A DNA stretch of 64,000 nucleotides, from sequence record PZ229304.1. The stretch is one strand, 5' to 3'. The number at the start of each line of letters is the position of its first letter. Within the stretch, counting starts at the first letter, position 1. Positions 1-64,000 of this stretch are shown one piece after another. The position numbers were made by a program, and so were the translations under genes. The notes beneath the pieces were generated by a model. That model worked only from the letters and a program-made list of their open reading frames with translations, was not told where the DNA came from and did no database searches. This DNA comes from a phage.

Positions 1-848
1 ACTGGGGTGTTAACAGCGGAAGATATGCGGGGCCACCAATTAACTTTACAATTAAGAATTTGGATATTCCAGAATCTTCAATTGAGATTGCAACGGCTGG
101 ATCAGATGCTTGGGAAAACTCTACAATTGTTAGTAATATCAATTGTAATGTTTTTAAATGGCGTGGGCTACCATCTAGCTCTACCTTTAATAATATTCGT
201 TGCCGTAGTATTGACTTTATTGGTCAACACGGAAGCGGAGAAGGAAGTGGTGGCGGTTTCTATACTCGCAGCCAATTCACGTATATGAAGTGGGTAGGAT
301 GTACAGCACTTAGCGGAGATGAAACAACAGTTTCTTTTGCTAAAATCTACACTGATCGTTGCGATCAGGTTGGAAATAACTTTGGTGTTCCAACTGCTGT
401 TGATGGTACAGGTCATCGTGGGCCAGTTTTAACTACTATTTCTGAACAATATTTTACAACTTATGATGAATTCCCAGGTGGGCGTGAATTCCCTACTGGA
501 ACAGTTATTCATTGTGCAAGCGGTAAAAAACATGTTGTTACAGTAGGTGGTGCTTTCTTTAGTGCCAACGAGAAAATAAAAGCAACTGTTACAGGTCAAA
601 CCTATCTACAGTCTAATGCTTTAAACTGGGCTAGTAATGGCTACGCTAAAGCAGCAGGTACTAAGATTGTTATTCCAGGTGCAGGTGCAAATGGCGGCGA
701 TCTTGTGACAACTATAGCACGTGCTACATATGTGACAAATAGTTTGTACACAATAGATATTGCAGATCCAATTGTAACACCTACAGCAGAGAATACACAA
801 ATTAAAGCTCTGAATCCTGTTACTTTTGTTACTGTCAACAATGCTTAA
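1..848 (+). CDS. Tail fibre/tailspike protein, C-terminal part (5' end lies outside the window)
   Basis: Frame of ORF 60..848 is open back to base 1 with no stop; Gly/Thr/Ser/Asn-rich composition typical of fibre proteins; followed by a hairpin terminator and then the collagen-like fibre gene. Confidence 0.45.
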   Translation, partial: WGVNSGRYAGPPINFTIKNLDIPESSIEIATAGSDAWENSTIVSNINCNVFKWRGLPSSSTFNNIRCRSIDFIGQHGSGEGSGGGFYTRSQFTYMKWVGCTALSGDETTVSFAKIYTDRCDQVGNNFGVPTAVDGTGHRGPVLTTISEQYFTTYDEFPGGREFPTGTVIHCASGKKHVVTVGGAFFSANEKIKATVTGQTYLQSNALNWASNGYAKAAGTKIVIPGAGANGGDLVTTIARATYVTNSLYTIDIADPIVTPTAENTQIKALNPVTFVTVNNA

Positions 849-852
849 TTAA

Positions 853-874
853 AAAGGGGCGAAAGCCCCTTTAT
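853..874 (+). terminator. Rho-independent terminator-like hairpin (AGGGGC-GAAA-GCCCCT + TTAT)
   Basis: Perfect 6-bp GC-rich stem with GAAA loop directly after the stop at 846-848, followed by T-rich run. Confidence 0.55.
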
Positions 875-889
875 AAAAGGAGTAGTAAA

Positions 890-2851
890 GTGATTTTAAC
901 ACGTCCAAATAGTGCCATTGCAGACATGGTAGAGTCTCGCTATAGAAAGCGTAGAAGTTTTGCAAGTGGTTTTACCTTAAGAGATGCTCGTGAAGCATTG
1001 CTCTTTGAAACTGACGGTAACTACTATCAGTGGAAAGGTTCTCTACCTAAAGTTGTACCTGCTAACTCTACTCCTACATCTACTGGAGGGATTTCAGATA
1101 CAGCTTGGAAAAATGTGGGTAATGCAGATGACATTGCTCAAATAGAATCAGAATTAGATGCTATTGAAGCTGAAATTGAAGATCTTAGAGAATCCATACC
1201 AGAAGCTGGTAAATCAGCTTACCAGATTGCCGTAGACAATGGTTTCCAAGGTACTGAGACACAGTGGTTGGCTTCTTTAAAAGGTGATCCAGGTGCTCCA
1301 TTAAAGCTACTAGGGACGCTATCTAATACCAACCAATTACCTACAACTGGAAACAATGCAGGGGATGCATGGATTGTAGGCGAGAATATGTATGCTTGGG
1401 ATGGTACTGCTTGGAGAAAAGTAAACTCACAGGGGCCAGAAGGTAAATCAGCTTATCAAGTTTGGCTTGCAGCAGGAAACCAAGGTACAGAACTAGACTA
1501 TCTTGCTGCGATTAAAGGTGATAAAGGGGAGCCTGGCCCAGAGGGGCCACAAGGTGTGCCAGGTAACAATGCTAATGGTTTTGATTACCAAGGTGCAGCT
1601 AATTCCGTTTCAGATCTTCCTTCTGCATCTCATGGAAACACATCTCAAGCATGGAGTGTTGGTACATATCTATACGTGTCAAACGGTGTAGAATGGATCA
1701 ATATGGGCGCTATAGTGGGGCCAAAAGGAGATAAAGGCGACAAAGGAGATAAGGGTAACACTGGTGATTCAGCTTATCAAGTTTGGTTAAATGCTGGTAA
1801 CGTTGGTACTATTGACGAATATATTGCCTCTCTGAAAGGAGAAAAAGGTGATAAGGGAGACAAGGGTGATCAAGGTGCGCAGGGTATACAAGGCTTGACG
1901 GGGCCAACTGGTGCAGGGTTGACCATTATTGACATTCTGACTAGCACTTCTGAACTGCCACAAACTGGGGAAGATGGTGATGGTTATCTGATCAATAGTG
2001 AACTTTGGGTCTGGTTGCAAGGAGCCACAGAGTGGACAAATGTTGGTCGTTTAGCTGGTACTCCAATCACTGCAAAAGGACACGTTGCGTCTGCAAGTGC
2101 GCTTCCTCCTACAGCCAATTACGGTGATGCTTATCTGACGGAAGATACAGGTCATCTTTACATTTACACCTATAATGAACAAACTCAAACTGCTGAATAT
2201 GTAGATATGGGTAGTTTGAAAGGTGATAAGGGTGAAAAAGGTGACGCTGGTACTAACGGTACAGACGGTGCAACTTGGATTGTTAAAACAACAGATCCAA
2301 TCTCTAGTGATGGTAAACAAGGTGATTATGCCTTTAATATCTCCACTGGCGAGGTGTTCTTAAAAACATCTGCAACTGTCTGGACTTCTCAAGGTACACT
2401 ACCTAGCATCACAGATGCACCTAGTGATGGTAAGACTTATGCTCGTAAAGATGGAGCATGGGAAGAACTCACTAGTTCTGTAGATGGTCAAGATATAGTT
2501 CCAACAAAAGTAACAACTAATTTTATAGAGGTTACAGCATATACCAACGATTCTGTTACAGGGGACTGGACACCTCCAGGAACACATAACATGAATGTGT
2601 TGAATCTTACTGGTAACTCTACTATAAAAGCATGGCCTGGTGTCGAAGATAGCACAAAACCTAAACCATTCTCTGCAATAGTTTATCTTATCCAAGATGC
2701 CACTGGAGGTCGTACTGTTACTTTAGATCCATCTTATAAAGTAATTGGTTCTAGTGATATTAATACAGATCCTAACGGAGTAACAATACTACAACTAACA
2801 TATTGTGGTGTTGGCAATTACGTGGATGCTATTGTTGCTAAACGCACATAA
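890..2851 (+). CDS. Tail fibre protein with collagen-like Gly-X-Y repeats
   Basis: 653-aa ORF, GTG start 10 nt after AAGGAG; runs such as GPKGDKGDKGDKGNTGDS and GEKGDKGDKGDQGAQGIQGLTGPTGAG; three copies of SAYQ(I/V)..AG(N)QGTE..(W/Y)LA(S)(L)KG and four LP.TG...W/Y repeats; N-terminal coiled coil (IESELDAIEAEIEDLRE). Confidence 0.7.
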   Translation: MILTRPNSAIADMVESRYRKRRSFASGFTLRDAREALLFETDGNYYQWKGSLPKVVPANSTPTSTGGISDTAWKNVGNADDIAQIESELDAIEAEIEDLRESIPEAGKSAYQIAVDNGFQGTETQWLASLKGDPGAPLKLLGTLSNTNQLPTTGNNAGDAWIVGENMYAWDGTAWRKVNSQGPEGKSAYQVWLAAGNQGTELDYLAAIKGDKGEPGPEGPQGVPGNNANGFDYQGAANSVSDLPSASHGNTSQAWSVGTYLYVSNGVEWINMGAIVGPKGDKGDKGDKGNTGDSAYQVWLNAGNVGTIDEYIASLKGEKGDKGDKGDQGAQGIQGLTGPTGAGLTIIDILTSTSELPQTGEDGDGYLINSELWVWLQGATEWTNVGRLAGTPITAKGHVASASALPPTANYGDAYLTEDTGHLYIYTYNEQTQTAEYVDMGSLKGDKGEKGDAGTNGTDGATWIVKTTDPISSDGKQGDYAFNISTGEVFLKTSATVWTSQGTLPSITDAPSDGKTYARKDGAWEELTSSVDGQDIVPTKVTTNFIEVTAYTNDSVTGDWTPPGTHNMNVLNLTGNSTIKAWPGVEDSTKPKPFSAIVYLIQDATGGRTVTLDPSYKVIGSSDINTDPNGVTILQLTYCGVGNYVDAIVAKRT

Positions 2852-2854
2852 TCA

Positions 2855-2879
2855 AAGCCCCTTCGGGGGCTTATTATTT
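2855..2879 (+). terminator. Rho-independent terminator-like hairpin (AAGCCCC-TTCG-GGGGCTT + T-rich)
   Basis: 7-bp stem, TTCG tetraloop, followed by TATTATTT; 4 nt after stop codon. Confidence 0.55.
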
Positions 2880-2890
2880 AAGGAGATTAA

Positions 2891-5710
2891 ATGTATCCTA
2901 TTCCTTTATTTATGTCAACAACATCAGCTTCAGTAGTAACAGCTACATCTATAACCACTTCCTCTATTGGTATTGCAATAGTTGGTAGTAAAAAGCAACT
3001 GACATACACAGTTTCACCGGAAGATGGTGCGTTATTTGATATAGATTTTTCATCTTCAGATAATACCAAAATGGTTATAGATAATAATGGTATGATGGAG
3101 TTTGTTGCTGAAGGTGGTTTTGATGCAATAATGACAGCTAAAAATAATTTAGGTGCTGTCTTAACTGATCAATCTGGTGGTTATGCTTCAGAATTAAGTG
3201 TGTACACTGAAAGTCTATCTGCTATGGATGTAGGCACTACTCAACAGTTGGTTGCTACAATCAGTCCAGAAGGTGCTAAAGACCTTCCAGATATGGTAAT
3301 TACGTACACCACAACAGATCCAGAAGTGGCTACTGTAAGCCCTACAGGATTAATAACTGCTCTTAAAGATGGTAATTGCCGTATAGGTTGTACTGCAACG
3401 TATCAAGGAACAGTTGTGGCCTCTGATAGTTCTTATTTAGGTGTTAATGCTATTCCTGTTATTTCTAATGTAACAGCCGTGGCAAACAGCTATGGAGACG
3501 TTCGTGTTGCTTGGGATGTAGCTGATCCGCTAGATGGTGATACTTATACTGTAGAAGTATTAGATTTAAGTAATAATAGTGTTCAGTGGACTACAACAAC
3601 CACGAATACTCATGCTTACTTTGATATCTCTGACTCTATTCCTCTTTATGGGTTTGCTCCAACATACCTTAAAATTAGCGTTAAGAGCACCAAAGCAGCA
3701 GCCGTTATCTTTAATAACTCAATAGCTACAGATGATTCATTCATTAAAGAAGTTATTGTCTTTGCTGGACAAGATAACGTAAATGCACACTTTACAGAAC
3801 TATCTGGTGCAAATAAAGCAGCAATGAGTAGCACAACAGCCCGTAATGCATATGCTACGCAACGTGGTTTAGCAAATGCTGAAGTTCTTCCGTTAAATAC
3901 AGCTTCTGGATCATCAGCAGCAGATAAATATGCTGACGATAAAGCTGGAACAGGAACACCAGACAACTACTGGTATGATCTGGATAACACAGCAGATGGG
4001 CCATGCTTAACTAACTTTATCACTAAAGTCACACCTTATGCAAGTAAGGTTAAAGCCATTATTTGGGGACAAGGTGAAAATGATGCTGTATCAGCATCTT
4101 CAACTGTTGCAGGTAGATACAGTAACACTACACGTTACCATGATGCTACGATAGCTATCTTTGATAAGATGCGTACAATAGTTCCTGCTTCTCAAGCAAA
4201 AATTGTTTGGCAGATCCTAGGACGTTCTTATTTATATGGTGTAGAAGTCAATGGTGTGGATTGGCAGAAATACAGAAATGTACAAAGAGCCATCTCTACG
4301 GCACGTGATGATGTTATCATTGGTTCTTGGGTAGATGGTGCTGAACGTTACAGTGGTTACGTTTATGAAGAAGGTATTGATGGTCGTATCCATTATATTT
4401 CTTCTGTATACCAGACAGCAGCTACAAAACTTGCTAAATCAGCAGCAGACGGTACAGACCTAACATCAACGTCACCTGTTTGGGTTGATATGGCTGTTCC
4501 AACTGGAGCAACAGCTACTTCCCAACCTAATCAAGATACAATTTTAGCATGGGATGCTCAAGGCTATAGTAAACACTACTTCCGTAATATTAACGTCTTA
4601 ACCGCATCTGTATTAACTGAACAAACGCTTAATACGAACAGTTATACGTTTACCTATGCAGATCAAGTAGCACAATATGGTTTTGCAGCAGGAACTACTA
4701 TATTTGATGTTGCATATTATGACGAAGCAAATGATGTGTTATCTCCTTTAGTACGTTTTAATGTTAACGTTACAGCAGGAACCGAAGAAGATAAACCTGT
4801 CGTGATGGACTATGATTTGACGCAAGAAACTCTCCCATCAGATGTTAAGGTTAATGGTGGGAACTCTTTTGCTCGTGCTTCTGGAGATAAACTTGTAGCC
4901 ACTAACACCTTGGTTGCTCCGTTGGAGTATGTTGGTACTACCCCTGTAGGTAGACGTGTAACAGCTAACACAGCTACACAAATTTTTGTCAACAACGCCT
5001 TAACAAGTGCAAGCCCGTGGGTAAAGACCAACTTAACTGTTGCAGCTTCATCTGATAACTCTCCGGCTGGAACTACTGCTAATGTATTCAAATTAACTCC
5101 GACTACAACCTCTGGTAGTCATATCTTAACTGCAACATATACTAACGCGTACAACATAAATGCCGGACGTAACTGGTCTGCCTCTGTTTTCTTGAAAGCG
5201 AACGGGATTACTAAGGCTAAACTAAGATTAAAAGCAGGAACTGAAGTTAATGAGGGTACTTTTGATTTAGCAGCAGGTACATTCACAGGAAGTGAAGCTA
5301 ATATTATATCTATGGGCAACGGTTGGTATCGTGCTATTCTGCATAAAACAGGGATAGCCAAACAGTCCTTCATAAGTTTTGAAATAATTGCCTTGGATGC
5401 AACTGGTGCAGAGATTTTCGCTGGAAATGGTACTAGTAACCTTGCAGTTTGGTTGCCACAGCTTGAAGGTGCTTCTACAGGAGAAACATCAAAAGCTGGA
5501 TCGCCTTATGTCTGCACATATCCTGGAAATTTAGGAGGAGTATCCTTCACTATACCAAGGAACGGACATACTGGTGTGGATGTTTACTATTCCAACGGAG
5601 ACGTTGTTCGTGACGTATTCTCTGGTACGGCATCTACTTGGACAATAAACTACTCCAGCTTGTACGATTGGGGATCAGTCTTTATTACAGGTTTGAAATA
5701 TTACGACTAA
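2891..5710 (+). CDS. Large tail fibre/tailspike protein with Ig-like (Big_2-type) repeats, FN3-like region and SGNH/SASA-type carbohydrate esterase-like region
   Basis: 939-aa ORF with AAGGAG RBS; Big_2-like segment (ATISPEGAKDLPDMVITYTTTDPEVATVSPTGLITALKDGNCRIGCTATYQG); AGQDNVN and WGQGENDA motifs resemble the GQSNM / QGEsD motifs of sialate-O-acetylesterase-type SGNH hydrolases (from memory of the family, not searched). Confidence 0.55.
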   Translation: MYPIPLFMSTTSASVVTATSITTSSIGIAIVGSKKQLTYTVSPEDGALFDIDFSSSDNTKMVIDNNGMMEFVAEGGFDAIMTAKNNLGAVLTDQSGGYASELSVYTESLSAMDVGTTQQLVATISPEGAKDLPDMVITYTTTDPEVATVSPTGLITALKDGNCRIGCTATYQGTVVASDSSYLGVNAIPVISNVTAVANSYGDVRVAWDVADPLDGDTYTVEVLDLSNNSVQWTTTTTNTHAYFDISDSIPLYGFAPTYLKISVKSTKAAAVIFNNSIATDDSFIKEVIVFAGQDNVNAHFTELSGANKAAMSSTTARNAYATQRGLANAEVLPLNTASGSSAADKYADDKAGTGTPDNYWYDLDNTADGPCLTNFITKVTPYASKVKAIIWGQGENDAVSASSTVAGRYSNTTRYHDATIAIFDKMRTIVPASQAKIVWQILGRSYLYGVEVNGVDWQKYRNVQRAISTARDDVIIGSWVDGAERYSGYVYEEGIDGRIHYISSVYQTAATKLAKSAADGTDLTSTSPVWVDMAVPTGATATSQPNQDTILAWDAQGYSKHYFRNINVLTASVLTEQTLNTNSYTFTYADQVAQYGFAAGTTIFDVAYYDEANDVLSPLVRFNVNVTAGTEEDKPVVMDYDLTQETLPSDVKVNGGNSFARASGDKLVATNTLVAPLEYVGTTPVGRRVTANTATQIFVNNALTSASPWVKTNLTVAASSDNSPAGTTANVFKLTPTTTSGSHILTATYTNAYNINAGRNWSASVFLKANGITKAKLRLKAGTEVNEGTFDLAAGTFTGSEANIISMGNGWYRAILHKTGIAKQSFISFEIIALDATGAEIFAGNGTSNLAVWLPQLEGASTGETSKAGSPYVCTYPGNLGGVSFTIPRNGHTGVDVYYSNGDVVRDVFSGTASTWTINYSSLYDWGSVFITGLKYYD

Positions 5711-5713
5711 TAA

Positions 5714-5742
5714 AAAAGGAGCCATTAGGCTCCTTTTCTTTT
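5714..5742. terminator. Bidirectional terminator hairpin between convergent genes (AAGGAGCC-ATTA-GGCTCCTT)
   Basis: 8-bp perfect stem flanked by A-run upstream and T-run downstream; sits between + gene ending 5710 and - gene ending 5746. Confidence 0.55.
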
Positions 5743-5745
5743 ATC

Positions 5746-6177
5746 TTAATCAGTGAAAATTACGCTTACATCTTCTTTAGAAAAGAGTTTATGATCTTCA
5801 CCTTTTGTCTCAAGAGTTTCATACAGGTTAAGAAGTTCTGAAACATCTTTCTCTACCAGTTTCTTCAATGTTGCAATTTTCTGTTTGCGATTCTTAATAC
5901 GTTCAGCTACAACCTTACGTTGGTATCCAGCAGTACGATAACCTGAGAAAGTTACACCAGTGAGACTTGCAGTTACAGGATCGTAATGACGTTCAATCTG
6001 AAATTTATTAAAAGGTACAGCGTCATCACGAATAATCTTCCCGCCATTACTTACTTGACGAAGACCAGTAACTTGTTCTAGTCGTGCCATAGAAATCTTT
6101 GGAGACAGACCAGAGTCCAAGTTCATACCATTGTTAATCAGTGCTTTCAGGGTGATTTTGCTGTTCAGTGTACTCAT
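5746..6177 (-). CDS. Hypothetical protein
   Basis: 143-aa ORF in the co-directional minus-strand array; overlaps the methyltransferase 3' end by 44 nt in another frame. Confidence 0.4.
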   Translation of the reverse strand: MSTLNSKITLKALINNGMNLDSGLSPKISMARLEQVTGLRQVSNGGKIIRDDAVPFNKFQIERHYDPVTASLTGVTFSGYRTAGYQRKVVAERIKNRKQKIATLKKLVEKDVSELLNLYETLETKGEDHKLFSKEDVSVIFTD

Positions 6178-6865
6178 TTAGTCGTTCCTCCGCTTGCTTA
6201 AAAATATTTACATCGGCTTCACAGCCTAAGTATTCTCTACCTGTTAAAAGTGCCGCAACTTGTGTTGTTGCACTTCCAGAGAAGAAGTCTAAGACTACAT
6301 CTCCTTCGTTGGTGTGTATATTAATAAGGTCACAAAACAAAGTCAAGTGTTTTTGTGTTGGATGAAAACGATCTGCTCCTTGATAGATAGGATACTCAAA
6401 CACACCCTTATGGTAGGAAGCATTGAAGGTTGGCTTAGAACCTTTAACACAAACAATAGCCATTTCTTTAGCGTTACTAAGGTAGTTAACACCACTGTTG
6501 ATGGGTACAGGGTTTGTTTTAATCCATTCGATAGTACGGAACATACGAAAACCAAGCGGTTCAAGGATTTCACGTAGCTCCTGGATCTTCCAGATATCAT
6601 ACCAAACTATGCAAGTACCACCTTTTCTAAGCACCCTGTAGGCTTCTTTGAATACTTCTTTAAAGTAAGGAATATCTACAACATCCCAATCACCAAAGTT
6701 GTAAGATACACGGAATCTATCCGTATCTTTTCCAGTAGGCTCTCCAGACTGAAAATTTGTGTCACGAGAAATAGCATATGGTGGGTCAGTAAGAATCAAA
6801 TCTACACTATTGCTTTCGAGGGTTTGCAAGTAGTTTAATGCGGTGTTGTTTACAAATTCGCTCAT
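6134..6865 (-). CDS. DNA methyltransferase, beta-class amino-methyltransferase (N6-adenine or N4-cytosine)
   Basis: DPPY motif (LILTDPPYAIS) near N-terminus and SAM-binding FxGxG-like motif (DFFSGSATT) near C-terminus, the IV-then-I order typical of beta-class MTases; AGGAGA RBS. Confidence 0.8.
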   Translation of the reverse strand: MSEFVNNTALNYLQTLESNSVDLILTDPPYAISRDTNFQSGEPTGKDTDRFRVSYNFGDWDVVDIPYFKEVFKEAYRVLRKGGTCIVWYDIWKIQELREILEPLGFRMFRTIEWIKTNPVPINSGVNYLSNAKEMAIVCVKGSKPTFNASYHKGVFEYPIYQGADRFHPTQKHLTLFCDLINIHTNEGDVVLDFFSGSATTQVAALLTGREYLGCEADVNIFKQAEERLNEYTEQQNHPESTD

Positions 6866-6883
6866 TATATCTCCTTCAAAGAA

Positions 6884-6905
6884 AAGGAGCCGTTAGGCTC
6901 CTTAT
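6884..6905 (-). terminator. Terminator hairpin after the SSB-like gene (AAGGAGCC-GTTA-GGCTCCTT), near-identical to the hairpin at 5716-5735
   Basis: 8-bp stem identical to that at 5716-5735; on the minus strand followed by TTTTCTTT. Confidence 0.5.
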
Positions 6906-6925
6906 ATTCACACAATATTTAACTA

Positions 6926-7873
6926 TTAGAAACAGTGCAGGAAGTTTCGACCATACTGCAAACCAATAGGAGCAAATGGGATATCATCATCGAAATCTTG
7001 AACAACAGGTTCTGGTTCTTTCGGTGCTGGCTCTTTCTTCTCTACTTTTTTAGTTTCTTTCTTAACTTCTTGTACTGGGGCAGACATTCCACGGATAGCA
7101 GCAGCTACTTTATCAGACAAAGCAAGAACTTCACGAGCAGCTTCAATAATCTCTTCTGCCGTTACAGTCTTACCTGTATGATCACGACAAGCGTTAAGAA
7201 TTGCGTGTCCAACTGAAGCACCAAGATCATAGTCAGTCACATCAACGCCACGATCTTTAGCAATTTCTGCTTTCAGAGTAACAGTTGCAGATTGTACCAC
7301 ACCAGCCAAGTCGAAAGCATCGCCTTTCACACCAGCACGTAGAAGCTCCAGAGCGCCGTTTACAGCGTGTCCTGTTTCAATCCCTACGGTATCACGTTTT
7401 TTGTAGTTAGGCTTGCTACCTTCGTTATTAGATGGCTTATTTCCACCTTTTGAAGAAGATTGTGCTTGCTGAACACCTTCTGTTGAAAGAATAGTGATTT
7501 TACCTTTAGAGGAATTGTAGTATGTTTTGCCATTCCATTCAGAAGGTTTAACATCCATAGTTAGTTCTACACCTTTTTCGATAGTAACCCACTTGTCACC
7601 ATCTTTAACTTGCAGGTTTTCATGTTCTGGATGCAGTTTAACTTCACCTAGGCTAACCCAAACACCTTTATCATCAGCACCAGCACCTTTCTCTTTAATA
7701 AGCAGAGATGCTTTGTGAGTTGATTCAATTTTCTTATCTGGCTGACCTGCAACCTTAATATAAGAGACTTTCATTTCATCAAACTTATCTAGTTTGACAT
7801 ATTCAACGATACCTTCAGCCCAGAATGCTTCTTTTTTAGTACGACGGTCGATTTCAGAATTAATTACTGGCAT
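6926..7873 (-). CDS. Putative ssDNA-binding protein with SSB-like acidic DDDIPF motif
   Basis: 315-aa ORF; Gly/Ser/Asn-rich linker, Lys/Glu/Pro-rich tail and the motif QDFDDDIPF (identical to the bacterial SSB C-terminal tip) located 14 aa before the stop; position directly upstream of the replication genes. Confidence 0.5.
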   Translation of the reverse strand: MPVINSEIDRRTKKEAFWAEGIVEYVKLDKFDEMKVSYIKVAGQPDKKIESTHKASLLIKEKGAGADDKGVWVSLGEVKLHPEHENLQVKDGDKWVTIEKGVELTMDVKPSEWNGKTYYNSSKGKITILSTEGVQQAQSSSKGGNKPSNNEGSKPNYKKRDTVGIETGHAVNGALELLRAGVKGDAFDLAGVVQSATVTLKAEIAKDRGVDVTDYDLGASVGHAILNACRDHTGKTVTAEEIIEAAREVLALSDKVAAAIRGMSAPVQEVKKETKKVEKKEPAPKEPEPVVQDFDDDIPFAPIGLQYGRNFLHCF

Positions 7874-7889
7874 AAATTCTCCTCTATAA

Positions 7890-8288
7890 TTACATTACTT
7901 TAACACAAAACTCTCGTAAAAGAGTAGCGTCAGTTTCTTCCAACAGGTATTTACCAAGACCAATACCAAATCCTATTTCACCACTTTCAAAATGGAGAAT
8001 TTGTATCTTTTCTCCACCAAGGTTGATTACTTTTGCTTTTCCAGGATTATCCAAAACATCTCGTATTGTATCCTGTAGTAGCATTAGTTCACGTTTTGTG
8101 ATAGTGGTTTCAGATATCTCTTTGTTTTCTACTCTCACTGTTAAACGATTGTATCCACCAAAGAGACATAGTATTTGAATAAAAAAGGTATTATCTTGAG
8201 GTTCAACATCTTTTTTAGTTAGCTCAAGACGATTAGTTTCTCTACTGTAGAACGTCTCGACTAAGATTTTAGAACGATTATCTGTCAT
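7890..8288 (-). CDS. Hypothetical protein
   Basis: 132-aa ORF in the minus-strand gene array. Confidence 0.4.
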   Translation of the reverse strand: MTDNRSKILVETFYSRETNRLELTKKDVEPQDNTFFIQILCLFGGYNRLTVRVENKEISETTITKRELMLLQDTIRDVLDNPGKAKVINLGGEKIQILHFESGEIGFGIGLGKYLLEETDATLLREFCVKVM

Positions 8289-8331
8289 TCAAGTCCTCAT
8301 AATAACACATAATTATAATGTTTGTCAACAC

Positions 8332-8946
8332 TTAAATCTTAAATTCTTCGTTGTTAAATGAATCCAGTGTACGTACTTCTGGTTCTTTGGGAATGAAAAC
8401 GTCTTTTACAAAGCGGAACATAGGGAAACGTTCTGCCATTTTACGGACGTGTGCTTCTTTACCTGTGTATCGGTGATTAATAGTACAAATATTAGTTTTC
8501 AGTGCAAATTCAAAATCTGGATGATATACATAATTTTGACCATCCCAGTAACACAAGCAAATAGCTACATCAAAGTTCCATACGATTTCACTGCGTACAC
8601 CTTCTTCCATGATCATAAAGTTAAACTTAAGATCTTTATAGTATGCTTCAAATACCCATTTCAAATGTGGTAGTTCGGCATAAGTGTGTTCTGTTTGCTT
8701 AGTAAGTTGTTTAACATTACGTGCACCAACACCCAACATCAAAAACTTCTCTACTAGCACGAGTGTATTGTGGTTAGGCATACGCAAGTAAATGTCAATG
8801 TCTTGTGCAGGTTTCTCTAATCGCCAATCACGTACAGCGCCGCCAGCTACAATTGCAAACGGATCTACCAGTTGGCACATACGTAATACTTCTAAAGCTC
8901 GTACTTTTTGATCTTCAATATTCATATTTTCTCCTATCGTGTCCAC
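8332..8946 (-). CDS. Nucleotidyltransferase-like protein (poly(A) polymerase / CCA-adding enzyme head-domain-like)
   Basis: Motif IVAGGAVRDW.....DIDIY resembles the GGxVRD...DxD signature of tRNA nucleotidyltransferase/PAP head domains; only 204 aa so likely a minimal enzyme. Confidence 0.45.
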   Translation of the reverse strand: MDTIGENMNIEDQKVRALEVLRMCQLVDPFAIVAGGAVRDWRLEKPAQDIDIYLRMPNHNTLVLVEKFLMLGVGARNVKQLTKQTEHTYAELPHLKWVFEAYYKDLKFNFMIMEEGVRSEIVWNFDVAICLCYWDGQNYVYHPDFEFALKTNICTINHRYTGKEAHVRKMAERFPMFRFVKDVFIPKEPEVRTLDSFNNEEFKI

Positions 8947-9530
8947 TCTTTGTGTTGTTCTACATGCTCAAGCATTTCATTATATAGTGCTTTAAGATGT
9001 GGAACAACTCTTTCATCTTCAGTCTCAAAGAATTTTGTAAGCTGTTCTGCCTTAGCCTTCAACCAACAAAGATGCGCTTCAATTTCAGTATTAAAACGTC
9101 CCAGTGTTATAACACGTCCATCACGTTGAATATGGGCTTTATACTTTTTACGATCTTTTTCGTAACTACATCCTACCATAGTCCCATGAGATCTTTTACT
9201 TACTCTATAAGCTAAGAACTTGTTAAGATCTCCTGTTACTAAAAGACAGGTATCGGGAGAGTAAACTCTCCCTCCTATAATATCTTTATCAAGTTCTAAG
9301 TTTTCCCAGTTATCCCAAGTTTGCAACCAAGAGTAGAAATTGGAGAACAGTTTCCATTCTTCACAAACCGTCACCCCATTATAACAAGGATCACGTTCTT
9401 GTTGACAAGGGGAGTAACACCTCCCCAACATAGCCATCCATTTCATATAATGCGGCGTTAGTTTCTTACTACCAGGTAGCGTACTCTCGCCTTCCAAATC
9501 ATTAATACCTTCACCATATACGGTAAGCAT
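8934..9530 (-). CDS. Putative DNA-binding protein with AP2-like C-terminal region (homing-endonuclease-associated type)
   Basis: 198 aa; Cys/Trp-rich N-terminal half (W..ML.RC...C..ERDPCYNGVTVCEEW) and C-terminal YEKDRKKYKAHIQRDGRVITLGRFNTEIEA resembling AP2-type DNA-binding domains; weak call. Confidence 0.3.
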   Translation of the reverse strand: MLTVYGEGINDLEGESTLPGSKKLTPHYMKWMAMLGRCYSPCQQERDPCYNGVTVCEEWKLFSNFYSWLQTWDNWENLELDKDIIGGRVYSPDTCLLVTGDLNKFLAYRVSKRSHGTMVGCSYEKDRKKYKAHIQRDGRVITLGRFNTEIEAHLCWLKAKAEQLTKFFETEDERVVPHLKALYNEMLEHVEQHKEWTR

Positions 9531-9557
9531 AAAAACTCCTTTAAAATCAAAGAGATG

Positions 9558-12137
9558 TCAGTGACAAGACGCCCATGAGTTACCAACATCGTAACCAGCA
9601 GTTAGAGGTACATTAAGATTGTAATACTCACCAGCTTTATTAACAGCGATAGATGCTAATTCTCCAGCACGACTGTAGGCTGTAAACCAACCACCTTTAG
9701 GAGATTCATGTACGTTAGCCCAAATCTTGCCAGTACGTTTCTCTTCCTCTTCTTTCCAGGCGTTAACTTTATCCAAACATTCTTTATCAATTTTCTTTTG
9801 TTCTTCTGGATCATCAACTTGAGTCCAACCTAAAGATTCTTTAGAGAACCATTTAAAATGCACCAGATCACGAGTTACTTCAAGCTGCGCTTCATCGTGA
9901 TATGCAATCATTTGTTGAACGAATGACTTATTTTTCCAGTCATCAACAAAAAAGTCAACAGCTAATCCTTCTTCTTCGATAAGATCATCGTAGATAACCA
10001 TTGCTCTTTTTGCACAAATAACACCACCACTCTGGAACAGAGAGTTAAGTATTGCGTGTGCAGATCGTGTAGGTACTTTCCTACCATCAATACCAAGAAT
10101 GTATTTCTTACCTGTTTTAACCCAAAAATCATGCAGACGTTCTTTAAGAAGCGCAAGAGGTTTTGCAGCTTCCCAGAAAGCATCGTATACAAGCTGTCCT
10201 GTATACATATCACTACCAATGGTTTTTGCTACTTTTGCAGCTTGAGCACCATAAGTAATACCATACTTAACAGATTTAGCAGGGCTTCGTTCAAACTTAC
10301 GACCAATAGTATCAGAAATACGTCGAGCCATCATTGTATGAACATCATTAGGTTTTTCCAACAACAGAGCATTACAATATTCGTGTGGTTCCTGCTCGTA
10401 CCGCCAACAGTAGTGTGATTCTATTTTTGCCTCAAGAGAATCAAAGTCATAACCAATTTGGAAGTATTTTGGAACTTCTACACCAAATAAGTTACGCATT
10501 TCATATCCGTACAGAGATGTTACACGTGGGATATTTGCTACTAACCTATGTTTCATACGAGACGTAGCTGCATCACACGTTGCAGCAGGAGTTGGTATAC
10601 GACCATCAGCCCTTACTGCCGCCAGATAACCTTTATCGTAATCCTCTTCATCTTCTTCCCAATCAGCACCACCACCTAGAATAGAGTTTCTACGATGTTT
10701 ATACGTAAGATACTGCACAATCTGCGTAGCATAAGGAAACTTTTCACCTAGTGCTTCCAAGTTAGGACAAATATCCTTCTCTTGCCCTTTTGTAAAGGAA
10801 GGGTTAGTAAGCACTTTAACACCACGACCTTTAGCTTTAGCAATACGATCTCTTAGTTTCCATTCCAAAGTTTCTGGTGTGCACTCCAGATGATCACATC
10901 TATCCTGGCAGAAGTTAGATGCTAATGTTTGATCAACATAGTCACGAATAGCTTTCTCCATTTGTGCTTCATCTTTCTTAATCTTAGTGCCAGATTTAAG
11001 AGTGATATCTTTATCTTTATATTCAGATGGACTCCAACCTAAACCAACTAACCAATTTTTAATATGTGTCGTGTCGTCTAAAGTAGCAGGTACTGTAGGA
11101 TCACAAATAGGTTCTTCTGCTGGAATAGGGAGTTTAAACTCTTTACCTAATGCAAATAACCACCAACCATCTTCTTTTTGTACAAGTTCACCAGAATGTT
11201 TCTCTGCAAACTTTATCATGTTACTTGAAGGTTCACCATTCTTTTTAAACTGTAGTTTAGGTGGAATGAATGATTTCAAATAACCTTTAGTAGCAGGTTT
11301 AGGAGGTAGTACAGGTTCTGCCTCTAAACGACATGCTTCCATTCGAGCATCCAGATCACGAATATTATCTTCTGCTTGTTTCATATTGAAAGCAAAGCCA
11401 CGGTGCTCTTGACGTGTAATAATATCAGCTACACGTTGTTCTAAGTTAAATGGTTCAGACCACTTACTATAATCGCCCCACTCTTCCATCAAATAACGGA
11501 ACACTGCGGTGTTAGCTTTGTTATCGTAAATACAGTAATACAGCATATCTGCTGCAAATGTTCTAAATCTTTCAGTTTCAGGAATGTTTTTTCTGAAATC
11601 AATTTTAACATCCCCTCCAGCTTTCTTAGATAACTCTGCCAGACTATGACCACCGAAGCGATCAGGGTTTAGTGTCTTACTTAAGATCATAGTATCACAA
11701 ATTTCAATGTTACTATTACCCCAAGTATTGTACTTAATACTGTAGTTGAGTTTAAAAAATAATTTAATTGCCAGTAAGTCGAAGTTAATGATGTTGTGTC
11801 CAACTACTTTGGTAATTTTATAGTTTGAATTACCTTTAAATTTACCTGTTCCATTTACAAAATCAGGAAAATCTTTAAGAGGGAAATGGGTATATTCTAA
11901 ATGCTCATATTCCTCCAGTCGGTATTCATACTTTCCGTCAGTCTCAACATATGGACGACCATCGAAAAGATATTTATCACCATCATGGAAAGCAATAATC
12001 TCTCCAGTATCATGACTTTCGCACACAATACAGTGCATTGCAAAACTATCTTTTAAACGATATGGACTTGCCAAGTAATCTACACTTTCGTCATTAAGCA
12101 AGTTGTTACTTTCAATGTCGAAAGTAAAAGCTCCCAT
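9558..12137 (-). CDS. DNA polymerase, family A (T7 gp5-like) with 3'-5' exonuclease domain
   Basis: 859 aa; N-terminal FDIES exo motif; several segments recognisably similar to T7 DNA polymerase as recalled from memory (RFGGHSLAELSKKAGG; IDGRKVPTRSAHAILNSLFQSGG; C-terminal GNSWASCH). Confidence 0.9.
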   Translation of the reverse strand: MGAFTFDIESNNLLNDESVDYLASPYRLKDSFAMHCIVCESHDTGEIIAFHDGDKYLFDGRPYVETDGKYEYRLEEYEHLEYTHFPLKDFPDFVNGTGKFKGNSNYKITKVVGHNIINFDLLAIKLFFKLNYSIKYNTWGNSNIEICDTMILSKTLNPDRFGGHSLAELSKKAGGDVKIDFRKNIPETERFRTFAADMLYYCIYDNKANTAVFRYLMEEWGDYSKWSEPFNLEQRVADIITRQEHRGFAFNMKQAEDNIRDLDARMEACRLEAEPVLPPKPATKGYLKSFIPPKLQFKKNGEPSSNMIKFAEKHSGELVQKEDGWWLFALGKEFKLPIPAEEPICDPTVPATLDDTTHIKNWLVGLGWSPSEYKDKDITLKSGTKIKKDEAQMEKAIRDYVDQTLASNFCQDRCDHLECTPETLEWKLRDRIAKAKGRGVKVLTNPSFTKGQEKDICPNLEALGEKFPYATQIVQYLTYKHRRNSILGGGADWEEDEEDYDKGYLAAVRADGRIPTPAATCDAATSRMKHRLVANIPRVTSLYGYEMRNLFGVEVPKYFQIGYDFDSLEAKIESHYCWRYEQEPHEYCNALLLEKPNDVHTMMARRISDTIGRKFERSPAKSVKYGITYGAQAAKVAKTIGSDMYTGQLVYDAFWEAAKPLALLKERLHDFWVKTGKKYILGIDGRKVPTRSAHAILNSLFQSGGVICAKRAMVIYDDLIEEEGLAVDFFVDDWKNKSFVQQMIAYHDEAQLEVTRDLVHFKWFSKESLGWTQVDDPEEQKKIDKECLDKVNAWKEEEEKRTGKIWANVHESPKGGWFTAYSRAGELASIAVNKAGEYYNLNVPLTAGYDVGNSWASCH

Positions 12138-12205
12138 TCTCCCTCCTTAAAATATTTCTAAAGTCTTAATTTGTTAATACTGTACCATAAATTAATTGTT
12201 TTGTA

Positions 12206-12223
12206 AAGGGGCTTTCGCCCCTT
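12206..12223. terminator. Hairpin AAGGGGC-TTTC-GCCCCTT between hypothetical gene and DNA polymerase
   Basis: 7-bp perfect GC-rich stem with T-rich flank. Confidence 0.4.
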
Positions 12224-12227
12224 CTTG

Positions 12228-12623
12228 TTATTTATTGTCAGCACTTAATTGTACTTTAATAAGGCAATTAGGGACACCATTGGTATTTCTCAAGCCTACA
12301 CGGTCAATTTTAACTGTCCCTGTTAAGCCACTAAAAGTGGAAACAATGTTATTAATGTTTTCATCCTTACTAGCGATATCAAGAACAACTTTATCACTAA
12401 CATTTTTCAGCATACGATCTACAAGCTCTCCCACAAAACCACTGGTAGTTTGAATGAGAAGGTATAGGCAACCATCCTCAAACCACAAATGTTCACCATA
12501 AGCATAACCGTATGGTTCTAACTCCGATCCATCTTGAAATTTAAACTTAGCAACAGTTTTTGTATAATCATACCCTAACGCAGAAGGGGATACTCCATAA
12601 AGGATATTTTCGTTGTCTTTCAT
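12228..12623 (-). CDS. Hypothetical protein
   Basis: 131-aa ORF between primase-helicase and polymerase genes. Confidence 0.4.
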   Translation of the reverse strand: MKDNENILYGVSPSALGYDYTKTVAKFKFQDGSELEPYGYAYGEHLWFEDGCLYLLIQTTSGFVGELVDRMLKNVSDKVVLDIASKDENINNIVSTFSGLTGTVKIDRVGLRNTNGVPNCLIKVQLSADNK

Positions 12624-12632
12624 ATTTTCTCC

Positions 12633-14405
12633 TTAATAAGAACCAGCAGGAATATTCTCTGGGTTACTTGTGTATTGATCGTAATCGTGAAGTGTAGCTG
12701 TTTTAATCTCATAGAAGAAACTACCTGCTGCACCAGTCTCTGAGAACTCACGGTTCTTTAGAATGTAGCAATATGTGCGGTTACGCTCCATAGGATCTTC
12801 AGCTTGTTTATCACGCTCCAGCGCAATTGTGATACCAGCACCTTTAGCAAGGAAGCTACTACCCATTGCATCATCTTCTACAATATGCTCATTACTATTG
12901 TTAGAAGACTTTTTAACGTGTGAAATTACAACAATGGTGATTGCGTACTCTTTCATAATGCGTTTGAGCCACGTCGCAAGTTCCTCTTGTTGTGACACGT
13001 CCATACCAGAAAGCAAATCAGAATAAGGGTCGATAACAAGAATGGTTACTCCGAAATAAATAATCATTTCCAGAACCTTCTCTTTAATCACATCTACGTT
13101 AGCTCCACGATCATCACAAACATAGAAACGTGGTGTTCCATCTTCCCGTTCGTAAAAATCACGAATCTTTTCTTCATTATCTTTTAAAATCTTTTCCTTC
13201 TCTTCCTTTGTCTTACGGTGAAGAGGGATATGCAAGAATGAAGACAGTAAGTTACGAGAATACTTCTTATACGTTGCCTCCAAAGATAAAATACCAAGAG
13301 TATGTTCTGGGTGTGCAAGAATAATGTGCTTCGTAATCTCGTTAACCAACAGTGTCTTACCAATACTTGTTTTTGCAAGTATAACAGTAATTTCTTCTTC
13401 TACCAAGCCTCCACCTAACATATTAGAAGCAACACGCATGAATGGAGGAAGTGTGATCATTTTAGCTTCCAAGCATTCCAGGGCTGCTTCATACAGTACG
13501 TTAGAAGCATAAACACCAGCAGGTGTGTACAGTTTAGCTTTGAAAAAGCGATCAATAAAATGATCAATTTTTCCTTCTACTAACGCCTGGTTAGGATCTT
13601 TAACATCCGTTAGCTCCATCACGTAAACTTTATTACGTGGTAAGATTTTAACACATTTCTCAACCGCTGCACGTCCAGCTTCATCATTATCCATACACAG
13701 AACAATCTTTTTAAATTGATCTAAGAATTTATAACGATGTTGAAGCTGTTTATGTAGAGATGTTTCGCCACAAGTACCAGATACTACAGCAGGAACAGGA
13801 TATTTACCACCCTTGTTATAATCTTTTAGCATCTGTGTTGCAGCCAGCATATCGTGTTCACCACCAACGATTAGAATAGTACCGCTGTGGTTACGATATT
13901 TAAACTCACCAAAAAGATCACAATCCTTTCCTGTTTCACCAATAGGATGCGAAAAATCTTTTGGATCAATACGTTGTTTATACCCAGCAATATTGTAATC
14001 TTTAGTTGTAGGGTATAGTGTTGAAATTACTTCGCCAGTGGCTTCATCGTACATATAGCGTACACCGAAAGGTTTAGAGATATCTTCACGAATACCACGA
14101 TAACCTTTTGGATTAGTTCCAGTGCTGGCTTTTAGCTTATCATGCACTTCTGGATTAAACTCACTACCCAAGATATCCTCCTCTTCAATTTCTTCGCCGT
14201 GTGCATTTAACCATTTTTGATCAGGGATAGTAAAGCCACAAGAAAAACAATGTGCGCCTCGATGGTCTTCATCGGCATCTAAGCCATATACCATTAAATT
14301 GTTTTGTGATCGATCACGTCCTCCTTTCATACAACGAGGACACCCAGTATGTCCTTCTTGACTTAGATCAATGTTATACCCATATTTATTTACAACATAA
14401 GACAC
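12633..14405 (-). CDS. Bifunctional primase-helicase (T7 gp4-like)
   Basis: 590 aa; N-terminal zinc-binding CPRC...HCFSCG primase finger, central primase region, C-terminal DnaB-type helicase with Walker A (AKTSIGKT); adjacent to family-A polymerase. Confidence 0.85.
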   Translation of the reverse strand: MSYVVNKYGYNIDLSQEGHTGCPRCMKGGRDRSQNNLMVYGLDADEDHRGAHCFSCGFTIPDQKWLNAHGEEIEEEDILGSEFNPEVHDKLKASTGTNPKGYRGIREDISKPFGVRYMYDEATGEVISTLYPTTKDYNIAGYKQRIDPKDFSHPIGETGKDCDLFGEFKYRNHSGTILIVGGEHDMLAATQMLKDYNKGGKYPVPAVVSGTCGETSLHKQLQHRYKFLDQFKKIVLCMDNDEAGRAAVEKCVKILPRNKVYVMELTDVKDPNQALVEGKIDHFIDRFFKAKLYTPAGVYASNVLYEAALECLEAKMITLPPFMRVASNMLGGGLVEEEITVILAKTSIGKTLLVNEITKHIILAHPEHTLGILSLEATYKKYSRNLLSSFLHIPLHRKTKEEKEKILKDNEEKIRDFYEREDGTPRFYVCDDRGANVDVIKEKVLEMIIYFGVTILVIDPYSDLLSGMDVSQQEELATWLKRIMKEYAITIVVISHVKKSSNNSNEHIVEDDAMGSSFLAKGAGITIALERDKQAEDPMERNRTYCYILKNREFSETGAAGSFFYEIKTATLHDYDQYTSNPENIPAGSY

Positions 14406-14417
14406 ATGATTCTCCTA

Positions 14418-14687
14418 CTAAAATGATTCGTTTGTCTCCATAATATATTGCATTTCCAAATCTTCCATATGTTTCTTAAATTGGTAAACAATTTCCGATG
14501 GGGAAATATCTATATCAAAAAGTTCTTTTGTACCAGAATAAAACCTAATACCATCAACAATAAGACCACCATAATAATCCCAATCACTTTCTCGTGAGAA
14601 AGGATTAGGTTCTTCATAATAGTAATCTACTTCAACAATAATAGGTTCTTTATTATCTTGTTTATACTCAAAATCAAAAGTGTTCAT
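14418..14687 (-). CDS. Hypothetical protein
   Basis: 89-aa acidic/aromatic-rich ORF in array. Confidence 0.35.
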   Translation of the reverse strand: MNTFDFEYKQDNKEPIIVEVDYYYEEPNPFSRESDWDYYGGLIVDGIRFYSGTKELFDIDISPSEIVYQFKKHMEDLEMQYIMETNESF

Positions 14688-15631
14688 TATAAATCCTCGA
14701 TAAGCAGTCTGCGGGTTTCATTTAAATCATCAATATTGTAGTTATCTCTTACATACTTAGCAAGAGCTAATCCTTTCTCAATACAAACATCAGGAGATTC
14801 GATTAAGTATTCTACAATATCTTTCCACTCTTTAACTGAATCAGCAAAGAAGATTAGATCTTTAAATTCTTCAGTATAATAGTTCTCCCGTGGTGAACAA
14901 ACGAGTGGCAAACCTTTAGCACCAGCTTCAAGAATTTTTAAATTACTTTTGGCATTATTAAAATGATTATTTACTAATGGAGCTATGGAGATTTGATGAC
15001 CATCGTATGCTTCCATATAACACTCATAAGGACGAATACCTTCATAAACACAATCTGGTTGAATATCTTCTTTAATTTGCAACCATTGAGCACTACTTAA
15101 CTCTTCATGATCTCTACGAAATCCACATAAAGTTAAATCTTTACCAAAACTAGGAAGAATAGCTAAATCATGTTTATGTGTTTCACTTCCCGCCCAAACC
15201 AGTGGACTTTTAGAATAACGATCTTTCGTAAGAACAAACTGTCCTTCATCAAAAGGTAGTCCATTAGGCACAATATGTACATTATCATTGTATTGGCTTA
15301 ATTCAACCTTTAATGCTGGAGTTGTTGTAGTTACAAGATCGCTTCTTTCAAGGAACCATTTTAGATCATCTCGGATTTGATTTTCAAATAATCCTTCAAG
15401 CATATGTCCTTCAGGGATAATTAAAGAATCATCCAGATCCATTACCAATTTAAACCCAAGTTGTTTAAGAGCCAGGAAACCTGGCTTTCCACGGGTTGGT
15501 ACTCCATTGAACACAAAAATATTATGCTTAGGATTGATGGTCAGTTTGCGTTTATATGGCAAAATGATTCTATGAAAATCACATACACTATACTTTTCAT
15601 TTCCGCGTGTGTCAAGAATAATATTAGGCAT
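14687..15631 (-). CDS. Glycosyltransferase-like protein (GT-B fold, group-1-like), paralog A
   Basis: 314 aa; clear paralogy with the next gene (CDFHRI...DLDD...VTTTT...PNGLPFDEGQFVLTKDRYS...WAG...ISIAPLV.N.FNNAKSNLKILEAGAKGLP); EAGAKGLP(L/I)(V/I)CSP resembles the EAmAxGxPVVas motif of group-1 glycosyltransferases. Confidence 0.5.
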   Translation of the reverse strand: MPNIILDTRGNEKYSVCDFHRIILPYKRKLTINPKHNIFVFNGVPTRGKPGFLALKQLGFKLVMDLDDSLIIPEGHMLEGLFENQIRDDLKWFLERSDLVTTTTPALKVELSQYNDNVHIVPNGLPFDEGQFVLTKDRYSKSPLVWAGSETHKHDLAILPSFGKDLTLCGFRRDHEELSSAQWLQIKEDIQPDCVYEGIRPYECYMEAYDGHQISIAPLVNNHFNNAKSNLKILEAGAKGLPLVCSPRENYYTEEFKDLIFFADSVKEWKDIVEYLIESPDVCIEKGLALAKYVRDNYNIDDLNETRRLLIEDL

Positions 15632-15642
15632 ATCGCTCCTTA

Positions 15643-16617
15643 TTAAAGACTTTCAATAACTTGACGACGCAGTTCATTGGCATCTGCAAGATTATAATTA
15701 AGACGAACGTGTTCTGCAAGCATCATACCACGATCTTCTGTGTATCTAGGGTTTCTCATTAGCTTCACAACTTCATAATGCCAAGATGCTTTAGAGTCTG
15801 CATAGATAACAGCCTTTGCATCTACCGGATTGAAGTACGGCAGCACAGGAGAACAGATAATAGGAAGACCCTTTGCACCTGCTTCCAAAATCTTCAAATT
15901 GCTTTTACAGTTGTTGAAGTCATTATCTACCAGAGGAGCAATTGCAATACTGTGACCGTCATACACAGACATATACTCACCTAAATTTTTAATAGCTGGT
16001 TTATACTGTGCATTTGGAATTTTACGTTTTACTTTAACCCACTCCGCAGTAGTTAGATACTGACTATTATTTCCAACAGGTGCAGAAGGATACACTTCAT
16101 ACCCTGCAATTGTCAATAGTGTATCATCAAATGTATTAGCTACAAGAGATAAATCAGGTTCATGGCTTGCTCCTCCAGCCCAAATAATAGGCGTGTCAGA
16201 ATAACGGTCTTTTGTCAAAGTAAATTGACCTTCGTCGTAAGGTAGTGCGTTTCTAATAACGACAACATTACGATTTAAATGACGAATTTTGTAAGCTAGG
16301 TATTCTGTTGTTACTGTAACAACATCTGCTAACTTAACCATTTCTACAATAGTCTTTGAATGATTAGTAAATACGCCAGCCATATAATGTTCAGGATTAA
16401 GTGAATAAAAGTCATCTAAATCAACAATAATCTTAACACCTTGTGCCTTCAGGCGTTTAACTTCGTCTGCTCCATGAGAATACACTCTATTAAAAACTAA
16501 AACGTCTTTCTTAGGTTTAAACGTATTTCCAGCAAATGGCATTACAATACGATGGTAATCACAACCACTGCCTAACTTATTATCACACTTAAGTACAGGA
16601 GTATTAGGATTTACCAT
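15643..16617 (-). CDS. Glycosyltransferase-like protein (GT-B fold, group-1-like), paralog B
   Basis: Paralog of 14687..15631; start set at the ATG at 16617 preceded by GAGGAGG (the ORF-track start at 16656 lacks an RBS). Confidence 0.5.
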   Translation of the reverse strand: MVNPNTPVLKCDNKLGSGCDYHRIVMPFAGNTFKPKKDVLVFNRVYSHGADEVKRLKAQGVKIIVDLDDFYSLNPEHYMAGVFTNHSKTIVEMVKLADVVTVTTEYLAYKIRHLNRNVVVIRNALPYDEGQFTLTKDRYSDTPIIWAGGASHEPDLSLVANTFDDTLLTIAGYEVYPSAPVGNNSQYLTTAEWVKVKRKIPNAQYKPAIKNLGEYMSVYDGHSIAIAPLVDNDFNNCKSNLKILEAGAKGLPIICSPVLPYFNPVDAKAVIYADSKASWHYEVVKLMRNPRYTEDRGMMLAEHVRLNYNLADANELRRQVIESL

Positions 16618-17290
16618 ATTTTTGAGCCTCCTCATAAGAGATAAAAGTTTTACCATTGCGAAGATCCTCCAGTGATTGTTTATATTGTTCCCAGTTTACA
16701 CCAATCCCCTGTTCTTTCTCTTCTTTTGACAGATTCGCAAAAGGTAAAGGATTGTCTCCAAACACATCGTCAGGATGGATAAACGCCATAATTCGAATAG
16801 GACATGGTACGCCTGGAATACCTCGGTTCAAACCTGCCAGCGGAACGCGCTGAATCCACTCTGCATCTTCATATCCATAACCGTGGGTGTATGAGCGGAA
16901 ATAGCCAGCTTTCTCAATAACTGCACGGGAATACATACCAAACTGGCACATCCCTAGTTCCCAAATAACCACTTCCCCTTCAATACCTTTTACTTTATCT
17001 TTAAAGTATTCAGGCATACCAAAGAAATCCCAACCATTTTCCTTCGCCTGTTTTACAAAATATGTTTCCCAACCTTGAACAACAGGATAACAATCATCAT
17101 CAAAAATAAACCAGTAATCATACCCTTCATCATAAAACTTTTTCATCAGTTCATTACGAGCATATGCAACACCTTTTCGTTCCCGATCATACTGTACAAC
17201 AAAAGTAGCATTAGGATCAGTCACAAGATAGTCTTTAAGAGGACGCTTACCTACAGTAATAACACCAACACCAATTTTTGTATTTTCCAA
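16604..17290 (-). CDS. Glycosyltransferase-like protein (GT-A-like, DxD motif)
   Basis: 228 aa; WFIFDDDCYP resembles the DxD nucleotide-sugar/metal-binding motif of GT-A enzymes; clustered with the two GT-B-like paralogs. Confidence 0.4.
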   Translation of the reverse strand: MENTKIGVGVITVGKRPLKDYLVTDPNATFVVQYDRERKGVAYARNELMKKFYDEGYDYWFIFDDDCYPVVQGWETYFVKQAKENGWDFFGMPEYFKDKVKGIEGEVVIWELGMCQFGMYSRAVIEKAGYFRSYTHGYGYEDAEWIQRVPLAGLNRGIPGVPCPIRIMAFIHPDDVFGDNPLPFANLSKEEKEQGIGVNWEQYKQSLEDLRNGKTFISYEEAQKYGKS

Positions 17291-17299
17291 AATAACTCC

Positions 17300-17863
17300 T
17301 TAAATAATTTTATTCATGTCTTGACAATGTAAAAGGTGTGAAACAGCTTTTCTAGGATCATCGTTACCTAAACGGTAGGTGTGAAATAAATATAACCCAC
17401 GTAGTAAACCTAGCCTTTTATTGTTAGCGTGTAATGCTTTAGAGAAAATTATATCAAACTGTATTGATCTTTCCTCAAAAGGGATTTCATTCCACAGACT
17501 CTTACGAAAGAGAAGAAAGAATCCTGCTAAGATAGCATCTGTAGGTACTTCCTCTATTGAGTTTCCCCATTCTAGATGTGCTCTTTTTGCAATCTCAATG
17601 TGGTGTAATATATTTGGATCTTCACTTCTTTCATTATTAAATAATTGATATGTTGATCCCAATCTATTACAAGATGCACCAAGAACATCAAAATCAGGAT
17701 TTGAACGAACTATTGATTCCAGCCAAGCAGGTTGTTCTGGAAGAAGAAACATTGTATCAATGTCTCTTAGGCAAATCCAACTATCTTCTGGTAAGACACT
17801 TATTGTGTCATTGATACCTTTTCCAATATCTCCAGAAAGATAGGGAGTTATGTGAAATATCAT
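17300..17863 (-). CDS. Hypothetical protein, possibly a fourth glycosyltransferase-like protein
   Basis: 187 aa; CLRDIDTMF DxD-like motif; weak. Confidence 0.3.
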   Translation of the reverse strand: MIFHITPYLSGDIGKGINDTISVLPEDSWICLRDIDTMFLLPEQPAWLESIVRSNPDFDVLGASCNRLGSTYQLFNNERSEDPNILHHIEIAKRAHLEWGNSIEEVPTDAILAGFFLLFRKSLWNEIPFEERSIQFDIIFSKALHANNKRLGLLRGLYLFHTYRLGNDDPRKAVSHLLHCQDMNKII

Positions 17864-17920
17864 ACTCCCTCCGTATTATTACTTTAGCATTTTTAGACTA
17901 AAAAGTCCAAATGGTTTTAC

Positions 17921-18115
17921 CTATTGATTACGTTTTGCGAGTTCCATTTGGATAGCTAAACTGTGATCTCGTGCTTCCATATACTCTTTATATGTTTCAT
18001 TAAGATGATCACGACAAACATCACGCAGTTTAATCAGTTTATCTGTAGGGATACCACTAAGATCATCCCAAGATTTTACAACTTCACCAGTATCATTGAT
18101 CCCAATGGTTTTCAT
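17921..18115 (-). CDS. Hypothetical protein
   Basis: 64-aa ORF in array. Confidence 0.35.
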   Translation of the reverse strand: MKTIGINDTGEVVKSWDDLSGIPTDKLIKLRDVCRDHLNETYKEYMEARDHSLAIQMELAKRNQ

Positions 18116-18371
18116 CTACAACCTCCTTAATTGCTACAGCACAGTTTTTGCAGATACACTGCCCTTTACCTTTAGAAATCTGGATGTAAGGTTCATTTTC
18201 ATTTTCGCCCTTACGTGAGTCATATATTACAGAATTGAAGCACACAACGCAAATATTTTTTAAGATTGTATACTTATCAACTTTCTTTTTTGTTTTAAAG
18301 TTAACTTCAATAACATCAGCCATCAGTGTAACACTCCCAGTATGTTGTTTTGTGACATAACCATAGAACAT
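18093..18371 (-). CDS. Hypothetical protein with CxxC...CxxC zinc-ribbon-like motif
   Basis: CVVCFN ... CICKNC spacing suggests a zinc ribbon; real start may be the internal MADVIEV. Confidence 0.35.
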   Translation of the reverse strand: MFYGYVTKQHTGSVTLMADVIEVNFKTKKKVDKYTILKNICVVCFNSVIYDSRKGENENEPYIQISKGKGQCICKNCAVAIKEVVDENHWDQ

Positions 18372-18601
18372 TCAACATTATCGTGACTACGTGAAAAACG
18401 TTCCCAAACATCTTCATCGACTCGTAAAGCTATACAAGGATAGACGTTATCATTGATCATTTCAATTGAATAAACATCCACATTGTCTTCGTCTTCGATG
18501 AACATCATTGCAAACTGTTCTAAATGTTTCCTAATGTAATGTACATCCTCTTCTGTAAGACCAATAACAAGATAACTTGCAACGATAACGCCATCTTTCA
18601 T
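18323..18601 (-). CDS. Hypothetical protein
   Basis: 92-aa acidic ORF in array. Confidence 0.35.
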   Translation of the reverse strand: MKDGVIVASYLVIGLTEEDVHYIRKHLEQFAMMFIEDEDNVDVYSIEMINDNVYPCIALRVDEDVWERFSRSHDNVECSMVMSQNNILGVLH

Positions 18602-18611
18602 CTATATCTCC

Positions 18612-19121
18612 TTAGCGATAGAATTGATGTTCTTTGTAGCGGTACACTAGAACCATATCTTTTTCCCAGTGTGCTCTTATTGTAGATTTTTTAAAGTATA
18701 ATGCTCCTTTTGTAATATCTAATGCAATTCGTAATTCTGGAAAATGCGTATCGAGATAAAGTAGACGTTCTGCTATAGCCTTAGCTTCCTTCCACTTATC
18801 ACGTTCCATAACGTTGAATGTCTTTGTGTAAGAGAATTGTCCTTTTTGAAACAAAACTTCTTTTATAGTATCAGGGAAATATGAATCTCTAGCCCTATTC
18901 AATACTACATTACCAACAGCAGACATACCGCGCTTTCCTTGATTACGACTTTCTGCATAGATTGCACAAGCTAATAGATTTTCTTTACTATCACGCTTTG
19001 TACACTTGTGAACTACTTTAGCAGTTTTTACGTTTGCAGCTTCGGCTTGCGCCACAACAGGTGTAAATGTAAAAGCAGTTAAGGATAGTAACGCAATTGC
19101 GACAAAGGTTTTTATTGACAA
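18612..19121 (-). CDS. Secreted cell-wall hydrolase, SleB-like (candidate endolysin)
   Basis: N-terminal signal peptide (MSIKTFVAIALLSLTAFTFTPVVAQA) then CAIYAESRNQ...MSAVGNVVLNRAR, which resembles the conserved core of SleB/Hydrolase_2 cell-wall hydrolases. Confidence 0.55.
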   Translation of the reverse strand: MSIKTFVAIALLSLTAFTFTPVVAQAEAANVKTAKVVHKCTKRDSKENLLACAIYAESRNQGKRGMSAVGNVVLNRARDSYFPDTIKEVLFQKGQFSYTKTFNVMERDKWKEAKAIAERLLYLDTHFPELRIALDITKGALYFKKSTIRAHWEKDMVLVYRYKEHQFYR

Positions 19122-19182
19122 ACTTGCCTCCTATTTTGTTAAACGAACTTTTATTGTAACACAGAAGAGGCTGTTTTGCAAG

Positions 19183-19205
19183 TGGAGGGGGATAATCCCC
19201 CTCTT
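19183..19205. terminator. Hairpin GAGGGGGA-TAA-TCCCCCTC
   Basis: 8-bp perfect stem in the intergenic gap 19122-19213. Confidence 0.4.
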
Positions 19206-19213
19206 AGACTCTG

Positions 19214-19816
19214 TTAGATATTGTAAACCTTTGTATGAGTTACTACACCATTTTCTACAAAATCAATACGTTCTTGATCCGTAACTAGTGCAGACAACAC
19301 TTTAAATTTAATTTTTACACGTTCAAAAGCTGGTTGACCATCTTTAAGATAATTATGTTCGGTTGTCACTGTCTTGTTTACAAAATCAACTTTTGCTTTA
19401 CCGTTTTCGCGTAGGTGGAATGTTTTTCCTGCTTTGTACACAATTTCAACATTACCTTCGAGAGTAATTCCTTCAAAAAGTTCACCCTCTTCTTCATTTT
19501 CTTCACTTTTGAACAGACGACGAAACTCTTCCATATCAAGATAAACAACATCTTCAGAATAACTATCAGTAAGATATGTCTTACCCTCCATCAACCCGAA
19601 ATATTGCCAGATTGCCGAATAAACATCACTAGATGATCCAAGGGTTTCTCTGAGTTTAGTTCCACGGATTACTTCATAAACTTCAAAATTGAAACCAGAC
19701 TGCAAAGCATCAAACAGCACATCACTAACTTCTAAAGCATAATCTTCATTGTTGTCAATATCTACAAGAAAATTGCCGCTACGAATAAGTTTTTGACCTT
19801 CTAAAGTAATACTCAT
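19214..19816 (-). CDS. Hypothetical protein
   Basis: 200-aa ORF with strong RBS (AAGAGGAG). Confidence 0.45.
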   Translation of the reverse strand: MSITLEGQKLIRSGNFLVDIDNNEDYALEVSDVLFDALQSGFNFEVYEVIRGTKLRETLGSSSDVYSAIWQYFGLMEGKTYLTDSYSEDVVYLDMEEFRRLFKSEENEEEGELFEGITLEGNVEIVYKAGKTFHLRENGKAKVDFVNKTVTTEHNYLKDGQPAFERVKIKFKVLSALVTDQERIDFVENGVVTHTKVYNI

Positions 19817-19843
19817 TGTTTTCTCCTCTTTTATTTCAAATAT

Positions 19844-19859
19844 GCGCCCCGAAGGGCGC
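19844..19859 (-). terminator. Hairpin GCGCCC-CGAA-GGGCGC downstream of the TerD-like gene
   Basis: 6-bp GC stem with tetraloop, T/A-rich flanks. Confidence 0.4.
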
Positions 19860-19880
19860 TATGATTTATTACTTGACGTA

Positions 19881-20477
19881 TTACTCGAACCAATCGTCGC
19901 CAGCGCCAAACGCTTTAACTACATCGTAAATGTCAAGCCCAGCTTTACCTACACCATATGCTTTCAGTTTCCATTCGCTATCTTCTCGCACCAGGGAGGC
20001 AACGTGGCAAATGGTGTTACCTGCAAGTTCTGGAGCCAAGAAGTCAAAGTCCAGCAGTTCAACATTACGTTCATCATCGAAGATTTTAAGGAAACCTTCG
20101 GTAGCGTGACCAAGGCGTTTCTTACCCGTTTCGTCATCAATAGTAATTACGAATGCAATTTCCTGTGCTTCAGCAGAGATATTATCCAGTGTAACATCAA
20201 TCTGCTCCATCTGTCCTACACCATCACGAACATCTTCACCTGCAAAAGTAGAACGTTCAGGATCAAATTTCTGCGCGTAGCACACCAGGTGACGAGGAGA
20301 CAACAGTTCCGGCAGACCAGATGCATTGTGTCGGCAAATCAGAGCACTAACATCCAGATCCAGTTTTTCGTTAGATTTCCAAGAGAATTCCAGACGAATG
20401 CGTTTCAGTGCTGGTGCGATCTTTTTCAGAGAAACTTTTTCGCTAGAACCTTTTTTCAGGGAAATTTTCTGAGTCAT
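19881..20477 (-). CDS. TerD-family protein (tellurium-resistance/stress-response TerD domain)
   Basis: 198 aa; segment-by-segment similarity to E. coli/plasmid TerD as recalled (ISLKKG..KVSL; DLDVSALIC; IAFVITIDD; FLKIFDDERNVELLDFDF; EWKLKAYGVG); AAGGAG RBS. Confidence 0.75.
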   Translation of the reverse strand: MTQKISLKKGSSEKVSLKKIAPALKRIRLEFSWKSNEKLDLDVSALICRHNASGLPELLSPRHLVCYAQKFDPERSTFAGEDVRDGVGQMEQIDVTLDNISAEAQEIAFVITIDDETGKKRLGHATEGFLKIFDDERNVELLDFDFLAPELAGNTICHVASLVREDSEWKLKAYGVGKAGLDIYDVVKAFGAGDDWFE

Positions 20478-20549
20478 AATTTATTATCTCCTTTGTTGTT
20501 AATTTACGTTGTCTATTTTACTAATCTTTTCTACAAAGTCAAGCGTTTT

Positions 20550-21344
20550 TTACGCTTTTGCTCCGAATTTTTTAACCCACTCACCAAACTCTTCGGATAG
20601 CAGTTTATCGTAAAGTTCTTCGTCAGACAAGGACAAATCTGCAATACCGATAAAATCAACATTATCGTATTCTTTTGCCAAGTCTTTCAAGAATTTAAAG
20701 TTTGCATTACCTACACCAACCATAAACCAGTAAACAGGAGTGTTGCGGTGTTTGTTCAGCAAACTACGTACTGCTGAAGTATCCATGTTCTCCCCGTCAG
20801 TTTGGAAGAAAATCATTGCAGGAGTACGATCAACTTGTGCATCAGTATCTACAACCTGCTCTACAACAGTACGTGTTACTTCTACAAGTTCTTTTTTACC
20901 AGTTAGTTTAGCAAGGAAACCTTTAGCCGGAACTTCTTCATACTCAACGACTTCGCGTGTAATATTTTTCATAGGTACACTACCGAAGTATGTATCATAG
21001 ATCTCTTGCATTACTGGAGCATAGGCTGTACCACCGTTGATGCAAACATTAGACATGCAAGAGCCGACATAATCATCATACACATCAGCCGTTGCAGGAG
21101 GCAGTTCAAAAGAAGAACTATTGAAAGCCCACATGTCAATCTGTGCATTATCATCAAACTTCATACCAAACGGCAGCAGTTTACCTACAAAATCACTAAC
21201 AGTGCCATCACGATATAGCTCACACATACTACCCGAAATATCTAAGGCGCTACCGACACGAAGAACAACATCGTTAATCTTTTTCTTACGCAGAGATACA
21301 GTAAGAGTTTCTTGACGTTTTTTAAGACTGATTTTATTGGACAT
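20550..21344 (-). CDS. von Willebrand factor A (vWA) domain protein, TerY-like
   Basis: 264 aa; MIDAS-type motif DISGSM near N-terminus followed by vWA-like hydrophobic/polar pattern; immediately upstream of the TerD-like gene, as in ter loci. Confidence 0.6.
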   Translation of the reverse strand: MSNKISLKKRQETLTVSLRKKKINDVVLRVGSALDISGSMCELYRDGTVSDFVGKLLPFGMKFDDNAQIDMWAFNSSSFELPPATADVYDDYVGSCMSNVCINGGTAYAPVMQEIYDTYFGSVPMKNITREVVEYEEVPAKGFLAKLTGKKELVEVTRTVVEQVVDTDAQVDRTPAMIFFQTDGENMDTSAVRSLLNKHRNTPVYWFMVGVGNANFKFLKDLAKEYDNVDFIGIADLSLSDEELYDKLLSEEFGEWVKKFGAKA

Positions 21345-21345
21345 A

Positions 21346-21615
21346 TTATTTCTCCTTTCTGACTATAATGTTAGTAACTTCTAAATCCACTTCTACCACT
21401 TCTGTATCATATAAAATACAGTTAAGTTGACCTCTTTGTGAACCGTTCAGACACATTGCTTGGTTTGTATTAACCTTAATAAACACTAAGTTTATGAACG
21501 TATCTAAACCAGAATCTTGATAGGCAACATAATATACGAATGTATCACCTGCGTCAAGTTCTCCAAAACATTTAGGTTCATCTGATTTGTCGTCTTTGAT
21601 GTTAAATTTAAGCAC
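21346..21615 (-). CDS. Hypothetical protein
   Basis: 89-aa ORF in array. Confidence 0.35.
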   Translation of the reverse strand: MLKFNIKDDKSDEPKCFGELDAGDTFVYYVAYQDSGLDTFINLVFIKVNTNQAMCLNGSQRGQLNCILYDTEVVEVDLEVTNIIVRKEK

Positions 21616-22171
21616 TGTCTTCTCCTTTACCTGCTCTCAAGCCTAAATAGAAAGCCTCTCTGGTGATCTTTTGCAACTCGTTTAAAGCGATAGTTACAAC
21701 TAAATCATCTTCAATTTCTAGCTTTGAGTCTTCTTCTGTCTCAATGCAAGTATTATGCACTTTGTGGTAAGGATTGTCAACACGTTTAAATTTATTATTT
21801 TCAGTGCTGAAGAAGCAATCTGGATCTTCTTCCCCATCACCCAAACCCTGGTTAGGATCTTCTTCAGATCTTTCTGTTGGGATCTCACCTGTAAAGTGCT
21901 CTTCTAATACCAGAGCAATCCCATCTCCAAGATCGGAAGAGAACATCAAATTACAAACTTCTTCCCAAGGCATAGACCACTTAAATCTTTTACGATTACC
22001 ATGTTTATCTTCTTCGTTAGAGAAAACACTACCATAGCTATCATAATTCCCATACATCTCTTCGACAACCTTACCACCTTTCAAAAGAAATAGGTAGCAA
22101 GGAGAGCCATCGAAAGAGGTAGAAAGAGCAGCATTACCAGACTCTTTGCACAAGAAACTAAAACACCCCAT
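21608..22171 (-). CDS. Hypothetical protein (acidic)
   Basis: 187-aa ORF. Confidence 0.4.
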   Translation of the reverse strand: MGCFSFLCKESGNAALSTSFDGSPCYLFLLKGGKVVEEMYGNYDSYGSVFSNEEDKHGNRKRFKWSMPWEEVCNLMFSSDLGDGIALVLEEHFTGEIPTERSEEDPNQGLGDGEEDPDCFFSTENNKFKRVDNPYHKVHNTCIETEEDSKLEIEDDLVVTIALNELQKITREAFYLGLRAGKGEDSA

Positions 22172-22371
22172 TATACACCAGCCTTAAGATCAATTAAAGC
22201 CAAAGTTGTTTCAGAGTGTGTTTGCTCGTCTACAGGTGCAGTCATATGATAATACAAAAAATCTTCGGCATCATACCAATCTGACTCTTGACCTTGTTTC
22301 CAACCATCAATGAAAGCATCTTCCATAATTGTTTGTAACTCTTCACGAGTTAAGTGAATATCTTTACTCAT
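22171..22371 (-). CDS. Hypothetical protein
   Basis: 66-aa ORF with start/stop overlap to neighbours. Confidence 0.35.
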   Translation of the reverse strand: MSKDIHLTREELQTIMEDAFIDGWKQGQESDWYDAEDFLYYHMTAPVDEQTHSETTLALIDLKAGV

Positions 22372-22604
22372 TACACATTCTCCTCTTTTACCAATTCCAT
22401 CGTTGAACTATCAAAACCATCTTTAGAAGAATAGGTATAGACAGAACGTAGTTCGCGCAGGACAGTGAATACATTAGGATCATCTAACCAAGCATCCTGG
22501 AGGAGAACATAACGATCTTCATTGTCGTACTGGACAGCAATCATAGAACCAGACAGTTTGTAAATTTTAATATTCATAATATATTTCTCCTTAAAGTAGA
22601 CCAC
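22371..22604 (-). CDS. Hypothetical protein
   Basis: 77-aa ORF. Confidence 0.35.
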   Translation of the reverse strand: MVYFKEKYIMNIKIYKLSGSMIAVQYDNEDRYVLLQDAWLDDPNVFTVLRELRSVYTYSSKDGFDSSTMELVKEENV

Positions 22605-23694
22605 GTTTAACAGTTTGAATCATGCCATCTTCAAGAGATTGCACTTCTTGAATGTAATCAATACGAGCAGCACGGGCTTCAGTGTTGATTCGGTTAGTTT
22701 CTTCCAACATTTTAACTAAGTTTTCTTGATCACGACGTAATGTTTCAATATCCAACACTTGACGATTAGCAAGTTGTGTAGCTTCAATTTGGTTTTGTGC
22801 AGCAAGATCACTACCCATTGCAATAGCAGCATTAAATTCATTCAGTACATTGTTCTGTGTATCGGCTGCTTTCTTCTGGCGTAGACTTTCAATATACATA
22901 GAAAAGTTTGCAGAGTAAGCAGGAATAACATTATTCACAATATTACGGGCTGATCGCATCAAACTTGCAGATACTTTCTGCATACTTTGTACACGTGGCC
23001 CCATCTGAACACACAGTAAGCGTAGGGCTTTCAGGTCTGCAATACGAATTTCAAGCAGATCCATAGTATCACGAGTACGTTGACGCTCTTCTACCTCATT
23101 TTCAGGCAGTGTATTAAGGCGAACTTCTTCTTTTTCATAAGTAGCTGTTAGAAGCTCTATATCTCTGTTTAAGCTAAGAGCATATTTGGCAATAGCCTCT
23201 TCTAAACGTTGCAGATATCGTAAAGAATCTTCTTCTTTTTTCAAGTCTGTTTGGAGTGTCTTTACCAAACCTTCAATACGATTATTGATGGTGTCAAATT
23301 CTCCAAACAAATCTTCTTTCATACCTAATACTTTCTTAACTAACTTACCTAAACCTTTAGATTGTTTAATAGAATTAGGATCAAGTTGCTTTGCTTGCTT
23401 AATAAGTGCAGTTAAACGTTCACTCATTTCATCTCCCTGAGATGAACGCTGGTGTTTAAGCACTTCAGCATTAAGGTTACGAAGAGTAAGTCCTGCATCA
23501 GCACCAACCTGTTCAATCTCTTCACGAGACATTGGAGGCAGCATTTGTACAGGTCGTGCAACAGCAGGGGCATATACAGGACTTGCATCCATAGCAGTTG
23601 GAGCAAACAAAGACTTACTTTTTTCTGTTGTTGCCGTGAATACACTCATTTCAGACGGTTTGCTTTTTACGGCACTGATAAAAGGACTGGACAT
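22591..23694 (-). CDS. TelA/KlaA-like (toxic anion resistance family) coiled-coil protein, tentative
   Basis: 367 aa, predominantly coiled-coil, size and composition compatible with TelA; assignment leans on genomic context (TerD, vWA, TerC neighbours) rather than a recognised signature. Confidence 0.4.
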   Translation of the reverse strand: MSSPFISAVKSKPSEMSVFTATTEKSKSLFAPTAMDASPVYAPAVARPVQMLPPMSREEIEQVGADAGLTLRNLNAEVLKHQRSSQGDEMSERLTALIKQAKQLDPNSIKQSKGLGKLVKKVLGMKEDLFGEFDTINNRIEGLVKTLQTDLKKEEDSLRYLQRLEEAIAKYALSLNRDIELLTATYEKEEVRLNTLPENEVEERQRTRDTMDLLEIRIADLKALRLLCVQMGPRVQSMQKVSASLMRSARNIVNNVIPAYSANFSMYIESLRQKKAADTQNNVLNEFNAAIAMGSDLAAQNQIEATQLANRQVLDIETLRRDQENLVKMLEETNRINTEARAARIDYIQEVQSLEDGMIQTVKRGLL

Positions 23695-23762
23695 TCAATT
23701 TCCTCCATATTCTTTAGTAGATGGTGATACCTCTGTACCACCATCATAACACAAATTAAGTA

Positions 23763-24614
23763 TTAAACAAACATATCTAAATAATTTGTAGTAATAAACG
23801 CCCCATCTGCTTCCAGATTAACATAACCAGTAGCATTAGTGGTTAAGAAATCCAGATCGAAGGACTCTTTAACACCCCGTACCTCAACACGAGAGATATC
23901 GAATACAGGTAGTGTAACAGCCTCTTCGTGCAATACCGTACCTTTGTAGGTTGCCTTAATGATAAACTTGATATTACCCGTTCCAGCATCATACAAAACA
24001 CTTTCAAACCCTTTGAGAGTATATTTATCACCAGAAGTGAAGTGCAAAGTTGCTTTGTTTACAGTACGTTTTTTACGAGGAGTTCCTTTCACACGTTTAT
24101 GATCACTACGTTTTTTGTATTTAGGAATGAATACAAACGATACACTCTCAAGAAAGGTATCAACATCAAGGATTTTAATATCCTCTGTTGCAGCAAATTT
24201 TGAAGTCGTTGCATCAAAATGCTTTTCCCTGCGATCATACATAAAGATATCAAACCGATCTTCTAAATCAAACAAATTATGTATTTTAATTTCAGAATGC
24301 TTGCGCATTGCAGCAACCTTGAACTCTTCAAAACGTGGGTGTTCTACAAGTTCTTCAAGTTTTACACCAAAGACAGTATATTGCTTCGGAGTTTTTTCTG
24401 GTGTTGGCATTACAGAAGCATAATCCCCGATTGCGCTCTTAAAGCAAAATTGTTCTTGACCTGTATTTTTACCAACGAATTTACAGTATTCGTCATCGTG
24501 CATACTTTCCTGGGTAGTACCAACAAACTCAAAACCATCTTTATTCTTCTCAAGAATTTCTTGATTAAAGATCCAACCTTCCAGGCGATACACTTTACCA
24601 ACTTCTAGTTTCAT
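23763..24614 (-). CDS. Hypothetical protein
   Basis: 283-aa ORF. Confidence 0.4.
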   Translation of the reverse strand: MKLEVGKVYRLEGWIFNQEILEKNKDGFEFVGTTQESMHDDEYCKFVGKNTGQEQFCFKSAIGDYASVMPTPEKTPKQYTVFGVKLEELVEHPRFEEFKVAAMRKHSEIKIHNLFDLEDRFDIFMYDRREKHFDATTSKFAATEDIKILDVDTFLESVSFVFIPKYKKRSDHKRVKGTPRKKRTVNKATLHFTSGDKYTLKGFESVLYDAGTGNIKFIIKATYKGTVLHEEAVTLPVFDISRVEVRGVKESFDLDFLTTNATGYVNLEADGAFITTNYLDMFV

Positions 24615-24649
24615 CTGTTTCTCCTTCTTATTTAATCTGTATTAAATTA

Positions 24650-25240
24650 TTAACGACGACGTGAGCTACTAAAACTACGTTTCGACGAAGAATAACTTTT
24701 CGAAGACTTACTATAAGAGCTAATAGGACTTGAGTAAGACTTACGAGCAGAGTAATCACTATTCACTTTTGTTGTTGATGGGCGTGAATACGTTTGTACA
24801 CTTTGCTGCTTAATTGTGTTTTGTTTAGTTGTTGTATATGTATTCCCTTGTTTATCATAAAAACTATGCTTTTGTGTTGTATATGCTTTACTATTAGTTG
24901 CAGGAGCAGCATTGTTATTAATAATGGTTGTATTGCTACCACCATCTCTATAACCACCACCGCCACTATTACCACTCAACATATGACCAAGAAGCATACC
25001 TGTAGCAAAGTCACCTACACCAGAAGAACCACTGCCGCCTCCTTGAACAACAACTGTTGAAGGTTGTGCAGGTGCTGCTTGAACAACTTGAGGTGCAGGT
25101 TGATTTACATATTGTTCATCTACCATCTGATTTGGTGTTTGTTGGTAACGTTGATTTTGTACATTTTCAGAATCATCACAACCTACCAGCAATGCACTAC
25201 CTAAAACAACTGCAACAATAAAAGATTTAATGTTTTTCAT
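24650..25240 (-). CDS. Lipoprotein with glycine-zipper-like and Ser/Tyr/Lys-rich low-complexity regions
   Basis: Start set at MKNIKSF (GAGAGGG RBS); signal peptide with lipobox LLVGC; Gly-rich stretch GSGSSGVGDFATGMLLGHMLSGNSGGGG; C-terminal SYSKSSKSYSSSKRSFSSSRRR. Confidence 0.5.
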   Translation of the reverse strand: MKNIKSFIVAVVLGSALLVGCDDSENVQNQRYQQTPNQMVDEQYVNQPAPQVVQAAPAQPSTVVVQGGGSGSSGVGDFATGMLLGHMLSGNSGGGGYRDGGSNTTIINNNAAPATNSKAYTTQKHSFYDKQGNTYTTTKQNTIKQQSVQTYSRPSTTKVNSDYSARKSYSSPISSYSKSSKSYSSSKRSFSSSRRR

Positions 25241-25433
25241 TTGTAACCCTCTCATTTAAAGTCTCAACACAATTTTTAAAATCCCTAGAGAAACAATACA
25301 TCTGCTCTCCGTTCCTGTTGATAGTAATTGTATGGTTATCAATATATGTTGTCAAGATAAAAATTAAACAAAACAACCCTAAAGCAAAACAAATATTTTC
25401 AAACAGAATCCAAAGAACACGTAAAACCACCAT
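25227..25433 (-). CDS. Small membrane protein (hypothetical)
   Basis: 68 aa with one hydrophobic span; overlaps lipoprotein start by 14 nt. Confidence 0.3.
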   Translation of the reverse strand: MVVLRVLWILFENICFALGLFCLIFILTTYIDNHTITINRNGEQMYCFSRDFKNCVETLNERVTNEKH

Positions 25434-25448
25434 CAGATCACCTCAATA

Positions 25449-25466
25449 AAGCCCCCGAAGGGGCTT
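25449..25466. terminator. Hairpin AAGCCCC-CGAA-GGGGCTT
   Basis: 7-bp perfect stem between TerC-like gene and small membrane gene. Confidence 0.4.
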
Positions 25467-25472
25467 AATGAA

Positions 25473-26450
25473 TTAAGCAACAGCCTGGTCTTCTTTTTCA
25501 GGGAAGATTAAACTTGCAAGAACACCCAGCCCAAGAGTACCTAACACAATATACATACTGATCGTCGGGTCAATGTGTGCTGGCAGGAAACTCATTTTTG
25601 CGTGCAGAGTTTCTGCAAACGGATGATACATCAGTTTTACACCCACAAATACCAGGACTACGATAACTGCTTTCTCCAGATGAACCAAATATTTCAGTGC
25701 AACACTAAGAACAAAGAACAGAGCACGTAAACCTAAGATTGCACAGAGCATCGAAGAGAACACCAGCAGAGGTTCTTGTGTCACTGCAATTACTGCTGGA
25801 ACAGAGTCTACTGCAAAGATTACGTCAACCATTTCCATTACAAACACACAAACCAGAGCCGGAGTTGCTACACGAACACCATTTTTGATTGTGAAGAACT
25901 TCTCACCATCCATCTGATCAGATACAGGGAACAGCTTACGAACAATGCGAGTAGCCCAGTGTTTAGAGTAATCAACTTCTGCATCATTATCTCCAGCGAA
26001 TACCATTTTAGCCGCACAGAAAAGGATGACAGCACCGAAGAAGATATTAACATACCAGCCCAAACTCAACAAGTAAGTACCTACTGCTACAAACACACCT
26101 CGGAAGACAATCGCACCTGCAATACCCCAAAGTAGAATCTTGTGTTGCAAGTGTGTGCTTTTAATACCAAAACTTGCGAATACTGCCACAAATACTACTA
26201 AGTTATCTACAGAAAGAGATTTCTCCAACACATACCCACTCAAAAACAAGCTCGCAAAATCAGCACCGTGTTGGAAGTATACAAAACCATAGTAGGCTAA
26301 TGATACCCCAATCCAGAAAATTGACCAACCAATTGCAGATTTAAATGAAATTTCTTTGTTTTCTCTGTGTCCAAAGAAATCAATACAAATCGACAACACT
26401 AAAATACCCACTAAAACAACCACATCAATAATTGGGAAACCCAGTTGCAT
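25473..26450 (-). CDS. TerC-family integral membrane protein
   Basis: 325 aa, multiple TM segments; LSVDNLVVFVAVFASFG matches the conserved TerC SxDN motif region. Confidence 0.7.
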   Translation of the reverse strand: MQLGFPIIDVVVLVGILVLSICIDFFGHRENKEISFKSAIGWSIFWIGVSLAYYGFVYFQHGADFASLFLSGYVLEKSLSVDNLVVFVAVFASFGIKSTHLQHKILLWGIAGAIVFRGVFVAVGTYLLSLGWYVNIFFGAVILFCAAKMVFAGDNDAEVDYSKHWATRIVRKLFPVSDQMDGEKFFTIKNGVRVATPALVCVFVMEMVDVIFAVDSVPAVIAVTQEPLLVFSSMLCAILGLRALFFVLSVALKYLVHLEKAVIVVLVFVGVKLMYHPFAETLHAKMSFLPAHIDPTISMYIVLGTLGLGVLASLIFPEKEDQAVA

Positions 26451-26527
26451 TCTTTCCTCCTCTTTAATGCGGAGGACAATCCTCCGCTCTATGTCTTATA
26501 CTATAAACTGTTTTTAAAGAAAGTCAA

Positions 26528-26776
26528 CTAGTTCAGTTCTGTAATTTTAAGTTTATCTTCTTTGTTAATGATAGGGAAAGCTACAGCATCACCTACATCA
26601 TCAATAAAGCAAATAGCAAGACCACCTTCCACTTTGCTAACCTGACCGTTAAAGGCATGATACGGGGCAGGAACTTCATCCCCATCTTCAATGAGAATAG
26701 CCTCGTAAACCTTGCCGATAGTACAATCACGGGTGTTTATAAATTTTTCAAGCACTTCAACATTTACTTTACGCAT
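26528..26776 (-). CDS. Hypothetical protein
   Basis: 82-aa ORF. Confidence 0.35.
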   Translation of the reverse strand: MRKVNVEVLEKFINTRDCTIGKVYEAILIEDGDEVPAPYHAFNGQVSKVEGGLAICFIDDVGDAVAFPIINKEDKLKITELN

Positions 26777-26790
26777 ATAAAGATCCTCTC

Positions 26791-26997
26791 TTATTTGTTA
26801 GATTGAAAGATACCACGAAGTACCGCAAGAATGAACGTCACACAGACTACACTCCAAAACGTTACAGGAACATGATGCCAGTCTAAGCCGATAATGTCAA
26901 TCATATAGTTGTATGCTAAAAGCAGTAACCAACTAGGGATTAACACAATCAAGAACACAACAATAAAACAACCTAATACTGCTAAAACACCTGCCAT
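26791..26997 (-). CDS. Small membrane protein (two predicted TM helices)
   Basis: 68 aa, almost entirely hydrophobic. Confidence 0.35.
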   Translation of the reverse strand: MAGVLAVLGCFIVVFLIVLIPSWLLLLAYNYMIDIIGLDWHHVPVTFWSVVCVTFILAVLRGIFQSNK

Positions 26998-27006
26998 ACT
27001 TTCTCC

Positions 27007-27723
27007 TTATTTCAGTTTGTAAACAATTACATTTAAACCTTTGTTCACTAGAGTTTCTTCGATCATAAGTTTTACAATATTCCAAGAACCTCCAGCCAAA
27101 CCACAACCAAGCATTGGTAAACCTACAATTTTACCGCCTGAAGATACAACATCGTCTCCCATACTATCTAACGCATTGTAGATAGCTTCATAATCCAGGT
27201 CACGCTTACCTTCCTCACGACGACTATAACCATATTGTCCATATAAATTATAAATTGTCAAATTGTTTTCTGTATACTTAGTAAACGTACCTAATTTTTT
27301 ATAATCACCACGTTTAGTGGCACAATCTGCTTTAAACGCACCAGGCCACTTGCTTTTAATTTTTGGTGCAATACCACTACCCATAGTGCAAAAACAGTTA
27401 CAGCAGTGTGCTATAGCGTCTATATCGCCTCTCTCGGCTGCTGCTAAAAGATCACCGTATACCTCAATGATACCTGCTGGATAACTTGTTACAATTTCAT
27501 CTTCCCAATACATTTTCTCTACACCACCGATCAGTGCAAAGTTTTGTGTAATGCGATCATCAATATAGTTAAGACCTGAAACATACACAGCATATTCATC
27601 CTGTGCTGTAATGCCTTGTACACGAATTCTTAAGACACCATCTTTATCTGTTGCTACGCGCCCAAAATCTTTTTCTGTAATATTGGTGATAGGATCTCCG
27701 AAAGTCATTACTTTATTAGACAT
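27007..27723 (-). CDS. Macro-domain-like protein (ADP-ribose binding/processing)
   Basis: Start set at MSNKV (AAGGGGA RBS, 8-nt overlap with upstream gene); DIDAIAHCCNCFCTMGSGIA resembles the macro-domain AIVNAAN...GGGGV(D)GAI region and GKIVGLPMLGCGLAGGSW the downstream FPxIStG-like region. Confidence 0.5.
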   Translation of the reverse strand: MSNKVMTFGDPITNITEKDFGRVATDKDGVLRIRVQGITAQDEYAVYVSGLNYIDDRITQNFALIGGVEKMYWEDEIVTSYPAGIIEVYGDLLAAAERGDIDAIAHCCNCFCTMGSGIAPKIKSKWPGAFKADCATKRGDYKKLGTFTKYTENNLTIYNLYGQYGYSRREEGKRDLDYEAIYNALDSMGDDVVSSGGKIVGLPMLGCGLAGGSWNIVKLMIEETLVNKGLNVIVYKLK

Positions 27724-28573
27724 AATAATCCCCTTTAACATTAGATTTGTTGATAATGTTGCTTTCAAAAAATTGACGCAGGAAATCAAAGTTCTCTTTG
27801 TATTTTTCAATATTATTGTAACCTTCTGCAAGGCAACCAAAGAACAGTTGTTCTACATAATACAAAGGAAGTTGTGAAAGTGCAATTTTAAAATCAACTT
27901 CGCTTTGACTCATTAGATACTTAATAGGACGAACCAAACATTTAGCATCAGTTTCTTGCTTAATCATTTTAATAAAAGCTGCCAGGTTATTGATATAGTT
28001 GAAGTTAAGTGCAGCTTCGGTGTTGGCTTCTGTACCTTCATACTTTGCAAAGTACAGGAAAAACGTATCGTTTTCAACACCTTCTTTGTCTAAAATTTCA
28101 ATAAGTTTTTCTTCGTGTGTTCCTGTAATATTAACATCATCAATGAAAATCAGAGTTTTATTACCCCAGAAATCACGATTGATAGAGAAAGTGTCACCAT
28201 CGATCAAAGCCTTACGATCTTCTTTGCTAAGAAATCCATAATCATTGATATAACTCACTTTACGATGAACGATATCCCACTCCACTGCTTTACCTCCTTT
28301 GATAGAGATTAGGTAGTTGAGGTGATCTACAAAATGCTCAGATAACACTGTAGCTGCATTTTTCACATAATTATATGGAGATGGAATAACAACAAAACTT
28401 TCATTTACTAGTCGTTCTTCATATTTAGAAAAGAAACTTTCAGCCAGAATGCGTCCCATTCTTTTTGCTGCCTGGTTACTGCCAAACTTTAGTTTGGAAT
28501 AATCTGCAATGTTAAATTTTGCTTCCTTCAGGTTAGTAAAAGTATTAGCAAAATGTTGAATTTGATTACGCAT
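27716..28573 (-). CDS. Phosphoribosyltransferase (type I PRTase fold) domain protein
   Basis: 285 aa; KTLIFIDDVNITGTHEE matches the PRPP-binding motif (hydrophobic-hydrophobic-DD-x-x-TG-x-T) of type I PRTases. Confidence 0.5.
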   Translation of the reverse strand: MRNQIQHFANTFTNLKEAKFNIADYSKLKFGSNQAAKRMGRILAESFFSKYEERLVNESFVVIPSPYNYVKNAATVLSEHFVDHLNYLISIKGGKAVEWDIVHRKVSYINDYGFLSKEDRKALIDGDTFSINRDFWGNKTLIFIDDVNITGTHEEKLIEILDKEGVENDTFFLYFAKYEGTEANTEAALNFNYINNLAAFIKMIKQETDAKCLVRPIKYLMSQSEVDFKIALSQLPLYYVEQLFFGCLAEGYNNIEKYKENFDFLRQFFESNIINKSNVKGDYYV

Positions 28574-29222
28574 TAATAAGTTCCTCTTTTTTAAGTTTAG
28601 CCAACAAGTCTTCTGGATTAATAATATGACAGAACTTCATCCCTATGTCAACAGCTTTTCCATCATAAATCAAACTATCTCCAACGTGTAAAATCTCCTC
28701 TGGTGCGAGATCAAACGTTACCATTTCATCAAAAGAGAGTTTAAAAAACCTAGGATCTGGTTTACACAAGCAAAACTCGTCAGAAAAATGCATAAAGTCG
28801 AATGGTAATTTTGTTAAACCAGAATATACAGCTAAGAAACTACCTGGTACAAAATTAGTATTACTCTTAATACTCAAAGAGTAGGTTGAACTTAGCTCTT
28901 CCAACTTCTTGCAAAGTTCAGGATTCAATGTTGGAGGATGTTTTATAAACATTGCTAAACAGTCTCTTTTTAACCCATCCACTTTATCAAGATCAATATT
29001 CAAATGAGTAGAAAGTGTTTCCCAAGCATTCCTAGACGTTCCACAAATTCCTTTTTCTGCTTTTAAATCCAGGAGAGTTTTTACCTCTTTATATACGGTA
29101 GCTGCTTCTGCTTCAGAACAAGAGGCATACTCGGCAATAACCTTGTTGCGTTCTTCTGCATACAAAGGATTAGCAGTAATAAGAGTATTCCATACATCAA
29201 AAGAAATATGCTTAACAGTCAT
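28566..29222 (-). CDS. HAD-superfamily hydrolase-like protein
   Basis: Start set at MTVKH (GGAGG RBS); motif-I-like FDVWNTL (nucleophile Asp, second Asp replaced by Asn) and motif-IV-like VGDSLIYDG; 8-nt overlap with PRTase gene. Confidence 0.45.
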   Translation of the reverse strand: MTVKHISFDVWNTLITANPLYAEERNKVIAEYASCSEAEAATVYKEVKTLLDLKAEKGICGTSRNAWETLSTHLNIDLDKVDGLKRDCLAMFIKHPPTLNPELCKKLEELSSTYSLSIKSNTNFVPGSFLAVYSGLTKLPFDFMHFSDEFCLCKPDPRFFKLSFDEMVTFDLAPEEILHVGDSLIYDGKAVDIGMKFCHIINPEDLLAKLKKEELINA

Positions 29223-29391
29223 TTTTAATCCTCCGTCCAAAAGAATATCATCTGCTTAATTTTATTGATCTCTTGATGTAGTAACTTTCCAGCATGTGAT
29301 TGATCTTTAATATTGACAGCAAGAATTTCAAGCTCCGTTAGTTTTTCCTGGATAGCTTTATATTCATCATCTGTAAGCATTTTCTTCCCCT

Positions 29392-29583
29392 TTAGAATGG
29401 TAATCTTTGTATGTCACTTATACCCACACCAAGAAGTCTAGCAATATCCTTATCTAAAAGCAACTCTTTTTGTTCTAAAATGTTAATCAGATCTCCTAAT
29501 ACTTCTTTAATATCACGATCATTTTTAGCAACGTGACCACCTGCGGTATCAACTTTATCTTTAAAAACAAAATAATGATCCAT
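29392..29583 (-). CDS. Hypothetical protein
   Basis: Start set at the internal ATG preceded by GGAGGG. Confidence 0.3.
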   Translation of the reverse strand: MDHYFVFKDKVDTAGGHVAKNDRDIKEVLGDLINILEQKELLLDKDIARLLGVGISDIQRLPF

Positions 29584-29602
29584 AATACCCTCCATATAAA
29601 TA

Positions 29603-29626
29603 AAGGAGGCTTTCGCCTCCTTTTAT
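29603..29626 (-). terminator. Terminator hairpin AAGGAGGC-TTTC-GCCTCCTT after the ATPase gene
   Basis: 8-bp perfect stem; T-run follows on the minus strand. Confidence 0.5.
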
Positions 29627-29629
29627 CAC

Positions 29630-30790
29630 TTAGTAAGAACGACCACCAAACACATACTCTGTGTAGTTTTTACGTTCTTTGTTTTTAATAACAACTTCAA
29701 TGTTGTTGCCTTTATCATCGGTGAACACAAAGTGATAACCGTCACCACCCATTGTACGGATGTGTTTTTCATCATACGTCAGCAAGATACGGTCTACACC
29801 CCAGTAGTAGTCACCTTCTTCGTCTTTATCTTCTACGGTAACTACTCCTTCCATTTCAGGAAGATGCTCTTCTCCTGACTTATGATCTACAGCTACAACA
29901 TAACGATTACCGCTAAACAAACCTTGTGCTGTCATACCGTCAATATCTGTATCTGACGAAACATCTCCTGTACGATCTACACCGTTAACTTTCAGAAGTT
30001 TAACTTCTTTTGCAGCATAGCGGTGTTCAGTGATACTGATACCCATTAATGCAAGTGCATCAGAGAATTTGTCATTAGGGTAACGGTTAAGTTCTTCTAC
30101 TAAGGACTGAACAATATCAAAGTTCAAATCCACGGAAAGATTATAAAGCGTTTCAAAATCTGGTAAAAAGGCTTTGTTCTCCAGATTTTTAGCCAGATAG
30201 TCATCCATAGTAGCTTTAGGTAGTTTCTTATAGCTAAAGCTGTAGAAAATACGGCTAGGACGATTACGCAAAAATTCTGATACATAACCATCATTTTTAG
30301 TCAATACAAACAGCTTGTCGTAGCCACCTACACCATCCAGCAGGGTAAGCAAACCATCTTGTGCATCTTTTTCAGCATACAGTTTATCAAATTCATCGAT
30401 CATAATCATCACAGGCTGTGTGATTTTAGACATAAAATTGATAAAGCCTTCACCATTAAAAGCACTACCGATAGAAATAGTAGGAATACCCATTTCACGA
30501 AGAGCAGAAGACAGCATTTTAGCTTGCAAAGTTTTACCGCTACCTTTCGTACCCTCAAGGAGAACGCCTGTGTTTTTACCTTTGCGGCTAAGGAACGTCT
30601 TGATAATACGTTCTGATTTATCATCAGTATCACCGTATGTTACTGAAGGGACTTCCATATCGTTTTTAGGATACAGGAAGAACTCGCCACTTTGAGTAAC
30701 ACCTACACCAAAAGTTCCTGCTGGAATTTCTTCAATATCTGTACCAGATTTCTGACGCAGGAAGATTTGATTGCCGAATACTGTAAACAT
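29630..30790 (-). CDS. P-loop ATPase (AAA+-like), paralog 1
   Basis: 386 aa; Walker A GTKGSGKT, Walker B IMIDEFDK, LTKN sensor-like and NRPSRIFY (SRC-box-like) motifs; paralogous to 45807..46934. Confidence 0.55.
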   Translation of the reverse strand: MFTVFGNQIFLRQKSGTDIEEIPAGTFGVGVTQSGEFFLYPKNDMEVPSVTYGDTDDKSERIIKTFLSRKGKNTGVLLEGTKGSGKTLQAKMLSSALREMGIPTISIGSAFNGEGFINFMSKITQPVMIMIDEFDKLYAEKDAQDGLLTLLDGVGGYDKLFVLTKNDGYVSEFLRNRPSRIFYSFSYKKLPKATMDDYLAKNLENKAFLPDFETLYNLSVDLNFDIVQSLVEELNRYPNDKFSDALALMGISITEHRYAAKEVKLLKVNGVDRTGDVSSDTDIDGMTAQGLFSGNRYVVAVDHKSGEEHLPEMEGVVTVEDKDEEGDYYWGVDRILLTYDEKHIRTMGGDGYHFVFTDDKGNNIEVVIKNKERKNYTEYVFGGRSY

Positions 30791-30810
30791 AGTTTTCTCC
30801 TCTATTTAAT

Positions 30811-31281
30811 TTAGTCAGATTCCCAAATGTTGTCTTTCTTAACCCACATTCGTTGATTATCTGAACCTCTATAACGTTTCGTTGTTGGTTGATTCATATC
30901 ATACTTACCATCTATCACTATGTCAACCAGTTTTTTAATTTTCTCTGGAATTTCTTCAAAAAGATATCCTGTATATAAGACAATATCTTTTTTGTTTCCA
31001 AAACAATCTCTTACCTTCTCAAGAACATACTCTACAGTGTCAATGTTCTCTTTGTCAAGAGGTTCACCACCTAAAACTGTTAATCCTTTAATGAAAGGTC
31101 GAGATAAATCTTCCAAGATAAGATCTAATGTTTCAGCAGTGAACTCTTGTCCGTAGTTATACGACCAGGCTTTCTGGTTAAAGCAGCCACGGCAACCGTG
31201 GCTACAACCGCTCACCCACAAAGAGCATCTTACACCGTCACCGTTGAGCATGTCAACAGGTTCATATCCGGCGTAATTCAA
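30811..31281 (-). CDS. nrdG: Anaerobic ribonucleotide reductase activating protein (radical SAM)
   Basis: 156 aa; CSLWVSGCSHGCRGC radical-SAM cysteine cluster; close overall resemblance to E. coli NrdG; 4-nt overlap with nrdD. Confidence 0.85.
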   Translation of the reverse strand: MNYAGYEPVDMLNGDGVRCSLWVSGCSHGCRGCFNQKAWSYNYGQEFTAETLDLILEDLSRPFIKGLTVLGGEPLDKENIDTVEYVLEKVRDCFGNKKDIVLYTGYLFEEIPEKIKKLVDIVIDGKYDMNQPTTKRYRGSDNQRMWVKKDNIWESD

Positions 31282-33077
31282 AAGTGTTTCTCCCTTTCTA
31301 GTACCTCTTGCATTTTACCTTTATTATAAGGGCGAGAATTAGGGGCAGAAAGGTATCCTGACACTCTTCTGATTACAGATATGGATTCTTCTTCATGATT
31401 ACCGCAACTTGGACACTCGAAGCCTTTAGCTGTTGCCTTAAATTCACCATGAAAACCACATTTGAAACACTGATCTACAGGTTGGTTCACGCCAAAATAA
31501 GGAATTTTGTTGTAGGCATAATCTACAAGAGTTTCCAGTGCTTGCAAGTTATTTTTAAGGTTTGGTGTTTCTACATAACCTATGTTCCCACCATTACTAA
31601 TTTGTGCAAAACCTTCCTCATAATCCCACTTTTGGAACGGGGTAGTGTGCATCCACACAGGTTGATGGAAAGAGTTTGTCAAGTAGTCACGATCAATAGA
31701 ACCAGGATAGCGATCATTTAATGCTTTGGCAAATTTATAGCACAAGGATTCTGCTGGTGTTCCATACAAACTAAAAGCTAAACCAGAACGTTCTTTAAAT
31801 GTGCAACAGATATCCTTCATATATTGAAGGATGTTTTTACCCATTGCTTTTGGATTGGTGTTATTTGGGTATAAAATCTCCATAGCTTCTGCTAAACCTA
31901 CATAACCGATACTAATAGAGGCATAACCACCTTCAAATAGTTTACCAATCTCTTCATTAGCTTCTAGTCGAGCTAAAGCCCCTTCCATAAACAATGTAGG
32001 GTTTTGAGATGCTTTGGTATGTCTAATACGGTTAACACGTAGCATATGTGCCTTATACGCCATCTCCATATGTTGTTCCAACAGTTCAGTAAATAAGATG
32101 CCCTTTTCACGGGACTCTGCTGCAATGATAGGTAAGTTTAAAGAAACTACGCCTAAGTTGAAACGACCATCATATTTTTCACCTTGCTCTGTTGCATAGT
32201 ATGACAAGAAGCTACGGCAACCCATGCTTGTGACGCGACCATCTGAAGATCCTGTAACTTCTTTGTTTAAAGGTACAGAGATAAAATCAGGATAAATGCG
32301 TTCAGCACAACACTCCATTGCCAGTTGCTTCAAATCATAGTTTGGATCGCCAGCTTTCATGTTAACACCATCTTCCAAGAAGAAGATAACTTTAGGAAAT
32401 ACAGGAGTTACCCTATCTTTCCCTAAGCCTTGTTTGTGCACCATCAGGTAGTTTTTAGTGATCATTCTACCAAAAGCAGAGGTATCCAAACCTAAACTAA
32501 TTGTTATAAAAGGTGACTGACCATTTACACTCATTAGGGTGTTCACCTGGTAGATTAAAGTTTGCATTGCATCGTACACCTGTTTATCTACCATACGCAT
32601 AGCAATATCATAATCACCAACATCAGCATAGATTTTATTAAAACTTGCTTTAACGTATTGACTAAGCCCAGTATCAATATGTGCACAAGTTTGTCCACCA
32701 TATTGGCTAGAAGCTACTGCTTGAATAATTTGAGTTAGGACAGTAGTTGCTACACCGATAGATTTTGGTTTTTCAATATGTGCATTACCAATACGGAAAC
32801 CGTTCTCAAGCATATCTTGGTAATTTACCAGGCAACAATTAGTTAAAGGTGAGAGTAAATAATCTAAATCGTGGATGTGACCATACCCACTTTTATGCCA
32901 TTCTGCTAAATCTTCCGGTAAAATATGGGTCATTGCCATGTGCTTGCTTAGGATACCTGCTAGTAAATCTCGGTGAGTATTAACAATCATTGCAGGTTTG
33001 TTTGCATTTTCACGAGTAAATTCTTCGGATGTTTGTTCGAGGAATCCGATTACATCCTCATATAGTTTTTGGGTCAT
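31278..33077 (-). CDS. nrdD: Anaerobic ribonucleoside-triphosphate reductase (class III)
   Basis: 599 aa; C-terminal zinc ribbon (CFKCGFHGEF...CPSCGN) followed by glycyl-radical motif RRVSGYL. Confidence 0.9.
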   Translation of the reverse strand: MTQKLYEDVIGFLEQTSEEFTRENANKPAMIVNTHRDLLAGILSKHMAMTHILPEDLAEWHKSGYGHIHDLDYLLSPLTNCCLVNYQDMLENGFRIGNAHIEKPKSIGVATTVLTQIIQAVASSQYGGQTCAHIDTGLSQYVKASFNKIYADVGDYDIAMRMVDKQVYDAMQTLIYQVNTLMSVNGQSPFITISLGLDTSAFGRMITKNYLMVHKQGLGKDRVTPVFPKVIFFLEDGVNMKAGDPNYDLKQLAMECCAERIYPDFISVPLNKEVTGSSDGRVTSMGCRSFLSYYATEQGEKYDGRFNLGVVSLNLPIIAAESREKGILFTELLEQHMEMAYKAHMLRVNRIRHTKASQNPTLFMEGALARLEANEEIGKLFEGGYASISIGYVGLAEAMEILYPNNTNPKAMGKNILQYMKDICCTFKERSGLAFSLYGTPAESLCYKFAKALNDRYPGSIDRDYLTNSFHQPVWMHTTPFQKWDYEEGFAQISNGGNIGYVETPNLKNNLQALETLVDYAYNKIPYFGVNQPVDQCFKCGFHGEFKATAKGFECPSCGNHEEESISVIRRVSGYLSAPNSRPYNKGKMQEVLEREKHF

Positions 33078-33166
33078 TAATCCTCCGTGGAAAATAAAAG
33101 CCAGCTTAATGCTGGCTTTAGGGTGGATCTTTATTTTAAATCTTTTTCGTAAGATTGTCCTTGATC

Positions 33167-34117
33167 TTAGTCAAGGTTTTTGGTAATACGTGTACAACCG
33201 TCAGAAGTCAAACCGTCAACTTGAGTTTCCCAAGTACCATGAATATTTCGGAACAATGTTGTTACACCTTTTGGTTCATTAATAATGATTGCCATAACAA
33301 GTTTAGGATCGATAACAGACATAATCTTTTCCTCAATACCCTCTGTAATAACATTATTGCGCACAATATTAATTGCATCTTCTTGTACAGTAAGAACACT
33401 TACGTTCTTAAGAGTATATACCTGCTGTGTAGTGTAAATGATACGAACATAACTTACAGAACGAGTAGGCACAGGTTTACGCGGTCGGCGAAAACGTGGT
33501 TTTGGTGAAGATTCAGTTTTACTTTCATCTTTTGAATAATACTCCTCAAACAGTTTAGTAAATGTTTTTACATCAACTACAAACCGATCTTTCCGATATG
33601 GAGAATTCTTATGTGCACCATTAATACCACTGTTTTCATCGAAGAAAGTAATGTTTTCTTCAGTTGAATACATTAGATAATGATCTGCATTTTTCCAATG
33701 TGGTTGTGGACAACGAGGATTACAAACGGAAAGCAGATAATTAATATTTTCTTCCGTGGCCTCAGTATCCAGGAAACACGTATTATGCACAGTCAGTTGT
33801 ACTTTTTCAGCCATATCTTTTTCTTTATCTTCTTTAGCAAGATATTCAGTACGAATAATCTCCAGAAAACCTTCAGGTGTTACTTCCATAAATTTATATT
33901 CAGGATGAAGCTCCATATATTCAAACCCACAACCATCTAACTGCTGTAGGAAGTTAGGGTAGAAGAACAAATCATTAACACTGTGAATCAGATCATTGAT
34001 TTCTGCTTCAGTTGTGTAACCAAAACTCTTGTGAATTGCTTCGTTAAGAATATGCAGGATACCCATCTCTTCTGCTGCTTTTTTAACTTCCAGTTTATTA
34101 GCGTAAAATGCAATCAT
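33167..34117 (-). CDS. Hypothetical protein
   Basis: 316-aa ORF. Confidence 0.4.
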   Translation of the reverse strand: MIAFYANKLEVKKAAEEMGILHILNEAIHKSFGYTTEAEINDLIHSVNDLFFYPNFLQQLDGCGFEYMELHPEYKFMEVTPEGFLEIIRTEYLAKEDKEKDMAEKVQLTVHNTCFLDTEATEENINYLLSVCNPRCPQPHWKNADHYLMYSTEENITFFDENSGINGAHKNSPYRKDRFVVDVKTFTKLFEEYYSKDESKTESSPKPRFRRPRKPVPTRSVSYVRIIYTTQQVYTLKNVSVLTVQEDAINIVRNNVITEGIEEKIMSVIDPKLVMAIIINEPKGVTTLFRNIHGTWETQVDGLTSDGCTRITKNLD

Positions 34118-34134
34118 TATGTTCTCCTTCTAAA

Positions 34135-34569
34135 TTAGTTTAAAATTTCTTTTGCAATGGTAGAAGCAAGTTTTCCATCATATTGATTCGGATACTCTGC
34201 TTTAAGGTGTTTCATCATATCTGGCATTTTCTTGCCTGTCAAGGCAAATTCTTCAGCAATAGAGCGAAGATCATCTTCAGATAGCATTTCTGGCAAATAT
34301 TTTTCCAGAGTGGTGATATCACGCATAGCTCGCTCACACTTGCTAATGGAGGCATTAACTTTCTTAAGCGAGTCTAGTTCCTCTTTAGCGTGTGCAATAC
34401 CAATCTTAACAATGTTAATCATAATATCGTCTTCTGATTTGTTTAGATTTGCCTTTTGAGTACGAGCAAGGTCAAACTCACCAATAATATTAGTTAACAA
34501 AGCAAAAGCACCCTTGTCGGTTGTACGTGCTAAGATACGATCTGCTTTCATTTGTGTCACAATAGACAT
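34135..34569 (-). CDS. GatB/YqeY-domain protein
   Basis: 144 aa; C-terminal ...EYLPEMLSEDDLRSIAEEF...MKHLKAEYPNQYDGKLASTIAKEILN matches the YqeY/GatB C-terminal pattern (..YLP..LSeeE...a...MK.l......DGK.vs..vK..L). Confidence 0.5.
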   Translation of the reverse strand: MSIVTQMKADRILARTTDKGAFALLTNIIGEFDLARTQKANLNKSEDDIMINIVKIGIAHAKEELDSLKKVNASISKCERAMRDITTLEKYLPEMLSEDDLRSIAEEFALTGKKMPDMMKHLKAEYPNQYDGKLASTIAKEILN

Positions 34570-34581
34570 TCTATTCTCCTC

Positions 34582-35154
34582 TTATTTGCTAATGCTTTGA
34601 ATGTTATTTACAACACGGTTTATTGCCAGTGAAGCCCTAGGCTCTGCAATACCTGTTGCATAGATATAAGGATGACCTCTTGGAGACTCCCTCATACCGA
34701 ATGAACCTAATTCTAAACCATATTCATCCTCTACGTCAACCCCAATATTAGTGGGTACTAAATATGTTTTAACTCCATAATAAGTAGAGAAGAAACAGCG
34801 CATAGCGTTAGCATACTCTTCAATTGTAGCATCAGGGTAGAACTCAATCAACTCCAATTTCAAGAAAATATTAAAATGAGTATCATCTAAATTTTCTTCT
34901 GTACGGTAACATGGTGTTAGTGCCATATACGGATTACCTGCTGCAAATTCAAAACCATCCTTCTCCATTTGCAGGAAAGATTGTTCTGCACTGGCTACAT
35001 AGTATTTACCGTTAGGATGCCCTAATGGGCGATCCTCTTTATTTTCTGGTAGTGTGTACGCCAGTATATCAGCATCCACGAGATATGGAACTTCCAACAT
35101 TTGTGCAAACCGACCATAGTAATCAATAGCTTGAGCTATTACTGCAACATTCAT
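34582..35154 (-). CDS. Hypothetical protein
   Basis: 190-aa ORF. Confidence 0.4.
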   Translation of the reverse strand: MNVAVIAQAIDYYGRFAQMLEVPYLVDADILAYTLPENKEDRPLGHPNGKYYVASAEQSFLQMEKDGFEFAAGNPYMALTPCYRTEENLDDTHFNIFLKLELIEFYPDATIEEYANAMRCFFSTYYGVKTYLVPTNIGVDVEDEYGLELGSFGMRESPRGHPYIYATGIAEPRASLAINRVVNNIQSISK

Positions 35155-35402
35155 GATCGACCTCCATTGCGGAATGCACGTTTAGTAATGTTTGACATAG
35201 TGATCAAATCTTGAAGCGTCATATCAGGAAAATGCTGTTCAAGAACACCTTCAACAGCGCCTACAATATCTGATAACTCAATAAGTTGCATCAGTTTGCA
35301 ATCTTGATCAATAGCATCTTGAAGTTCATAAAGCTCTTCTTGAATCTTAGCAACAGAACCATATTCCTCTTTGCTAATCTCCTTCAAATGATACCCTGCC
35401 AC
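35151..35402 (-). CDS. Hypothetical protein
   Basis: 83-aa ORF, 4-nt overlap with downstream gene. Confidence 0.35.
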   Translation of the reverse strand: MAGYHLKEISKEEYGSVAKIQEELYELQDAIDQDCKLMQLIELSDIVGAVEGVLEQHFPDMTLQDLITMSNITKRAFRNGGRS

Positions 35403-35412
35403 TTTAACCCCC

Positions 35413-38187
35413 TTAGTTTACCAGTTTATTTATATCTGGTAAAAGATTTATTTCACCTAAAAAATCACCTTCACCTTCCTCTAACCAACTCTCATATGCT
35501 TGTGCATGATTATAGTTACCATCAAAAGAATCTGCAACAAATTTTTCTACAGTTTTTCGAGATGTGTCAGCGCCAAATACACCAAGTTTAATACCATTGA
35601 TCGGTAAAGTGGTACTTGTTGGTACTTTCTCTGTTGCAACACGGTTGATATCTATAATCTCCTGTACGGTTGTGTTCCATTGTAAGCATTTAACACAACG
35701 GGTATGCGCTACATACAGTAGGTTTCGCTCTGCCTCTTCCAGTCCTACCCATTCACCAGTCTTTTTATCATAGTTGGAAGGAAAATCATTAGCAACAATA
35801 ACCTGATCCCACTCCAAACCTTTAGACTTGTGTGCTGTAGTCAGTGTGACTTTTGCTGTAGGAGAATTTCTATGCGTTCTAAGTGTATGTGCTATAGTGT
35901 TTGCCTTACCAGAAACTACGATGTTTAACAAGCGTTTAGCATCTGGATCAGCCTCTGCACACTCAACAAATTCATTCCAGTCTGCGTAAGGTAATACAGT
36001 TTCATGTTTTACTTTCTCAATATCTCCTCTCCGAAGAGCATTAACACTATCTACCATAGAGATAAAATCCCTGGTATCTACGTTAATAATAATTTCTTCC
36101 CCATCTGCAATACGATCCATTGCCTCCATAAGCAAGGTTAAATTCTTGCGAAAGATGATAGTGTAAGGTTTTGTATAGTCTACAACATCTGATTTGTAGC
36201 TACCTACTACAGTATCAAAGCCTTTACCAACCAAAGGGTGACGCAAAGGTTCTTTATCGCTTAAAATCATATTGGCAATGTTTGCCACTTTGGGGCCAAA
36301 ACGGAAGCAAGCAGTTAATGGAAGCTCTGCTCCATACTTAGCTGTTTCAATCATCATATTAGAGCTACCTCTAAATTGATAAATGCAGTTGTGGCTAAGA
36401 ATTTCATTACCAAAGAAGTTAGCAGTATCCTCTACTTCAATATCATAATAGATACCTTCACTATCTACAATGTCCACAATTTCTTCTGCCGTTACAGTAT
36501 CACCATCTTTTACCAACACAGACATGCCTTTAAACAAACCCGCCGCCGGAATTAAAGTATATTTGGCGGTGTTCACAGAGGACATGCATTCTTTTAAAGA
36601 TGCAAACGGCACTATTTCAAGGATCTTTTGTGCAAAACTCAATGCTTCACGATAAGAATTGAAATATTTACGTACACGGTAACGACCTTCCAACTTAGCA
36701 ACACTTACGCTTACACCTGCTTCAATGAGTGAAGCATAGATTGACATTTCACTTTCTGTCCACTCAAAACTAACTTGTGTTCCTTTACAACCTTGTGCTC
36801 GCAAAGTCACTGTTAACATTTTTCTTTCATCTACTGCACAATTGATGCTGTGCCAATGTGGATAAGCAAAATGATAATCTTTATCCTCTAAAAGTTTAAA
36901 ACCGTTTTGTCCGAATTGTTCAAAAATGTTATTGATCCTTTCTTGATTAATGCCGCGTGAACTTGCTTCAAATACACAAGTAGGAATGCCATATTGTAAA
37001 CTGTATGCCATTTCTTTTTCCATAGCAGCTTCACGGTTTTCAACAATATCCAACACCCATAATTTCTGTGCTTTTTCAGAACGTGTACGTTGCCCCAGTT
37101 TAGAAAAACCTTCTTTATCATCGAATTTGTTAGTGATCCCTACTCGGAAACCTAAATCTTTCCTCCACATTAGGTATACCACCATCTGATCATCTTTCAG
37201 AACATAGGATGAAGCCCAAATACGATGGTTATGTGTCATATCTAAAGTTTTACCTGTGGCAGTAATAATATTCCTACCTTTTGTACGTGTAGATAAAGTC
37301 TTATTTGTTACTTTTCTAAATGTAATTTTACCATTAGAATAAGACTCTACCTTATCACCGATTTGTAGGTCTTTCATTGTAACCTGACCATTCTCGGTAT
37401 TAAGTACCGTGTTTTCCGACACACATTGGAATTCATCGCCCACTACCACAATTTGTTTTGCAGATTTAGCATTTCGCAGAATAGACAAGAATGCAGGGTT
37501 AACATCCTGGAATTCATCACCAAAAATAATGTCATAACCAAGGTCAGCACCTGATAATTCAAACAATTTTACATAGGTGTCATGCGTCATCAAAGTATCT
37601 GTGTTAGGATCGATGCGCTCTCGCCACAATTGTTTTGCATACTTAACTACTTCTGTAATTAGTTTGTGTTCGTTAATACCTTTTCTTTTAATATCTGCAA
37701 GATGTACACTAGGAAAATGTTTACGGCTGATAAAAGGATCATCCGAAAATTCAAACTTACCTACGGTTTGCTTGATCATTAAACCAATCATAGCACGAGT
37801 TAACAGTGTTTTCCCTCGTTTATCAATAAGATTATTAATCTTAAATTTCTTTGCTATCTCGCTACCTGTACCTGCAACGTTAACATACTGTCCTTCTGGT
37901 CGTGACAGTTTTGCACGTAAACGATGATCCAGGAATTGATAGCAAATAGAATGCAATGTACGGCATTCTACATTTAGTGGCATCTTACGTCGTGCTTCTT
38001 CTGCCATGCTTTTATTGAAAGCTAAGTAAAGAATGCGATCTTCTGTACTGTTAGCCAGCAAATAAAGTGTTGACGTTTTGCCTGATCCAGATTTAGCTTG
38101 GATAGTTAAAAAGCGATGGTCTGGAAAAGCCTCCTTAATAGCTGTTTGCTCTTCTGTTGGAGTGAAGCTCAACTCTTTCTTAGCCAT
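35413..38187 (-). CDS. Superfamily-1 DNA helicase (UvrD/Dda-like) interrupted by an intein
   Basis: Start set at MAKKEL (GAGAGG RBS); Walker A AKSGSGKTST, motif II FGDEFQD; motif III is split: VVVGDEFQ | C...346 aa...HN | CIYQFRGSS, which rejoins to VGDEFQCIYQFRGS. Confidence 0.8.
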   Translation of the reverse strand: MAKKELSFTPTEEQTAIKEAFPDHRFLTIQAKSGSGKTSTLYLLANSTEDRILYLAFNKSMAEEARRKMPLNVECRTLHSICYQFLDHRLRAKLSRPEGQYVNVAGTGSEIAKKFKINNLIDKRGKTLLTRAMIGLMIKQTVGKFEFSDDPFISRKHFPSVHLADIKRKGINEHKLITEVVKYAKQLWRERIDPNTDTLMTHDTYVKLFELSGADLGYDIIFGDEFQDVNPAFLSILRNAKSAKQIVVVGDEFQCVSENTVLNTENGQVTMKDLQIGDKVESYSNGKITFRKVTNKTLSTRTKGRNIITATGKTLDMTHNHRIWASSYVLKDDQMVVYLMWRKDLGFRVGITNKFDDKEGFSKLGQRTRSEKAQKLWVLDIVENREAAMEKEMAYSLQYGIPTCVFEASSRGINQERINNIFEQFGQNGFKLLEDKDYHFAYPHWHSINCAVDERKMLTVTLRAQGCKGTQVSFEWTESEMSIYASLIEAGVSVSVAKLEGRYRVRKYFNSYREALSFAQKILEIVPFASLKECMSSVNTAKYTLIPAAGLFKGMSVLVKDGDTVTAEEIVDIVDSEGIYYDIEVEDTANFFGNEILSHNCIYQFRGSSNMMIETAKYGAELPLTACFRFGPKVANIANMILSDKEPLRHPLVGKGFDTVVGSYKSDVVDYTKPYTIIFRKNLTLLMEAMDRIADGEEIIINVDTRDFISMVDSVNALRRGDIEKVKHETVLPYADWNEFVECAEADPDAKRLLNIVVSGKANTIAHTLRTHRNSPTAKVTLTTAHKSKGLEWDQVIVANDFPSNYDKKTGEWVGLEEAERNLLYVAHTRCVKCLQWNTTVQEIIDINRVATEKVPTSTTLPINGIKLGVFGADTSRKTVEKFVADSFDGNYNHAQAYESWLEEGEGDFLGEINLLPDINKLVN
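36388..37425 (-). mobile_element. Intein (about 346 aa, Cys1 ... His-Asn, +1 Cys) inserted in helicase motif III; size suggests an embedded homing-endonuclease domain
   Basis: N-terminal Cys directly after GDEFQ, block-B-like TxxH (DMTHNH), C-terminal ILSHN followed by extein Cys; excision restores a canonical helicase motif. Confidence 0.7.
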
Positions 38188-38188
38188 T

Positions 38189-38665
38189 TCAACCTCTCTT
38201 AATTTGTTTAACAAGCATAGGAACAAAGTCTCGTTTTAAAATTTGTTCAATAATATGATCAGGTAGCTGTTGGAAATTATAATTAAAAGCTACTGTCTCA
38301 CCTTTAGGTGTTTCTACCCGCACATATAACATGTTACGAAGTTTATCCACTTGTGCTGTATATTCTAAACCATGTAATTGATGCATTGCAAACATCAAAT
38401 CATCAGTTTCAGTTTGGAATCTATCCCTTCCCTGCATCAAGGACAAGGAAAAAGGTAGATTTTCCCTAAGAGCCACCTTCTTAGGCACTAGTGAAGGGAA
38501 ATACTCCCCAATAACTGCCTGTGTAAGCTGAATACACTCTTTTTCAAGCTGGTTTTGTTCCTTGAGTTCACAAACACTCTTTTGTAAAGTGTTAACCTCT
38601 TTTTGCAAAGCTGCTAGTTGAGCACTTAACTTTCTTTTTTGATTACGACCAAAACGTTTAGACAT
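38189..38665 (-). CDS. Hypothetical protein (coiled-coil N-terminus)
   Basis: 158-aa ORF. Confidence 0.4.
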   Translation of the reverse strand: MSKRFGRNQKRKLSAQLAALQKEVNTLQKSVCELKEQNQLEKECIQLTQAVIGEYFPSLVPKKVALRENLPFSLSLMQGRDRFQTETDDLMFAMHQLHGLEYTAQVDKLRNMLYVRVETPKGETVAFNYNFQQLPDHIIEQILKRDFVPMLVKQIKRG

Positions 38666-38673
38666 ATTTCCCC

Positions 38674-39189
38674 CTAGTAAAACCCTTTAACAATTTGTAT
38701 TAACTCGGCACAACGGTTGACCAACTTTTCATCGTACAATACACGTTGTGGCATATTTTGTATAATATACTCCATTTGCTCATGCCATGTCCACTTTTCT
38801 TTTTTGTCCGGGATAACATCACTAGCACGAGAATTATCTTTTAATGTTTGTATAATCCAATTACTTGGAAAGTGCTCTCCACCTTTCTTAAATGGTTTAT
38901 AGTGGCCTAGAGTGAATTGAGAATCCCCTGTTAGAGCACCCAATTTATTTAGATGGATAATCAAACTACGAAACACATAATATTCATAGATGTTATCCAC
39001 CGTATAGCAAGCATAATATTTCAAGATGCCCTTATCTCGCGGATACTTACCAACATCCAGATTGCACCAGTTGACATTTTCTGGGTCATAGTGGTGTTCC
39101 TTAAGCCATATTTCTCTTTCATCAAAGTCTGGATATATTACCGCCCTGCTTACAGAGTCAACAAGTTGAGATTGAGCATCAAAAAACAT
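38674..39189 (-). CDS. Hypothetical protein
   Basis: 171-aa ORF. Confidence 0.4.
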   Translation of the reverse strand: MFFDAQSQLVDSVSRAVIYPDFDEREIWLKEHHYDPENVNWCNLDVGKYPRDKGILKYYACYTVDNIYEYYVFRSLIIHLNKLGALTGDSQFTLGHYKPFKKGGEHFPSNWIIQTLKDNSRASDVIPDKKEKWTWHEQMEYIIQNMPQRVLYDEKLVNRCAELIQIVKGFY

Positions 39190-39210
39190 TATATTTTCCT
39201 TATTGGTTTG

Positions 39211-39651
39211 TTAAACGTTTTCTAAATCTTTTAAGGCATTACCCAACGTTAAAACAATAACATCGTTTGCTGCCTCTTCCCCATTGATATTGGTGAAATT
39301 TGGTGTGACAAAAGTAACCATATAAAACTCGTCCACCTGGAAGATAGCAATAACACCATCCATCTTAACATCTTGACGAAAGGAAAAACCAATCATCTTC
39401 TCTTGCAAAGGCATATCCCCTTCCTTCATTACCGCTAGGGAGTTTTCAGGAATGTTATATTTATCTGCTCCTATGTAGATGTACGTAATGTTATCTTTAT
39501 CGTGATGATACAGGGTTGCTTTTTCCATATCTAAACCTGACAAATCAAATACGTTAATTTCTTGTGTAGTCTTCATAAATATCCTCCCAAATCCAATAAT
39601 CATCTGTGTAAGTAGGATGCCTTTTATCCCACTCTGTTCTAGCCCAAGCAA
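39211..39651 (-). CDS. Hypothetical protein
   Basis: 146-aa ORF; true start may be internal because the 5' end overlaps the upstream gene. Confidence 0.35.
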   Translation of the reverse strand: MLGLEQSGIKGILLTQMIIGFGRIFMKTTQEINVFDLSGLDMEKATLYHHDKDNITYIYIGADKYNIPENSLAVMKEGDMPLQEKMIGFSFRQDVKMDGVIAIFQVDEFYMVTFVTPNFTNINGEEAANDVIVLTLGNALKDLENV

Positions 39652-39940
39652 CCGCTGCTACCAACACATCACCATGACAAGGTTGAGGTGAGCAGAAGCA
39701 AACTAAGTCTTTCCCTTCTAATTCTAACAAATCCTCAAGAGTGATTTTACCACAACGAATTTGTTCCCACAACCACTCTTTATATCTTTGTATAGTTGAT
39801 CCTCGTGGTTCGTCATCCTTTAACTTAAAAGGATTTGCAAACTTTGAGGCTTTTAACCCCATATGAGGCATAGCTCTGCCAATGTACACTGCACCTTCAG
39901 GTATTACTTTACCTAAGTGGTAAAAATTTAATACTTTCAT
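39554..39940 (-). CDS. DUF4326-like protein
   Basis: Start set at MKVLNF; pattern YIGR....NPF...........Y..WL.........LEGKDLVCFCSPQPCHGDVL recalls the DUF4326 family. Confidence 0.4.
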   Translation of the reverse strand: MKVLNFYHLGKVIPEGAVYIGRAMPHMGLKASKFANPFKLKDDEPRGSTIQRYKEWLWEQIRCGKITLEDLLELEGKDLVCFCSPQPCHGDVLVAAVAWARTEWDKRHPTYTDDYWIWEDIYEDYTRN

Positions 39941-39941
39941 A

Positions 39942-40292
39942 TTAACCCAAACACATCTGTGCAATCAAGCCCTGTATAAATTTATTAGCTTCTTTACTGT
40001 CGTAGTCAGTCTCTTCTGGATATCCATCTTCATCGTACACAACTGTACCTTCAATATACCCTGCCTCAATTAAGGCGCGGATCATATCAAATTGCCAGCA
40101 TGAGTTACCAAATGGACGTTTACCATTAAAACACTCTTCTTCTCTCCATAACGTAGAGAGTAGTTGTCGGAAATATTCCCGTACAGTGACAGTACCAAGA
40201 TCTGAATCCTCAAACATAACATCCAGGGCATCAGGATTGCTTTTCTCTACATAAGGAATATATTTAACACCATTAATAGTTACATCAAGCAT
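39942..40292 (-). CDS. Hypothetical protein
   Basis: 116-aa ORF. Confidence 0.4.
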   Translation of the reverse strand: MLDVTINGVKYIPYVEKSNPDALDVMFEDSDLGTVTVREYFRQLLSTLWREEECFNGKRPFGNSCWQFDMIRALIEAGYIEGTVVYDEDGYPEETDYDSKEANKFIQGLIAQMCLG

Positions 40293-40655
40293 TTATTTCT
40301 CCTTATCATCATATTCTAGGAACATATCTGCACGATATGCTTTACGCTCTTCAAACTTAGCAGGATCTACAACAATAAGCAATACAAGGTTAACATCTAA
40401 ATACTTCTTAACAAATAGAAATAAATCTTTTCCACAGTTAAAACCTATACCAGTATAGGCATCCCCATATTGATCTACTGATTTAATCTTCTTACTAACC
40501 GTACATTCTATGCTATTCTTTTCTTCTTGGTATAAGGCTTTCCCACCCCAATATGTAAAGAATTTAGTACCGTCAGCACCAAGTTTAAAACCCTCTGTTG
40601 CATGTCCCGCAAATGAAAGTAAACATAACCAAGTGATCATCAGGTACTTTAGCAT
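40293..40655 (-). CDS. Secreted hypothetical protein
   Basis: Start set at MLKYL; signal-peptide-like N-terminus MLKYLMITWLCLLSFAGHA. Confidence 0.4.
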   Translation of the reverse strand: MLKYLMITWLCLLSFAGHATEGFKLGADGTKFFTYWGGKALYQEEKNSIECTVSKKIKSVDQYGDAYTGIGFNCGKDLFLFVKKYLDVNLVLLIVVDPAKFEERKAYRADMFLEYDDKEK

Positions 40656-40656
40656 T

Positions 40657-41139
40657 TTAACCACCCAATTGCAAATGTTTAGAAAGAACAATATCCCACT
40701 GATCACCACAACCATTATCTATGCGGAACATAATGTACGTATCATCTTCTTCTACGACATACAATACCTCATAGGAATTACAACAACCTTCCCAATTTTT
40801 AACAGCCTCTGGTGTATCATGTGTAAAAATTTCATTACCATCATATGACCAAAACAAAGGGGTGAGGTTTTCGAACGTCAGTGAAGTAGGATTTACTTCA
40901 TCTTTAACTGCTTCCTCATATTCTTTATGCGTTTGTACTGCTTTAGTTAGTGTACTCATGTCTATCTCCTTTTCTCCTTCTTGACTATGGAGGATAGCAA
41001 ACTCTCTAAACTCCACTTCACGCCATGTTTTCAGGTAGTGCTTTATAATTTTATCAACATCTGCCTGTTCAACATTACTTTTCAAGCAATAGTAATCATG
41101 GTCTTCGCCCATTCTACCCCATATGCTATACATTGCCAT
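40657..41139 (-). CDS. Hypothetical protein
   Basis: 160-aa ORF. Confidence 0.4.
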   Translation of the reverse strand: MAMYSIWGRMGEDHDYYCLKSNVEQADVDKIIKHYLKTWREVEFREFAILHSQEGEKEIDMSTLTKAVQTHKEYEEAVKDEVNPTSLTFENLTPLFWSYDGNEIFTHDTPEAVKNWEGCCNSYEVLYVVEEDDTYIMFRIDNGCGDQWDIVLSKHLQLGG

Positions 41140-41407
41140 CTGATTGATCCTTTACATTGTTCTTGGCATACACAGGAATAACATCGTCGTGATCTTTATT
41201 ACTTTCATCTGTTAAAGCCCAAAACAATTTACCTGCTGGATGTTTAAAGATGTAGGCAATAGGTTCCTCTTCCTGTGCTTCTTTGCTACGGATACCATCC
41301 CGCCAGGCAAGCCAAGTGTAGATCATCACTTCTTGACGTTCTTCTTCGTTAGGCCACATATGTGGTGGAAAGTTTTTATCAAACCATTGCTTAAATTCTT
41401 CGGTCAT
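41126..41407 (-). CDS. Hypothetical protein
   Basis: 93-aa ORF. Confidence 0.4.
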   Translation of the reverse strand: MTEEFKQWFDKNFPPHMWPNEEERQEVMIYTWLAWRDGIRSKEAQEEEPIAYIFKHPAGKLFWALTDESNKDHDDVIPVYAKNNVKDQSDGNV

Positions 41408-41417
41408 AATCTACTCC

Positions 41418-41582
41418 TTAGCGTACAAAGTCAACTTCTGCTTCTTTCAGCTTTGACACTTCTACATAACCACCATGATCATCTTTAATCCATTCTTTTC
41501 CTTTACGGATGATAACAGGATATGTAGAGTGAGTAAGTTTAGGTACAGATCTTTTTGTTTTAGTGATAGAAATGTTTTGCAT
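41418..41582 (-). CDS. Small hypothetical protein (54 aa, below ORF-track cutoff)
   Basis: ATG preceded by AAGGAG at correct spacing; fills the otherwise uncalled gap 41408-41642. Confidence 0.3.
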   Translation of the reverse strand: MQNISITKTKRSVPKLTHSTYPVIIRKGKEWIKDDHGGYVEVSKLKEAEVDFVR

Positions 41583-41642
41583 AGTAGTCTCCTTAGTAAA
41601 TTTTACATAGAGTCTAGATTATTTAGTAGATAGAGTCAATAA

Positions 41643-41909
41643 CTAATTACTGTTAGATCTGTATTCTGTCTTCCATTCGCAATGGTAAACTTCAACAGGT
41701 TCTAACTTCCAATGTTCAGGAACTAATTCAGGACAATATCTACAAAAGAGAAATAGATAGATAACTAAGACAGGTATTAAATAGTAAAATGGTATACGAT
41801 CATAACCATACTTACGAGATAACATGTAGACATAGAGATAGGGTATAACAATTAATCCTATAACTATAAGTAAGAAGAGAAGTATAAACCTTAGTGTAGT
41901 AACATCCAT
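41643..41909 (-). CDS. Small membrane protein (hypothetical)
   Basis: 88 aa with hydrophobic N-terminal half. Confidence 0.3.
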   Translation of the reverse strand: MDVTTLRFILLFLLIVIGLIVIPYLYVYMLSRKYGYDRIPFYYLIPVLVIYLFLFCRYCPELVPEHWKLEPVEVYHCEWKTEYRSNSN

Positions 41910-42073
41910 AGTATTCTCCTATACAGTAATATACTCTGTTCCTGCCCCTCCATGAGTGACAGGAACAATATCTATAGAGAATACTAACTCGCTTCGCTCG
42001 TCACCTTTCAGGTTTAGGGTAGCATGTTTTTCTGAAAAAGTCAATACTCTCCACAAAACTTTACAAAATACTT

Positions 42074-42346
42074 TTACATAGGTACAACAGAGTCTGTTTT
42101 GAAGTCGTACATATGATTTACACCTGTGATTTTTGACATAGAGATTGCACGTTTAGCACCTGCAATTACCTGGTCTGTCTTCTTAATCTCTTCACGGAAC
42201 TTACGTACAGTTAAAGAGAAGAAACGATGATCCATCCATTGACGATTCACACGATCACGCTTGAAGTGACGGAAATCCTCAATCTGTTTATTGCGCAATC
42301 GGCGCAGTACATGCAATAGTTGATAGTAAGGGTGTTTATTTTTCAT
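42074..42346 (-). CDS. Hypothetical protein (basic)
   Basis: 90-aa ORF. Confidence 0.35.
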   Translation of the reverse strand: MKNKHPYYQLLHVLRRLRNKQIEDFRHFKRDRVNRQWMDHRFFSLTVRKFREEIKKTDQVIAGAKRAISMSKITGVNHMYDFKTDSVVPM

Positions 42347-42349
42347 AAA

Positions 42350-42778
42350 TTATTCTCCAAATCGAAAATCGTCAATATCATCAAACCATACACAATGGCG
42401 AGTCCTTTCTTTTTCTGTTGCAGACATTGTTTCAACAGCTTTAGGACTAAGCACAACAGGAATGTAACGAACAGGTCGTTCATAATAGTAGCCATACTTT
42501 TCTGTATTAGCTGCCTCAAAGACTTTACGGCGTTCTTCAAGATCTTCTATGGTGAATCCTACCATATAACCATCATGTTTGCTACCCCATCCTTCCTCAC
42601 TTTCAACAATCGGGATATAAAAGCCGTTACGCGTCCCTGACGCTGGTTCTTCTTGAGCCTGAAGGCAAGCCTCCCATCCTGCTTTAAAGACGTTATAGAG
42701 CGATTTACGCACGTTATGAGTGCCACTTTCGCTTGCTGGATAGAGTTCATTAAATTTGTCTTGAATTTGTTGTGTCAT
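42350..42778 (-). CDS. Hypothetical protein
   Basis: 142-aa ORF. Confidence 0.4.
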   Translation of the reverse strand: MTQQIQDKFNELYPASESGTHNVRKSLYNVFKAGWEACLQAQEEPASGTRNGFYIPIVESEEGWGSKHDGYMVGFTIEDLEERRKVFEAANTEKYGYYYERPVRYIPVVLSPKAVETMSATEKERTRHCVWFDDIDDFRFGE

Positions 42779-42921
42779 ACTCGCCCCTTAGTGATTATTT
42801 GACCAGCTAAACAAATAGCTTGTAGTACAATAAAGAAGTAGCCTAATTTTACACTACCTAATACCCAGAATGCAATGTTTGCAAACAAACAAAAAGCAAT
42901 ATTAAGTTTAAAGAATAACAT

Positions 42922-43188
42922 TTAATCCCCTTCATATTTAGGTAAAGGCATATATGCCACAATAGGAGGGTAATCAAAGTGAAAATGATGGTTCACCACA
43001 ATAATCTTACCAGACATACTTTTATGCACTTCACAATACCCTTTTCCACCATCTTCCATTACCACCACATACTCACCTAGTGGGATATCGTATGGATCTT
43101 CTACTTTTACCCATTCTGTCATTTTGTAAACTCCTCGTAGTAAGGTAAAGCCTTGATCAGTTGTTCTGAAGTGCCATTTTGCACCCAC
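42922..43188 (-). CDS. Hypothetical protein
   Basis: 88-aa ORF. Confidence 0.35.
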   Translation of the reverse strand: MGAKWHFRTTDQGFTLLRGVYKMTEWVKVEDPYDIPLGEYVVVMEDGGKGYCEVHKSMSGKIIVVNHHFHFDYPPIVAYMPLPKYEGD

Positions 43189-43286
43189 GTAACACCATTG
43201 TCAACAGAAACATACCCTTTTTTGTCAATAAATTTACGCAGACAGCCAGTGAACTTATTTTTGTAGATAACCATGTTTACTCCTTG

Positions 43287-43640
43287 TTACATCCACAGAT
43301 TATGAAAATACTTAGCGAACAAAATGCGACCTTCTAAACGATCTTGCCGCTGTTTTTCATTAACTTCTTCTGGTGGAGTTGAGTCCTTAAAAGAAGACTC
43401 CATTTTTTCAAGAATTTCTAACCAGTGTTCTGCTGCTCGTTCTTCCATATAAGGTAGATAGTCACCTTTAGCGTGTGGGTACATCCGACGAAGTAACCCA
43501 CTAGGAATTTTAACATTGTTTGTGGCTATCACTTTTGCACGATACGCAGAAAGTGCGTTGTAGATCAGTTTACTTAGTGTCACATCCAGATCAAGAAGAT
43601 CACTCTCTTCAAATTGAATTTCATCGTGTACAATTTTCAT
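43287..43640 (-). CDS. Hypothetical protein
   Basis: 117-aa ORF. Confidence 0.4.
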   Translation of the reverse strand: MKIVHDEIQFEESDLLDLDVTLSKLIYNALSAYRAKVIATNNVKIPSGLLRRMYPHAKGDYLPYMEERAAEHWLEILEKMESSFKDSTPPEEVNEKQRQDRLEGRILFAKYFHNLWM

Positions 43641-43924
43641 CGTGCCTTCTCCCGATCTGCATCTAATTTCAACAAGAAAGCTGTATACTCTTCCGAACCT
43701 TGGTGTAAAAACATGTGATAAGAGCTTACCAGTTTCTTCGTTGTCGTATAACGTTCCATTTCCCCAACAACACCTCCACCTAGTGTGTAGAGCACAATAC
43801 CTTCAACTCCAACATAGGTTACTACTTCAACCAAATCTGTGTTATCCCAATAGTAGTTAGGTGACACAATAAGATCGCCCACTGCCAGTTTAATGTTTGC
43901 TACTTCATCTTGTGAATAGTACAT
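43637..43924 (-). CDS. Hypothetical protein
   Basis: 95-aa ORF, 4-nt overlap. Confidence 0.35.
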   Translation of the reverse strand: MYYSQDEVANIKLAVGDLIVSPNYYWDNTDLVEVVTYVGVEGIVLYTLGGGVVGEMERYTTTKKLVSSYHMFLHQGSEEYTAFLLKLDADREKAR

Positions 43925-43936
43925 TTTGTTCTCCTC

Positions 43937-44227
43937 TCACATTAAGACACGTTTTGTATTGATGGGGGCATTGTCGAACATGTTTATCACTTTGTCAAGT
44001 TTGTGTATTAACTCGTTCGTAATGTTCCACTCTTTGTATGATCTCCATTGCTTCTTATTCTCACCTACCTGGTGTAAAACTTTTATTGGTGCATTCAAAC
44101 GTACATTGCGTTCTTTGTCCTCTTCAAAAGAGGCTAACCATTTTTCGTTATGTCCATGAACAGCAATAATAATGCCAAAACCATCAAAAGTTTCTGTAAT
44201 ATTCTTAGTTGCTAGTGTGATGTTCAT
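43937..44227 (-). CDS. Hypothetical protein
   Basis: 96-aa ORF; first gene of the minus-strand block. Confidence 0.35.
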   Translation of the reverse strand: MNITLATKNITETFDGFGIIIAVHGHNEKWLASFEEDKERNVRLNAPIKVLHQVGENKKQWRSYKEWNITNELIHKLDKVINMFDNAPINTKRVLM

Positions 44228-44286
44228 ATCTAACCTCTTTTGTTACGATGCACACAGAGTACCAGAAATTAATTTCAGATCAAGTA

Positions 44287-44315
44287 TTGACATACTGTTT
44301 TATTGTGCTAATCTT
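44287..44315 (+). promoter_or_regulatory. Sigma70-like promoter (TTGACA -35, weak -10) in the divergent region
   Basis: Exact TTGACA at 44287-44292; AT-rich -10 candidates 16-18 nt downstream; upstream of gene 44347..44898. Confidence 0.35.
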
Positions 44316-44346
44316 AATGCATACACAAATGAGAGGAGATAAACGA

Positions 44347-44898
44347 ATGCAAAACATCGATCTTACTTGGATAGAAGCCAAAGAAGCAATGTTAAAAGGT
44401 AAACGCGTTAAACATAAATACTTTTGCGAAGGAGAATGGTTTGAAATGCGTAACCGATCCCTTATAGATGAAAAAGGGAATGACATGCAACAATGGTTCA
44501 AAAATGAAATTTGGCAGGGAACAGGTTGGTCTGTAGTTGAAGAGCAGCCTAGCTCAAGCGCACTGTTTAGCCCTATTATGTATCGCGTTATCGGTGCTTT
44601 AGTTGTTGATCACGGGATTGCAGTGGAAAAAGAATGCTGGGAAGAGGTATCTTTTTTCAACCTGGCTTCTTATGCAAAAAGCCATATGCACTTGTTTGAA
44701 GAAGGGGATGAATTTGTTCTTCGTATGCGATATGGCAAAGAATTCAGATTACCACTTGATAACGATGTAGACACTGTTGTAAAATGGTTAGCAGAGCATT
44801 ACGCTTACGATGCAATTTGTGGTCGCAGCTTCGGCAACGAACGCTGGGACATGATTTGTGAAAAATATGATTTTGAGCCGGAGTACGGAGTTTTATAA
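44347..44898 (+). CDS. Hypothetical protein
   Basis: Start set at MQNIDLTW (GAGGAG RBS); in-frame within ORF 44248..44898. Confidence 0.4.
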   Translation: MQNIDLTWIEAKEAMLKGKRVKHKYFCEGEWFEMRNRSLIDEKGNDMQQWFKNEIWQGTGWSVVEEQPSSSALFSPIMYRVIGALVVDHGIAVEKECWEEVSFFNLASYAKSHMHLFEEGDEFVLRMRYGKEFRLPLDNDVDTVVKWLAEHYAYDAICGRSFGNERWDMICEKYDFEPEYGVL

Positions 44899-45149
44899 TG
44901 TTAAGTATCAAACCTAAAATGATAACAGAAGACGAAGCAGACTTTATTTTCAAATGTGGACGTGTATGGAGAGAATTCACAAAAGGAAATGAAGTGGTTG
45001 TTGTTGTCGAACACAAGATATCTATCCAGGATCTGTTTGGACAATATGTTGATGTTATTAAATTAGGTATTGACAAGGGTTTAGTTGAGGTGTTAACATT
45101 AGATCAAGTTGAAGCAGAGCACCTCGATAAAGTGGTGGTTGAATTTTAA
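44898..45149 (+). CDS. Hypothetical protein
   Basis: 83-aa ORF. Confidence 0.35.
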   Translation: MLSIKPKMITEDEADFIFKCGRVWREFTKGNEVVVVVEHKISIQDLFGQYVDVIKLGIDKGLVEVLTLDQVEAEHLDKVVVEF

Positions 45150-45169
45150 AATACAGACGGGAGAAAGGT

Positions 45170-45343
45170 ATGAGTTTCTTTGTTACAGTATTTATGGCTA
45201 TCTGGATTGTAGTCTCACTCGTTCTTTTCCTGGTGGGTTGTCTGGAAGAGATTAAGAAAGCGGTTATTTGCGGTTTCTTTGGCTTTATTATCTCTCCTGC
45301 CTGGATGTGGTTCTTCATTATGATTGGTTTCCTTAAAAGGTAA
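45170..45343 (+). CDS. Small membrane protein (57 aa, below ORF-track cutoff)
   Basis: ATG after GGGAGAAAGG; highly hydrophobic (MSFFVTVFMAIWIVVSLVLFLVG...). Confidence 0.3.
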   Translation: MSFFVTVFMAIWIVVSLVLFLVGCLEEIKKAVICGFFGFIISPAWMWFFIMIGFLKR

Positions 45344-45357
45344 GTGAGGAATAAAGA

Positions 45358-45795
45358 ATGAGTAAAACAAACGCAATCGCAGATAAAGCAACGGATGTAC
45401 TTCTGAACATGGTTAACGTCACTATTCAAACAATGAGTGATGTTGTAGAGTTTGGAAAACAACAAATTCCAGAAGTAATCCATCAATTATTAGTGTGGAA
45501 AGCAGTATCCGCAGGTTTATGGCAACTTTTTAGTATTTGCTTTATGTTTATTACTTTTATTGCTGTGCGGAACCTCGTAAAAGCAATTAAAGATAAAGAA
45601 TGCCTGTGGTCACGAGATCGCTATGGTGAAGTATCTCCTTTACCTATTGTTGGCCTTGTTGTCTGTGCTTTCTTTTTCTTTTTAGGATTTGTTATTTTCT
45701 TTTCGAATTTTGATTGGCTAAAAATCATTATTGCACCAAAAGTGTATCTGATTGAATTTGCTGCTGATTTAATTCGTTCATCTCAACAAAAATAA
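45358..45795 (+). CDS. Membrane protein (hypothetical)
   Basis: 145 aa with several hydrophobic segments. Confidence 0.4.
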   Translation: MSKTNAIADKATDVLLNMVNVTIQTMSDVVEFGKQQIPEVIHQLLVWKAVSAGLWQLFSICFMFITFIAVRNLVKAIKDKECLWSRDRYGEVSPLPIVGLVVCAFFFFLGFVIFFSNFDWLKIIIAPKVYLIEFAADLIRSSQQK

Positions 45796-45806
45796 AAGGG
45801 GTTAAA

Positions 45807-46934
45807 ATGAAATACACGATTTATGGTGATATTGTAAGTGTAAATAAAGATATGGGCGTGGAATCTAACTATCTTCCACCTGGATTCTATACTGTTAGTC
45901 GTGATCCCCTTGGCAATTACTTTTTAAGCCGTGGTAATCTAACAGGTGTACCGGATGTTCTGTATGGTGAAACAGAAAAACGAGCAAATCACGTTATTCG
46001 TACATTCCATCGCCGGAGTGCACAAGGTAAAAATACAGGCTTGCTTCTGACAGGAACTAAGGGCAGTGGTAAAACTATGTTAGCCAAACTCATTAGTCGT
46101 GACCTTGTAGAAGAAGGTATTCCAACTATTATGGTTACTCAAGCCTACAGTGATGCTAATTTCATTGAACTTATTAGTAAGATCACCGACAAAGCAGTGA
46201 TTATTTTTGACGAATTTGATAAAGTATATGAGAAGAAACAAGATCAAGAAGCACTTCTCACTTTGTTAGATGGTACTGGCAGTGGTAATAAACTGTTTAT
46301 TCTAACTAAAAACAGTGGCTTTATCTCTGAATTCTTTCTAAATCGTCCTAGTCGTGTGTTTTATAATTTTAATTATGATAAAATCTCACTAGAAACTATG
46401 ATTGACTATTTAGATAAAAACCTGGATAACAAAGCACACTTGGATAATTTCCAAAGGCTTTGGGATGTAAGTTTAGAGTTGTCCTTTGATGTGATCCAAG
46501 GTATAGTAGAAGAACTTAATTTCTACCCTGATTTATCCTTTAAAGAATGCATCTCTATGATGGGCGTTTCTTTGGGTGGTGGTAATAAGTGGGATATCAG
46601 CAGCGTTGTTATTAATGGGAAACTTCAGAAAGTTAGCTGGGTATCTAGTTGGCATAACTTCACACCTGCAATCTTTTTAGGTGGCTCGTGCACACTAGAC
46701 GTGTACTTGTCATCTCCAAGTGATGCAGACTCTAAAGAAGCCCTTGCTAATAGCTCTTACGTGGTTTTTGATGATGAAGGAGATGCTCGAATTCCATTGA
46801 ATGCGACAAAAATGAAAGCAGATCTTATTACAGGCGGTAAAATCGTTGTGTTTAGTGATGATCCAGAAGATTCTTTCCGTATTGTTCTGGAACCAACTAT
46901 CACCAATGGTGCAACTTTGGCAAGTGTGTTTTAA
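45807..46934 (+). CDS. P-loop ATPase (AAA+-like), paralog 2
   Basis: 375 aa; collinear with 29630..30790 (GTKGSGKT, IIFDEFDK, LTKN, NRPSRVFYNF). Confidence 0.55.
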   Translation: MKYTIYGDIVSVNKDMGVESNYLPPGFYTVSRDPLGNYFLSRGNLTGVPDVLYGETEKRANHVIRTFHRRSAQGKNTGLLLTGTKGSGKTMLAKLISRDLVEEGIPTIMVTQAYSDANFIELISKITDKAVIIFDEFDKVYEKKQDQEALLTLLDGTGSGNKLFILTKNSGFISEFFLNRPSRVFYNFNYDKISLETMIDYLDKNLDNKAHLDNFQRLWDVSLELSFDVIQGIVEELNFYPDLSFKECISMMGVSLGGGNKWDISSVVINGKLQKVSWVSSWHNFTPAIFLGGSCTLDVYLSSPSDADSKEALANSSYVVFDDEGDARIPLNATKMKADLITGGKIVVFSDDPEDSFRIVLEPTITNGATLASVF

Positions 46935-46948
46935 GTAAGCCAGCAAAT

Positions 46949-46975
46949 AAAAACCCGCTTCGGCGGGTTTTCTTG
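46949..46975 (+). terminator. Rho-independent terminator (AAACCCGC-TTCG-GCGGGTTT + TCTTG)
   Basis: 8-bp perfect stem with tetraloop and T-rich tail 15 nt after stop. Confidence 0.55.
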
Positions 46976-47008
46976 CATTAATGCCAGATTTAATAAGAGG
47001 AGTAGTAG

Positions 47009-48202
47009 ATGGCAGCACCAAAATCATGGGAACAATATAAAGAAGAGTGTCAACCTATTGCGAATAATAAAGGGATTGAGATCCTAGGATATGTTGAACC
47101 GTTTATAGGTTGTGATACGAAAATGATTCTACGCTGTAGGCAGGAACATGAATGGAAGACTTGTAGTATTAGTAATTTCAAGCACGGTAACAGTTGTCCT
47201 ATCTGTTCTGGTAAGAAGCCGTTAACATGGGAAACAGAATTGCCGATCTTGGAAGAGATAGCACAGAAGAAGGGGTATCAGGTGTTAGGGTACGTTGGAG
47301 AATGGAAAGGGAATAAAACAAAACTTGATTTGTTGTGCCATTGTGGGAATAGATGGCAAAGTACAGCAATTCATCAATTTAAAGGCGGTCGAGGTTGTCC
47401 ACAATGTAGGGGGGAGAATACAAGGAAGGCACTAACAATGTCCGACGATCAACATATTGCAGATTTCTTTTCTACAGGGAAATTTAAGGAAGGCACTATC
47501 TTCACTAACACAGGAACACGGAGTAAAGGATGCAGGCATAGTATCTGGATGGTTGAATGTCCTGTTTGCTCTCATGATGAATATGTTCAAGCAGGTGTTT
47601 GTGATGGTAAATTTTACTCTGAAGGAAATAACCTTAAACGAGGGTGCATTCCGTGTCGTTGTGGAAACTATCGGTATACAGAAGACCAGATCACCTATAG
47701 GGTAAAAAAGGAAGTAGAAGGGCAAGGGTATGTCTGGGTAGGTTGGATCGGTAAACCGTCTAGAAGTCACGGTAAGTTTAAATATCTTTGTCTTGTGCAT
47801 GGGGAACAGACAGGGAGGGCTAATAACTTATTAAGCCTCGGTCAAGGTTGTCCACAGTGTGCTGGTCATAATCAACAGCAATTATATATTAATATTGTTA
47901 AAGATAATGATATTATAGTGGCTCTTAAGTTTGGTATAGCTAAAGATAGTGATAGGCGATTAAATAGTCAAAATAGTTGTAATATGTTTTTTATGGAGCG
48001 TATTTGTTTATATGATTTTAGCACAGTGAAACAATGTAAGGCTGCTGAAAGAGCTATAAAGAAAAAATTAAAAACTGGTATTTTAACGGAAAGAGAGTTG
48101 AAAGACGGTTATACAGAAACAGTAAGTGTTTCTGATTTGGAAAATCTTCAAGAAATTATTACACAACATGGTGGCAAATTAGTATATAATAAGGAGATGT
48201 AA
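47009..48202 (+). CDS. Zinc-ribbon repeat protein with C-terminal T5orf172/GIY-YIG-like region (tentative)
   Basis: 397 aa; four repeats each ending in a CxxC pair (CPICSG, CPQCRG, CIPCRCG, CPQCAG) with a conserved GY.VLGYV / TK(M/L) / EW pattern; C-terminus QLYINIVKDNDIIVALKFGIAKDSDRRL weakly resembles T5orf172-type domains. Confidence 0.35.
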   Translation: MAAPKSWEQYKEECQPIANNKGIEILGYVEPFIGCDTKMILRCRQEHEWKTCSISNFKHGNSCPICSGKKPLTWETELPILEEIAQKKGYQVLGYVGEWKGNKTKLDLLCHCGNRWQSTAIHQFKGGRGCPQCRGENTRKALTMSDDQHIADFFSTGKFKEGTIFTNTGTRSKGCRHSIWMVECPVCSHDEYVQAGVCDGKFYSEGNNLKRGCIPCRCGNYRYTEDQITYRVKKEVEGQGYVWVGWIGKPSRSHGKFKYLCLVHGEQTGRANNLLSLGQGCPQCAGHNQQQLYINIVKDNDIIVALKFGIAKDSDRRLNSQNSCNMFFMERICLYDFSTVKQCKAAERAIKKKLKTGILTERELKDGYTETVSVSDLENLQEIITQHGGKLVYNKEM

Positions 48203-48754
48203 ATGCGGATTACTGATAAATATGTGTTCTTCTTCTCGGCAAAAGATGAATTTAGCAACTGGTATCTATCATCTTTTATTGAACCTTTAGCTCCCAAGTA
48301 TAATAATTCTATTACAAGTTCTGTTGAATTTACTTGTGTGGAACAATATATGATGTGGAGAAAAGCATGTTTGTTTTATGATTACAACATTGCATCTTCT
48401 ATTTTAACCGGAGATCTAAGATATACAGGAGAAAAAGAACAGGCATATTATAAGCGACTAGGTAGATTAGTTAAAGATTACGATGAAGCTACTTGGACTT
48501 CTTTACGGGAGAAGATTGTCAAGCGTGGTTTGTATCTTAAATACACACAAAATGAAGATCTCAAAAATAAACTTATCGCTTACGCAGATAAGGAGTTCGT
48601 AGAGGCAAGCCCTTATGATTCTATTTATGGTATCAAAATGGGAATGTGGGATCGTGATGTGGAAAATAAGGACTGTTGGAAAGGACAAAATCTTTTAGGA
48701 AAATGGCATACAGACCTTGCTGTTTATCTAAAAGCACAATCTGATATTTCCTGA
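48203..48754 (+). CDS. NADAR (YbiA/DUF1768-like) domain protein
   Basis: 183 aa; N-terminal FFFS...FSNWY.S.F......F..VEQYMMW.KA.LF.D matches the YbiA/NADAR signature as recalled. Confidence 0.55.
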   Translation: MRITDKYVFFFSAKDEFSNWYLSSFIEPLAPKYNNSITSSVEFTCVEQYMMWRKACLFYDYNIASSILTGDLRYTGEKEQAYYKRLGRLVKDYDEATWTSLREKIVKRGLYLKYTQNEDLKNKLIAYADKEFVEASPYDSIYGIKMGMWDRDVENKDCWKGQNLLGKWHTDLAVYLKAQSDIS

Positions 48755-48968
48755 TATTTTGAAAATTTTTATTTTTATAAAAAGGGGTGTGGGTTTCATG
48801 TACGGAAATCCACCCTCTGAATAATATATCCAGAGTAAATATTATTCTGTACTCTGTTAATAAAGTATTTAATTTGTTTGTTGGACTATGGTATCTGATC
48901 TTTAAAAGGCATACTATCTCTTAACTACTACTTATAACAGAACAGTAAAATCATTTTTATAAAAAGGA

Positions 48969-49170
48969 CAAAATTATTTAAAGTTTTTACAGATTTTTGG
49001 GTACAAATTTTGAAAATGAAAAGTTCAAGTTTGGTCAAAATTATTTAAAGTTTTTGTATGTATTTCTATCCAGATTTTGAAAATGAAAACTTCAATTTTT
49101 TAAAAATTCCCCAGTTTATTTAAAGTTTTTTTGCCTTTTTCCGTAGAAAAATCAAAAATGAAAAGTTCAA
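48969..49170. repeat. Three direct repeats (about 65-75 bp period) each containing TTATTTAAAGTTTTT and TTGAAAATGAAAA(G/C)TTCAA
   Basis: Units begin near 48969, 49036 and 49110; the second motif is itself a partial palindrome (TTGAA...TTCAA); region is non-coding and AT-rich. Confidence 0.6.
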
Positions 49171-49195
49171 TTTCGTGTTTTTATAGGTGTGCGTA

Positions 49196-49303
49196 TGATA
49201 ATCATTCTCATTTGTAAATGAGAATCATTATCATTTAAGTATGTAAGTGATAATCATTCTCATTAAGAGAATGAGAATCATTAGCAAATGAGAATTTTTC
49301 TCA
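49196..49303. promoter_or_regulatory. Cluster of five Fur-box-like 15-mers (TGATAATCATTCTCA and variants)
   Basis: Sites at 49196-49210, 49219-49233, 49248-49262, 49272-49286, 49289-49303; best sites match the 7-1-7 Fur consensus TGATAATnATTATCA at 14/15. Confidence 0.5.
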
Positions 49304-49567
49304 TTTAGAGAATAACGCGCAGGGGCGGTGTTTGTCTCGCGCTCCCGTGTCCCCTCGCCATACAATAAGAATAGCATAACCAACAACAAAAGCAAGCGAT
49401 TATTTTTATCTTTACATTTCTTTACAAATTTATTTTAGACGAGCTACCGGCGATCAACCTTCCAACCAGTGCCCCCTGGTATGTTAGCCCCGCCTTTACG
49501 CCGTGGGGGTGGCGCTTCCTCTTCTGTATGTAAAACAGTATAAGCCCGATCCCTGGGCTTGTCAAGA

Positions 49568-49834
49568 TTATTTTTTGTTTTCTTGCCAGGATAGGACACC
49601 TAACCAAAAATACATGTCGCCCCGCGCCCCTGGTGGGATCTTGCTTTCCCCGCCGCCACTGCAAGCCCATAGATAACCATTAGCGAACGGATCAAAGTTT
49701 TCTATTTCTTCCACCTTATGATCGCCCAGGTTGAGAACGGTTTCGACCTTTAAGCCCGTTGCGCTTGCTACCTGGTGCACCGTGCCGCCTTGCCAGCCCA
49801 ATGAGTGCATAAGGTGTAAAGTAGTATTTGTCAT
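49568..49834 (-). CDS. Hypothetical protein in GC-rich island (low confidence)
   Basis: 88-aa ORF with weak RBS; surrounding 49310-50050 is visibly more GC-rich than the rest of the window. Confidence 0.25.
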   Translation of the reverse strand: MTNTTLHLMHSLGWQGGTVHQVASATGLKVETVLNLGDHKVEEIENFDPFANGYLWACSGGGESKIPPGARGDMYFWLGVLSWQENKK

Positions 49835-49945
49835 GGTATCGCCCTTTCTTTGATGTGCGCCCTGGTTGGCGCGGTAGAAAGATAATAGCCGTTTCCTTTA
49901 TAGATAGCAAGCAAAAAAAGAAATGAAAAAAGATTAAAAAAATGG

Positions 49946-49974
49946 TTGACGTTCCTCACCTGGTAGCGTAATAT
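49946..49974 (+). promoter_or_regulatory. Sigma70-like promoter (TTGACG-17-TAATAT)
   Basis: Near-consensus hexamers with 17-nt spacer. Confidence 0.4.
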
Positions 49975-50206
49975 TCATCTTGTCGAGGGGGGCAAGGCAC
50001 AACGACAATAAACAATAGGCGGGTGCAATGCATGACGGGCAAAGGTGAGGATCTCCACAATCCACCGTCACAATAACATTACTTATAAAAGGTTGATAAC
50101 GATGATCAAGAAAGAAAATAGCTTGACGGTTGGAACGATTAACGCTATCATTCTCGCCGTTCCATTTTGGATTGTAGTGGCGGTTGTTATTTTCTAAAAA
50201 ATATTC

Positions 50207-50265
50207 TTGACAACGTTTTTTAATCTGATAAGATGTATCACATAGGGCGGCAATAGTGCCGCTCA
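50207..50265 (+). promoter_or_regulatory. Early promoter cassette: TTGACA-16-TAAGAT, conserved CACATAGGGCGG and imperfect 5' hairpin
   Basis: Exact -35; conserved post--10 motif; hairpin GGCGGCA-ATAG-TGCCGC(T)C; upstream of gene 50287. Confidence 0.5.
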
Positions 50266-50286
50266 TAACAGAAGAGAGAAATAATC

Positions 50287-50559
50287 ATGGCATCATATAG
50301 CGCATCAATGATCGTAGCTGGCATCACTGGTAAACCTATGCGCGGTGGCGGATCTTTCGCTAACATCAATATTGATGGACGTTTATCCCTGGACGCAGCG
50401 ATCACCGTGGCACGGGAAACGTTTAAAAAAGAATGTAATTTCAATAAACAAGATTATCTCGGTTTCGCTATTGAAAAAACCGCGCGATTTGTGGATTATA
50501 AAAGCCCGAAAATGATCGACACTACACTAAAAGCGCAAGATGTAGCGTTTTTGCTTTAA
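50287..50559 (+). CDS. Hypothetical early protein
   Basis: 90-aa ORF following promoter cassette. Confidence 0.45.
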   Translation: MASYSASMIVAGITGKPMRGGGSFANINIDGRLSLDAAITVARETFKKECNFNKQDYLGFAIEKTARFVDYKSPKMIDTTLKAQDVAFLL

Positions 50560-50562
50560 GGC

Positions 50563-50623
50563 TTGACACTGAAAAATACTTTGTTAATATATACCACATA
50601 AGGCGGGGAAATGGTTTCCCGCC
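50563..50623 (+). promoter_or_regulatory. Early promoter cassette: TTGACA-16-TAATAT + CACATAAGGCGGGG + hairpin GGCGGGGAAA-TGG-TTTCCCGCC
   Basis: Consensus-like hexamers; 9-bp stem hairpin at 50603-50623. Confidence 0.6.
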
Positions 50624-50645
50624 AAATCAAAGAAAGGGTAATGCA

Positions 50646-51008
50646 ATGAGCAAGCAAATCAATACTATCATGTTTAATCTGGTATCTTTCCGCGATGACG
50701 TGAAAAACCTTTCGCGTGGTGCAGTGGATGCACGGATCGAAAGCTATCGCACACAGATCGCAACGTTACCGCTGAAACGTGATCAACATGCCGCTAATAT
50801 GATGCTTGATGCTATGATTAAAAAGATGATTCAATGTGATCTTACTCTGGCTTATGAATATGCTGGCGATCTCTTTGTAACGTATAACAAGCCCGTTCCA
50901 GGTATGAGCACCACGGAAGAATTGCATGCCTTAAATCTGCGACAAGATGCATGGGATAACATGCGCCGTGTTATGGTATGGGTAGAAAGCGGCAAAATTT
51001 ACGCGTAA
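50646..51008 (+). CDS. Hypothetical early protein
   Basis: 120-aa ORF. Confidence 0.45.
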   Translation: MSKQINTIMFNLVSFRDDVKNLSRGAVDARIESYRTQIATLPLKRDQHAANMMLDAMIKKMIQCDLTLAYEYAGDLFVTYNKPVPGMSTTEELHALNLRQDAWDNMRRVMVWVESGKIYA

Positions 51009-51012
51009 AGAT

Positions 51013-51065
51013 TGACATTACACGAAAACCTGATAAGCTATCTTAAAGCGGGAATAGTTCCCGCT
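51013..51065 (+). promoter_or_regulatory. Early promoter cassette (TTGACA, weak -10) + hairpin GCGGGAA-TAG-TTCCCGC
   Basis: Exact -35 at 51013-51018; hairpin 51048-51064. Confidence 0.4.
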
Positions 51066-51083
51066 TACATAGGATAAAACTTT

Positions 51084-51230
51084 ATGAAACAATATGTAAT
51101 GAGTATTCATACCAAAAACGGCGCTACTGTTACGACTCCGGCACGGTTTGCACTTGTAAACCGTTGCAAGAGACTAAAACGAGAGCTAAAAAATAACCGT
51201 GCAACCGGTTTTAAACGCTGGGGAGGATAA
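51084..51230 (+). CDS. Small basic hypothetical protein (48 aa)
   Basis: ATG downstream of promoter cassette; below ORF-track cutoff. Confidence 0.3.
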   Translation: MKQYVMSIHTKNGATVTTPARFALVNRCKRLKRELKNNRATGFKRWGG

Positions 51231-51232
51231 TC

Positions 51233-51493
51233 TTGTTTTTTCTAAAAGTTTTTGATAATGTGATCGCTTTTGAACATGCTACGACGTTCGACCTGGCGAG
51301 ATACGCTATCAGGTTTAAAGATAATGTTTATCCCCGTGCTGGCGGCGGTTACACTATTTTTAATCATCGTAACGCTCAATTAACGGATATAACTAATCCA
51401 GGCCCTGGAGTGTATCGCATAGGCTGGCTACCGTCAAAAGACGCGGCAAGCATGTTTAAGGTATGTAAACTACTAACAGAAGAGGCGAACTAA
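51233..51493 (+). CDS. Hypothetical early protein (TTG start)
   Basis: 86-aa ORF; TTG 5 nt after GGGAGGA. Confidence 0.4.
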   Translation: MFFLKVFDNVIAFEHATTFDLARYAIRFKDNVYPRAGGGYTIFNHRNAQLTDITNPGPGVYRIGWLPSKDAASMFKVCKLLTEEAN

Positions 51494-51494
51494 C

Positions 51495-52049
51495 ATGGGG
51501 CGTGAGTATGTGATCCAGTCCTGGGTAAAGCATGACGCTAATGATCCGCGCATAATACCAGATGACATGATCGATCACATGGTAGGGTATAGCGGGGAGC
51601 AGATAGGAAATCGAGCGGCAAAGAGCAACGGCAACACAAAGGCGCGATCCGTTCGCCCTGGTTGGCTGGCAAATGGTAACGCTGACATTGCAAGCGCCGC
51701 AGATCCAAGCGATGACGCTAAAAATAATCCCTTGTACAGCATTGATCCGGCTTTTAAGGTGTTGGAAGAGTATCCCGCTAAATTAGCCGCACTAGATAAG
51801 GCATACGAAGAAAAGCGCATGGCATGGACTGTATACAACACCGCTAAAATGGTGCTAGATGCAAAATTGATTAAAGCCCAGGAGAAGATCAATAAACTTG
51901 TTACCATAGCGCAAGAGGAAGACCAGGACGACCAGGAGGAAGAGGAAGAAATCATGCCTATCCTGGAAGAGGAAGAGATCCAGCCATACATGCCGACGGA
52001 AGAGGAAAAAAGACAAGCCCTAAAAAATTACGAAAATTGTATTGTGTAA
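51495..52049 (+). CDS. Hypothetical early protein with acidic C-terminal region
   Basis: 184 aa; EEDQDDQEEEEE stretch. Confidence 0.45.
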   Translation: MGREYVIQSWVKHDANDPRIIPDDMIDHMVGYSGEQIGNRAAKSNGNTKARSVRPGWLANGNADIASAADPSDDAKNNPLYSIDPAFKVLEEYPAKLAALDKAYEEKRMAWTVYNTAKMVLDAKLIKAQEKINKLVTIAQEEDQDDQEEEEEIMPILEEEEIQPYMPTEEEKRQALKNYENCIV

Positions 52050-52052
52050 GGC

Positions 52053-52109
52053 TTGACATATGCAAACAAGCCCCGTAATATGTACCACATAAAGCGGGGC
52101 AACGCCCCA
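52053..52109 (+). promoter_or_regulatory. Early promoter cassette: TTGACA-17-TAATAT + CACATAAAGCGGGG + short hairpin
   Basis: Consensus-like hexamers; GGGGC-AAC-GCCCC hairpin. Confidence 0.5.
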
Positions 52110-52130
52110 TAAGGTGAAATAAAAAATCAC

Positions 52131-52158
52131 TTGACACCTGAAATCAGTAAGCTATAAT
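52131..52158 (+). promoter_or_regulatory. Perfect-consensus sigma70 promoter (TTGACA-16-TATAAT), tandem to the cassette 75 bp upstream
   Basis: Both hexamers identical to consensus with 16-nt spacer; 37 nt upstream of ATG at 52196. Confidence 0.6.
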
Positions 52159-52195
52159 GCTTATATAGATTGAAACATTACTAAGGAATAAAAGC

Positions 52196-52375
52196 ATGGC
52201 TATTATTGCAAAGACTGAGATCGTAGGTTTAGATTCTATCATCCTGGCATATGAGGAAGCTATAGAAATGTATGTGGTTTCCTATGGTGATTATATCCGT
52301 GAATATAAATCTATTGATCTAGCTTTTGAATGTTATATTCGCCAGGTAAATAAAGCATACGATGATTATCGTTAA
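52196..52375 (+). CDS. Small hypothetical protein (59 aa)
   Basis: ATG after AAGGAATAAAAGC; just below ORF-track cutoff. Confidence 0.35.
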   Translation: MAIIAKTEIVGLDSIILAYEEAIEMYVVSYGDYIREYKSIDLAFECYIRQVNKAYDDYR

Positions 52376-52470
52376 AAGTTTTAGTCTTGTGCTATTGACA
52401 ACGAACGATAGTACAAGCATAATAACTTTTATCGGGAATACTCCTAACTAATCAAAAGAGATTAAAGACT

Positions 52471-52836
52471 ATGGCTAAAAATATCAATGTTTCTGCTTAT
52501 GCTACCCTGGCTAACACTGCTAAAATTGAACTATCCAGCATTGAAGCGGTACATATTAGCGCCCGTCGCTGGTTTCAAAAGTCTTATGGTAATACTTATT
52601 TCTCTTTGATGGTTGACGTTGAGATCGGCGGTAAACTGATTGAAGTCGTTAACGTTCCGTTTCAATATGGCTACGGGGATCATTTTGATACCGTTGCCCT
52701 AGAAGAGTTTAGCAAGGTTATCAACCTGGAAGGTAAAGACTTTTCAAATTATGCTTACCTTTCCCGCTTTTGCCGTGATAATGGGATCGCTGTATACAGT
52801 CATGCAAGCGATGTTAAACGTAAAAAAGATTTATAA
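52471..52836 (+). CDS. Hypothetical early protein
   Basis: 121-aa ORF with RBS. Confidence 0.45.
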   Translation: MAKNINVSAYATLANTAKIELSSIEAVHISARRWFQKSYGNTYFSLMVDVEIGGKLIEVVNVPFQYGYGDHFDTVALEEFSKVINLEGKDFSNYAYLSRFCRDNGIAVYSHASDVKRKKDL

Positions 52837-52842
52837 AAAGCA

Positions 52843-52901
52843 TTGACAGCACGAATAAAAAGCATATAATACTTATATCGAGAGCGGGAATAGTTCCCGC
52901 C
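52843..52901 (+). promoter_or_regulatory. Early promoter cassette: TTGACA-16-TATAAT + hairpin GCGGGAA-TAG-TTCCCGC
   Basis: Consensus hexamers; hairpin 52884-52900. Confidence 0.6.
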
Positions 52902-52924
52902 TCACTGAAAAAGAGATTAACATC

Positions 52925-53164
52925 ATGGCTAAATCTAAAATGTACAACGGTCACAAAAATAAAACTCATTGGAATGTAAGCCTTTGGATCAACAATGATG
53001 AAGGTTTTTATAATCTTGCACGTGAATTTATTGCAGCTAACACCAATAAGAATGACGCAGCGCGTGATATGATGCTATTTCTTGAAAGTATGGATCAAGA
53101 TAAAACGCCAGACGGTTACAAGTTCAGTAAAACTGCAATCCGCGCCGCGATGGTTGGAATGTAA
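52925..53164 (+). CDS. Hypothetical early protein
   Basis: 79-aa ORF. Confidence 0.45.
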   Translation: MAKSKMYNGHKNKTHWNVSLWINNDEGFYNLAREFIAANTNKNDAARDMMLFLESMDQDKTPDGYKFSKTAIRAAMVGM

Positions 53165-53259
53165 AGGAGACATAAAAATGAAACATCGTTCGACCTATCT
53201 CACAAAACGTTTTAGCTTAGATCATAAATTGGGCTATTACGGAAGAAATAGAAAATAAT

Positions 53260-53319
53260 TTGACAACGTTTTAAATTAGTGTAATATATATCACATAGGG
53301 CGGGAAATGGTTTCCCGCC
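53260..53319 (+). promoter_or_regulatory. Early promoter cassette: TTGACA-16-TAATAT + CACATAGGGCGGG + hairpin GGCGGGAAA-TGG-TTTCCCGCC
   Basis: Consensus-like hexamers; 9-bp stem at 53299-53319. Confidence 0.6.
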
Positions 53320-53341
53320 AAATCAAAGAAAGGTTATCATT

Positions 53342-53569
53342 ATGGCTATCGTTATTGTTCGCGTATCCGGTACGGTTGGAATCTCTCAGGTAGTAGCAGT
53401 TATCACAGAGAAGAAAGGAGATGATCTTCACTCCTCCTTGAATAGCTGGGCGGTCGCTAATTTTGGGCAATGGTCGAGCGTTGAGTACATCGAATCCTAC
53501 CAGGTGCCAACGATTAGCCTGACCGATCTGAATGTTGATCGCTTGTTGTGCCTGGATCAATTAAATTAA
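53342..53569 (+). CDS. Hypothetical early protein
   Basis: 75-aa ORF. Confidence 0.45.
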   Translation: MAIVIVRVSGTVGISQVVAVITEKKGDDLHSSLNSWAVANFGQWSSVEYIESYQVPTISLTDLNVDRLLCLDQLN

Positions 53570-53577
53570 AAATAATA

Positions 53578-53635
53578 TTGACAAGATAACTAAAATCAGT
53601 AAAATGTAATGCATAGGGCGGCACTATTGCCGCCC
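53578..53635 (+). promoter_or_regulatory. Early promoter cassette: TTGACA-16-TAAAAT + GCATAGGGCGG + hairpin GGGCGGCA-CTAT-TGCCGCCC
   Basis: Perfect 8-bp stem at 53616-53635. Confidence 0.55.
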
Positions 53636-53655
53636 TAGTGAGAGAGATTATCAAA

Positions 53656-53871
53656 ATGGCTAATATCCGCACACTGTTAAAAAATGCAAGTCAAGTTTTA
53701 TTTTCAGATGACGAATATTTTAATAAAGATATTACAGGCGTGAAAAATTTAAAAGACGTGAAGGATGTTATCGGTATCCGTGGATCTTTACGTAAAGGTG
53801 ACATATACGGTAACAAGGTGCAGTATAAACTGTCAAAAGATTATGATTTTACTTTGACAATTATTTCATAA
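53656..53871 (+). CDS. Hypothetical early protein
   Basis: Start set at MANIRTLL downstream of the cassette. Confidence 0.4.
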   Translation: MANIRTLLKNASQVLFSDDEYFNKDITGVKNLKDVKDVIGIRGSLRKGDIYGNKVQYKLSKDYDFTLTIIS

Positions 53872-53877
53872 AACTAC

Positions 53878-53938
53878 TTGCAAACCTGGTAAAATAAAGT
53901 AAACTATATTCATTAAGGCGGTGGAATAGCCAACCGCC
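53878..53938 (+). promoter_or_regulatory. Early promoter cassette variant: TTGCAA-16-TAAACT + imperfect hairpin GGCGGT...ACCGCC
   Basis: -35 variant; hairpin 53917-53938. Confidence 0.4.
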
Positions 53939-53962
53939 TAACAAAGAGAAGAGGAAAACATC

Positions 53963-54133
53963 ATGATCACTTTCGCTACCCGTGAAGCCGCTCGCAACGT
54001 TGCACGTAAAGTTAACGCCGCCAACCTGGGCGCTACGCTTAAAGCCCCGGTAAAAGATGAATCAGGAAAATGGATCTTCCCTGGTCTGCGTCACGCTGAT
54101 AAGCTGGGAACATTAACGTTAAAAAATAAATAA
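53963..54133 (+). CDS. Small hypothetical protein (56 aa)
   Basis: ATG after AGAGGAAAACATC; below ORF-track cutoff. Confidence 0.3.
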   Translation: MITFATREAARNVARKVNAANLGATLKAPVKDESGKWIFPGLRHADKLGTLTLKNK

Positions 54134-54140
54134 TATTCGC

Positions 54141-54199
54141 TTGACAGTAGCATCATTTATAAGTAAAGTAACAACAACGGCGGGAAATGGTTTCCCGCC
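54141..54199 (+). promoter_or_regulatory. Early promoter cassette: TTGACA-17-TAAAGT + hairpin GGCGGGAAA-TGG-TTTCCCGCC
   Basis: Hairpin 54179-54199 identical to that at 53299-53319. Confidence 0.55.
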
Positions 54200-54219
54200 A
54201 TCAATAAAGAGATAAGATT

Positions 54220-54579
54220 ATGAAATCAGCAAAAGCAATTAAAACTTACATTTTGTCGGCTATTTCTTTTGATGGTACTACAACCGAAAAAGAAAAAATC
54301 ACCGAACTGATGCGCCGTTTTAATTCTGAATACTGGTATCCCGATAATCAAAAACGTTACAATTATAACGTGATCAAGGCGATAGCCTCATGGTTACAAG
54401 GTTTACCGTCAGAAATCAATATTGCTTTTGATTATAACGAGATCGATCACTTGTTAATTGAATGGAAGTACATAAAAGAAACAAGCAAAGAAACAACCGT
54501 TACCCGTGAGCGGGAAAATTATTGGTTATATATTGCAAGCATGATCGTAATCCTGGCAAAACAGCATAACGTGGCGTAA
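54220..54579 (+). CDS. Hypothetical early protein
   Basis: 119-aa ORF. Confidence 0.45.
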   Translation: MKSAKAIKTYILSAISFDGTTTEKEKITELMRRFNSEYWYPDNQKRYNYNVIKAIASWLQGLPSEINIAFDYNEIDHLLIEWKYIKETSKETTVTRERENYWLYIASMIVILAKQHNVA

Positions 54580-54594
54580 TTAAGAGGAAGAAAC

Positions 54595-54732
54595 ATGAAC
54601 GCATCACAGCAGATCGAAAAATTCAACCGCAGCAAGGCGCGTAAAGATTGGAACGAAGAGATCACCAAAAAAGGTGACAAGCGGAACAAAACAAAGAGAG
54701 ATCGCAGCACAAAAAGATACTGGAACGAATAA
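54595..54732 (+). CDS. Small basic hypothetical protein (45 aa)
   Basis: ATG after AAGAGGAAG; Lys/Arg-rich. Confidence 0.3.
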   Translation: MNASQQIEKFNRSKARKDWNEEITKKGDKRNKTKRDRSTKRYWNE

Positions 54733-54735
54733 CAA

Positions 54736-54762
54736 AAAAGGGCGCAATAAGCGCCCTTTTAG
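54736..54762 (+). terminator. Rho-independent terminator (AAGGGCGC-AATAA-GCGCCCTT + TT)
   Basis: 8-bp GC stem directly after the stop at 54730-54732. Confidence 0.5.
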
Positions 54763-54850
54763 CTTATATAGAGGCTTGTTACCCATAGGCAATGGTAACG
54801 CCAGGGCAAGCCTATAAATCAACGTTAGACGGCTTTACAGGAGCTTTAAA

Positions 54851-55033
54851 ATGAGATTAGAAGAAATAAGCAAGGCACTAGCCCAGGGGCAAAGGTTAAA
54901 CGCCCGTTATCGTGATCAATATGGTTTCATAACTAGCGGCGTGATCCTGGGGATTGAAGACAATAAGATTTTTATTGACACGTTGAAAAACGTTGTATAT
55001 AGTGACAATATAATCTCAATAAAACATATATGA
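54851..55033 (+). CDS. Hypothetical early protein
   Basis: 60-aa ORF. Confidence 0.4.
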   Translation: MRLEEISKALAQGQRLNARYRDQYGFITSGVILGIEDNKIFIDTLKNVVYSDNIISIKHI

Positions 55034-55041
55034 GGCAAGAA

Positions 55042-55443
55042 ATGAAAAAATTATTGATCGCTGGTTTACTCTCTTTTGGCATGGTTGGAACATCTAGCGC
55101 GGCGATATCCTCCACAGTAGCAGAATTAAGCGCCGTTGATGCAATGGAAAACGTCATGCTTATTAACAATGCGATCCCCGATGAAATCATGGAGGATTCA
55201 CACATGATCGCTTATGGTGCTGTTACACAACTAACGGCAAAAATAGATAAATCTATTGTTAATGGCTTAAATGAAGATGTACCATGTGAAATTATTACAA
55301 GTGTGCTGACTACTCAAAATTTTACGCCGTGGTTAAAAAGTATTCAAAAAGTACACAGTACAGCCGCAGATCGTAGCAATGAAAAACTAGTGTCAGCACT
55401 TGCAACGTATACCCTGGCAAAATGCACCGAGATAAAAGATTGA
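55042..55443 (+). CDS. Secreted hypothetical protein
   Basis: Start set at MKKLLIAGLLSFGMVGTSSAA (signal-peptide-like). Confidence 0.45.
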   Translation: MKKLLIAGLLSFGMVGTSSAAISSTVAELSAVDAMENVMLINNAIPDEIMEDSHMIAYGAVTQLTAKIDKSIVNGLNEDVPCEIITSVLTTQNFTPWLKSIQKVHSTAADRSNEKLVSALATYTLAKCTEIKD

Positions 55444-55466
55444 CAACATAGAAAGCACGTTATAAG
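55440..55466 (+). promoter_or_regulatory. Sigma70-like promoter (TTGACA-15-TATAAG), no 5' hairpin
   Basis: Exact -35; upstream of gene 55491. Confidence 0.35.
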
Positions 55467-55490
55467 ATACACACAACAAAGGAGAACTAC

Positions 55491-55787
55491 ATGAACGGCA
55501 TAGCTAAAACGTTTTTTCTTTTTTCTGGTGTAAATGATCCATCAATAAAAGTCGATAGTGTAAAAGAAAACAATACTATCACAGCTAAATTGTATCAAGA
55601 TGAAACAAATAACGTGCTAATCATTAATCTTAAAGAAATAACAAAAGGTTATTATGCTATTGCTTACCATGCGATTTATCATGCTGGTACTAGTGAGGAA
55701 GTGCAAACAAGCAACAACGAAAGCGCGGCGCTACCTGGTGATCTGGTGCTGGGCGTTATCAGTTTAATTGTCAATGATTTTTTTTAA
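55491..55787 (+). CDS. Hypothetical early protein
   Basis: 98-aa ORF with AAGGAG RBS. Confidence 0.45.
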   Translation: MNGIAKTFFLFSGVNDPSIKVDSVKENNTITAKLYQDETNNVLIINLKEITKGYYAIAYHAIYHAGTSEEVQTSNNESAALPGDLVLGVISLIVNDFF

Positions 55788-56052
55788 GGAGTAAAACCAT
55801 GCCCTATTTACATTTATTTTTCGGTATCTTATTGACGGGATCTTTTTTCTTCTGTATGCTTGTTTCTATTGTAAACCACGTTTTAAGACATTAAGGAAAC
55901 AGCATGAAAATTATTCCCGTACAATATAGCGTAATAAATCCAGCATACGAGGAAGGAAGGAAAACAAGCATGGCTTTATGTTGTATTACTACTATAGCCA
56001 TGTTGTTATACATTGTGTTTTAATAGGTTTTATAGTTGTACGCTTTAAAGGC

Positions 56053-56081
56053 TTGACAATTTTTTGTTATGCTTTAAACTA
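56053..56081 (+). promoter_or_regulatory. Sigma70-like promoter (TTGACA, weak -10)
   Basis: Exact -35 at 56053-56058. Confidence 0.35.
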
Positions 56082-56123
56082 TATCTTGAAAACGGCAAAG
56101 GCCGCAAACAAAAGGGTAAAATT

Positions 56124-56447
56124 ATGAAATCTGTGATCGGTGTTTATTTGGATAACTCTGATTTTTTCTATCATCGCGCTCGTTTCCTTGATGCGATTGA
56201 AATGATAGAATCAGGCTTTAAAGAGTATCGCCTTGCACATGATGACCTGGAAGCATTACAGGGCAATAGTGTTTTTACATTGCAAGCGAAAGCACTATGT
56301 AAAAGCCGGATCGACATTGCGAGCAAAAAGATAGAACGCGGCATGTCCTGGTTGCGCACCGCAGAAATCAACATGGGGCAATGGCACGGCGAAAACTTAG
56401 AAAATAAACATACTTTTGTCAATGTAGAAAATATTGAAGATTATTGA
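56124..56447 (+). CDS. Hypothetical early protein
   Basis: Start set at MKSVIGVY. Confidence 0.4.
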   Translation: MKSVIGVYLDNSDFFYHRARFLDAIEMIESGFKEYRLAHDDLEALQGNSVFTLQAKALCKSRIDIASKKIERGMSWLRTAEINMGQWHGENLENKHTFVNVENIEDY

Positions 56448-56510
56448 TTGACAGCACACCTGATAAGTAGTATATTGTATCTCATAGAGCGGGGAAATGG
56501 TTTCCCCGCC
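56448..56510 (+). promoter_or_regulatory. Early promoter cassette: TTGACA-17-TATATT + CTCATAGAGCGGGG + hairpin GCGGGGAAA-TGG-TTTCCCCGC
   Basis: 9-bp stem at 56489-56509. Confidence 0.55.
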
Positions 56511-56529
56511 TTAAAAGAAGAGATAAGCT

Positions 56530-56814
56530 ATGAAGATCACAAAAGCACTTTCCAACTATGCAGCACGTCGCGGCTTATGTTTAACCGTTGAAAACCTGGG
56601 GAAAGAAGATTTTTTGTGCTTTTGGGAGCTTGAGAATGATAATGAGTGGATCTTCTCTTATTCTATCTGCGAAGATCAAAACGGTTGTTTATTAACCTGG
56701 CGCGGTAATATCTATCTACCGGAAGAAATCAAAGAAGAATTGCCAGGCACGATCATGACTGAGAAACAGCTTAAGGAAGTGATCAATTTTGTAGGGCAAA
56801 ACATTAAAAAATAA
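56530..56814 (+). CDS. Hypothetical early protein
   Basis: 94-aa ORF. Confidence 0.45.
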   Translation: MKITKALSNYAARRGLCLTVENLGKEDFLCFWELENDNEWIFSYSICEDQNGCLLTWRGNIYLPEEIKEELPGTIMTEKQLKEVINFVGQNIKK

Positions 56815-56815
56815 T

Positions 56816-56875
56816 TTGACACCAGGCAAACAACGTAGTAAAGTTTATCACATAGGGCGGGAAATGGTTTCCCGC
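56816..56875 (+). promoter_or_regulatory. Early promoter cassette: TTGACA-17-TAAAGT + CACATAGGGCGGG + hairpin GCGGGAAA-TGG-TTTCCCGC
   Basis: Hairpin 56857-56875. Confidence 0.55.
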
Positions 56876-56897
56876 TCACAACAAAAGAGAACAAATC

Positions 56898-57068
56898 ATG
56901 ATCCCGACTATGTTTTACGTATCGCGCAAAGGTCACAATATTTTTTGGTCTGAAGATTTAAATGAAGCCATGACGTTTGCCCGTGATCGTGTTGCTATCG
57001 GTGGCGTTAACATTACTGTAACCGATGAAAACGGCATTGAATACTATAACGGCGACGATGAAGAGTAA
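56898..57068 (+). CDS. Small hypothetical protein (56 aa)
   Basis: ATG downstream of cassette; below ORF-track cutoff. Confidence 0.3.
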   Translation: MIPTMFYVSRKGHNIFWSEDLNEAMTFARDRVAIGGVNITVTDENGIEYYNGDDEE

Positions 57069-57115
57069 TTAATGAGGCGGGGGAGTATTCCCCGCCGTCA
57101 ATAAAGAGGTAAATC

Positions 57116-57385
57116 ATGAAAATATCATTTGACGTTGCAATCAAGGCCATCGAATCCGGTTACACCCTGGTAAAAGATGATAAGGCTAAAATAGTGCATC
57201 ATGTTAACAAGGAAACAGGCGAAAGCATGATCACATATAAAGCCGCCTACTTTCTCCAATCAGTAGCAGATCCGCGCGTACAGCGCCAGGTCACGGCGGC
57301 TATTGCTAAAAAATTATGTGCTTTACAGGGCACAAGTTTTAACGAGATCCCGCCGTGTTTTGACTGGTCGAGCTTGAAAAAATAG
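57116..57385 (+). CDS. Hypothetical early protein
   Basis: 89-aa ORF preceded by hairpin GGCGGGGGA-GTA-TTCCCCGCC (57077-57097) and AAGAGG RBS. Confidence 0.45.
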   Translation: MKISFDVAIKAIESGYTLVKDDKAKIVHHVNKETGESMITYKAAYFLQSVADPRVQRQVTAAIAKKLCALQGTSFNEIPPCFDWSSLKK

Positions 57386-57386
57386 T

Positions 57387-57448
57387 TTGACAATATGCGG
57401 TTATCTGGTAAAGTGTACCACGTAGGGCGGGGCAATAAGGCAACGCCC
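57387..57448 (+). promoter_or_regulatory. Early promoter cassette: TTGACA-16-TAAAGT + CACGTAGGGCGGGG + imperfect hairpin
   Basis: Conserved post--10 motif; GC-rich inverted repeat 57425-57448. Confidence 0.45.
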
Positions 57449-57466
57449 ACTAATGAGGGTAAAATC

Positions 57467-57571
57467 ATGTTAGAGAAAATTTTCACGGTTGTAGTAGTGG
57501 GCCTGGCGTTATCGGTTGGATTGGTTGCAACTATGGCTAACATGATCCTATCTTCCCACGGTATTGGATAA
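57467..57571 (+). CDS. Small membrane peptide (34 aa)
   Basis: ATG after GAGGGTAAAATC; hydrophobic (VVVGLALSVGLVATMANMIL). Confidence 0.25.
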   Translation: MLEKIFTVVVVGLALSVGLVATMANMILSSHGIG

Positions 57572-57581
57572 GGTGAATCAA

Positions 57582-57815
57582 ATGATCACGAATAAGACAG
57601 GTAAAACAGAATTTTTACGCGGCTTGCAAATAGGTAAACCTGAAATCTGGCATTGCACTAAAACACCACGTGACGAAATGAAAGATTTCACCGCTACTTT
57701 ACAACGTGTTAAAATATCTATCACACAGAAAAAAGCCTTGTTAGTAGTAGAAAACGAGATCCCGCAAACCAGATCGGGAATGATTTACATTTTACCCGTA
57801 ACGGTCACGGCGTAG
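57582..57815 (+). CDS. Hypothetical early protein
   Basis: Start set at MITNKTG (AAGGTG RBS) within ORF 57564..57815. Confidence 0.4.
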   Translation: MITNKTGKTEFLRGLQIGKPEIWHCTKTPRDEMKDFTATLQRVKISITQKKALLVVENEIPQTRSGMIYILPVTVTA

Positions 57816-57943
57816 GCTTTTGGGATCGCCCTGAAATATACACTACTAACACCGCCAACCGCCTAACAAATGCGGCTAAATTAATGCCATCGGTGCATGC
57901 TTACATTGGTGAAGATAATTTGATTTATATTGAATAAAAAGTA

Positions 57944-58003
57944 TTGACACCGATCCCCCAATATGTTACTATTTACCACGTAGGCGGGAAATGGTTTCCC
58001 GCC
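57944..58003 (+). promoter_or_regulatory. Early promoter cassette: TTGACA-17-TACTAT + CACGTAGGCGGG + hairpin GGCGGGAAA-TGG-TTTCCCGCC
   Basis: Hairpin 57983-58003. Confidence 0.55.
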
Positions 58004-58026
58004 AGGTAATCAAAAAGGTAAATACT

Positions 58027-58416
58027 ATGCGCAACCTGGTTTCTGTTTCTAACGTTGAAAAATTCCAATCTTTACAGGGTATCGTTAACAACGTAGCGCC
58101 TTTTTTAGTCAATGGCTTGATTGCAAAGATGAAGAATAAACATCATGCCGCATGGTCTGCTTACTGCTTTGACAATGATGAAAAAGCGGCTGAAATGATG
58201 TTAAATATGCTGTTAGACAGTGTAGAATCATCTTTACCGGAAAACATCGCAGAAGAGATCACCTATCGTTATAATATGGCGATCACTTACCAGGAGGTTG
58301 CGCAATTTAATATGATGGACGATGACGAACAACAGGATCAGGAAATATTCTGGGAGTATGCGGATCGTCAATCGGCTTTTGATGAAAAGTTAGCGATGTA
58401 TTATAACGAATATTAA
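58027..58416 (+). CDS. Hypothetical early protein (acidic C-terminus)
   Basis: Start set at MRNLVS; the ORF-track ATG at 57991 lies inside the hairpin loop. Confidence 0.45.
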   Translation: MRNLVSVSNVEKFQSLQGIVNNVAPFLVNGLIAKMKNKHHAAWSAYCFDNDEKAAEMMLNMLLDSVESSLPENIAEEITYRYNMAITYQEVAQFNMMDDDEQQDQEIFWEYADRQSAFDEKLAMYYNEY

Positions 58417-58429
58417 TACACGGTAAAAG

Positions 58430-58458
58430 AAAGGGGCGCACTAAGCGCCCTTTTTTGT
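58430..58458 (+). terminator. Rho-independent terminator (GGGCGC-ACTAA-GCGCCC + TTTTTT)
   Basis: GC stem followed by six T residues, 14 nt after stop. Confidence 0.6.
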
Positions 58459-58801
58459 ATTCTTTTTTCACAATGGAAGCGACACGTAAAGAATAGGCGT
58501 AAAGGTGGCGTAAAACCATCTAAAACCGACTGTAACCGCTTAAACAAGGTAGGAATGATTAATCACCTTACCAGGATGAAAAAGCTGTTATAAAGCTATA
58601 TAGGGCGTTTAAAGCACATAGGAAATAATTTGCTTTTTATCTTGCCTTTTATTCTGCTTTTGATTATTATTATGGAACGGGCGGCACCTGGGAACAGGGG
58701 AAGATAATCACCGGACGACCCCGCTATATATTGATAGCTAACATCTATCAAACAACAAAACATCAAAGGAATAAACTATCAAATCTTTACAATCTCATCT
58801 A

Positions 58802-58830
58802 TTGACCGGTAAATCATAGCAGTTTAATAT
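58802..58830 (+). promoter_or_regulatory. Sigma70-like promoter (TTGACC-17-TAATAT)
   Basis: Near-consensus hexamers upstream of gene 58879. Confidence 0.4.
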
Positions 58831-58878
58831 TGTTTTTAGAGGGTAGAACATACCCAAAACGAAAACAGGAAAAAGAAA

Positions 58879-59115
58879 ATGAAAGAAGTCATGATCCTCA
58901 AAAAATCACCTATTTTACGTGGTGGCTTTATCGCTTACTCTGATGATCTGTTAATTGCAACGGTTGCAAAAATACTAAAATCAGAAGAGGATAGTAAAAA
59001 CGGCGTTTATCGTATCTGTTTCACCCGTGGGAAATTGCAAGGCAAGATCGCCTATGCTTTTGATTTACAAGATGTAAATGATAAAATCTGCGCTGTTATT
59101 GATTATGCAAAATAA
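58879..59115 (+). CDS. Hypothetical early protein
   Basis: 78-aa ORF. Confidence 0.45.
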   Translation: MKEVMILKKSPILRGGFIAYSDDLLIATVAKILKSEEDSKNGVYRICFTRGKLQGKIAYAFDLQDVNDKICAVIDYAK

Positions 59116-59127
59116 TTAACTTTCTTA

Positions 59128-59156
59128 TTGACACCGGATCACGCTTACATTATTAT
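59128..59156 (+). promoter_or_regulatory. Sigma70-like promoter (TTGACA-17-TATTAT) followed by conserved CACGTAGGGC
   Basis: Consensus-like hexamers; conserved post--10 element but no GGCGGG hairpin. Confidence 0.5.
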
Positions 59157-59202
59157 TTATCACGTAGGGCAAATCATTTTAAACGGTAAACGAGGAATCA
59201 CC

Positions 59203-59586
59203 ATGAGCAATATCATCAACCTGGCGGCTACTGTAAACGGTAAAGATTTTAACGGCGCTGTAGATCGTGATCCTATGTGGTGCTTATCCGTGTTTAAAGG
59301 CGATCTGGTTGAAGTTAGAACAACCGAAGGTTATAGCGACGATTATAAATGCGAGATCCATTTACACAACTGGTACACGGGTAAAACTTATGCGCTGAAT
59401 CATGCGTTTATCGGCAAGGTTGAATATAGAGAAATGATCGACGAAGAAACGGGGCAAGATTTTAGCGATTATGTTTATATCCGTTCCGAGACATTAGCAG
59501 AACGTTTGATCGAGAAAATGAAAGCAAAAAATAAAATTAATTTAGCTCATTGGATTGATATAACAAACGATCCAGCTTATAAGTAA
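59203..59586 (+). CDS. Hypothetical early protein
   Basis: Start set at MSNIINL (GAGGA RBS) within ORF 59128..59586. Confidence 0.45.
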   Translation: MSNIINLAATVNGKDFNGAVDRDPMWCLSVFKGDLVEVRTTEGYSDDYKCEIHLHNWYTGKTYALNHAFIGKVEYREMIDEETGQDFSDYVYIRSETLAERLIEKMKAKNKINLAHWIDITNDPAYK

Positions 59587-59599
59587 ATGACACTTCACA

Positions 59600-59629
59600 C
59601 CAGGGCGCACAAAGCGCCCTTTCTTTTTA
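59600..59629 (+). terminator. Rho-independent terminator (AGGGCGC-ACAAA-GCGCCCT + TTCTTTTT)
   Basis: 7-bp GC stem and T-rich tail 14 nt after stop; closes the early-gene block. Confidence 0.6.
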
Positions 59630-59835
59630 CCTAAATAAAGATGATAGCTTTTACCTATCAAAAACGTTCACCGAAAAAAGTGAATAGATCGCGGTATCGA
59701 GCTAATCAAGGAGCAGATGAACAACCATACCATGAAGATCATAAGGCGCTTACAGCGTGTTTTAGACCGCTTATTTTTAATTTCTTCATGCAACTATTTG
59801 GCAAAAACAGCCTTTTTCTTGTCTTTCCTCTTAAA

Positions 59836-59908
59836 TGATAATCATTCTTATTTATAGCTGATTATTTATGCAATAAACTGCATAATGCAATAATGATAAT
59901 CATTCTTA
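59836..59908. promoter_or_regulatory. Two Fur-box-like sites (TGATAATCATTCTTA) 58 bp apart
   Basis: 59836-59850 and 59894-59908; second site extends to ATAATGATAATCATTCTTA (16/19 to classic Fur box GATAATGATAATCATTATC). Confidence 0.45.
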
Positions 59909-60295
59909 ACTTATGACCATCTAACCTATAAAATAATAAGTTATCTAACTAAATTAAAACTAATTATCTTACTTTTATTTATAACTTACTGTTACTATCT
60001 CATTGATAACCTTATATTAAACAACAATAACTAATATAAATCATTACTAAGCTAAATATAATCTATCTAACCTTTAAAACTATAACTATAATCTATTGAA
60101 TTATTGCACAAAGTAACTATTAAATCGTTAGTAACATTACTAAATAATTAATATCCTATCTATTTATGATCTAATCTTTACATTCCTATCTATTACCTAA
60201 ATAATCATTTCATATAGTAATCATTTCATACAATAACTATAACAAGAAATATAATTCGCAAGCGTATCATTAGCAGCCTATGCCGGACACATAGG

Positions 60296-60442
60296 CGGCT
60301 AATAATAACGCAACTACACACCCCACATAATAACTATCACCGATAGTTATTATTTGTGCTTATGTAGCTTGCAACAACTGCAAGCGCAACAATATACATG
60401 GTATATTGTATCCCTTACATTGTTGCGGTGCGTTATTATTAG
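60296..60442. repeat. Nested palindromic region: long-range inverted repeat enclosing three hairpins
   Basis: Outer arms GCTAATAATAACGCAAC (60298-60314) / GTTGCG..GCGTTATTATTAGC (60422-60442); inner perfect 12-bp palindrome ATAATAACTATC-ACC-GATAGTTATTAT (60327-60353); GCTTGCA-ACAAC-TGCAAGC (60367-60385); CAATATAC-ATGG-GTATATTG (60388-60407). Confidence 0.55.
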
Positions 60443-60771
60443 CTAATGTTTAGAACATTGGCTATAATATAAGCTAAATCATAAGCTATGCAATAATAAA
60501 CATGGTGAATAATGACATTGATGATCATAATGCGCCACCTTCCAGGGGGCGCTATGTGAACACAAAGAAATCTTTCTTGTCAAGAAAATATTACTACTAT
60601 TGCGCAAAATTATTTATATCTGAATAGATGATTTTTTATGCTATTGCCCCCTTGATTATTACTATTTGTTGCCCTAACTATTGTCATTTGTTGAGCCTAC
60701 TTTCTTAAAAGCGCAATAAATCAGAATTATCTTGATTTTTAGTCGGTTTTATAGTACAGAAAGTATGCAAA

Positions 60772-60786
60772 TGATAATCATTATCA
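60772..60786. promoter_or_regulatory. Perfect match to the 15-bp 7-1-7 Fur-box consensus (TGATAATCATTATCA)
   Basis: Extended context AATGATAATCATTATC equals positions 4-19 of the classic 19-bp Fur box. Confidence 0.55.
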
Positions 60787-60952
60787 GCTATCTTCCACGG
60801 GTGGCACTATTTCACGCCAGATCATTTCATTTGGCAAGGTGTATATAGATGTTTAGAAATGCCAAGCCATTGATTTACTTAGAATTTATCTGTTTTGTTG
60901 TGAGTAGTGCCTTTCTTGCTCAGAAAATAATCAAAAGTCTTATAAGTCATTG

Positions 60953-60990
60953 AATGATAATGCAAATGATAATTATTCTCATTGATATTT
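60953..60990. repeat. GATAAT hexamer repeat cluster (AATGATAATGCAAATGATAATTATTCTCATTGATA)
   Basis: Several GATAAT/ATTATC-type hexamers in direct and inverted orientation, followed by a G-rich tract. Confidence 0.4.
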
Positions 60991-61428
60991 GAGGGGGACG
61001 GTCGGCAGAAATCGGGGGGCGCTGAAAATCGCGTTAAGCACCTCTCGCAAGCGAGCAGTATTTTGCGGCAAGTTATTGATATTATTGACTTTACGCTTAA
61101 GAAAAGGGGGCGTGTCGAAATAAATCGGGTATACCGGAAAATTTTTGTGGCATAGATATTTATTTGTCTATATTATGTACAAAGGGGTGTGTTAAAAATA
61201 ATAGGTATATATAGAATAATTGATAGGGAAATCCTATACTAAATCCTTCATTAATGATGTTCCTATGTTGCTGTTCTTGTAATAGATGAAAAGACGCTAT
61301 ATGATGTGTGGCATGAAACGTAAACTTATAAGATGCAAATAATGCTTGCATTGAATAGAAATGTCTATACACTGTGTTTCATAAGATATGCAATATCGCG
61401 CATAACAAACTACTAATGAGAGGTGTAA

Positions 61429-61887
61429 ATGAAAACTGTATCTTTGTATCTTGCTAACACGGAGCGTGTACATAATCTTGTAAAAGAATGCGGTGTGAGT
61501 GTTCAATTTAACATAGGAAAGCCTTCCGTGGTGACAGGCAGTGAGATGTGTGTTATTGATTTCCTCAATGAATATTTTCGTGGAAAACCTATTGCTCGTC
61601 ACTTCATTCGAGAAATGCGAGATGTACAACAGGATTATGAATTCTACCCAGAAATTTGTGAACGCTATGAAACTATTCTTAGTTCTGTAGAAGATCCAGA
61701 TACCAGTGAAACAGGTGTTTCCCACTTACTGTGGATGTTGAATGAAATTCAGGATGGGTGTAATGGTATGTCTGAAACCAAACGCCATCGTTGGCTAGGC
61801 TATATTCAGGGTGTTATGGTTATGAAAAACCTTATTACAGTGAGTGATGAACGTAACGCTACACGCCCCGTCTTTAATGGAGCATAA
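61429..61887 (+). CDS. Hypothetical protein
   Basis: 152-aa ORF with GAGAGGTG RBS; first gene after the 1.8 kb non-coding region. Confidence 0.45.
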   Translation: MKTVSLYLANTERVHNLVKECGVSVQFNIGKPSVVTGSEMCVIDFLNEYFRGKPIARHFIREMRDVQQDYEFYPEICERYETILSSVEDPDTSETGVSHLLWMLNEIQDGCNGMSETKRHRWLGYIQGVMVMKNLITVSDERNATRPVFNGA

Positions 61888-61888
61888 C

Positions 61889-62104
61889 ATGAAAAGCATT
61901 CAGGTGTGTATTGAAAATAATTGTGGTTATCTTGGGTTGACACATGTTGCTTTCCCTCTTATGTTAGATGCTGATATCGCTTACAGCGGAGTTGCTTATG
62001 TGTCATTCAAGACAATGAGCCAAGTACCTGGCTGGAAGTGGGAAGTAGTTGATGTTGTTGAAGGAGAAGATTATGTTTTCCTTCCACACGAATATACTGT
62101 TTAA
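61889..62104 (+). CDS. Hypothetical protein
   Basis: Start set at MKSIQVCIEN (ATG 61889, GGAG RBS). Confidence 0.4.
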   Translation: MKSIQVCIENNCGYLGLTHVAFPLMLDADIAYSGVAYVSFKTMSQVPGWKWEVVDVVEGEDYVFLPHEYTV

Positions 62105-62119
62105 AGAGAGGAAAAGAAG

Positions 62120-62302
62120 ATGGATAAACAAACTACTGTGTACTTAGTAACAAAGAATACCCTAGACTGGAACCAATGCAGCACTGTCCCTTACAAGATC
62201 TGTGCAACATTAGAACTAGCACAACGCGCAGAAGCAGAAGTGGATGCCATGCAAATGCAACACAGCTATGGTGAGATCATTCCTCTTACTCTTGAACAAT
62301 AA
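62120..62302 (+). CDS. Hypothetical protein
   Basis: 60-aa ORF. Confidence 0.4.
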   Translation: MDKQTTVYLVTKNTLDWNQCSTVPYKICATLELAQRAEAEVDAMQMQHSYGEIIPLTLEQ

Positions 62303-62313
62303 GGATTTGTGTA

Positions 62314-62766
62314 ATGTTTGAAATTGGTAAAGTGTATCGTTTTAAAAACCCATCTTATATCCGTAAGTTTGCTAACATGTCTGAGTGCAATAGCAGGATT
62401 GCTTCTTTTTTAGGTGATTCCTATTTTCGTGTATTAGATGTGGATGATTGGTATGGTGTCACTGCTTTGCAATCCTTAGCAGGAGAACAAGAAATTATCG
62501 CTCAAAATGAAGGAGACTTTCTTCAGTGTTACACGTTGCTTGCAAAAAGTGAGTTTGAGTATTTTGTAGAAGTAGTAGAGGAAGCACCAAAAAGTAAACA
62601 CGAAGAGAAATACCTGCTTGTAGTGGATGGAGTTCCGATCATGGAAACCATCTCCCGTGAGGAAGTTGAAAAAGAGGCGAAACGTTACAAGCTGGATCGT
62701 ACACAGGGTGTAGTTGAAATCTATTCTCTTGTTGGTGTTGCAGATATTAGTGTGAACATCGTATAA
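62314..62766 (+). CDS. Hypothetical protein
   Basis: 150-aa ORF. Confidence 0.45.
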   Translation: MFEIGKVYRFKNPSYIRKFANMSECNSRIASFLGDSYFRVLDVDDWYGVTALQSLAGEQEIIAQNEGDFLQCYTLLAKSEFEYFVEVVEEAPKSKHEEKYLLVVDGVPIMETISREEVEKEAKRYKLDRTQGVVEIYSLVGVADISVNIV

Positions 62767-62769
62767 TAT

Positions 62770-62982
62770 ATGTGTAATGACAGATACATTCTTCGTGTAT
62801 CTGATAAGTCTCCTATGTTTGACTGGCGGGGCTGGTGGCTACTAGCTCCGATGCAAGGTCTGACAGACGTGGAAAAGGAGGCTTATGTGTATACAAAAGA
62901 AGAGATAGAAGATAGTCTTTATTTGACAGATAACATTAAGAATGGTATCTTTGAGTGTAAATTGAAAGGAGAGGAAGAATGA
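62770..62982 (+). CDS. Hypothetical protein
   Basis: 70-aa ORF. Confidence 0.4.
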   Translation: MCNDRYILRVSDKSPMFDWRGWWLLAPMQGLTDVEKEAYVYTKEEIEDSLYLTDNIKNGIFECKLKGEEE

Positions 62983-63278
62983 CTGTTACAGAAAAACTGC
63001 GTTGTATTGCAAAGCAAAGTGGAGAAGGTTTATGGTTTCCTATTGATGAAGTTATTCAGGACTGTTATGACCAGGCTAAGACTGGCAAATACTCCAAAGC
63101 ATTTAAACCATCTGTTTTCGGTTTGGATGACTATCCGACAAATGAACAAGCAAGGAAACGCCAAGTTGATTTGATTGATCTTGCTATGGAAGCACTACGA
63201 GAGCGTGGGCTTAGTAAGGTGTATGCTTTAAACACCAAAGAGGGTTTTGTAGATTCAGTGATCGTAGATTGGCATTAA
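62979..63278 (+). CDS. Hypothetical protein
   Basis: 99-aa ORF, 4-nt overlap with upstream gene. Confidence 0.45.
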   Translation: MTVTEKLRCIAKQSGEGLWFPIDEVIQDCYDQAKTGKYSKAFKPSVFGLDDYPTNEQARKRQVDLIDLAMEALRERGLSKVYALNTKEGFVDSVIVDWH

Positions 63279-63291
63279 GGAGAATAGTAAA

Positions 63292-63642
63292 GTGTGTAAC
63301 ATGAAAAGCAGCCCTTATTTGCTACAATTTTATGAATGGTGGTTAGAACAAGAAGATACAAACTTTAGCAAAAAGCATTATGGTCTTTGCACGTGTCTTG
63401 TAGACTTCTTATACAATATTGCTTGGATAAAAGATGTTGAGAATGTAGCAAACCTCCAGTCTTCTGTACGAGAGGAAATGAAGGAACAATTTAAGAAAGC
63501 AGGTTTGAACCATTTACACCCATTTAATACAGATTTCTCGCACTACTTTACGGAAACAGAGCTAGGCATTGCACACCTTAATAAAGAACGTGTACAATGG
63601 GTGATTGATCGTATTCGTGATATGGAGGAATACAATGGTTAA
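63292..63642 (+). CDS. Hypothetical protein
   Basis: 116-aa ORF; GTG start 9 nt after AAGGAG (alternative ATG at 63301). Confidence 0.4.
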   Translation: MCNMKSSPYLLQFYEWWLEQEDTNFSKKHYGLCTCLVDFLYNIAWIKDVENVANLQSSVREEMKEQFKKAGLNHLHPFNTDFSHYFTETELGIAHLNKERVQWVIDRIRDMEEYNG

Positions 63643-63853
63643 GTTTAAAACTTTCTGTGCAATCACTGTTTGTCTTATTCTTGCATACGTGTTATTCTCT
63701 GGTATCGTTCGTTTAGGTGAATATATGGCAAGAGAAGCTCGTGAAAGTGAAGCTAAAAAAGAACAGTGTATTGTGTTCAAGCATCAAAGAGATGCTGAAA
63801 AGTTTCTCGCACTTGATTGCAATCGTTATGTATCTTATCAAATGTATGAGTAA
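63635..63853 (+). CDS. Membrane-anchored hypothetical protein
   Basis: Start set at MVKFKTF (GGAGG RBS); N-terminal hydrophobic segment. Confidence 0.4.
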   Translation: MVKFKTFCAITVCLILAYVLFSGIVRLGEYMAREARESEAKKEQCIVFKHQRDAEKFLALDCNRYVSYQMYE

Positions 63854-63863
63854 GGAGGATTTA

Positions 63864-64000
63864 TGGTAAAACGTCTGGAATGGGATGCGTGTACTGCTCA
63901 CGCTTGTCACTGTGATATTGTGGAAGATCCTAATGGAGAAATGGTGTATTATGAGGATTACGAAGCATTGCATAATGCTGTGATCGCTTTACTGGATGAT
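63864..64000 (+). CDS. Hypothetical protein, 5' part (continues beyond window end)
   Basis: ATG after AAGGAGGAT; Cys/His-rich start (CTAHACHCD); no stop before window end. Confidence 0.35.

What the first reader, a model, noticed from the sequence alone, without database searches (positions are those of the whole stretch)
19881..26450. Phage-borne Ter-like stress-response module: TerD, vWA (TerY-like), TelA-like and TerC
Four linked minus-strand genes show the hallmarks of tellurite-resistance (Ter) families: a TerD-domain protein (19881-20477) alignable segment-by-segment to TerD, a vWA protein with a DISGSM MIDAS motif (20550-21344), a 367-aa coiled-coil TelA-sized protein (22591-23694) and a TerC-type membrane protein with the LSVDN motif (25473-26450). 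Ter loci are known as plasmid/chromosomal stress systems, and the IncHI2 ter operon is classically linked to a phage-inhibition phenotype. A compact version inside a lytic-phage replication block is unexpected and could serve superinfection exclusion, envelope-stress control during infection, or interference with a host Ter-type defence.
Basis: partly seen in the sequence, partly recalled or inferred. Interest (0 to 1): 0.85.

Follow-up and report, generated by a model that had tools for sequence, protein, structure and literature searches.

The report
Known Ter stress module in phi92-like phage
The four tellurite-resistance-type (Ter) genes are really there, but this block has been annotated in phi92-like E. 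coli phages since 2012 and discussed in the phage literature, so it is a correct but already known observation whose function in phages is still untested.

Summary
All four family calls hold. TerD (PF02342, E 5e-28), TelA (PF05816, E 5e-34) and TerC (PF03741, E 1e-38; TerC/Alx subfamily TIGR03718) pass curated cut-offs. So does the vWA protein, but it is the TerF-C-terminal type (PF10138, E 1e-38), not TerY.

The window is a phi92-like Justusliebigvirus, 98.9% identical to a deposited genome. More than 100 deposited Stephanstirmvirinae genomes carry the block. The 2012 phi92 record already labels these genes as stress, toxic-anion or tellurium resistance proteins.

The tools added four points:
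- The unit is larger, about 19844-29623 between two hairpins. It also holds a ComF-like PRTase (PF15610), a HAD hydrolase, a TARG1-like macro domain, a small HTH protein, small membrane proteins and a lipoprotein.
- HAD→PRTase_3 is an autonomous two-gene cassette. It occurs alone in rhizobia and jumbo phages and joins Ter genes only in some lineages.
- The Ter genes are under purifying selection (dN/dS 0.01-0.16).
- One relative (JLBYU50) has naturally lost PRTase+HAD.

I found no experiment on function. Verdict: real and correctly identified, but not novel.

The parts
29602..29623 (-). Terminator-like hairpin (9-bp stem with a T-rich tail) just downstream of the AAA ATPase gene. It is the proposed upstream boundary of the unit.
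29392..29595 (-). 67-aa protein, the orthologue of phi92 gp189, which the depositors annotated as a predicted helix-turn-helix putative regulator. It is the first gene after the hairpin and is conserved at 49% in Phapecoctavirus ESCO13.
29225..29380 (-). 51-aa ORF of unknown function. It lies 2 nt upstream of the HAD gene.
28566..29222 (-). HAD-superfamily hydrolase of 218 aa, counted from the ATG at 29222 as annotated in phi92. Motif I is FDVWNT, so the nucleophile Asp is present but Asp+2 is a Trp. The best solved relative is P. horikoshii 2OM6, which has the same motif.
27716..28573 (-). ComF-like phosphoribosyltransferase, PRTase_3 PF15610 (E 1e-41). The PRPP loop hhhhDDVxITG is invariant across five phage lineages. 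The gene overlaps HAD by 8 nt.
27007..27723 (-). Macro-domain protein of 238 aa from the ATG at 27723. The macro fold covers about residues 85-237 and is TARG1/SCO6735/BT1257-like. The ~85-aa N-terminal extension is absent in Phapecoctavirus. The gene overlaps the PRTase gene by 8 nt.
26791..26997 (-). 68-aa small membrane protein with two hydrophobic segments. It is 60% conserved in ESCO13.
26528..26776 (-). 82-aa ORF of unknown function, absent in ESCO13.
26469..26527 (-). TerC leader in the 77-nt gap before TerC. It holds a promoter-like site TTGACT-16-TATAGT (26527-26500) and then the hairpin GCGGAGGA-ttg-TCCTCCGC (26487-26469), which has no U tail. There is no riboswitch.
25473..26450 (-). 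TerC/Alx-subfamily polytopic membrane protein. It is 48% identical to terZABCDEF-type plasmid TerC and 37% identical to E. coli Alx.
25227..25433 (-). 68-aa single-pass membrane protein. It is 49% conserved in ESCO13.
24650..25240 (-). Predicted lipoprotein with a signal peptide and lipobox LLVG|C. The mature part is low-complexity and rich in Gln, Ser and Gly. It is the orthologue of phi92 gp180.
23763..24614 (-). 283-aa protein of unknown function (PHROG 27504). It is only partly conserved in ESCO13.
22591..23694 (-). TelA-family protein (PF05816, PHROG 5890 'tellurite resistance'). It has no hydrophobic segment.
21346..22577 (-). Chain of four tightly packed small genes of 68, 66, 187 and 89 aa, with junctions of -1, -1 and -8 nt and a 1-nt gap to vWA. 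The 187-aa protein belongs to a widespread unannotated family that is not Ter-linked elsewhere.
20550..21344 (-). vWA protein of the TerF C-terminal type (PF10138) with MIDAS motifs DxSGS and TDG.
19881..20477 (-). TerD-domain protein (PF02342). The DLD motif is kept, but the acidic Ca2+ loop is degenerate. A promoter-like site (20542-20515) lies in the 72-nt gap upstream.
19844..19859 (-). GC-rich hairpin with a UUCG tetraloop, 21 nt after the TerD stop codon. It is the proposed downstream boundary of the unit.

Best explanation
**What it is (shown).** This is the conserved Ter-type accessory block of phi92-like myoviruses (Stephanstirmvirinae). Its core is a quartet that recurs in unrelated phages:
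- an inner-membrane TerC/Alx-type metal-ion transporter;
- a soluble TerD beta-sandwich protein;
- a TerF-type vWA protein with an intact MIDAS metal site;
- a long helical TelA protein.

In this lineage the quartet lies next to a translationally coupled HAD-PRTase_3-macro trio, small membrane proteins and a lipoprotein.

**How it most likely works (inferred by homology, not shown).** The block is transcribed with the replication and nucleotide-metabolism genes. TerD, vWA and TelA assemble under the inner membrane around TerC and change ion flux and membrane stability in the infected cell. This protects the ongoing infection from membrane-directed insults. Those insults would be superinfecting phages, pore-forming colicins and membrane-attacking abortive-infection effectors, which are the phenotypes classically tied to plasmid ter operons. 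The HAD-PRTase_3 pair is predicted to make a ribosylated base or nucleoside-like small molecule that may modulate the complex, but it is a separable add-on.

I put identity and membership at about 0.95. The protective-membrane mechanism is about 0.4, which is the confidence given below.
For: **Family membership.** All four proteins are above curated cut-offs. MIDAS and TerC motifs are conserved.

**Cell location.** TerC is polytopic, while TerD, vWA and TelA have no hydrophobic segment.

**The genes are functional.** dN/dS is 0.014-0.089 against a 98%-identical relative and 0.088-0.156 against a different genus.

**Synteny.** Gene order is kept across two genera.

**The quartet recurs independently.**
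- Otagovirus phiPsa374 has TelA-x-vWA-TerC-TerD in its early region.
- The phage-like contig L023 has TerC, TerD and vWA-TerF identified; TelA was not detected there.
- phiKp34 carries the same genes.

**Link to the PRTase pair.**
- HAD/PRTase and PRTase/macro overlap by 8 nt each.
- L023 has HAD-PRTase_3 directly after its Ter genes.
- The classical plasmid ter locus also carries a PRTase-containing block.

**Literature.** The published model of Ter components and the superinfection hypothesis are in PMC7824862. The classical phage-inhibition and colicin phenotypes of R478 ter are as cited in PMC9796965 and PMC8386662.
Against: - I found no experiment on any phage ter gene.
- No protein matches a known defence-system model apart from a weak hit of the macro domain to DarG.
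- TerB and TerZ/TerA of the classical operon are absent.
- The TerD acidic Ca2+ loop is degenerate in this lineage.
- HAD-PRTase_3 stands alone, far from any Ter gene, in rhizobia, Rhizobium phages, XaC1, CcrColossus, L022 and L024. It is lost in the viable phage JLBYU50. The small-molecule link is therefore weak.
- Expression timing is inferred from position only. Promoter-like sites are not enriched over shuffles.
Confidence: 0.4

Rival explanations
1. **Metal-homeostasis auxiliary gene set.** The phage TerC acts as a Mn2+ (or Zn2+/Ca2+) exporter like Alx or the Bacillus TerC proteins, with TerD, vWA and TelA as metal-binding accessories. It would tune cytoplasmic metal levels for phage enzymes, or supply metal to the phage's exported proteins: the signal-peptide cell-wall hydrolase at 18612-19121 and the lipoprotein at 24650-25240.
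For: - TerC falls in the TerC/Alx 'metal homeostasis' subfamily above its cut-off.
- E. coli Alx is annotated as a Mn2+ exporter and is 37% identical, with both signature motifs conserved.
- Papers on TerC-family Mn export and metal chaperoning, and on Klebsiella TerC and zinc, were listed (PMC10197570, PMC12096827, PMC12054061).
- Exported phage proteins are encoded in and next to the block.
Against: - There is no Mn2+ riboswitch or any other Rfam element.
- The phage TerC is closer to the ter-operon TerC (48%) than to Alx (37%).
- This reading does not explain why TelA and the TerF-type vWA travel with TerC in unrelated phages.
- No metal measurement exists.
Confidence: 0.25
2. **Counter-defence module.** The macro domain removes ADP-ribose marks laid down by host toxins such as DarT. 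PRTase_3 and HAD rebuild or destroy a nucleotide used in host immunity. The Ter proteins interfere with a host Ter-type or membrane-acting defence.
For: - The macro domain is TARG1/DarG-like (PADLOC DarG E 2e-13; NCBIfam DarG E 7e-13; PDB 5E3B and 4J5Q).
- It is translationally coupled to PRTase_3.
- phiPsa374 places its Ter genes a few kb from a nicotinamide PRTase and a PRPP synthase.
Against: - The DarG match is far below the equivalog cut-off (48.6 against 250 bits) and covers the macro fold only.
- The macro gene is adjacent to HAD-PRTase_3 only in Stephanstirmvirinae. In XaC1 a macro gene lies about 8 kb away, and it is absent near the pair elsewhere.
- The common laboratory host K-12 has no terZABCDEF operon to counteract (my own knowledge, not tested here).
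- There is no experimental support.
Confidence: 0.15
3. **Literal tellurite or xenobiotic resistance.** The genes confer resistance on the infected or pseudolysogenic host, as an auxiliary stress gene set.
For: - Database labels say 'tellurite resistance'.
- The idea is raised in PMC7824862 and PMC11256456.
Against: - These are virulent phages with short infections.
- TerB, TerZ and TerA are absent.
- Authors of phage papers judge resistance unlikely from incomplete sets (PMC9796965; PMC11256456).
- Tellurite is rare in the relevant habitats, as noted in the abstract of PMC11003894.
Confidence: 0.05
4. **Decaying passenger DNA.** The genes have no current role in the phage.
For: One relative has lost part of the neighbouring stretch and is still viable.
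Against: - There is strong purifying selection on all four Ter genes.
- Reading frames and motifs are intact in more than 100 genomes of two genera.
- Every gene has a good ribosome-binding site.
Confidence: 0.02

Closest known systems
Ter block of phage phi92 (gp172-gp189) and of Phapecoctavirus phAPEC8/ESCO13
   Same: These are the same genes in the same order. DNA identity is 98% to Justusliebigvirus records. Protein identity to ESCO13 is 81% (TerD), 67% (vWA), 78% (TelA), 71% (TerC), 65% (PRTase) and 48% (HAD).
   Different: Nothing of substance differs from phi92. Phapecoctavirus lacks the AAA ATPase, the macro N-terminal extension, orf200 and most of the 283-aa protein.
Classical plasmid/chromosomal terZABCDEF operon (IncHI2 R478 type; here Pantoea pPSP-057)
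   Same: TerC is 48% identical over its full length. A TerD-domain protein and a TerF-type vWA are present. A PRTase-containing gene block lies next to the Ter genes.
   Different: The phage has no TerB, TerZ or TerA. TerD and vWA are separate genes rather than the fused TerF. The phage has TelA, which the plasmid locus shown lacks. It uses PRTase_3+HAD instead of PRTase_2+TRSP, StiP+PELOTA and the C-C lyase.
Phage Ter systems described by Iyer et al. 2021 (Acinetobacter vB_AbaM_ME3; Caulobacter jumbo phages) and in phiPsa374 / phiKp34
   Same: The component list is the same: TerC, TerD, TerF-vWA and TelA, with or without PRTase and HAD. The hypothesis of competition with superinfecting phages is also the same.
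   Different: These are other phage lineages with different gene orders. phiPsa374 has the quartet without HAD-PRTase_3. Caulobacter phage CcrColossus has HAD-PRTase_3, with no Ter gene within 9 kb on either side.
E. coli Alx and Bacillus TerC-family proteins (Mn2+ export / metal loading)
   Same: They share the TerC/Alx subfamily, conserved signature motifs and a polytopic topology.
   Different: Identity is only 37%. There is no Mn2+ riboswitch leader. The phage protein is embedded with TerD, TelA and vWA partners.

Membership tests
TerD (PF02342) | Profile match above Pfam's gathering score over the whole domain | tested here: met
   98.2 bits against 25.3, profile positions 3-178 of 187. 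It aligns end to end with the solved TerD structures 2KXT and 3IBZ.
TerD (PF02342) | Acidic Ca2+-binding loop GDNRTGEGDGDDE plus the DLD motif (motif recalled from the Klebsiella TerD structure work) | tested here: inconclusive
   DLD is kept. The loop reads GED-VR--DGVG--QME, so only 3 of 6 acidic columns are kept and two residues are deleted. ESCO13 shows the same pattern. Other phage TerDs (L023, phiPsa374) keep far more of it.
TerC/Alx (PF03741, TIGR03718) | Profile match above the curated cut-offs, polytopic membrane protein, paired signature motifs (ExSLSxDN and DSxPA) | tested here: met
   PF03741 at 133 bits against 27.8. TIGR03718 at 323 bits against 246.4. Both motifs align with Alx. 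There are multiple hydrophobic segments.
TelA (PF05816) | Full-length profile match above the gathering score | tested here: met
   118.3 bits against 30, profile positions 13-330 of 332. PHROG 5890 'tellurite resistance' at E 2e-136.
TerF-type vWA (PF10138) | Profile match above the gathering score and MIDAS motif DxSxS with the downstream T/D | tested here: met
   133.8 bits against 29.4. LDISGSM aligns to LDASGSM and FFQTDGE to VFITDGG of Pantoea TerF.
TerY / TerY-P defence triad | Generic vWA (PF00092-type) TerY with a partner PP2C phosphatase and Ser/Thr kinase | tested here: not met
   PF00092 is below its cut-off (22.8 against 23.8). No kinase or phosphatase was found among the 20 block and flanking proteins scanned with Pfam. 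There is no PADLOC hit.
Complete terZABCDEF operon | Presence of TerB and of the TerZ and TerA paralogues alongside TerC, TerD and TerE | tested here: not met
   There is no TerB-family hit and only one TerD-domain gene in the block. Compare the plasmid locus.
Ter-associated biosynthetic module (Anantharaman et al. 2012, as summarised in PMC7824862) | PRTase plus HAD-fold enzyme encoded with the Ter genes | tested here: met
   PF15610 at 143.5 bits against 28.7 and PF00702 at 27.8 against 26.4, directly upstream of TerC. The same linkage is seen in L023.
Ter-associated biosynthetic module (Anantharaman et al. 2012, as summarised in PMC7824862) | The further enzymes of the classical set (C-C lyase, StiP/PELOTA, PRTase_2+TRSP) | tested here: not met
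   They are present in the plasmid locus but absent from the window's block.
HAD phosphatase | Motif I DxDxT with the Asp+2 general acid (established HAD enzymology) | tested here: not met
   Motif I is FDVWNT, so the nucleophile Asp is present but position +2 is Trp. 2OM6 has the same motif, and the next-best relatives are 2-haloacid dehalogenases. Fold membership is met, but phosphatase chemistry is not assured.
DarG antitoxin | Equivalog-level match and a partner DarT toxin | tested here: not met
   48.6 bits against a cut-off of 250, covering the macro fold only. No DarT-like neighbour was found.
Known anti-phage defence systems (PADLOC-DB 2.0) | Any module protein matching a defence-system model | tested here: not met
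   There are no hits for TerD, vWA, TelA, TerC, PRTase or HAD.

The most novel reading that the evidence does not exclude
A virulent phage builds its own Ter membrane complex (TerC, TerD, TerF-type vWA, TelA). In this lineage the complex is gated by a small ribosylated molecule made by the HAD-PRTase_3(-macro) cassette. The phage uses it offensively, to shield the infected cell against superinfection and membrane-attacking host immunity. This would give the first defined function and ligand for the long-enigmatic Ter system. The idea is already published as a hypothesis. Only its demonstration, and the identity of the PRTase_3 product, would be new.
Probability: 0.2. Interest if true: 0.6.

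Novelty: already known. Interest (0 to 1): 0.27.

Why it matters
What Ter systems do has been an open question for decades, and virulent phages that keep a reduced quartet under purifying selection are a tractable place to answer it.

This window adds no new discovery, because the genes are annotated in over a hundred deposited genomes and are discussed in the literature. The work here gives three practical handles:
- **Boundaries.** The unit is defined as about 19844-29623.
- **Separability.** HAD→PRTase_3 is a separable cassette that also occurs in rhizobia and jumbo phages.
- **A natural mutant.** JLBYU50 lacks PRTase and HAD.

Tried and rejected
- **Mn2+ riboswitch before TerC.** Rfam at gathering threshold over the whole window gave no hit. 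The leader holds only a promoter-like site and a plain hairpin.
- **Known defence systems.** PADLOC matched only the macro fold, weakly, to DarG.
- **Hidden Ter components among the unannotated genes.**
  - Pfam and NCBIfam gave nothing.
  - The best-conserved one (187 aa) belongs to a widespread family that is not next to Ter genes elsewhere.
  - The afdb50 library was not available.
- **Operon mapping by promoter consensus.** 43 sites against 35.9 ± 5.8 in shuffles, so not informative. Only the hairpins and gene junctions were used.
- **Recent capture of TerC from the host.** Rejected, because identity to Alx is only 37%.
- **PRTase_3 as orotate PRTase, as some records label it.** No support. 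The only family hit is PF15610, and there is no match to a solved PRTase.
- **Papers not held.** Anantharaman 2012 (PMC4104200) and Schwarzer 2012 (PMC3457257) could not be read. Their content is cited only through papers that summarise them.
- **Uninformative literature searches.** One search was too generic. Searches for PF15610/PRTase_3 and for Stephanstirmvirinae plus macrodomain found nothing.

Full report
**Observation.** The four minus-strand ORFs are at the stated coordinates. All four family calls pass curated thresholds in Pfam.

| Gene | Coordinates | Family | E-value |
|---|---|---|---|
| TerD | 19881-20477 | PF02342 | 5e-28 |
| vWA | 20550-21344 | PF10138, vWA-TerF-like | 1e-38 |
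| TelA | 22591-23694 | PF05816, near full length | 5e-34 |
| TerC | 25473-26450 | PF03741 | 1e-38 |

TerC is also a full-length member of the NCBIfam TerC/Alx subfamily (323 bits against a cut-off of 246). The generic VWA model falls just below its cut-off. The vWA protein is therefore the TerF C-terminal type rather than TerY. Its DISGSM and TDG motifs align with the MIDAS residues of a real TerF. The LSVDN and AVDSVPA motifs of TerC align with those of E. coli Alx.

**Where the window comes from.** The region is 98.9% identical to Escherichia phage vB_Eco_J-01. It is 97.7% identical or more, over its full length, to dozens of Justusliebigvirus (phi92-like) genomes. In all, 55 records cover at least 80% of the query at 95-99% identity, and 52 more match at 80-90%, mostly Phapecoctavirus. 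Several 'Campylobacter phage' records are about 98% identical and are probably mislabelled. DNA polymerase, primase/helicase, four glycosyltransferases and a cell-wall hydrolase lie on one side. Anaerobic ribonucleotide reductase and a UvrD-type helicase lie on the other.

**Novelty.**
- The original phi92 record already labels gp172 'putative stress protein', gp178 'putative stress / toxic anion resistance protein' and gp182 'putative membrane bound tellurium resistance protein'.
- The same record labels gp186 'putative orotate phosphoribosyltransferase' and gp187 'putative hydrolase'.
- A 2015 study lists RAST calls of TerD and tellurite resistance for Phi92_gp172, gp173 and gp178 (PMC4690881).
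- Iyer et al. 2021 describe Ter systems in jumbo 'and certain other related smaller tailed phages'. They give the component model: PRTase and HAD for signal synthesis, TerB/TerD as sensors, TerC in the membrane, and TelA with the TerF vWA as sub-membrane structures. They propose use against superinfecting phages or for xenobiotic tolerance (PMC7824862).
- Warring et al. 2022 report terC, terD, terF and telA in phiPsa374 and note that such genes are widespread in phages (PMC9796965). phiKp34 is described likewise (PMC8386662).
- I found no experiment on a phage ter gene.

**The unit is larger than reported.** Immediately upstream of TerC lie three further enzymes:
- a macro-domain protein (27007-27723; PF01661 E 3e-7);
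- a ComF-like PRTase (27716-28573; PF15610 E 1e-41);
- a HAD hydrolase (28566-29222; PF00702 E 4e-6).

These three overlap by 8 nt at each junction. The macro domain is closest to SCO6735, BT1257 and TARG1/OARD1. Its match to DarG is far below the equivalog cut-off.

A 67-aa protein that the phi92 depositors annotated as a predicted HTH regulator heads the stretch. It sits just after a terminator-like hairpin at 29623-29602. A UUCG-tetraloop hairpin follows the TerD stop codon at 19859-19844. TerC has its own promoter-like site and leader hairpin in a 77-nt gap, but no riboswitch.

From TelA to vWA, six genes are packed with gaps of no more than 13 nt, and three of the five junctions overlap. 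The interspersed genes include two small membrane proteins and a lipoprotein with lipobox LLVG|C. I therefore place the unit at about 19844-29623. This is an inference from hairpins and junctions. Promoter-like matches are not enriched over shuffles.

**Conservation.** Phapecoctavirus ESCO13 keeps the order TerD, vWA, TelA, TerC, macro, PRTase, HAD, and most of the small genes between them. Nei-Gojobori estimates for TerD, vWA, TelA and TerC give dN/dS of 0.014-0.089 against JLBYU50. Against ESCO13 they give 0.088-0.156. These are working genes, not decaying cargo.

**Is the PRTase-HAD pair really part of the Ter system?** The answer is mixed.
- **The pair is fixed.** HAD sits directly upstream of PRTase_3 in every locus examined:
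  - four phage lineages;
  - every bacterial locus in which the upstream sequence was available, 15 of the 16 returned, mostly rhizobia and including plasmid pRL10;
  - three metagenomic contigs.
- **Ter genes are near the pair only in some.** These are Stephanstirmvirinae, the phage-like contig L023 (TerC-x-x-TerD-x-vWA_TerF-x-x-HAD-PRTase_3) and two Bacteroidota genomes.
- **A related arrangement.** The classical plasmid ter locus has a different PRTase set: PRTase_2+TRSP, StiP+PELOTA and a C-C lyase.
- **The pair is dispensable.** JLBYU50, a plaque-forming relative, has lost macro residues 1-108, PRTase, HAD, two small ORFs and the AAA C-terminus.

HAD→PRTase_3 is therefore an autonomous cassette that has joined Ter genes more than once but is separable from them. 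The recurrent phage core is the quartet, as in phiPsa374.

**Residue-level caveats.**
- The TerD of this lineage keeps the DLD motif, but its acidic loop is degenerate: GED-VR--DGVG--QME against GDNRTGEGDG--DDE. Other phage TerDs keep far more of that loop.
- The HAD enzyme has FDVWNT as motif I, so Asp+2 is Trp, as in P. horikoshii 2OM6. After 2OM6, the natural solved relatives are mostly 2-haloacid dehalogenases. The usual label 'phosphatase' is therefore not assured.
- The PRPP loop of PRTase_3 is invariant across five phage lineages.
- The phage TerC is closer to plasmid TerC (48%) than to host Alx (37%).

**Mechanism.**
- **Shown:** family membership, intact motifs, membrane against soluble character, synteny and purifying selection.
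- **Inferred:** the proteins form a sub-membrane complex around TerC that alters ion flux and membrane stability. This would protect the infected cell from superinfection, colicins or membrane-acting immunity. The HAD-PRTase_3 product would be an optional modulator. I give this about 0.4.
- **Rivals:** metal homeostasis (0.25), counter-defence (0.15), literal tellurite resistance (0.05) and passenger DNA (0.02, contradicted).

**Side observation.** The 187-aa protein between TelA and vWA has a well-conserved ~135-aa N-terminal domain with an invariant MGCFSxxC start. The search returned 132 homologues, none with a Pfam domain. It is not Ter-linked elsewhere. Its confident predicted structure has no PDB fold match.

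**Verdict.** The module is larger than reported. It is already annotated and discussed in the literature, and its function remains a published, untested hypothesis. Interest is low to moderate.

Noticed in passing
window ~27400-29860 vs L001 (JLBYU50, OK272470.1): One otherwise 98%-identical phage has a ~2.5-kb natural deletion. It removes macro residues 1-108, PRTase_3, HAD, two small ORFs and the AAA C-terminus, and it joins the AAA N-terminal part to the macro domain. This is either a ready-made mutant or an assembly artefact.
   Followed up: partly
[not shown]
   Followed up: yes
L003-L024 (Rhizobium, Xanthomonas and Caulobacter phages; rhizobial genomes incl. plasmid pRL10; Bacteroidota MAGs): HAD directly followed by PRTase_3 (PF15610) is a fixed two-gene cassette across very different genomes. 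Its product is unknown. In XaC1 and L022 a ~530-aa gene follows it; in L022 that gene matches DUF2828/DUF7788.
   Followed up: partly
window 28566-29222 (-): The HAD enzyme has Trp instead of the Asp+2 general acid (motif I FDVWNT). After 2OM6, its natural solved relatives are mostly haloacid dehalogenases. The database label 'phosphatase/hydrolase' may misstate its chemistry.
   Followed up: partly
window 26469-26487 and 19844-19859: There are two stable GC-rich hairpins on the coding (minus) strand. One is in the TerC leader, and its 3' arm (TCCTCC) could also pair with the TerC Shine-Dalgarno sequence. The other is a UUCG tetraloop right after TerD. Neither has a classical U tail.
   Followed up: partly
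window 18612-19121 (-) and ~14800-17863 (-): Just downstream of the block lies a signal-peptide SleB-type cell-wall hydrolase (PF07486). Beyond it is a run of genes that relatives annotate as four glycosyltransferases. Their substrates, DNA or envelope, are unknown.
   Followed up: no
phage records MG065639, MG065645, MG065656, MG065689: Records named 'Campylobacter phage' with host C. jejuni are about 98% identical to this E. coli phage lineage. They are probably mislabelled or come from contaminating phage.
   Followed up: no
window 29630-30790 (-): A 386-aa AAA-type ATPase borders the unit in Justusliebigvirus but has no counterpart in Phapecoctavirus ESCO13. The phi92 record places a 'hypothetical tRNA' on the opposite strand inside this gene, but Rfam found no RNA family anywhere in the window.
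   Followed up: partly
L030 (phiPsa374) 1-3675: In phiPsa374 the Ter quartet lies a few kb from a nicotinamide PRTase and a PRPP synthase, which are NAD-salvage-type genes. The association may be coincidental.
   Followed up: no

What the first reader, a model, noticed from the sequence alone, without database searches (positions are those of the whole stretch)
27007..29222. Overlapping macro-domain / phosphoribosyltransferase / HAD operon beside the Ter module: candidate nucleotide or ADP-ribose metabolite pathway
Three genes are translationally coupled by 8-nt overlaps: a HAD-like hydrolase (FDVWNTL, VGDSLIYDG), a type-I PRTase-fold protein (LIFIDDVNITGT PRPP-binding motif) and a macro-domain-like protein. 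PRTase and HAD genes are a recurrent partner module of Ter systems in bacteria, predicted in the literature to make a nucleoside-like metabolite. The added macro domain suggests ADP-ribose or NAD-derived chemistry, possibly reversing host ADP-ribosylation or restoring NAD-related metabolites depleted by host immunity.
Basis: partly seen in the sequence, partly recalled or inferred. Interest (0 to 1): 0.75.

Follow-up and report, generated by a model that had tools for sequence, protein, structure and literature searches.

The report
Phage Ter-linked enzyme pair plus macrodomain
Three tightly packed genes of a phi92-like E. coli phage are correctly identified, but they look like two separate units: a hydrolase–phosphoribosyltransferase pair always inherited together, often beside tellurite-resistance (Ter) genes, and a macrodomain related to a phage T4 protein that disarms the bacterial DarTG2 defence.

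Summary
On the minus strand lie a HAD hydrolase (28566-29222), a PRTase_3 phosphoribosyltransferase (27716-28573) and a macrodomain protein (27007-27723), joined by two 8-nt ATGnnTAA overlaps. TerC, TelA, vWA-TerF and TerD lie downstream. The window is 98-99% identical to phi92-like coliphages, some of whose public records already carry these three domain names.

The single-pathway interpretation is only partly supported. HAD sits directly upstream of PRTase_3 in all 41 related loci examined (phages, rhizobial plasmids, MAGs). Ter genes lie nearby in 18 of them. This is the Ter-linked 'nucleoside-like metabolite' module already predicted in the literature, including for phages.

The macrodomain lies within the fetched flank in 11 loci: 10 from the phi92/phAPEC8 clade and one, 6.3 kb away, in an unrelated 198-kb contig. 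In some relatives another gene separates it from PRTase_3. Its family occurs in 2,992 phage records, against 157 for PRTase_3.

It is a TARG1/DarG-class macro fold and a homolog (30% identity) of T4 Tk.4/AdfM, reported to neutralise DarTG2. Its first 84 residues are a remnant of a neighbouring MazG-like gene.

Verdict: real, mostly already explained, a new member of known kinds. The product of the HAD-PRTase pair remains unknown.

The parts
28566..29222 (-). HAD-superfamily hydrolase, 218 aa (subfamily IA-like). Motif I is D9-V-W11-N-T13: the nucleophile Asp is present and the D+2 acid is absent. Motif II is SNTNF (120-124), motif III is K154, motif IV is GDSLIYD (181-187). It is the obligate upstream partner of PRTase_3.
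   Evidence: Pfam PF00702; PHROG 14393; NCBIfam IA subfamilies, all below cutoff; closest PDB sequence 2om6, E 2e-8; motif conservation in 21 homologs; adjacency in 41/41 loci.
27716..28573 (-). PRTase_3 (ComF-like, Ter-associated) type I phosphoribosyltransferase, 285 aa. PRPP loop D145-D146-V-N-I-T150-G-T152; LKFG loop at 28-31; extra C-terminal helical domain (about aa 185-280).
   Evidence: Pfam PF15610, E 1e-41; AlphaFold model pLDDT 90.7; Foldseek hits to HGPRT, ComF and PyrR at probability 1.0; invariant residues across 26 homologs.
27010..27471 (-). Macrodomain (aa 85-238 of the 238-aa protein), ALC1-like/TARG1-DarG class, Tk.4/AdfM family. N109 is conserved. Q163 replaces the catalytic Lys of TARG1/DarG, and A210 replaces TARG1 D125.
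   Evidence: Pfam Macro; PHROG 335, E 2e-65; DarG profiles, E 1e-13; PDB sequences SCO6735, BT1257 and TARG1; model pLDDT 88-98 with TARG1 TM 0.90 and DarG 0.80; T4 Tk.4 30% identity, E 4e-18; alignment.
27472..27723 (-). N-terminal 84-aa extension of the macro protein. It is homologous to the N-terminal half of a separate 184-188-aa 'N-domain + MazG-like pyrophosphatase' gene that lies between PRTase_3 and the macro gene in related phages. In this lineage the MazG part is gone and the remnant is fused in frame.
   Evidence: BLASTP E 6e-7; sequences; PHROG 1247 MazG-like, E 1e-21 to 1e-23, with a weak Pfam MazG hit; low-confidence model, pLDDT 34-54.
29225..29595 (-). Two small upstream ORFs (67 aa at 29392-29595; 51 aa at 29225-29380) between a terminator-like hairpin and the HAD start. 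They are probably co-transcribed with the operon.
   Evidence: no Pfam match; hairpin at 29602-29623.
26528..26997 (-). Two small downstream ORFs: a 68-aa protein whose sequence suggests two transmembrane helices (26791-26997; inferred by eye, no TM prediction run), conserved directly after the macro gene throughout the clade, and an 82-aa protein (26528-26776). A hairpin follows, then a promoter-like site before terC.
19881..26450 (-). Phage Ter module: TerC 25473-26450, TelA 22591-23694, vWA-TerF-like 20550-21344 and TerD 19881-20477, interspersed with unannotated ORFs.
   Evidence: Pfam; annotation of phage KMB37.

Best explanation
The locus holds two functionally separable units that are co-transcribed in the middle-gene array of a phi92-like phage.

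Unit 1 is HAD + PRTase_3, an obligate two-gene module and the minimal form of the Ter-associated 'nucleoside-like metabolite' pathway. The inferred mechanism is that PRTase_3 joins PRPP to an unidentified base-like acceptor to give a ribonucleoside 5'-monophosphate. The HAD enzyme then removes the phosphate, or otherwise processes the product. The product is presumed to act with the phage's TerD/TerC/TelA/vWA-TerF membrane-associated module, as proposed in the literature for superinfection exclusion or stress handling.

Unit 2 is an orphan DarG-like macrodomain of the T4 Tk.4/AdfM family. It most likely binds ADP-ribose and removes it from DarT2-modified thymidines in phage DNA, acting as a counter-defence independent of unit 1. 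Its N-terminal 84 residues are a fused remnant of a neighbouring MazG-like gene.

Shown here: folds, families, motifs, gene order and phyletic patterns. Inferred: all enzymatic activities, the substrates and the biological roles.
For: Identity of the proteins.

Evidence for the pairing:
- HAD lies immediately upstream of PRTase_3 in all 41 loci examined, in phages of about 55-350 kb, rhizobial plasmids and Bacteroidetes MAGs.
- Ter genes lie within the fetched flanks in 18 of these loci.
- Clustering of neighbouring ORFs in 14 selected phage loci found only vWA-TerF, TerD, TelA and TerC-type proteins as recurrent partners.

Literature: Iyer et al. 2021 (PMC7824862) describe PRTase+HAD as the signal-biosynthesis arm of Ter systems and note it in jumbo 'and certain other related smaller' phages.

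Evidence that the macrodomain is independent:
- A macrodomain lies within the fetched flank in 11 loci. Ten belong to the phi92/phAPEC8 clade; the other (L011) lies 6.3 kb away.
- In L002, L009 and L010 one or two other genes separate it from PRTase_3.
- The macro family is in 2,992 phage records, against 157 for PRTase_3.

The AdfM link:
- 30% identity and E 4e-18 to T4 Tk.4.
- A T4-like tk.4 shares the family signature: the CNC motif with N109, NLY-x-Q-Y/F, and G-x-G-x-x-G-x-W.
- The closest solved sequences overlap largely (BT1257, SCO6735, TARG1, DarG), though in a different order: Poa1p ranks ahead of SCO6735 for Tk.4 and is marginal for the window protein.
- T4 Tk.4 knockout sensitises T4 to DarTG2 (bioRxiv 10.1101/2025.11.20.689424).
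- The PhiKZ macrodomain AdfM removes DarT2 ADP-ribose from DNA (PMC13309987).
Against: - No activity has been measured for any of the three proteins, in this phage or in its clade.
- The macrodomain lacks the catalytic Lys of DarG (K80) and TARG1 (K84), having Q163 instead. It also lacks TARG1 D125, having A210. T4 Tk.4 shares the Gln, but its enzymatic mechanism was only inferred in the preprint. At 30% identity the substrate could differ.
- The HAD enzyme lacks the D+2 general acid/base of canonical HAD phosphatases. Trp11 takes its place and is conserved, so 'phosphatase' is not secure.
- The HAD-PRTase_3 pair also occurs with no Ter gene within 8 kb in 23 loci. The Ter link is therefore frequent but not obligatory.
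- Throughout the phi92/phAPEC8 subfamily the macro gene always follows PRTase_3. Conserved synteny cannot exclude a clade-specific functional link.
Confidence: 0.6

Rival explanations
1. One reading: the three enzymes form a single pathway. PRTase_3 and HAD make a ribosylated or ADP-ribose-related small molecule, and the macrodomain binds or hydrolyses it. An example would be a Poa1p-like ADP-ribose-1''-phosphate phosphatase step, or removal of ADP-ribose from a nucleoside-like product.
For: - The genes are tightly packed, with 8-nt overlaps.
- The order HAD-PRTase_3-(x)-macro is conserved across the phi92/phAPEC8 clade down to 65% PRTase identity.
- In some relatives the intervening gene is another nucleotide enzyme, MazG-like.
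- Poa1p, an ADP-ribose-1''-phosphate phosphatase, is among the structural neighbours.
- One unrelated 198-kb phage contig has a macro gene 6.3 kb from its HAD-PRTase_3 pair (L011).
Against: - 30 of the 41 HAD-PRTase_3 loci have no macro gene in the fetched flank.
- At least 95% of phage records carrying this macro family have no PRTase_3 (2,992 against 157).
- Variable genes are inserted between PRTase_3 and the macro gene.
- Overlaps are common in this gene array.
- The T4 family member acts without any PRTase or HAD partner.
Confidence: 0.12
2. An NAD-restoring or NAD-salvage counter-defence: the operon rebuilds NAD+ or related metabolites depleted by Thoeris- or SIR2-type systems, analogous to the NARP pathways or to NadV/NatV.
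For: A PRTase is formally the type of enzyme used in NAD salvage. In a distant jumbo-phage contig a homologous macrodomain sits near NAMPT, a NUDIX protein and SIR2 (L005).
Against: - PRTase_3 gave no Pfam match to NAPRTase/NAMPT at E <= 0.01.
- Its model matches type I purine/pyrimidine PRTases, ComF and PyrR.
- No adenylyltransferase, Prs-like or Nudix gene is annotated in the replication/nucleotide block or in the other stretches of the relative that were fetched.
- The recurrent partners of the pair are Ter proteins, not NAD enzymes.
Confidence: 0.04
3. The macrodomain reverses a different ADP-ribosylation, not DarT2 DNA modification. Candidates are protein (Glu-linked, as I recall was reported for SCO6735/TARG1) or RNA ADP-ribosylation, or removal of marks placed by the phage's own or a competitor's ADP-ribosyltransferases. 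It might also be only an ADP-ribose binder.
For: The closest solved sequences are SCO6735 and BT1257, ahead of DarG. The catalytic Lys of DarG is absent. The fused N-terminal domain suggests some clade-specific adaptation.
Against: T4 Tk.4 has the same Lys-less signature and is genetically required against DarTG2. The NCBIfam and PADLOC DarG profiles are the only hits in their respective libraries.
Confidence: 0.2

Closest known systems
Ter-associated PRTase + HAD 'nucleoside-like metabolite' biosynthetic module (Anantharaman, Iyer & Aravind 2012; described in phages by Iyer et al. 2021, PMC7824862)
   Same: PRTase_3 (PF15610) is paired with a HAD hydrolase and encoded next to TerC, TelA, vWA-TerF and TerD. 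A phage setting has already been noted for the Acinetobacter jumbo phage ME3 'and certain other related smaller tailed phages'.
   Different: Only the two-gene minimal version is present. No ATP-grasp amidoligase or TIM-barrel C-C lyase was found among the ORFs of 19.2-30.8 kb. This PRTase_3 subfamily is mainly phage-borne (157 phage records, against 15 loci in a pattern-seeded scan of one genome for each of 100,044 species). It often occurs without Ter genes, for example on rhizobial plasmids. The product and function remain predictions.
T4 Tk.4 = AdfM, anti-DarT factor macrodomain (bioRxiv 10.1101/2025.11.20.689424)
   Same: Same phage macrodomain family (PHROG 335): 30% identity, the same Lys-less active-site signature (N...NLYxQ...GxGxxGxW), and no DarT-binding domain.
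   Different: The window protein carries an extra 84-aa N-terminal remnant domain. It sits in a Ter/PRTase neighbourhood rather than near tk. It has not been tested against DarTG2.
PhiKZ gp104 AdfM and the bacterial DarG2 macrodomain (PMC13309987; PDB 5M3E, 5M3I)
   Same: TARG1/DarG-class macro fold (TM 0.78-0.80 normalised to the target). The Asn equivalent to DarG N22 is conserved (N109).
   Different: DarG and PhiKZ AdfM keep the catalytic Lys (K80/K78), where the window protein has Gln163. DarG also has a C-terminal DarT-binding domain and an adjacent darT gene, both absent here.
Human TARG1/OARD1, and the SCO6735/BT1257 bacterial macrodomains
   Same: These are the best structural match (TARG1, TM 0.90, rmsd 2.2 A) and the best sequence matches (SCO6735 and BT1257, E about 6e-15). 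SCO6735 and BT1257 share the GQ(H/Y)G and GCGLAGG motifs.
   Different: TARG1 K84 and D125 are replaced by Q163 and A210. Biological contexts differ: eukaryotic protein de-ADP-ribosylation and Streptomyces physiology, against a lytic phage.

Membership tests
PRTase_3 (PF15610), type I phosphoribosyltransferase fold | Profile match above the Pfam gathering score | tested here: met
   143.5 bits against a cutoff of 28.7, E 1e-41, covering profile positions 14-264 of 264.
PRTase_3 (PF15610), type I phosphoribosyltransferase fold | Type I PRTase core fold with the PRPP-binding loop (two acidic residues, then T-G-x-T) after a central beta-strand | tested here: met
   Model pLDDT 90.7, with strand 140-148 followed by helix 152-163. 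D145, D146, T150, G151 and T152 are invariant or nearly so in 26 homologs. Foldseek hits to HGPRT, ComF and PyrR at probability 1.0.
PRTase_3 (PF15610), type I phosphoribosyltransferase fold | PRPP-dependent transferase activity and a defined acceptor base | not testable with these tools
   No specific enzyme family matched. The public 'orotate PRTase' annotation is unsupported: OPRT appears only at rank 50, and NCBIfam gave no hit.
Ter-linked nucleoside-like metabolite module | PRTase and HAD phosphoesterase encoded together | tested here: met
   HAD is directly upstream of PRTase_3 in the window and in all 41 related loci.
Ter-linked nucleoside-like metabolite module | Neighbourhood with TerD, TerC, TelA and TerF/TerY-type vWA genes | tested here: met
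   TerC and TelA; TerD and vWA-TerF-like. All lie within 9 kb downstream on the same strand.
Ter-linked nucleoside-like metabolite module | ATP-grasp amidoligase and TIM-barrel C-C lyase components of the full pathway | tested here: not met
   Pfam scans of 17 ORFs between 19.2 and 30.8 kb found neither, and neither is annotated within +/-12 kb in phage KMB37. Three ORFs of 66-68 aa in that interval were not scanned.
HAD-superfamily phosphatase | Motif I nucleophile Asp, motif II Ser/Thr, motif III Lys and motif IV acidic pair | tested here: met
   D9; SNTNF 120-124; K154; G181-D182...D187. All conserved in 21 homologs. Pfam PF00702 is just above its cutoff.
HAD-superfamily phosphatase | Motif I second Asp (D+2), the general acid/base of phosphatases and phosphomutases | tested here: not met
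   The position is Trp11. It is aromatic in all 21 aligned homologs (W in 20, Y in one). The same DVWNT motif occurs in PDB 2om6, which is deposited as a 'probable phosphoserine phosphatase'.
Macrodomain, ALC1-like (TARG1/DarG) class | Macro fold with ADP-ribose-binding glycine-rich loops | tested here: met
   Pfam Macro 31.2 bits against 22. Model pLDDT 88-98 over aa 81-238. TARG1 TM 0.90, DarG 0.80. The TMGSGIA and GCGLAGG loops align to those of TARG1.
Macrodomain, ALC1-like (TARG1/DarG) class | Catalytic Lys (TARG1 K84 / DarG K80) and TARG1 Asp125 | tested here: not met
   Gln163 and Ala210 occupy these columns. Q163 is invariant in 41 family members. The TARG1 alignment was confirmed against PDB sequences.
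AdfM (T4 Tk.4-type orphan anti-DarT2 macrodomain) | Homology to T4 Tk.4 with a shared family signature, and no DarT-binding domain | tested here: met
   BLASTP 30% identity, E 4e-18. PHROG 335, E 2e-65. The DarG profile matches only its macro part, positions 4-147 of 338.
AdfM (T4 Tk.4-type orphan anti-DarT2 macrodomain) | Protects the phage from DarTG2, and removes ADP-ribose from thymidine in ssDNA | not testable with these tools
   Requires phage genetics and biochemistry.
DarG antitoxin of a DarTG toxin-antitoxin pair | Full-length DarG architecture with an adjacent darT gene | tested here: not met
   NCBIfam score is 48.6 bits against a cutoff of 250. The neighbours are PRTase_3 and a 68-aa protein that looks like a small membrane protein. 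PADLOC gave no DarT hit among the other six proteins scanned.
Phage NAD+ reconstitution/salvage pathways (NARP1/2, NadV-NatV) | NAMPT/Namat-type PRTase with an Adps or Nmnat partner | tested here: not met
   No such Pfam hits for the three proteins, and no such annotation in the relative's genome stretches that were fetched.

The most novel reading that the evidence does not exclude
In the phi92/phAPEC8 clade the macrodomain, with its fused N-terminal remnant domain, has been recruited into the HAD-PRTase_3/Ter circuit. It would bind or hydrolyse an ADP-ribose-like or ribosyl-phosphate small molecule made from PRPP by the pair. The three genes would then make and tune a nucleoside-like signal controlling the phage's Ter membrane complex. 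That would give the long-enigmatic Ter systems their first defined metabolite and an enzyme that switches it off.
Probability: 0.1. Interest if true: 0.75.

Novelty: new member of a known kind. Interest (0 to 1): 0.3.

Why it matters
The practical gain is a cleaner hypothesis. The macro gene of phi92-like therapeutic-type coliphages is a ready candidate anti-DarTG2 factor, testable with one deletion.

The HAD-PRTase_3 pair is an invariant, mobile two-gene module on phages and plasmids. Its product is still unknown after more than a decade of prediction.

A lytic E. coli phage that grows on K-12 and carries the minimal module next to a complete small Ter set is a convenient system for finally identifying the Ter-linked metabolite.

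The locus itself holds nothing that a specialist would find surprising.

Tried and rejected
- **Orotate PRTase annotation** (present in many GenBank records): rejected. Only PF15610 matches, NCBIfam gives nothing, and the structural neighbours are HGPRT, ComF and PyrR, with OPRT at rank 50.
- **NAD salvage reading:** rejected for lack of any NAMPT, Nmnat, Adps or Nudix partner.
- **Overlaps as evidence of coupling:** 29% of junctions in this gene array overlap, so they carry little weight.
- **Promoter/terminator scan:** counts are not above the shuffled expectation (55 against 47; 10 against 8.3). Only two hairpins are worth noting.
- **Anantharaman et al. 2012** (PMC4104200): could not be read because it is not held. 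Its content is cited through Iyer et al. 2021.
- **Literature searches** for PF15610/PRTase_3 and for experimental work on Ter-linked PRTases: none found.
- **Acinetobacter phage ME3:** I began fetching it to test for an independent macro-PRTase linkage. I stopped after the first 50 kb, which is the structural region. That test remains undone.
- **N-terminal domain of the macro protein:** no Pfam family and a low-confidence model.
- **Genome scan:** the peptide patterns used are specific to this PRTase_3 subfamily. The low number of bacterial loci (15) does not measure the whole PF15610 family.
Full report
**Source and observation**

The window is 98-99% identical over this region to phi92-like coliphages (ECGD1, PHB05, phi92 and others; subfamily Stephanstirmvirinae).

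- a 218-aa HAD-type hydrolase (28566-29222);
- a 285-aa PRTase (27716-28573);
- a macrodomain protein (27007-27723, 238 aa).

Pfam assigns PF00702 (just above threshold), PF15610 PRTase_3 (E 1e-41) and PF01661 Macro.

Both junctions are 8-nt ATGnnTAA overlaps, each preceded by a good Shine-Dalgarno sequence. Gene callers often choose the ATG at 27741 for the macro gene, which has no such sequence. The HAD start also has a GGAGGA and follows a 51-aa ORF by 2 nt.

TerC and TelA and TerD and vWA-TerF-like lie downstream on the same strand, so 'beside the Ter module' is correct.

The overlaps carry little information. In the annotated relative KMB37, 13 of 45 junctions in this array overlap.

A terminator-like hairpin at 29602-29623, and a hairpin plus promoter-like site at 26469-26527, may delimit a seven-gene unit. 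The scan as a whole is not above chance.

**The proteins**

PRTase_3:
- An AlphaFold model built on 26 homologs has pLDDT 90.7.
- Foldseek places its core among type I PRTases (HGPRT, ComF, PyrR) at probability 1.0, with modest TM-scores because of an extra C-terminal helical domain.
- The PRPP loop (D145-D146...T150-G-T152) and an LKFG loop are invariant or nearly so.
- No specific base can be inferred. The common 'orotate PRTase' annotation has no support.

HAD protein:
- It keeps the nucleophile Asp9, motif II, Lys154 and the GDxxxxD motif.
- It has Trp at D+2, where phosphatases have the general acid/base Asp. This holds across 21 homologs and also in the closest solved sequence, 2om6.
- 'Phosphatase' is therefore a reasonable assignment but not a secure one.

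Macrodomain (aa 85-238):
- It is modelled at pLDDT 88-98.
- It superposes on TARG1 (TM 0.90), BT1257, DarG (0.80), SCO6735 and Poa1p.
- By sequence it is closest to SCO6735 and BT1257 (E about 6e-15), then TARG1.
- In NCBIfam and in PADLOC, the DarG profile is the only hit in that library, covering the macro part only.
- The Asn equivalent to DarG N22 is conserved.
- The catalytic Lys of TARG1/DarG is Gln163, and TARG1 Asp125 is Ala210. Gln163 is invariant in the family.

**Comparative genomics: two units, not one**

I gathered 41 loci encoding a PRTase_3 relative. They came from viral contigs, metagenome contigs, a GenBank phage, a plasmid and a scan of one genome for each of 100,044 species. 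I searched their ORFs with the window's proteins.

- **HAD.** The HAD gene lies directly upstream of PRTase_3 in every locus, usually overlapping or within a few bases.
- **Ter genes.** They fall inside the fetched flanks in 18 loci. Clustering of neighbouring ORFs in 14 selected phage loci found only vWA-TerF (8 of 14), TerD (7), TelA (7), TerC (5) and a second TerC-like membrane protein (4, judged from its sequence) as recurrent partners.
- **The pair alone.** It also occurs with neither Ter nor macro genes nearby, on rhizobial plasmids and contigs (for example pRL10) and in several phage contigs.
- **Macro.** A macro gene lies in the flank of 11 loci. Ten belong to the phi92/phAPEC8 clade (PRTase identity 65% or more). 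The eleventh is 6.3 kb away in an unrelated 198-kb contig.
- **Within the clade.** Adjacency is not strict. In L002, L009 and L010, a 184-188-aa ORF lies between PRTase_3 and the macro gene, and L009 has a further 127-aa ORF.
- **Macro without PRTase_3.** The macro family is found in 2,992 phage records, including T4-like, V5-like, Felix-O1-like and Pseudomonas phages. PRTase_3 is found in 157. At least 95% of macro-bearing records therefore lack PRTase_3.

**A gene fusion**

The first 84 residues of the window's macro protein are homologous to the N-terminal half of that intervening ORF (E 6e-7). The C-terminal half of the intervening ORF is a MazG-like pyrophosphatase (PHROG 1247, E 1e-21 to 1e-23, with a weak Pfam MazG hit).

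In the window lineage, and in the more distant L004, the MazG part is absent and the remnant is fused in frame to the macrodomain. The 90%-identity cluster of the fused form holds 160 sequences, so the fusion is stable.

The fold of the N-terminal piece is not resolved (pLDDT 34-54).

**What is known**

Iyer et al. 2021 (PMC7824862), building on Anantharaman et al. 2012, describe the Ter system as including a biosynthetic arm of PRTases and HAD phosphoesterases. This arm is predicted to make a nucleoside or nucleotide derivative. They report it in the jumbo phage ME3 'and certain other related smaller tailed phages', and propose a role in competition with superinfecting phages. I found no experimental work on the product.

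For the macrodomain there are two recent studies:
- T4 Tk.4 was named AdfM after transposon sequencing and a clean knockout showed it is needed against DarTG2 (bioRxiv 10.1101/2025.11.20.689424).
- PhiKZ gp104, also named AdfM, removes DarT2-made ADP-ribose from DNA (PMC13309987).

The window's macrodomain is 30% identical to T4 Tk.4 (E 4e-18). It shares its Lys-less signature with a T4-like tk.4. PhiKZ AdfM keeps the Lys. Some public records of close relatives already annotate the three genes as phosphoribosyltransferase, macrodomain and HAD-like proteins.

**Mechanism**

The best-supported reading (confidence about 0.6) has two units.

- **Unit 1, HAD-PRTase_3.** It converts PRPP plus an unknown acceptor into a nucleotide and then a nucleoside-like product, which works with the phage's Ter proteins. 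This step is inferred from family knowledge and gene neighbourhood only. PRTase-plus-phosphatase routes to nucleoside-like products have precedents, such as alpha-ribazole formation by CobT and a phosphatase (my own knowledge).
- **Unit 2, the macrodomain.** It is an AdfM-type orphan antitoxin that strips DarT2-type ADP-ribose from phage DNA. This is inferred from homology to a genetically validated family member.

Rival readings:
- a clade-specific single pathway (about 0.12);
- a different ADP-ribosylated target, or binding only (about 0.2);
- NAD restoration (about 0.04).

The probabilities for the second and third rivals overlap partly with parts of the best explanation rather than excluding all of it.

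**Verdict**

The unifying pathway idea is not supported by phyletic patterns. Both units belong to kinds already described, one by prediction and one by experiment.

Still of interest are the unknown product of a strikingly invariant phage/plasmid gene pair, the non-canonical HAD motif, and the MazG-remnant fusion.

Interest is 0.3.

Noticed in passing
window 27472-27723 (minus strand); L002:5457-6011, L009:9227-9793, L010:4024-4590: The N-terminal 84 aa of the macro protein is a remnant of a separate 'N-domain + MazG-like pyrophosphatase' gene that sits between PRTase_3 and the macro gene in related phages. The fused form also occurs in the more distant L004 with a slightly different junction. 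It is unclear whether the fusion arose once or twice.
   Followed up: partly
window 29196-29198 (Asp9 of the HAD gene) and the motif I region 29181-29201: HAD motif I is D-V-W-N-T. The D+2 general acid/base Asp of HAD phosphatases is replaced by Trp, which is conserved in the aligned homologs and in PDB 2om6. This raises doubt about a simple phosphatase role.
   Followed up: partly
L026 (Rhizobium johnstonii pRL10, locus 11370-12843); L034-L045: The HAD-PRTase_3 pair occurs alone on rhizobial plasmids and contigs, with no Ter or macro genes within 8 kb. On pRL10 it lies about 0.9 kb from repA. The pair behaves as an autonomous mobile module.
   Followed up: partly
window 26791-26997 (minus strand): A 68-aa protein, which looks from its sequence like a small two-helix membrane protein, is conserved immediately downstream of the macro gene in every phi92/phAPEC8-clade locus whose sequence extends past the macro gene (L002, L004, L009, L010, L012). 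Function unknown.
   Followed up: no
window 29602-29623 and 26469-26527 (minus strand): A terminator-like hairpin lies after the AAA ATPase gene. A GC-rich hairpin plus a TTGACT-16-TATAGT promoter-like site lies just upstream of terC. Together they may bound a seven-gene transcription unit that contains the three genes.
   Followed up: partly
L007:3177-5296: In one close relative (a 149.5-kb viral contig), the anaerobic ribonucleotide reductase gene nrdD matches in two pieces separated by about 250 nt. In the window it is intact (31278-33077). This could be an insertion, an intron or a frameshift.
   Followed up: no
and one search hit lists (for example MG065639.1, Campylobacter phage A150): Several GenBank records labelled Campylobacter jejuni phages are 95-100% identical to these E. 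coli phi92-like phages. This suggests mislabelled hosts or contaminated lysates.
   Followed up: no
window 14687-17863 (minus strand): Four consecutive ORFs (337, 314, 187 and 180 aa) correspond to four genes annotated as glycosyltransferases in relative KMB37. They lie just downstream of the Ter module, between it and the primase/helicase and DNA polymerase genes. Their target (host envelope or DNA) is unknown.
   Followed up: no
window 29630-30790 (minus strand); L032:4033-5160: The 386-aa AAA ATPase upstream of the operon is conserved in position in most of the Justusliebigvirus-like loci, but no match was found in L012 or L033. It has a paralog elsewhere in the relative's genome (E 2e-76).
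   Followed up: no
L005:1997-6911: In a 368-kb contig deposited within a genome assembly (apparently a jumbo phage), a homologous macrodomain sits in tandem with a second macrodomain. NAMPT, a NUDIX protein and SIR2 lie within about 5 kb. The same macro family is therefore used in an NAD-centred neighbourhood elsewhere.
   Followed up: no
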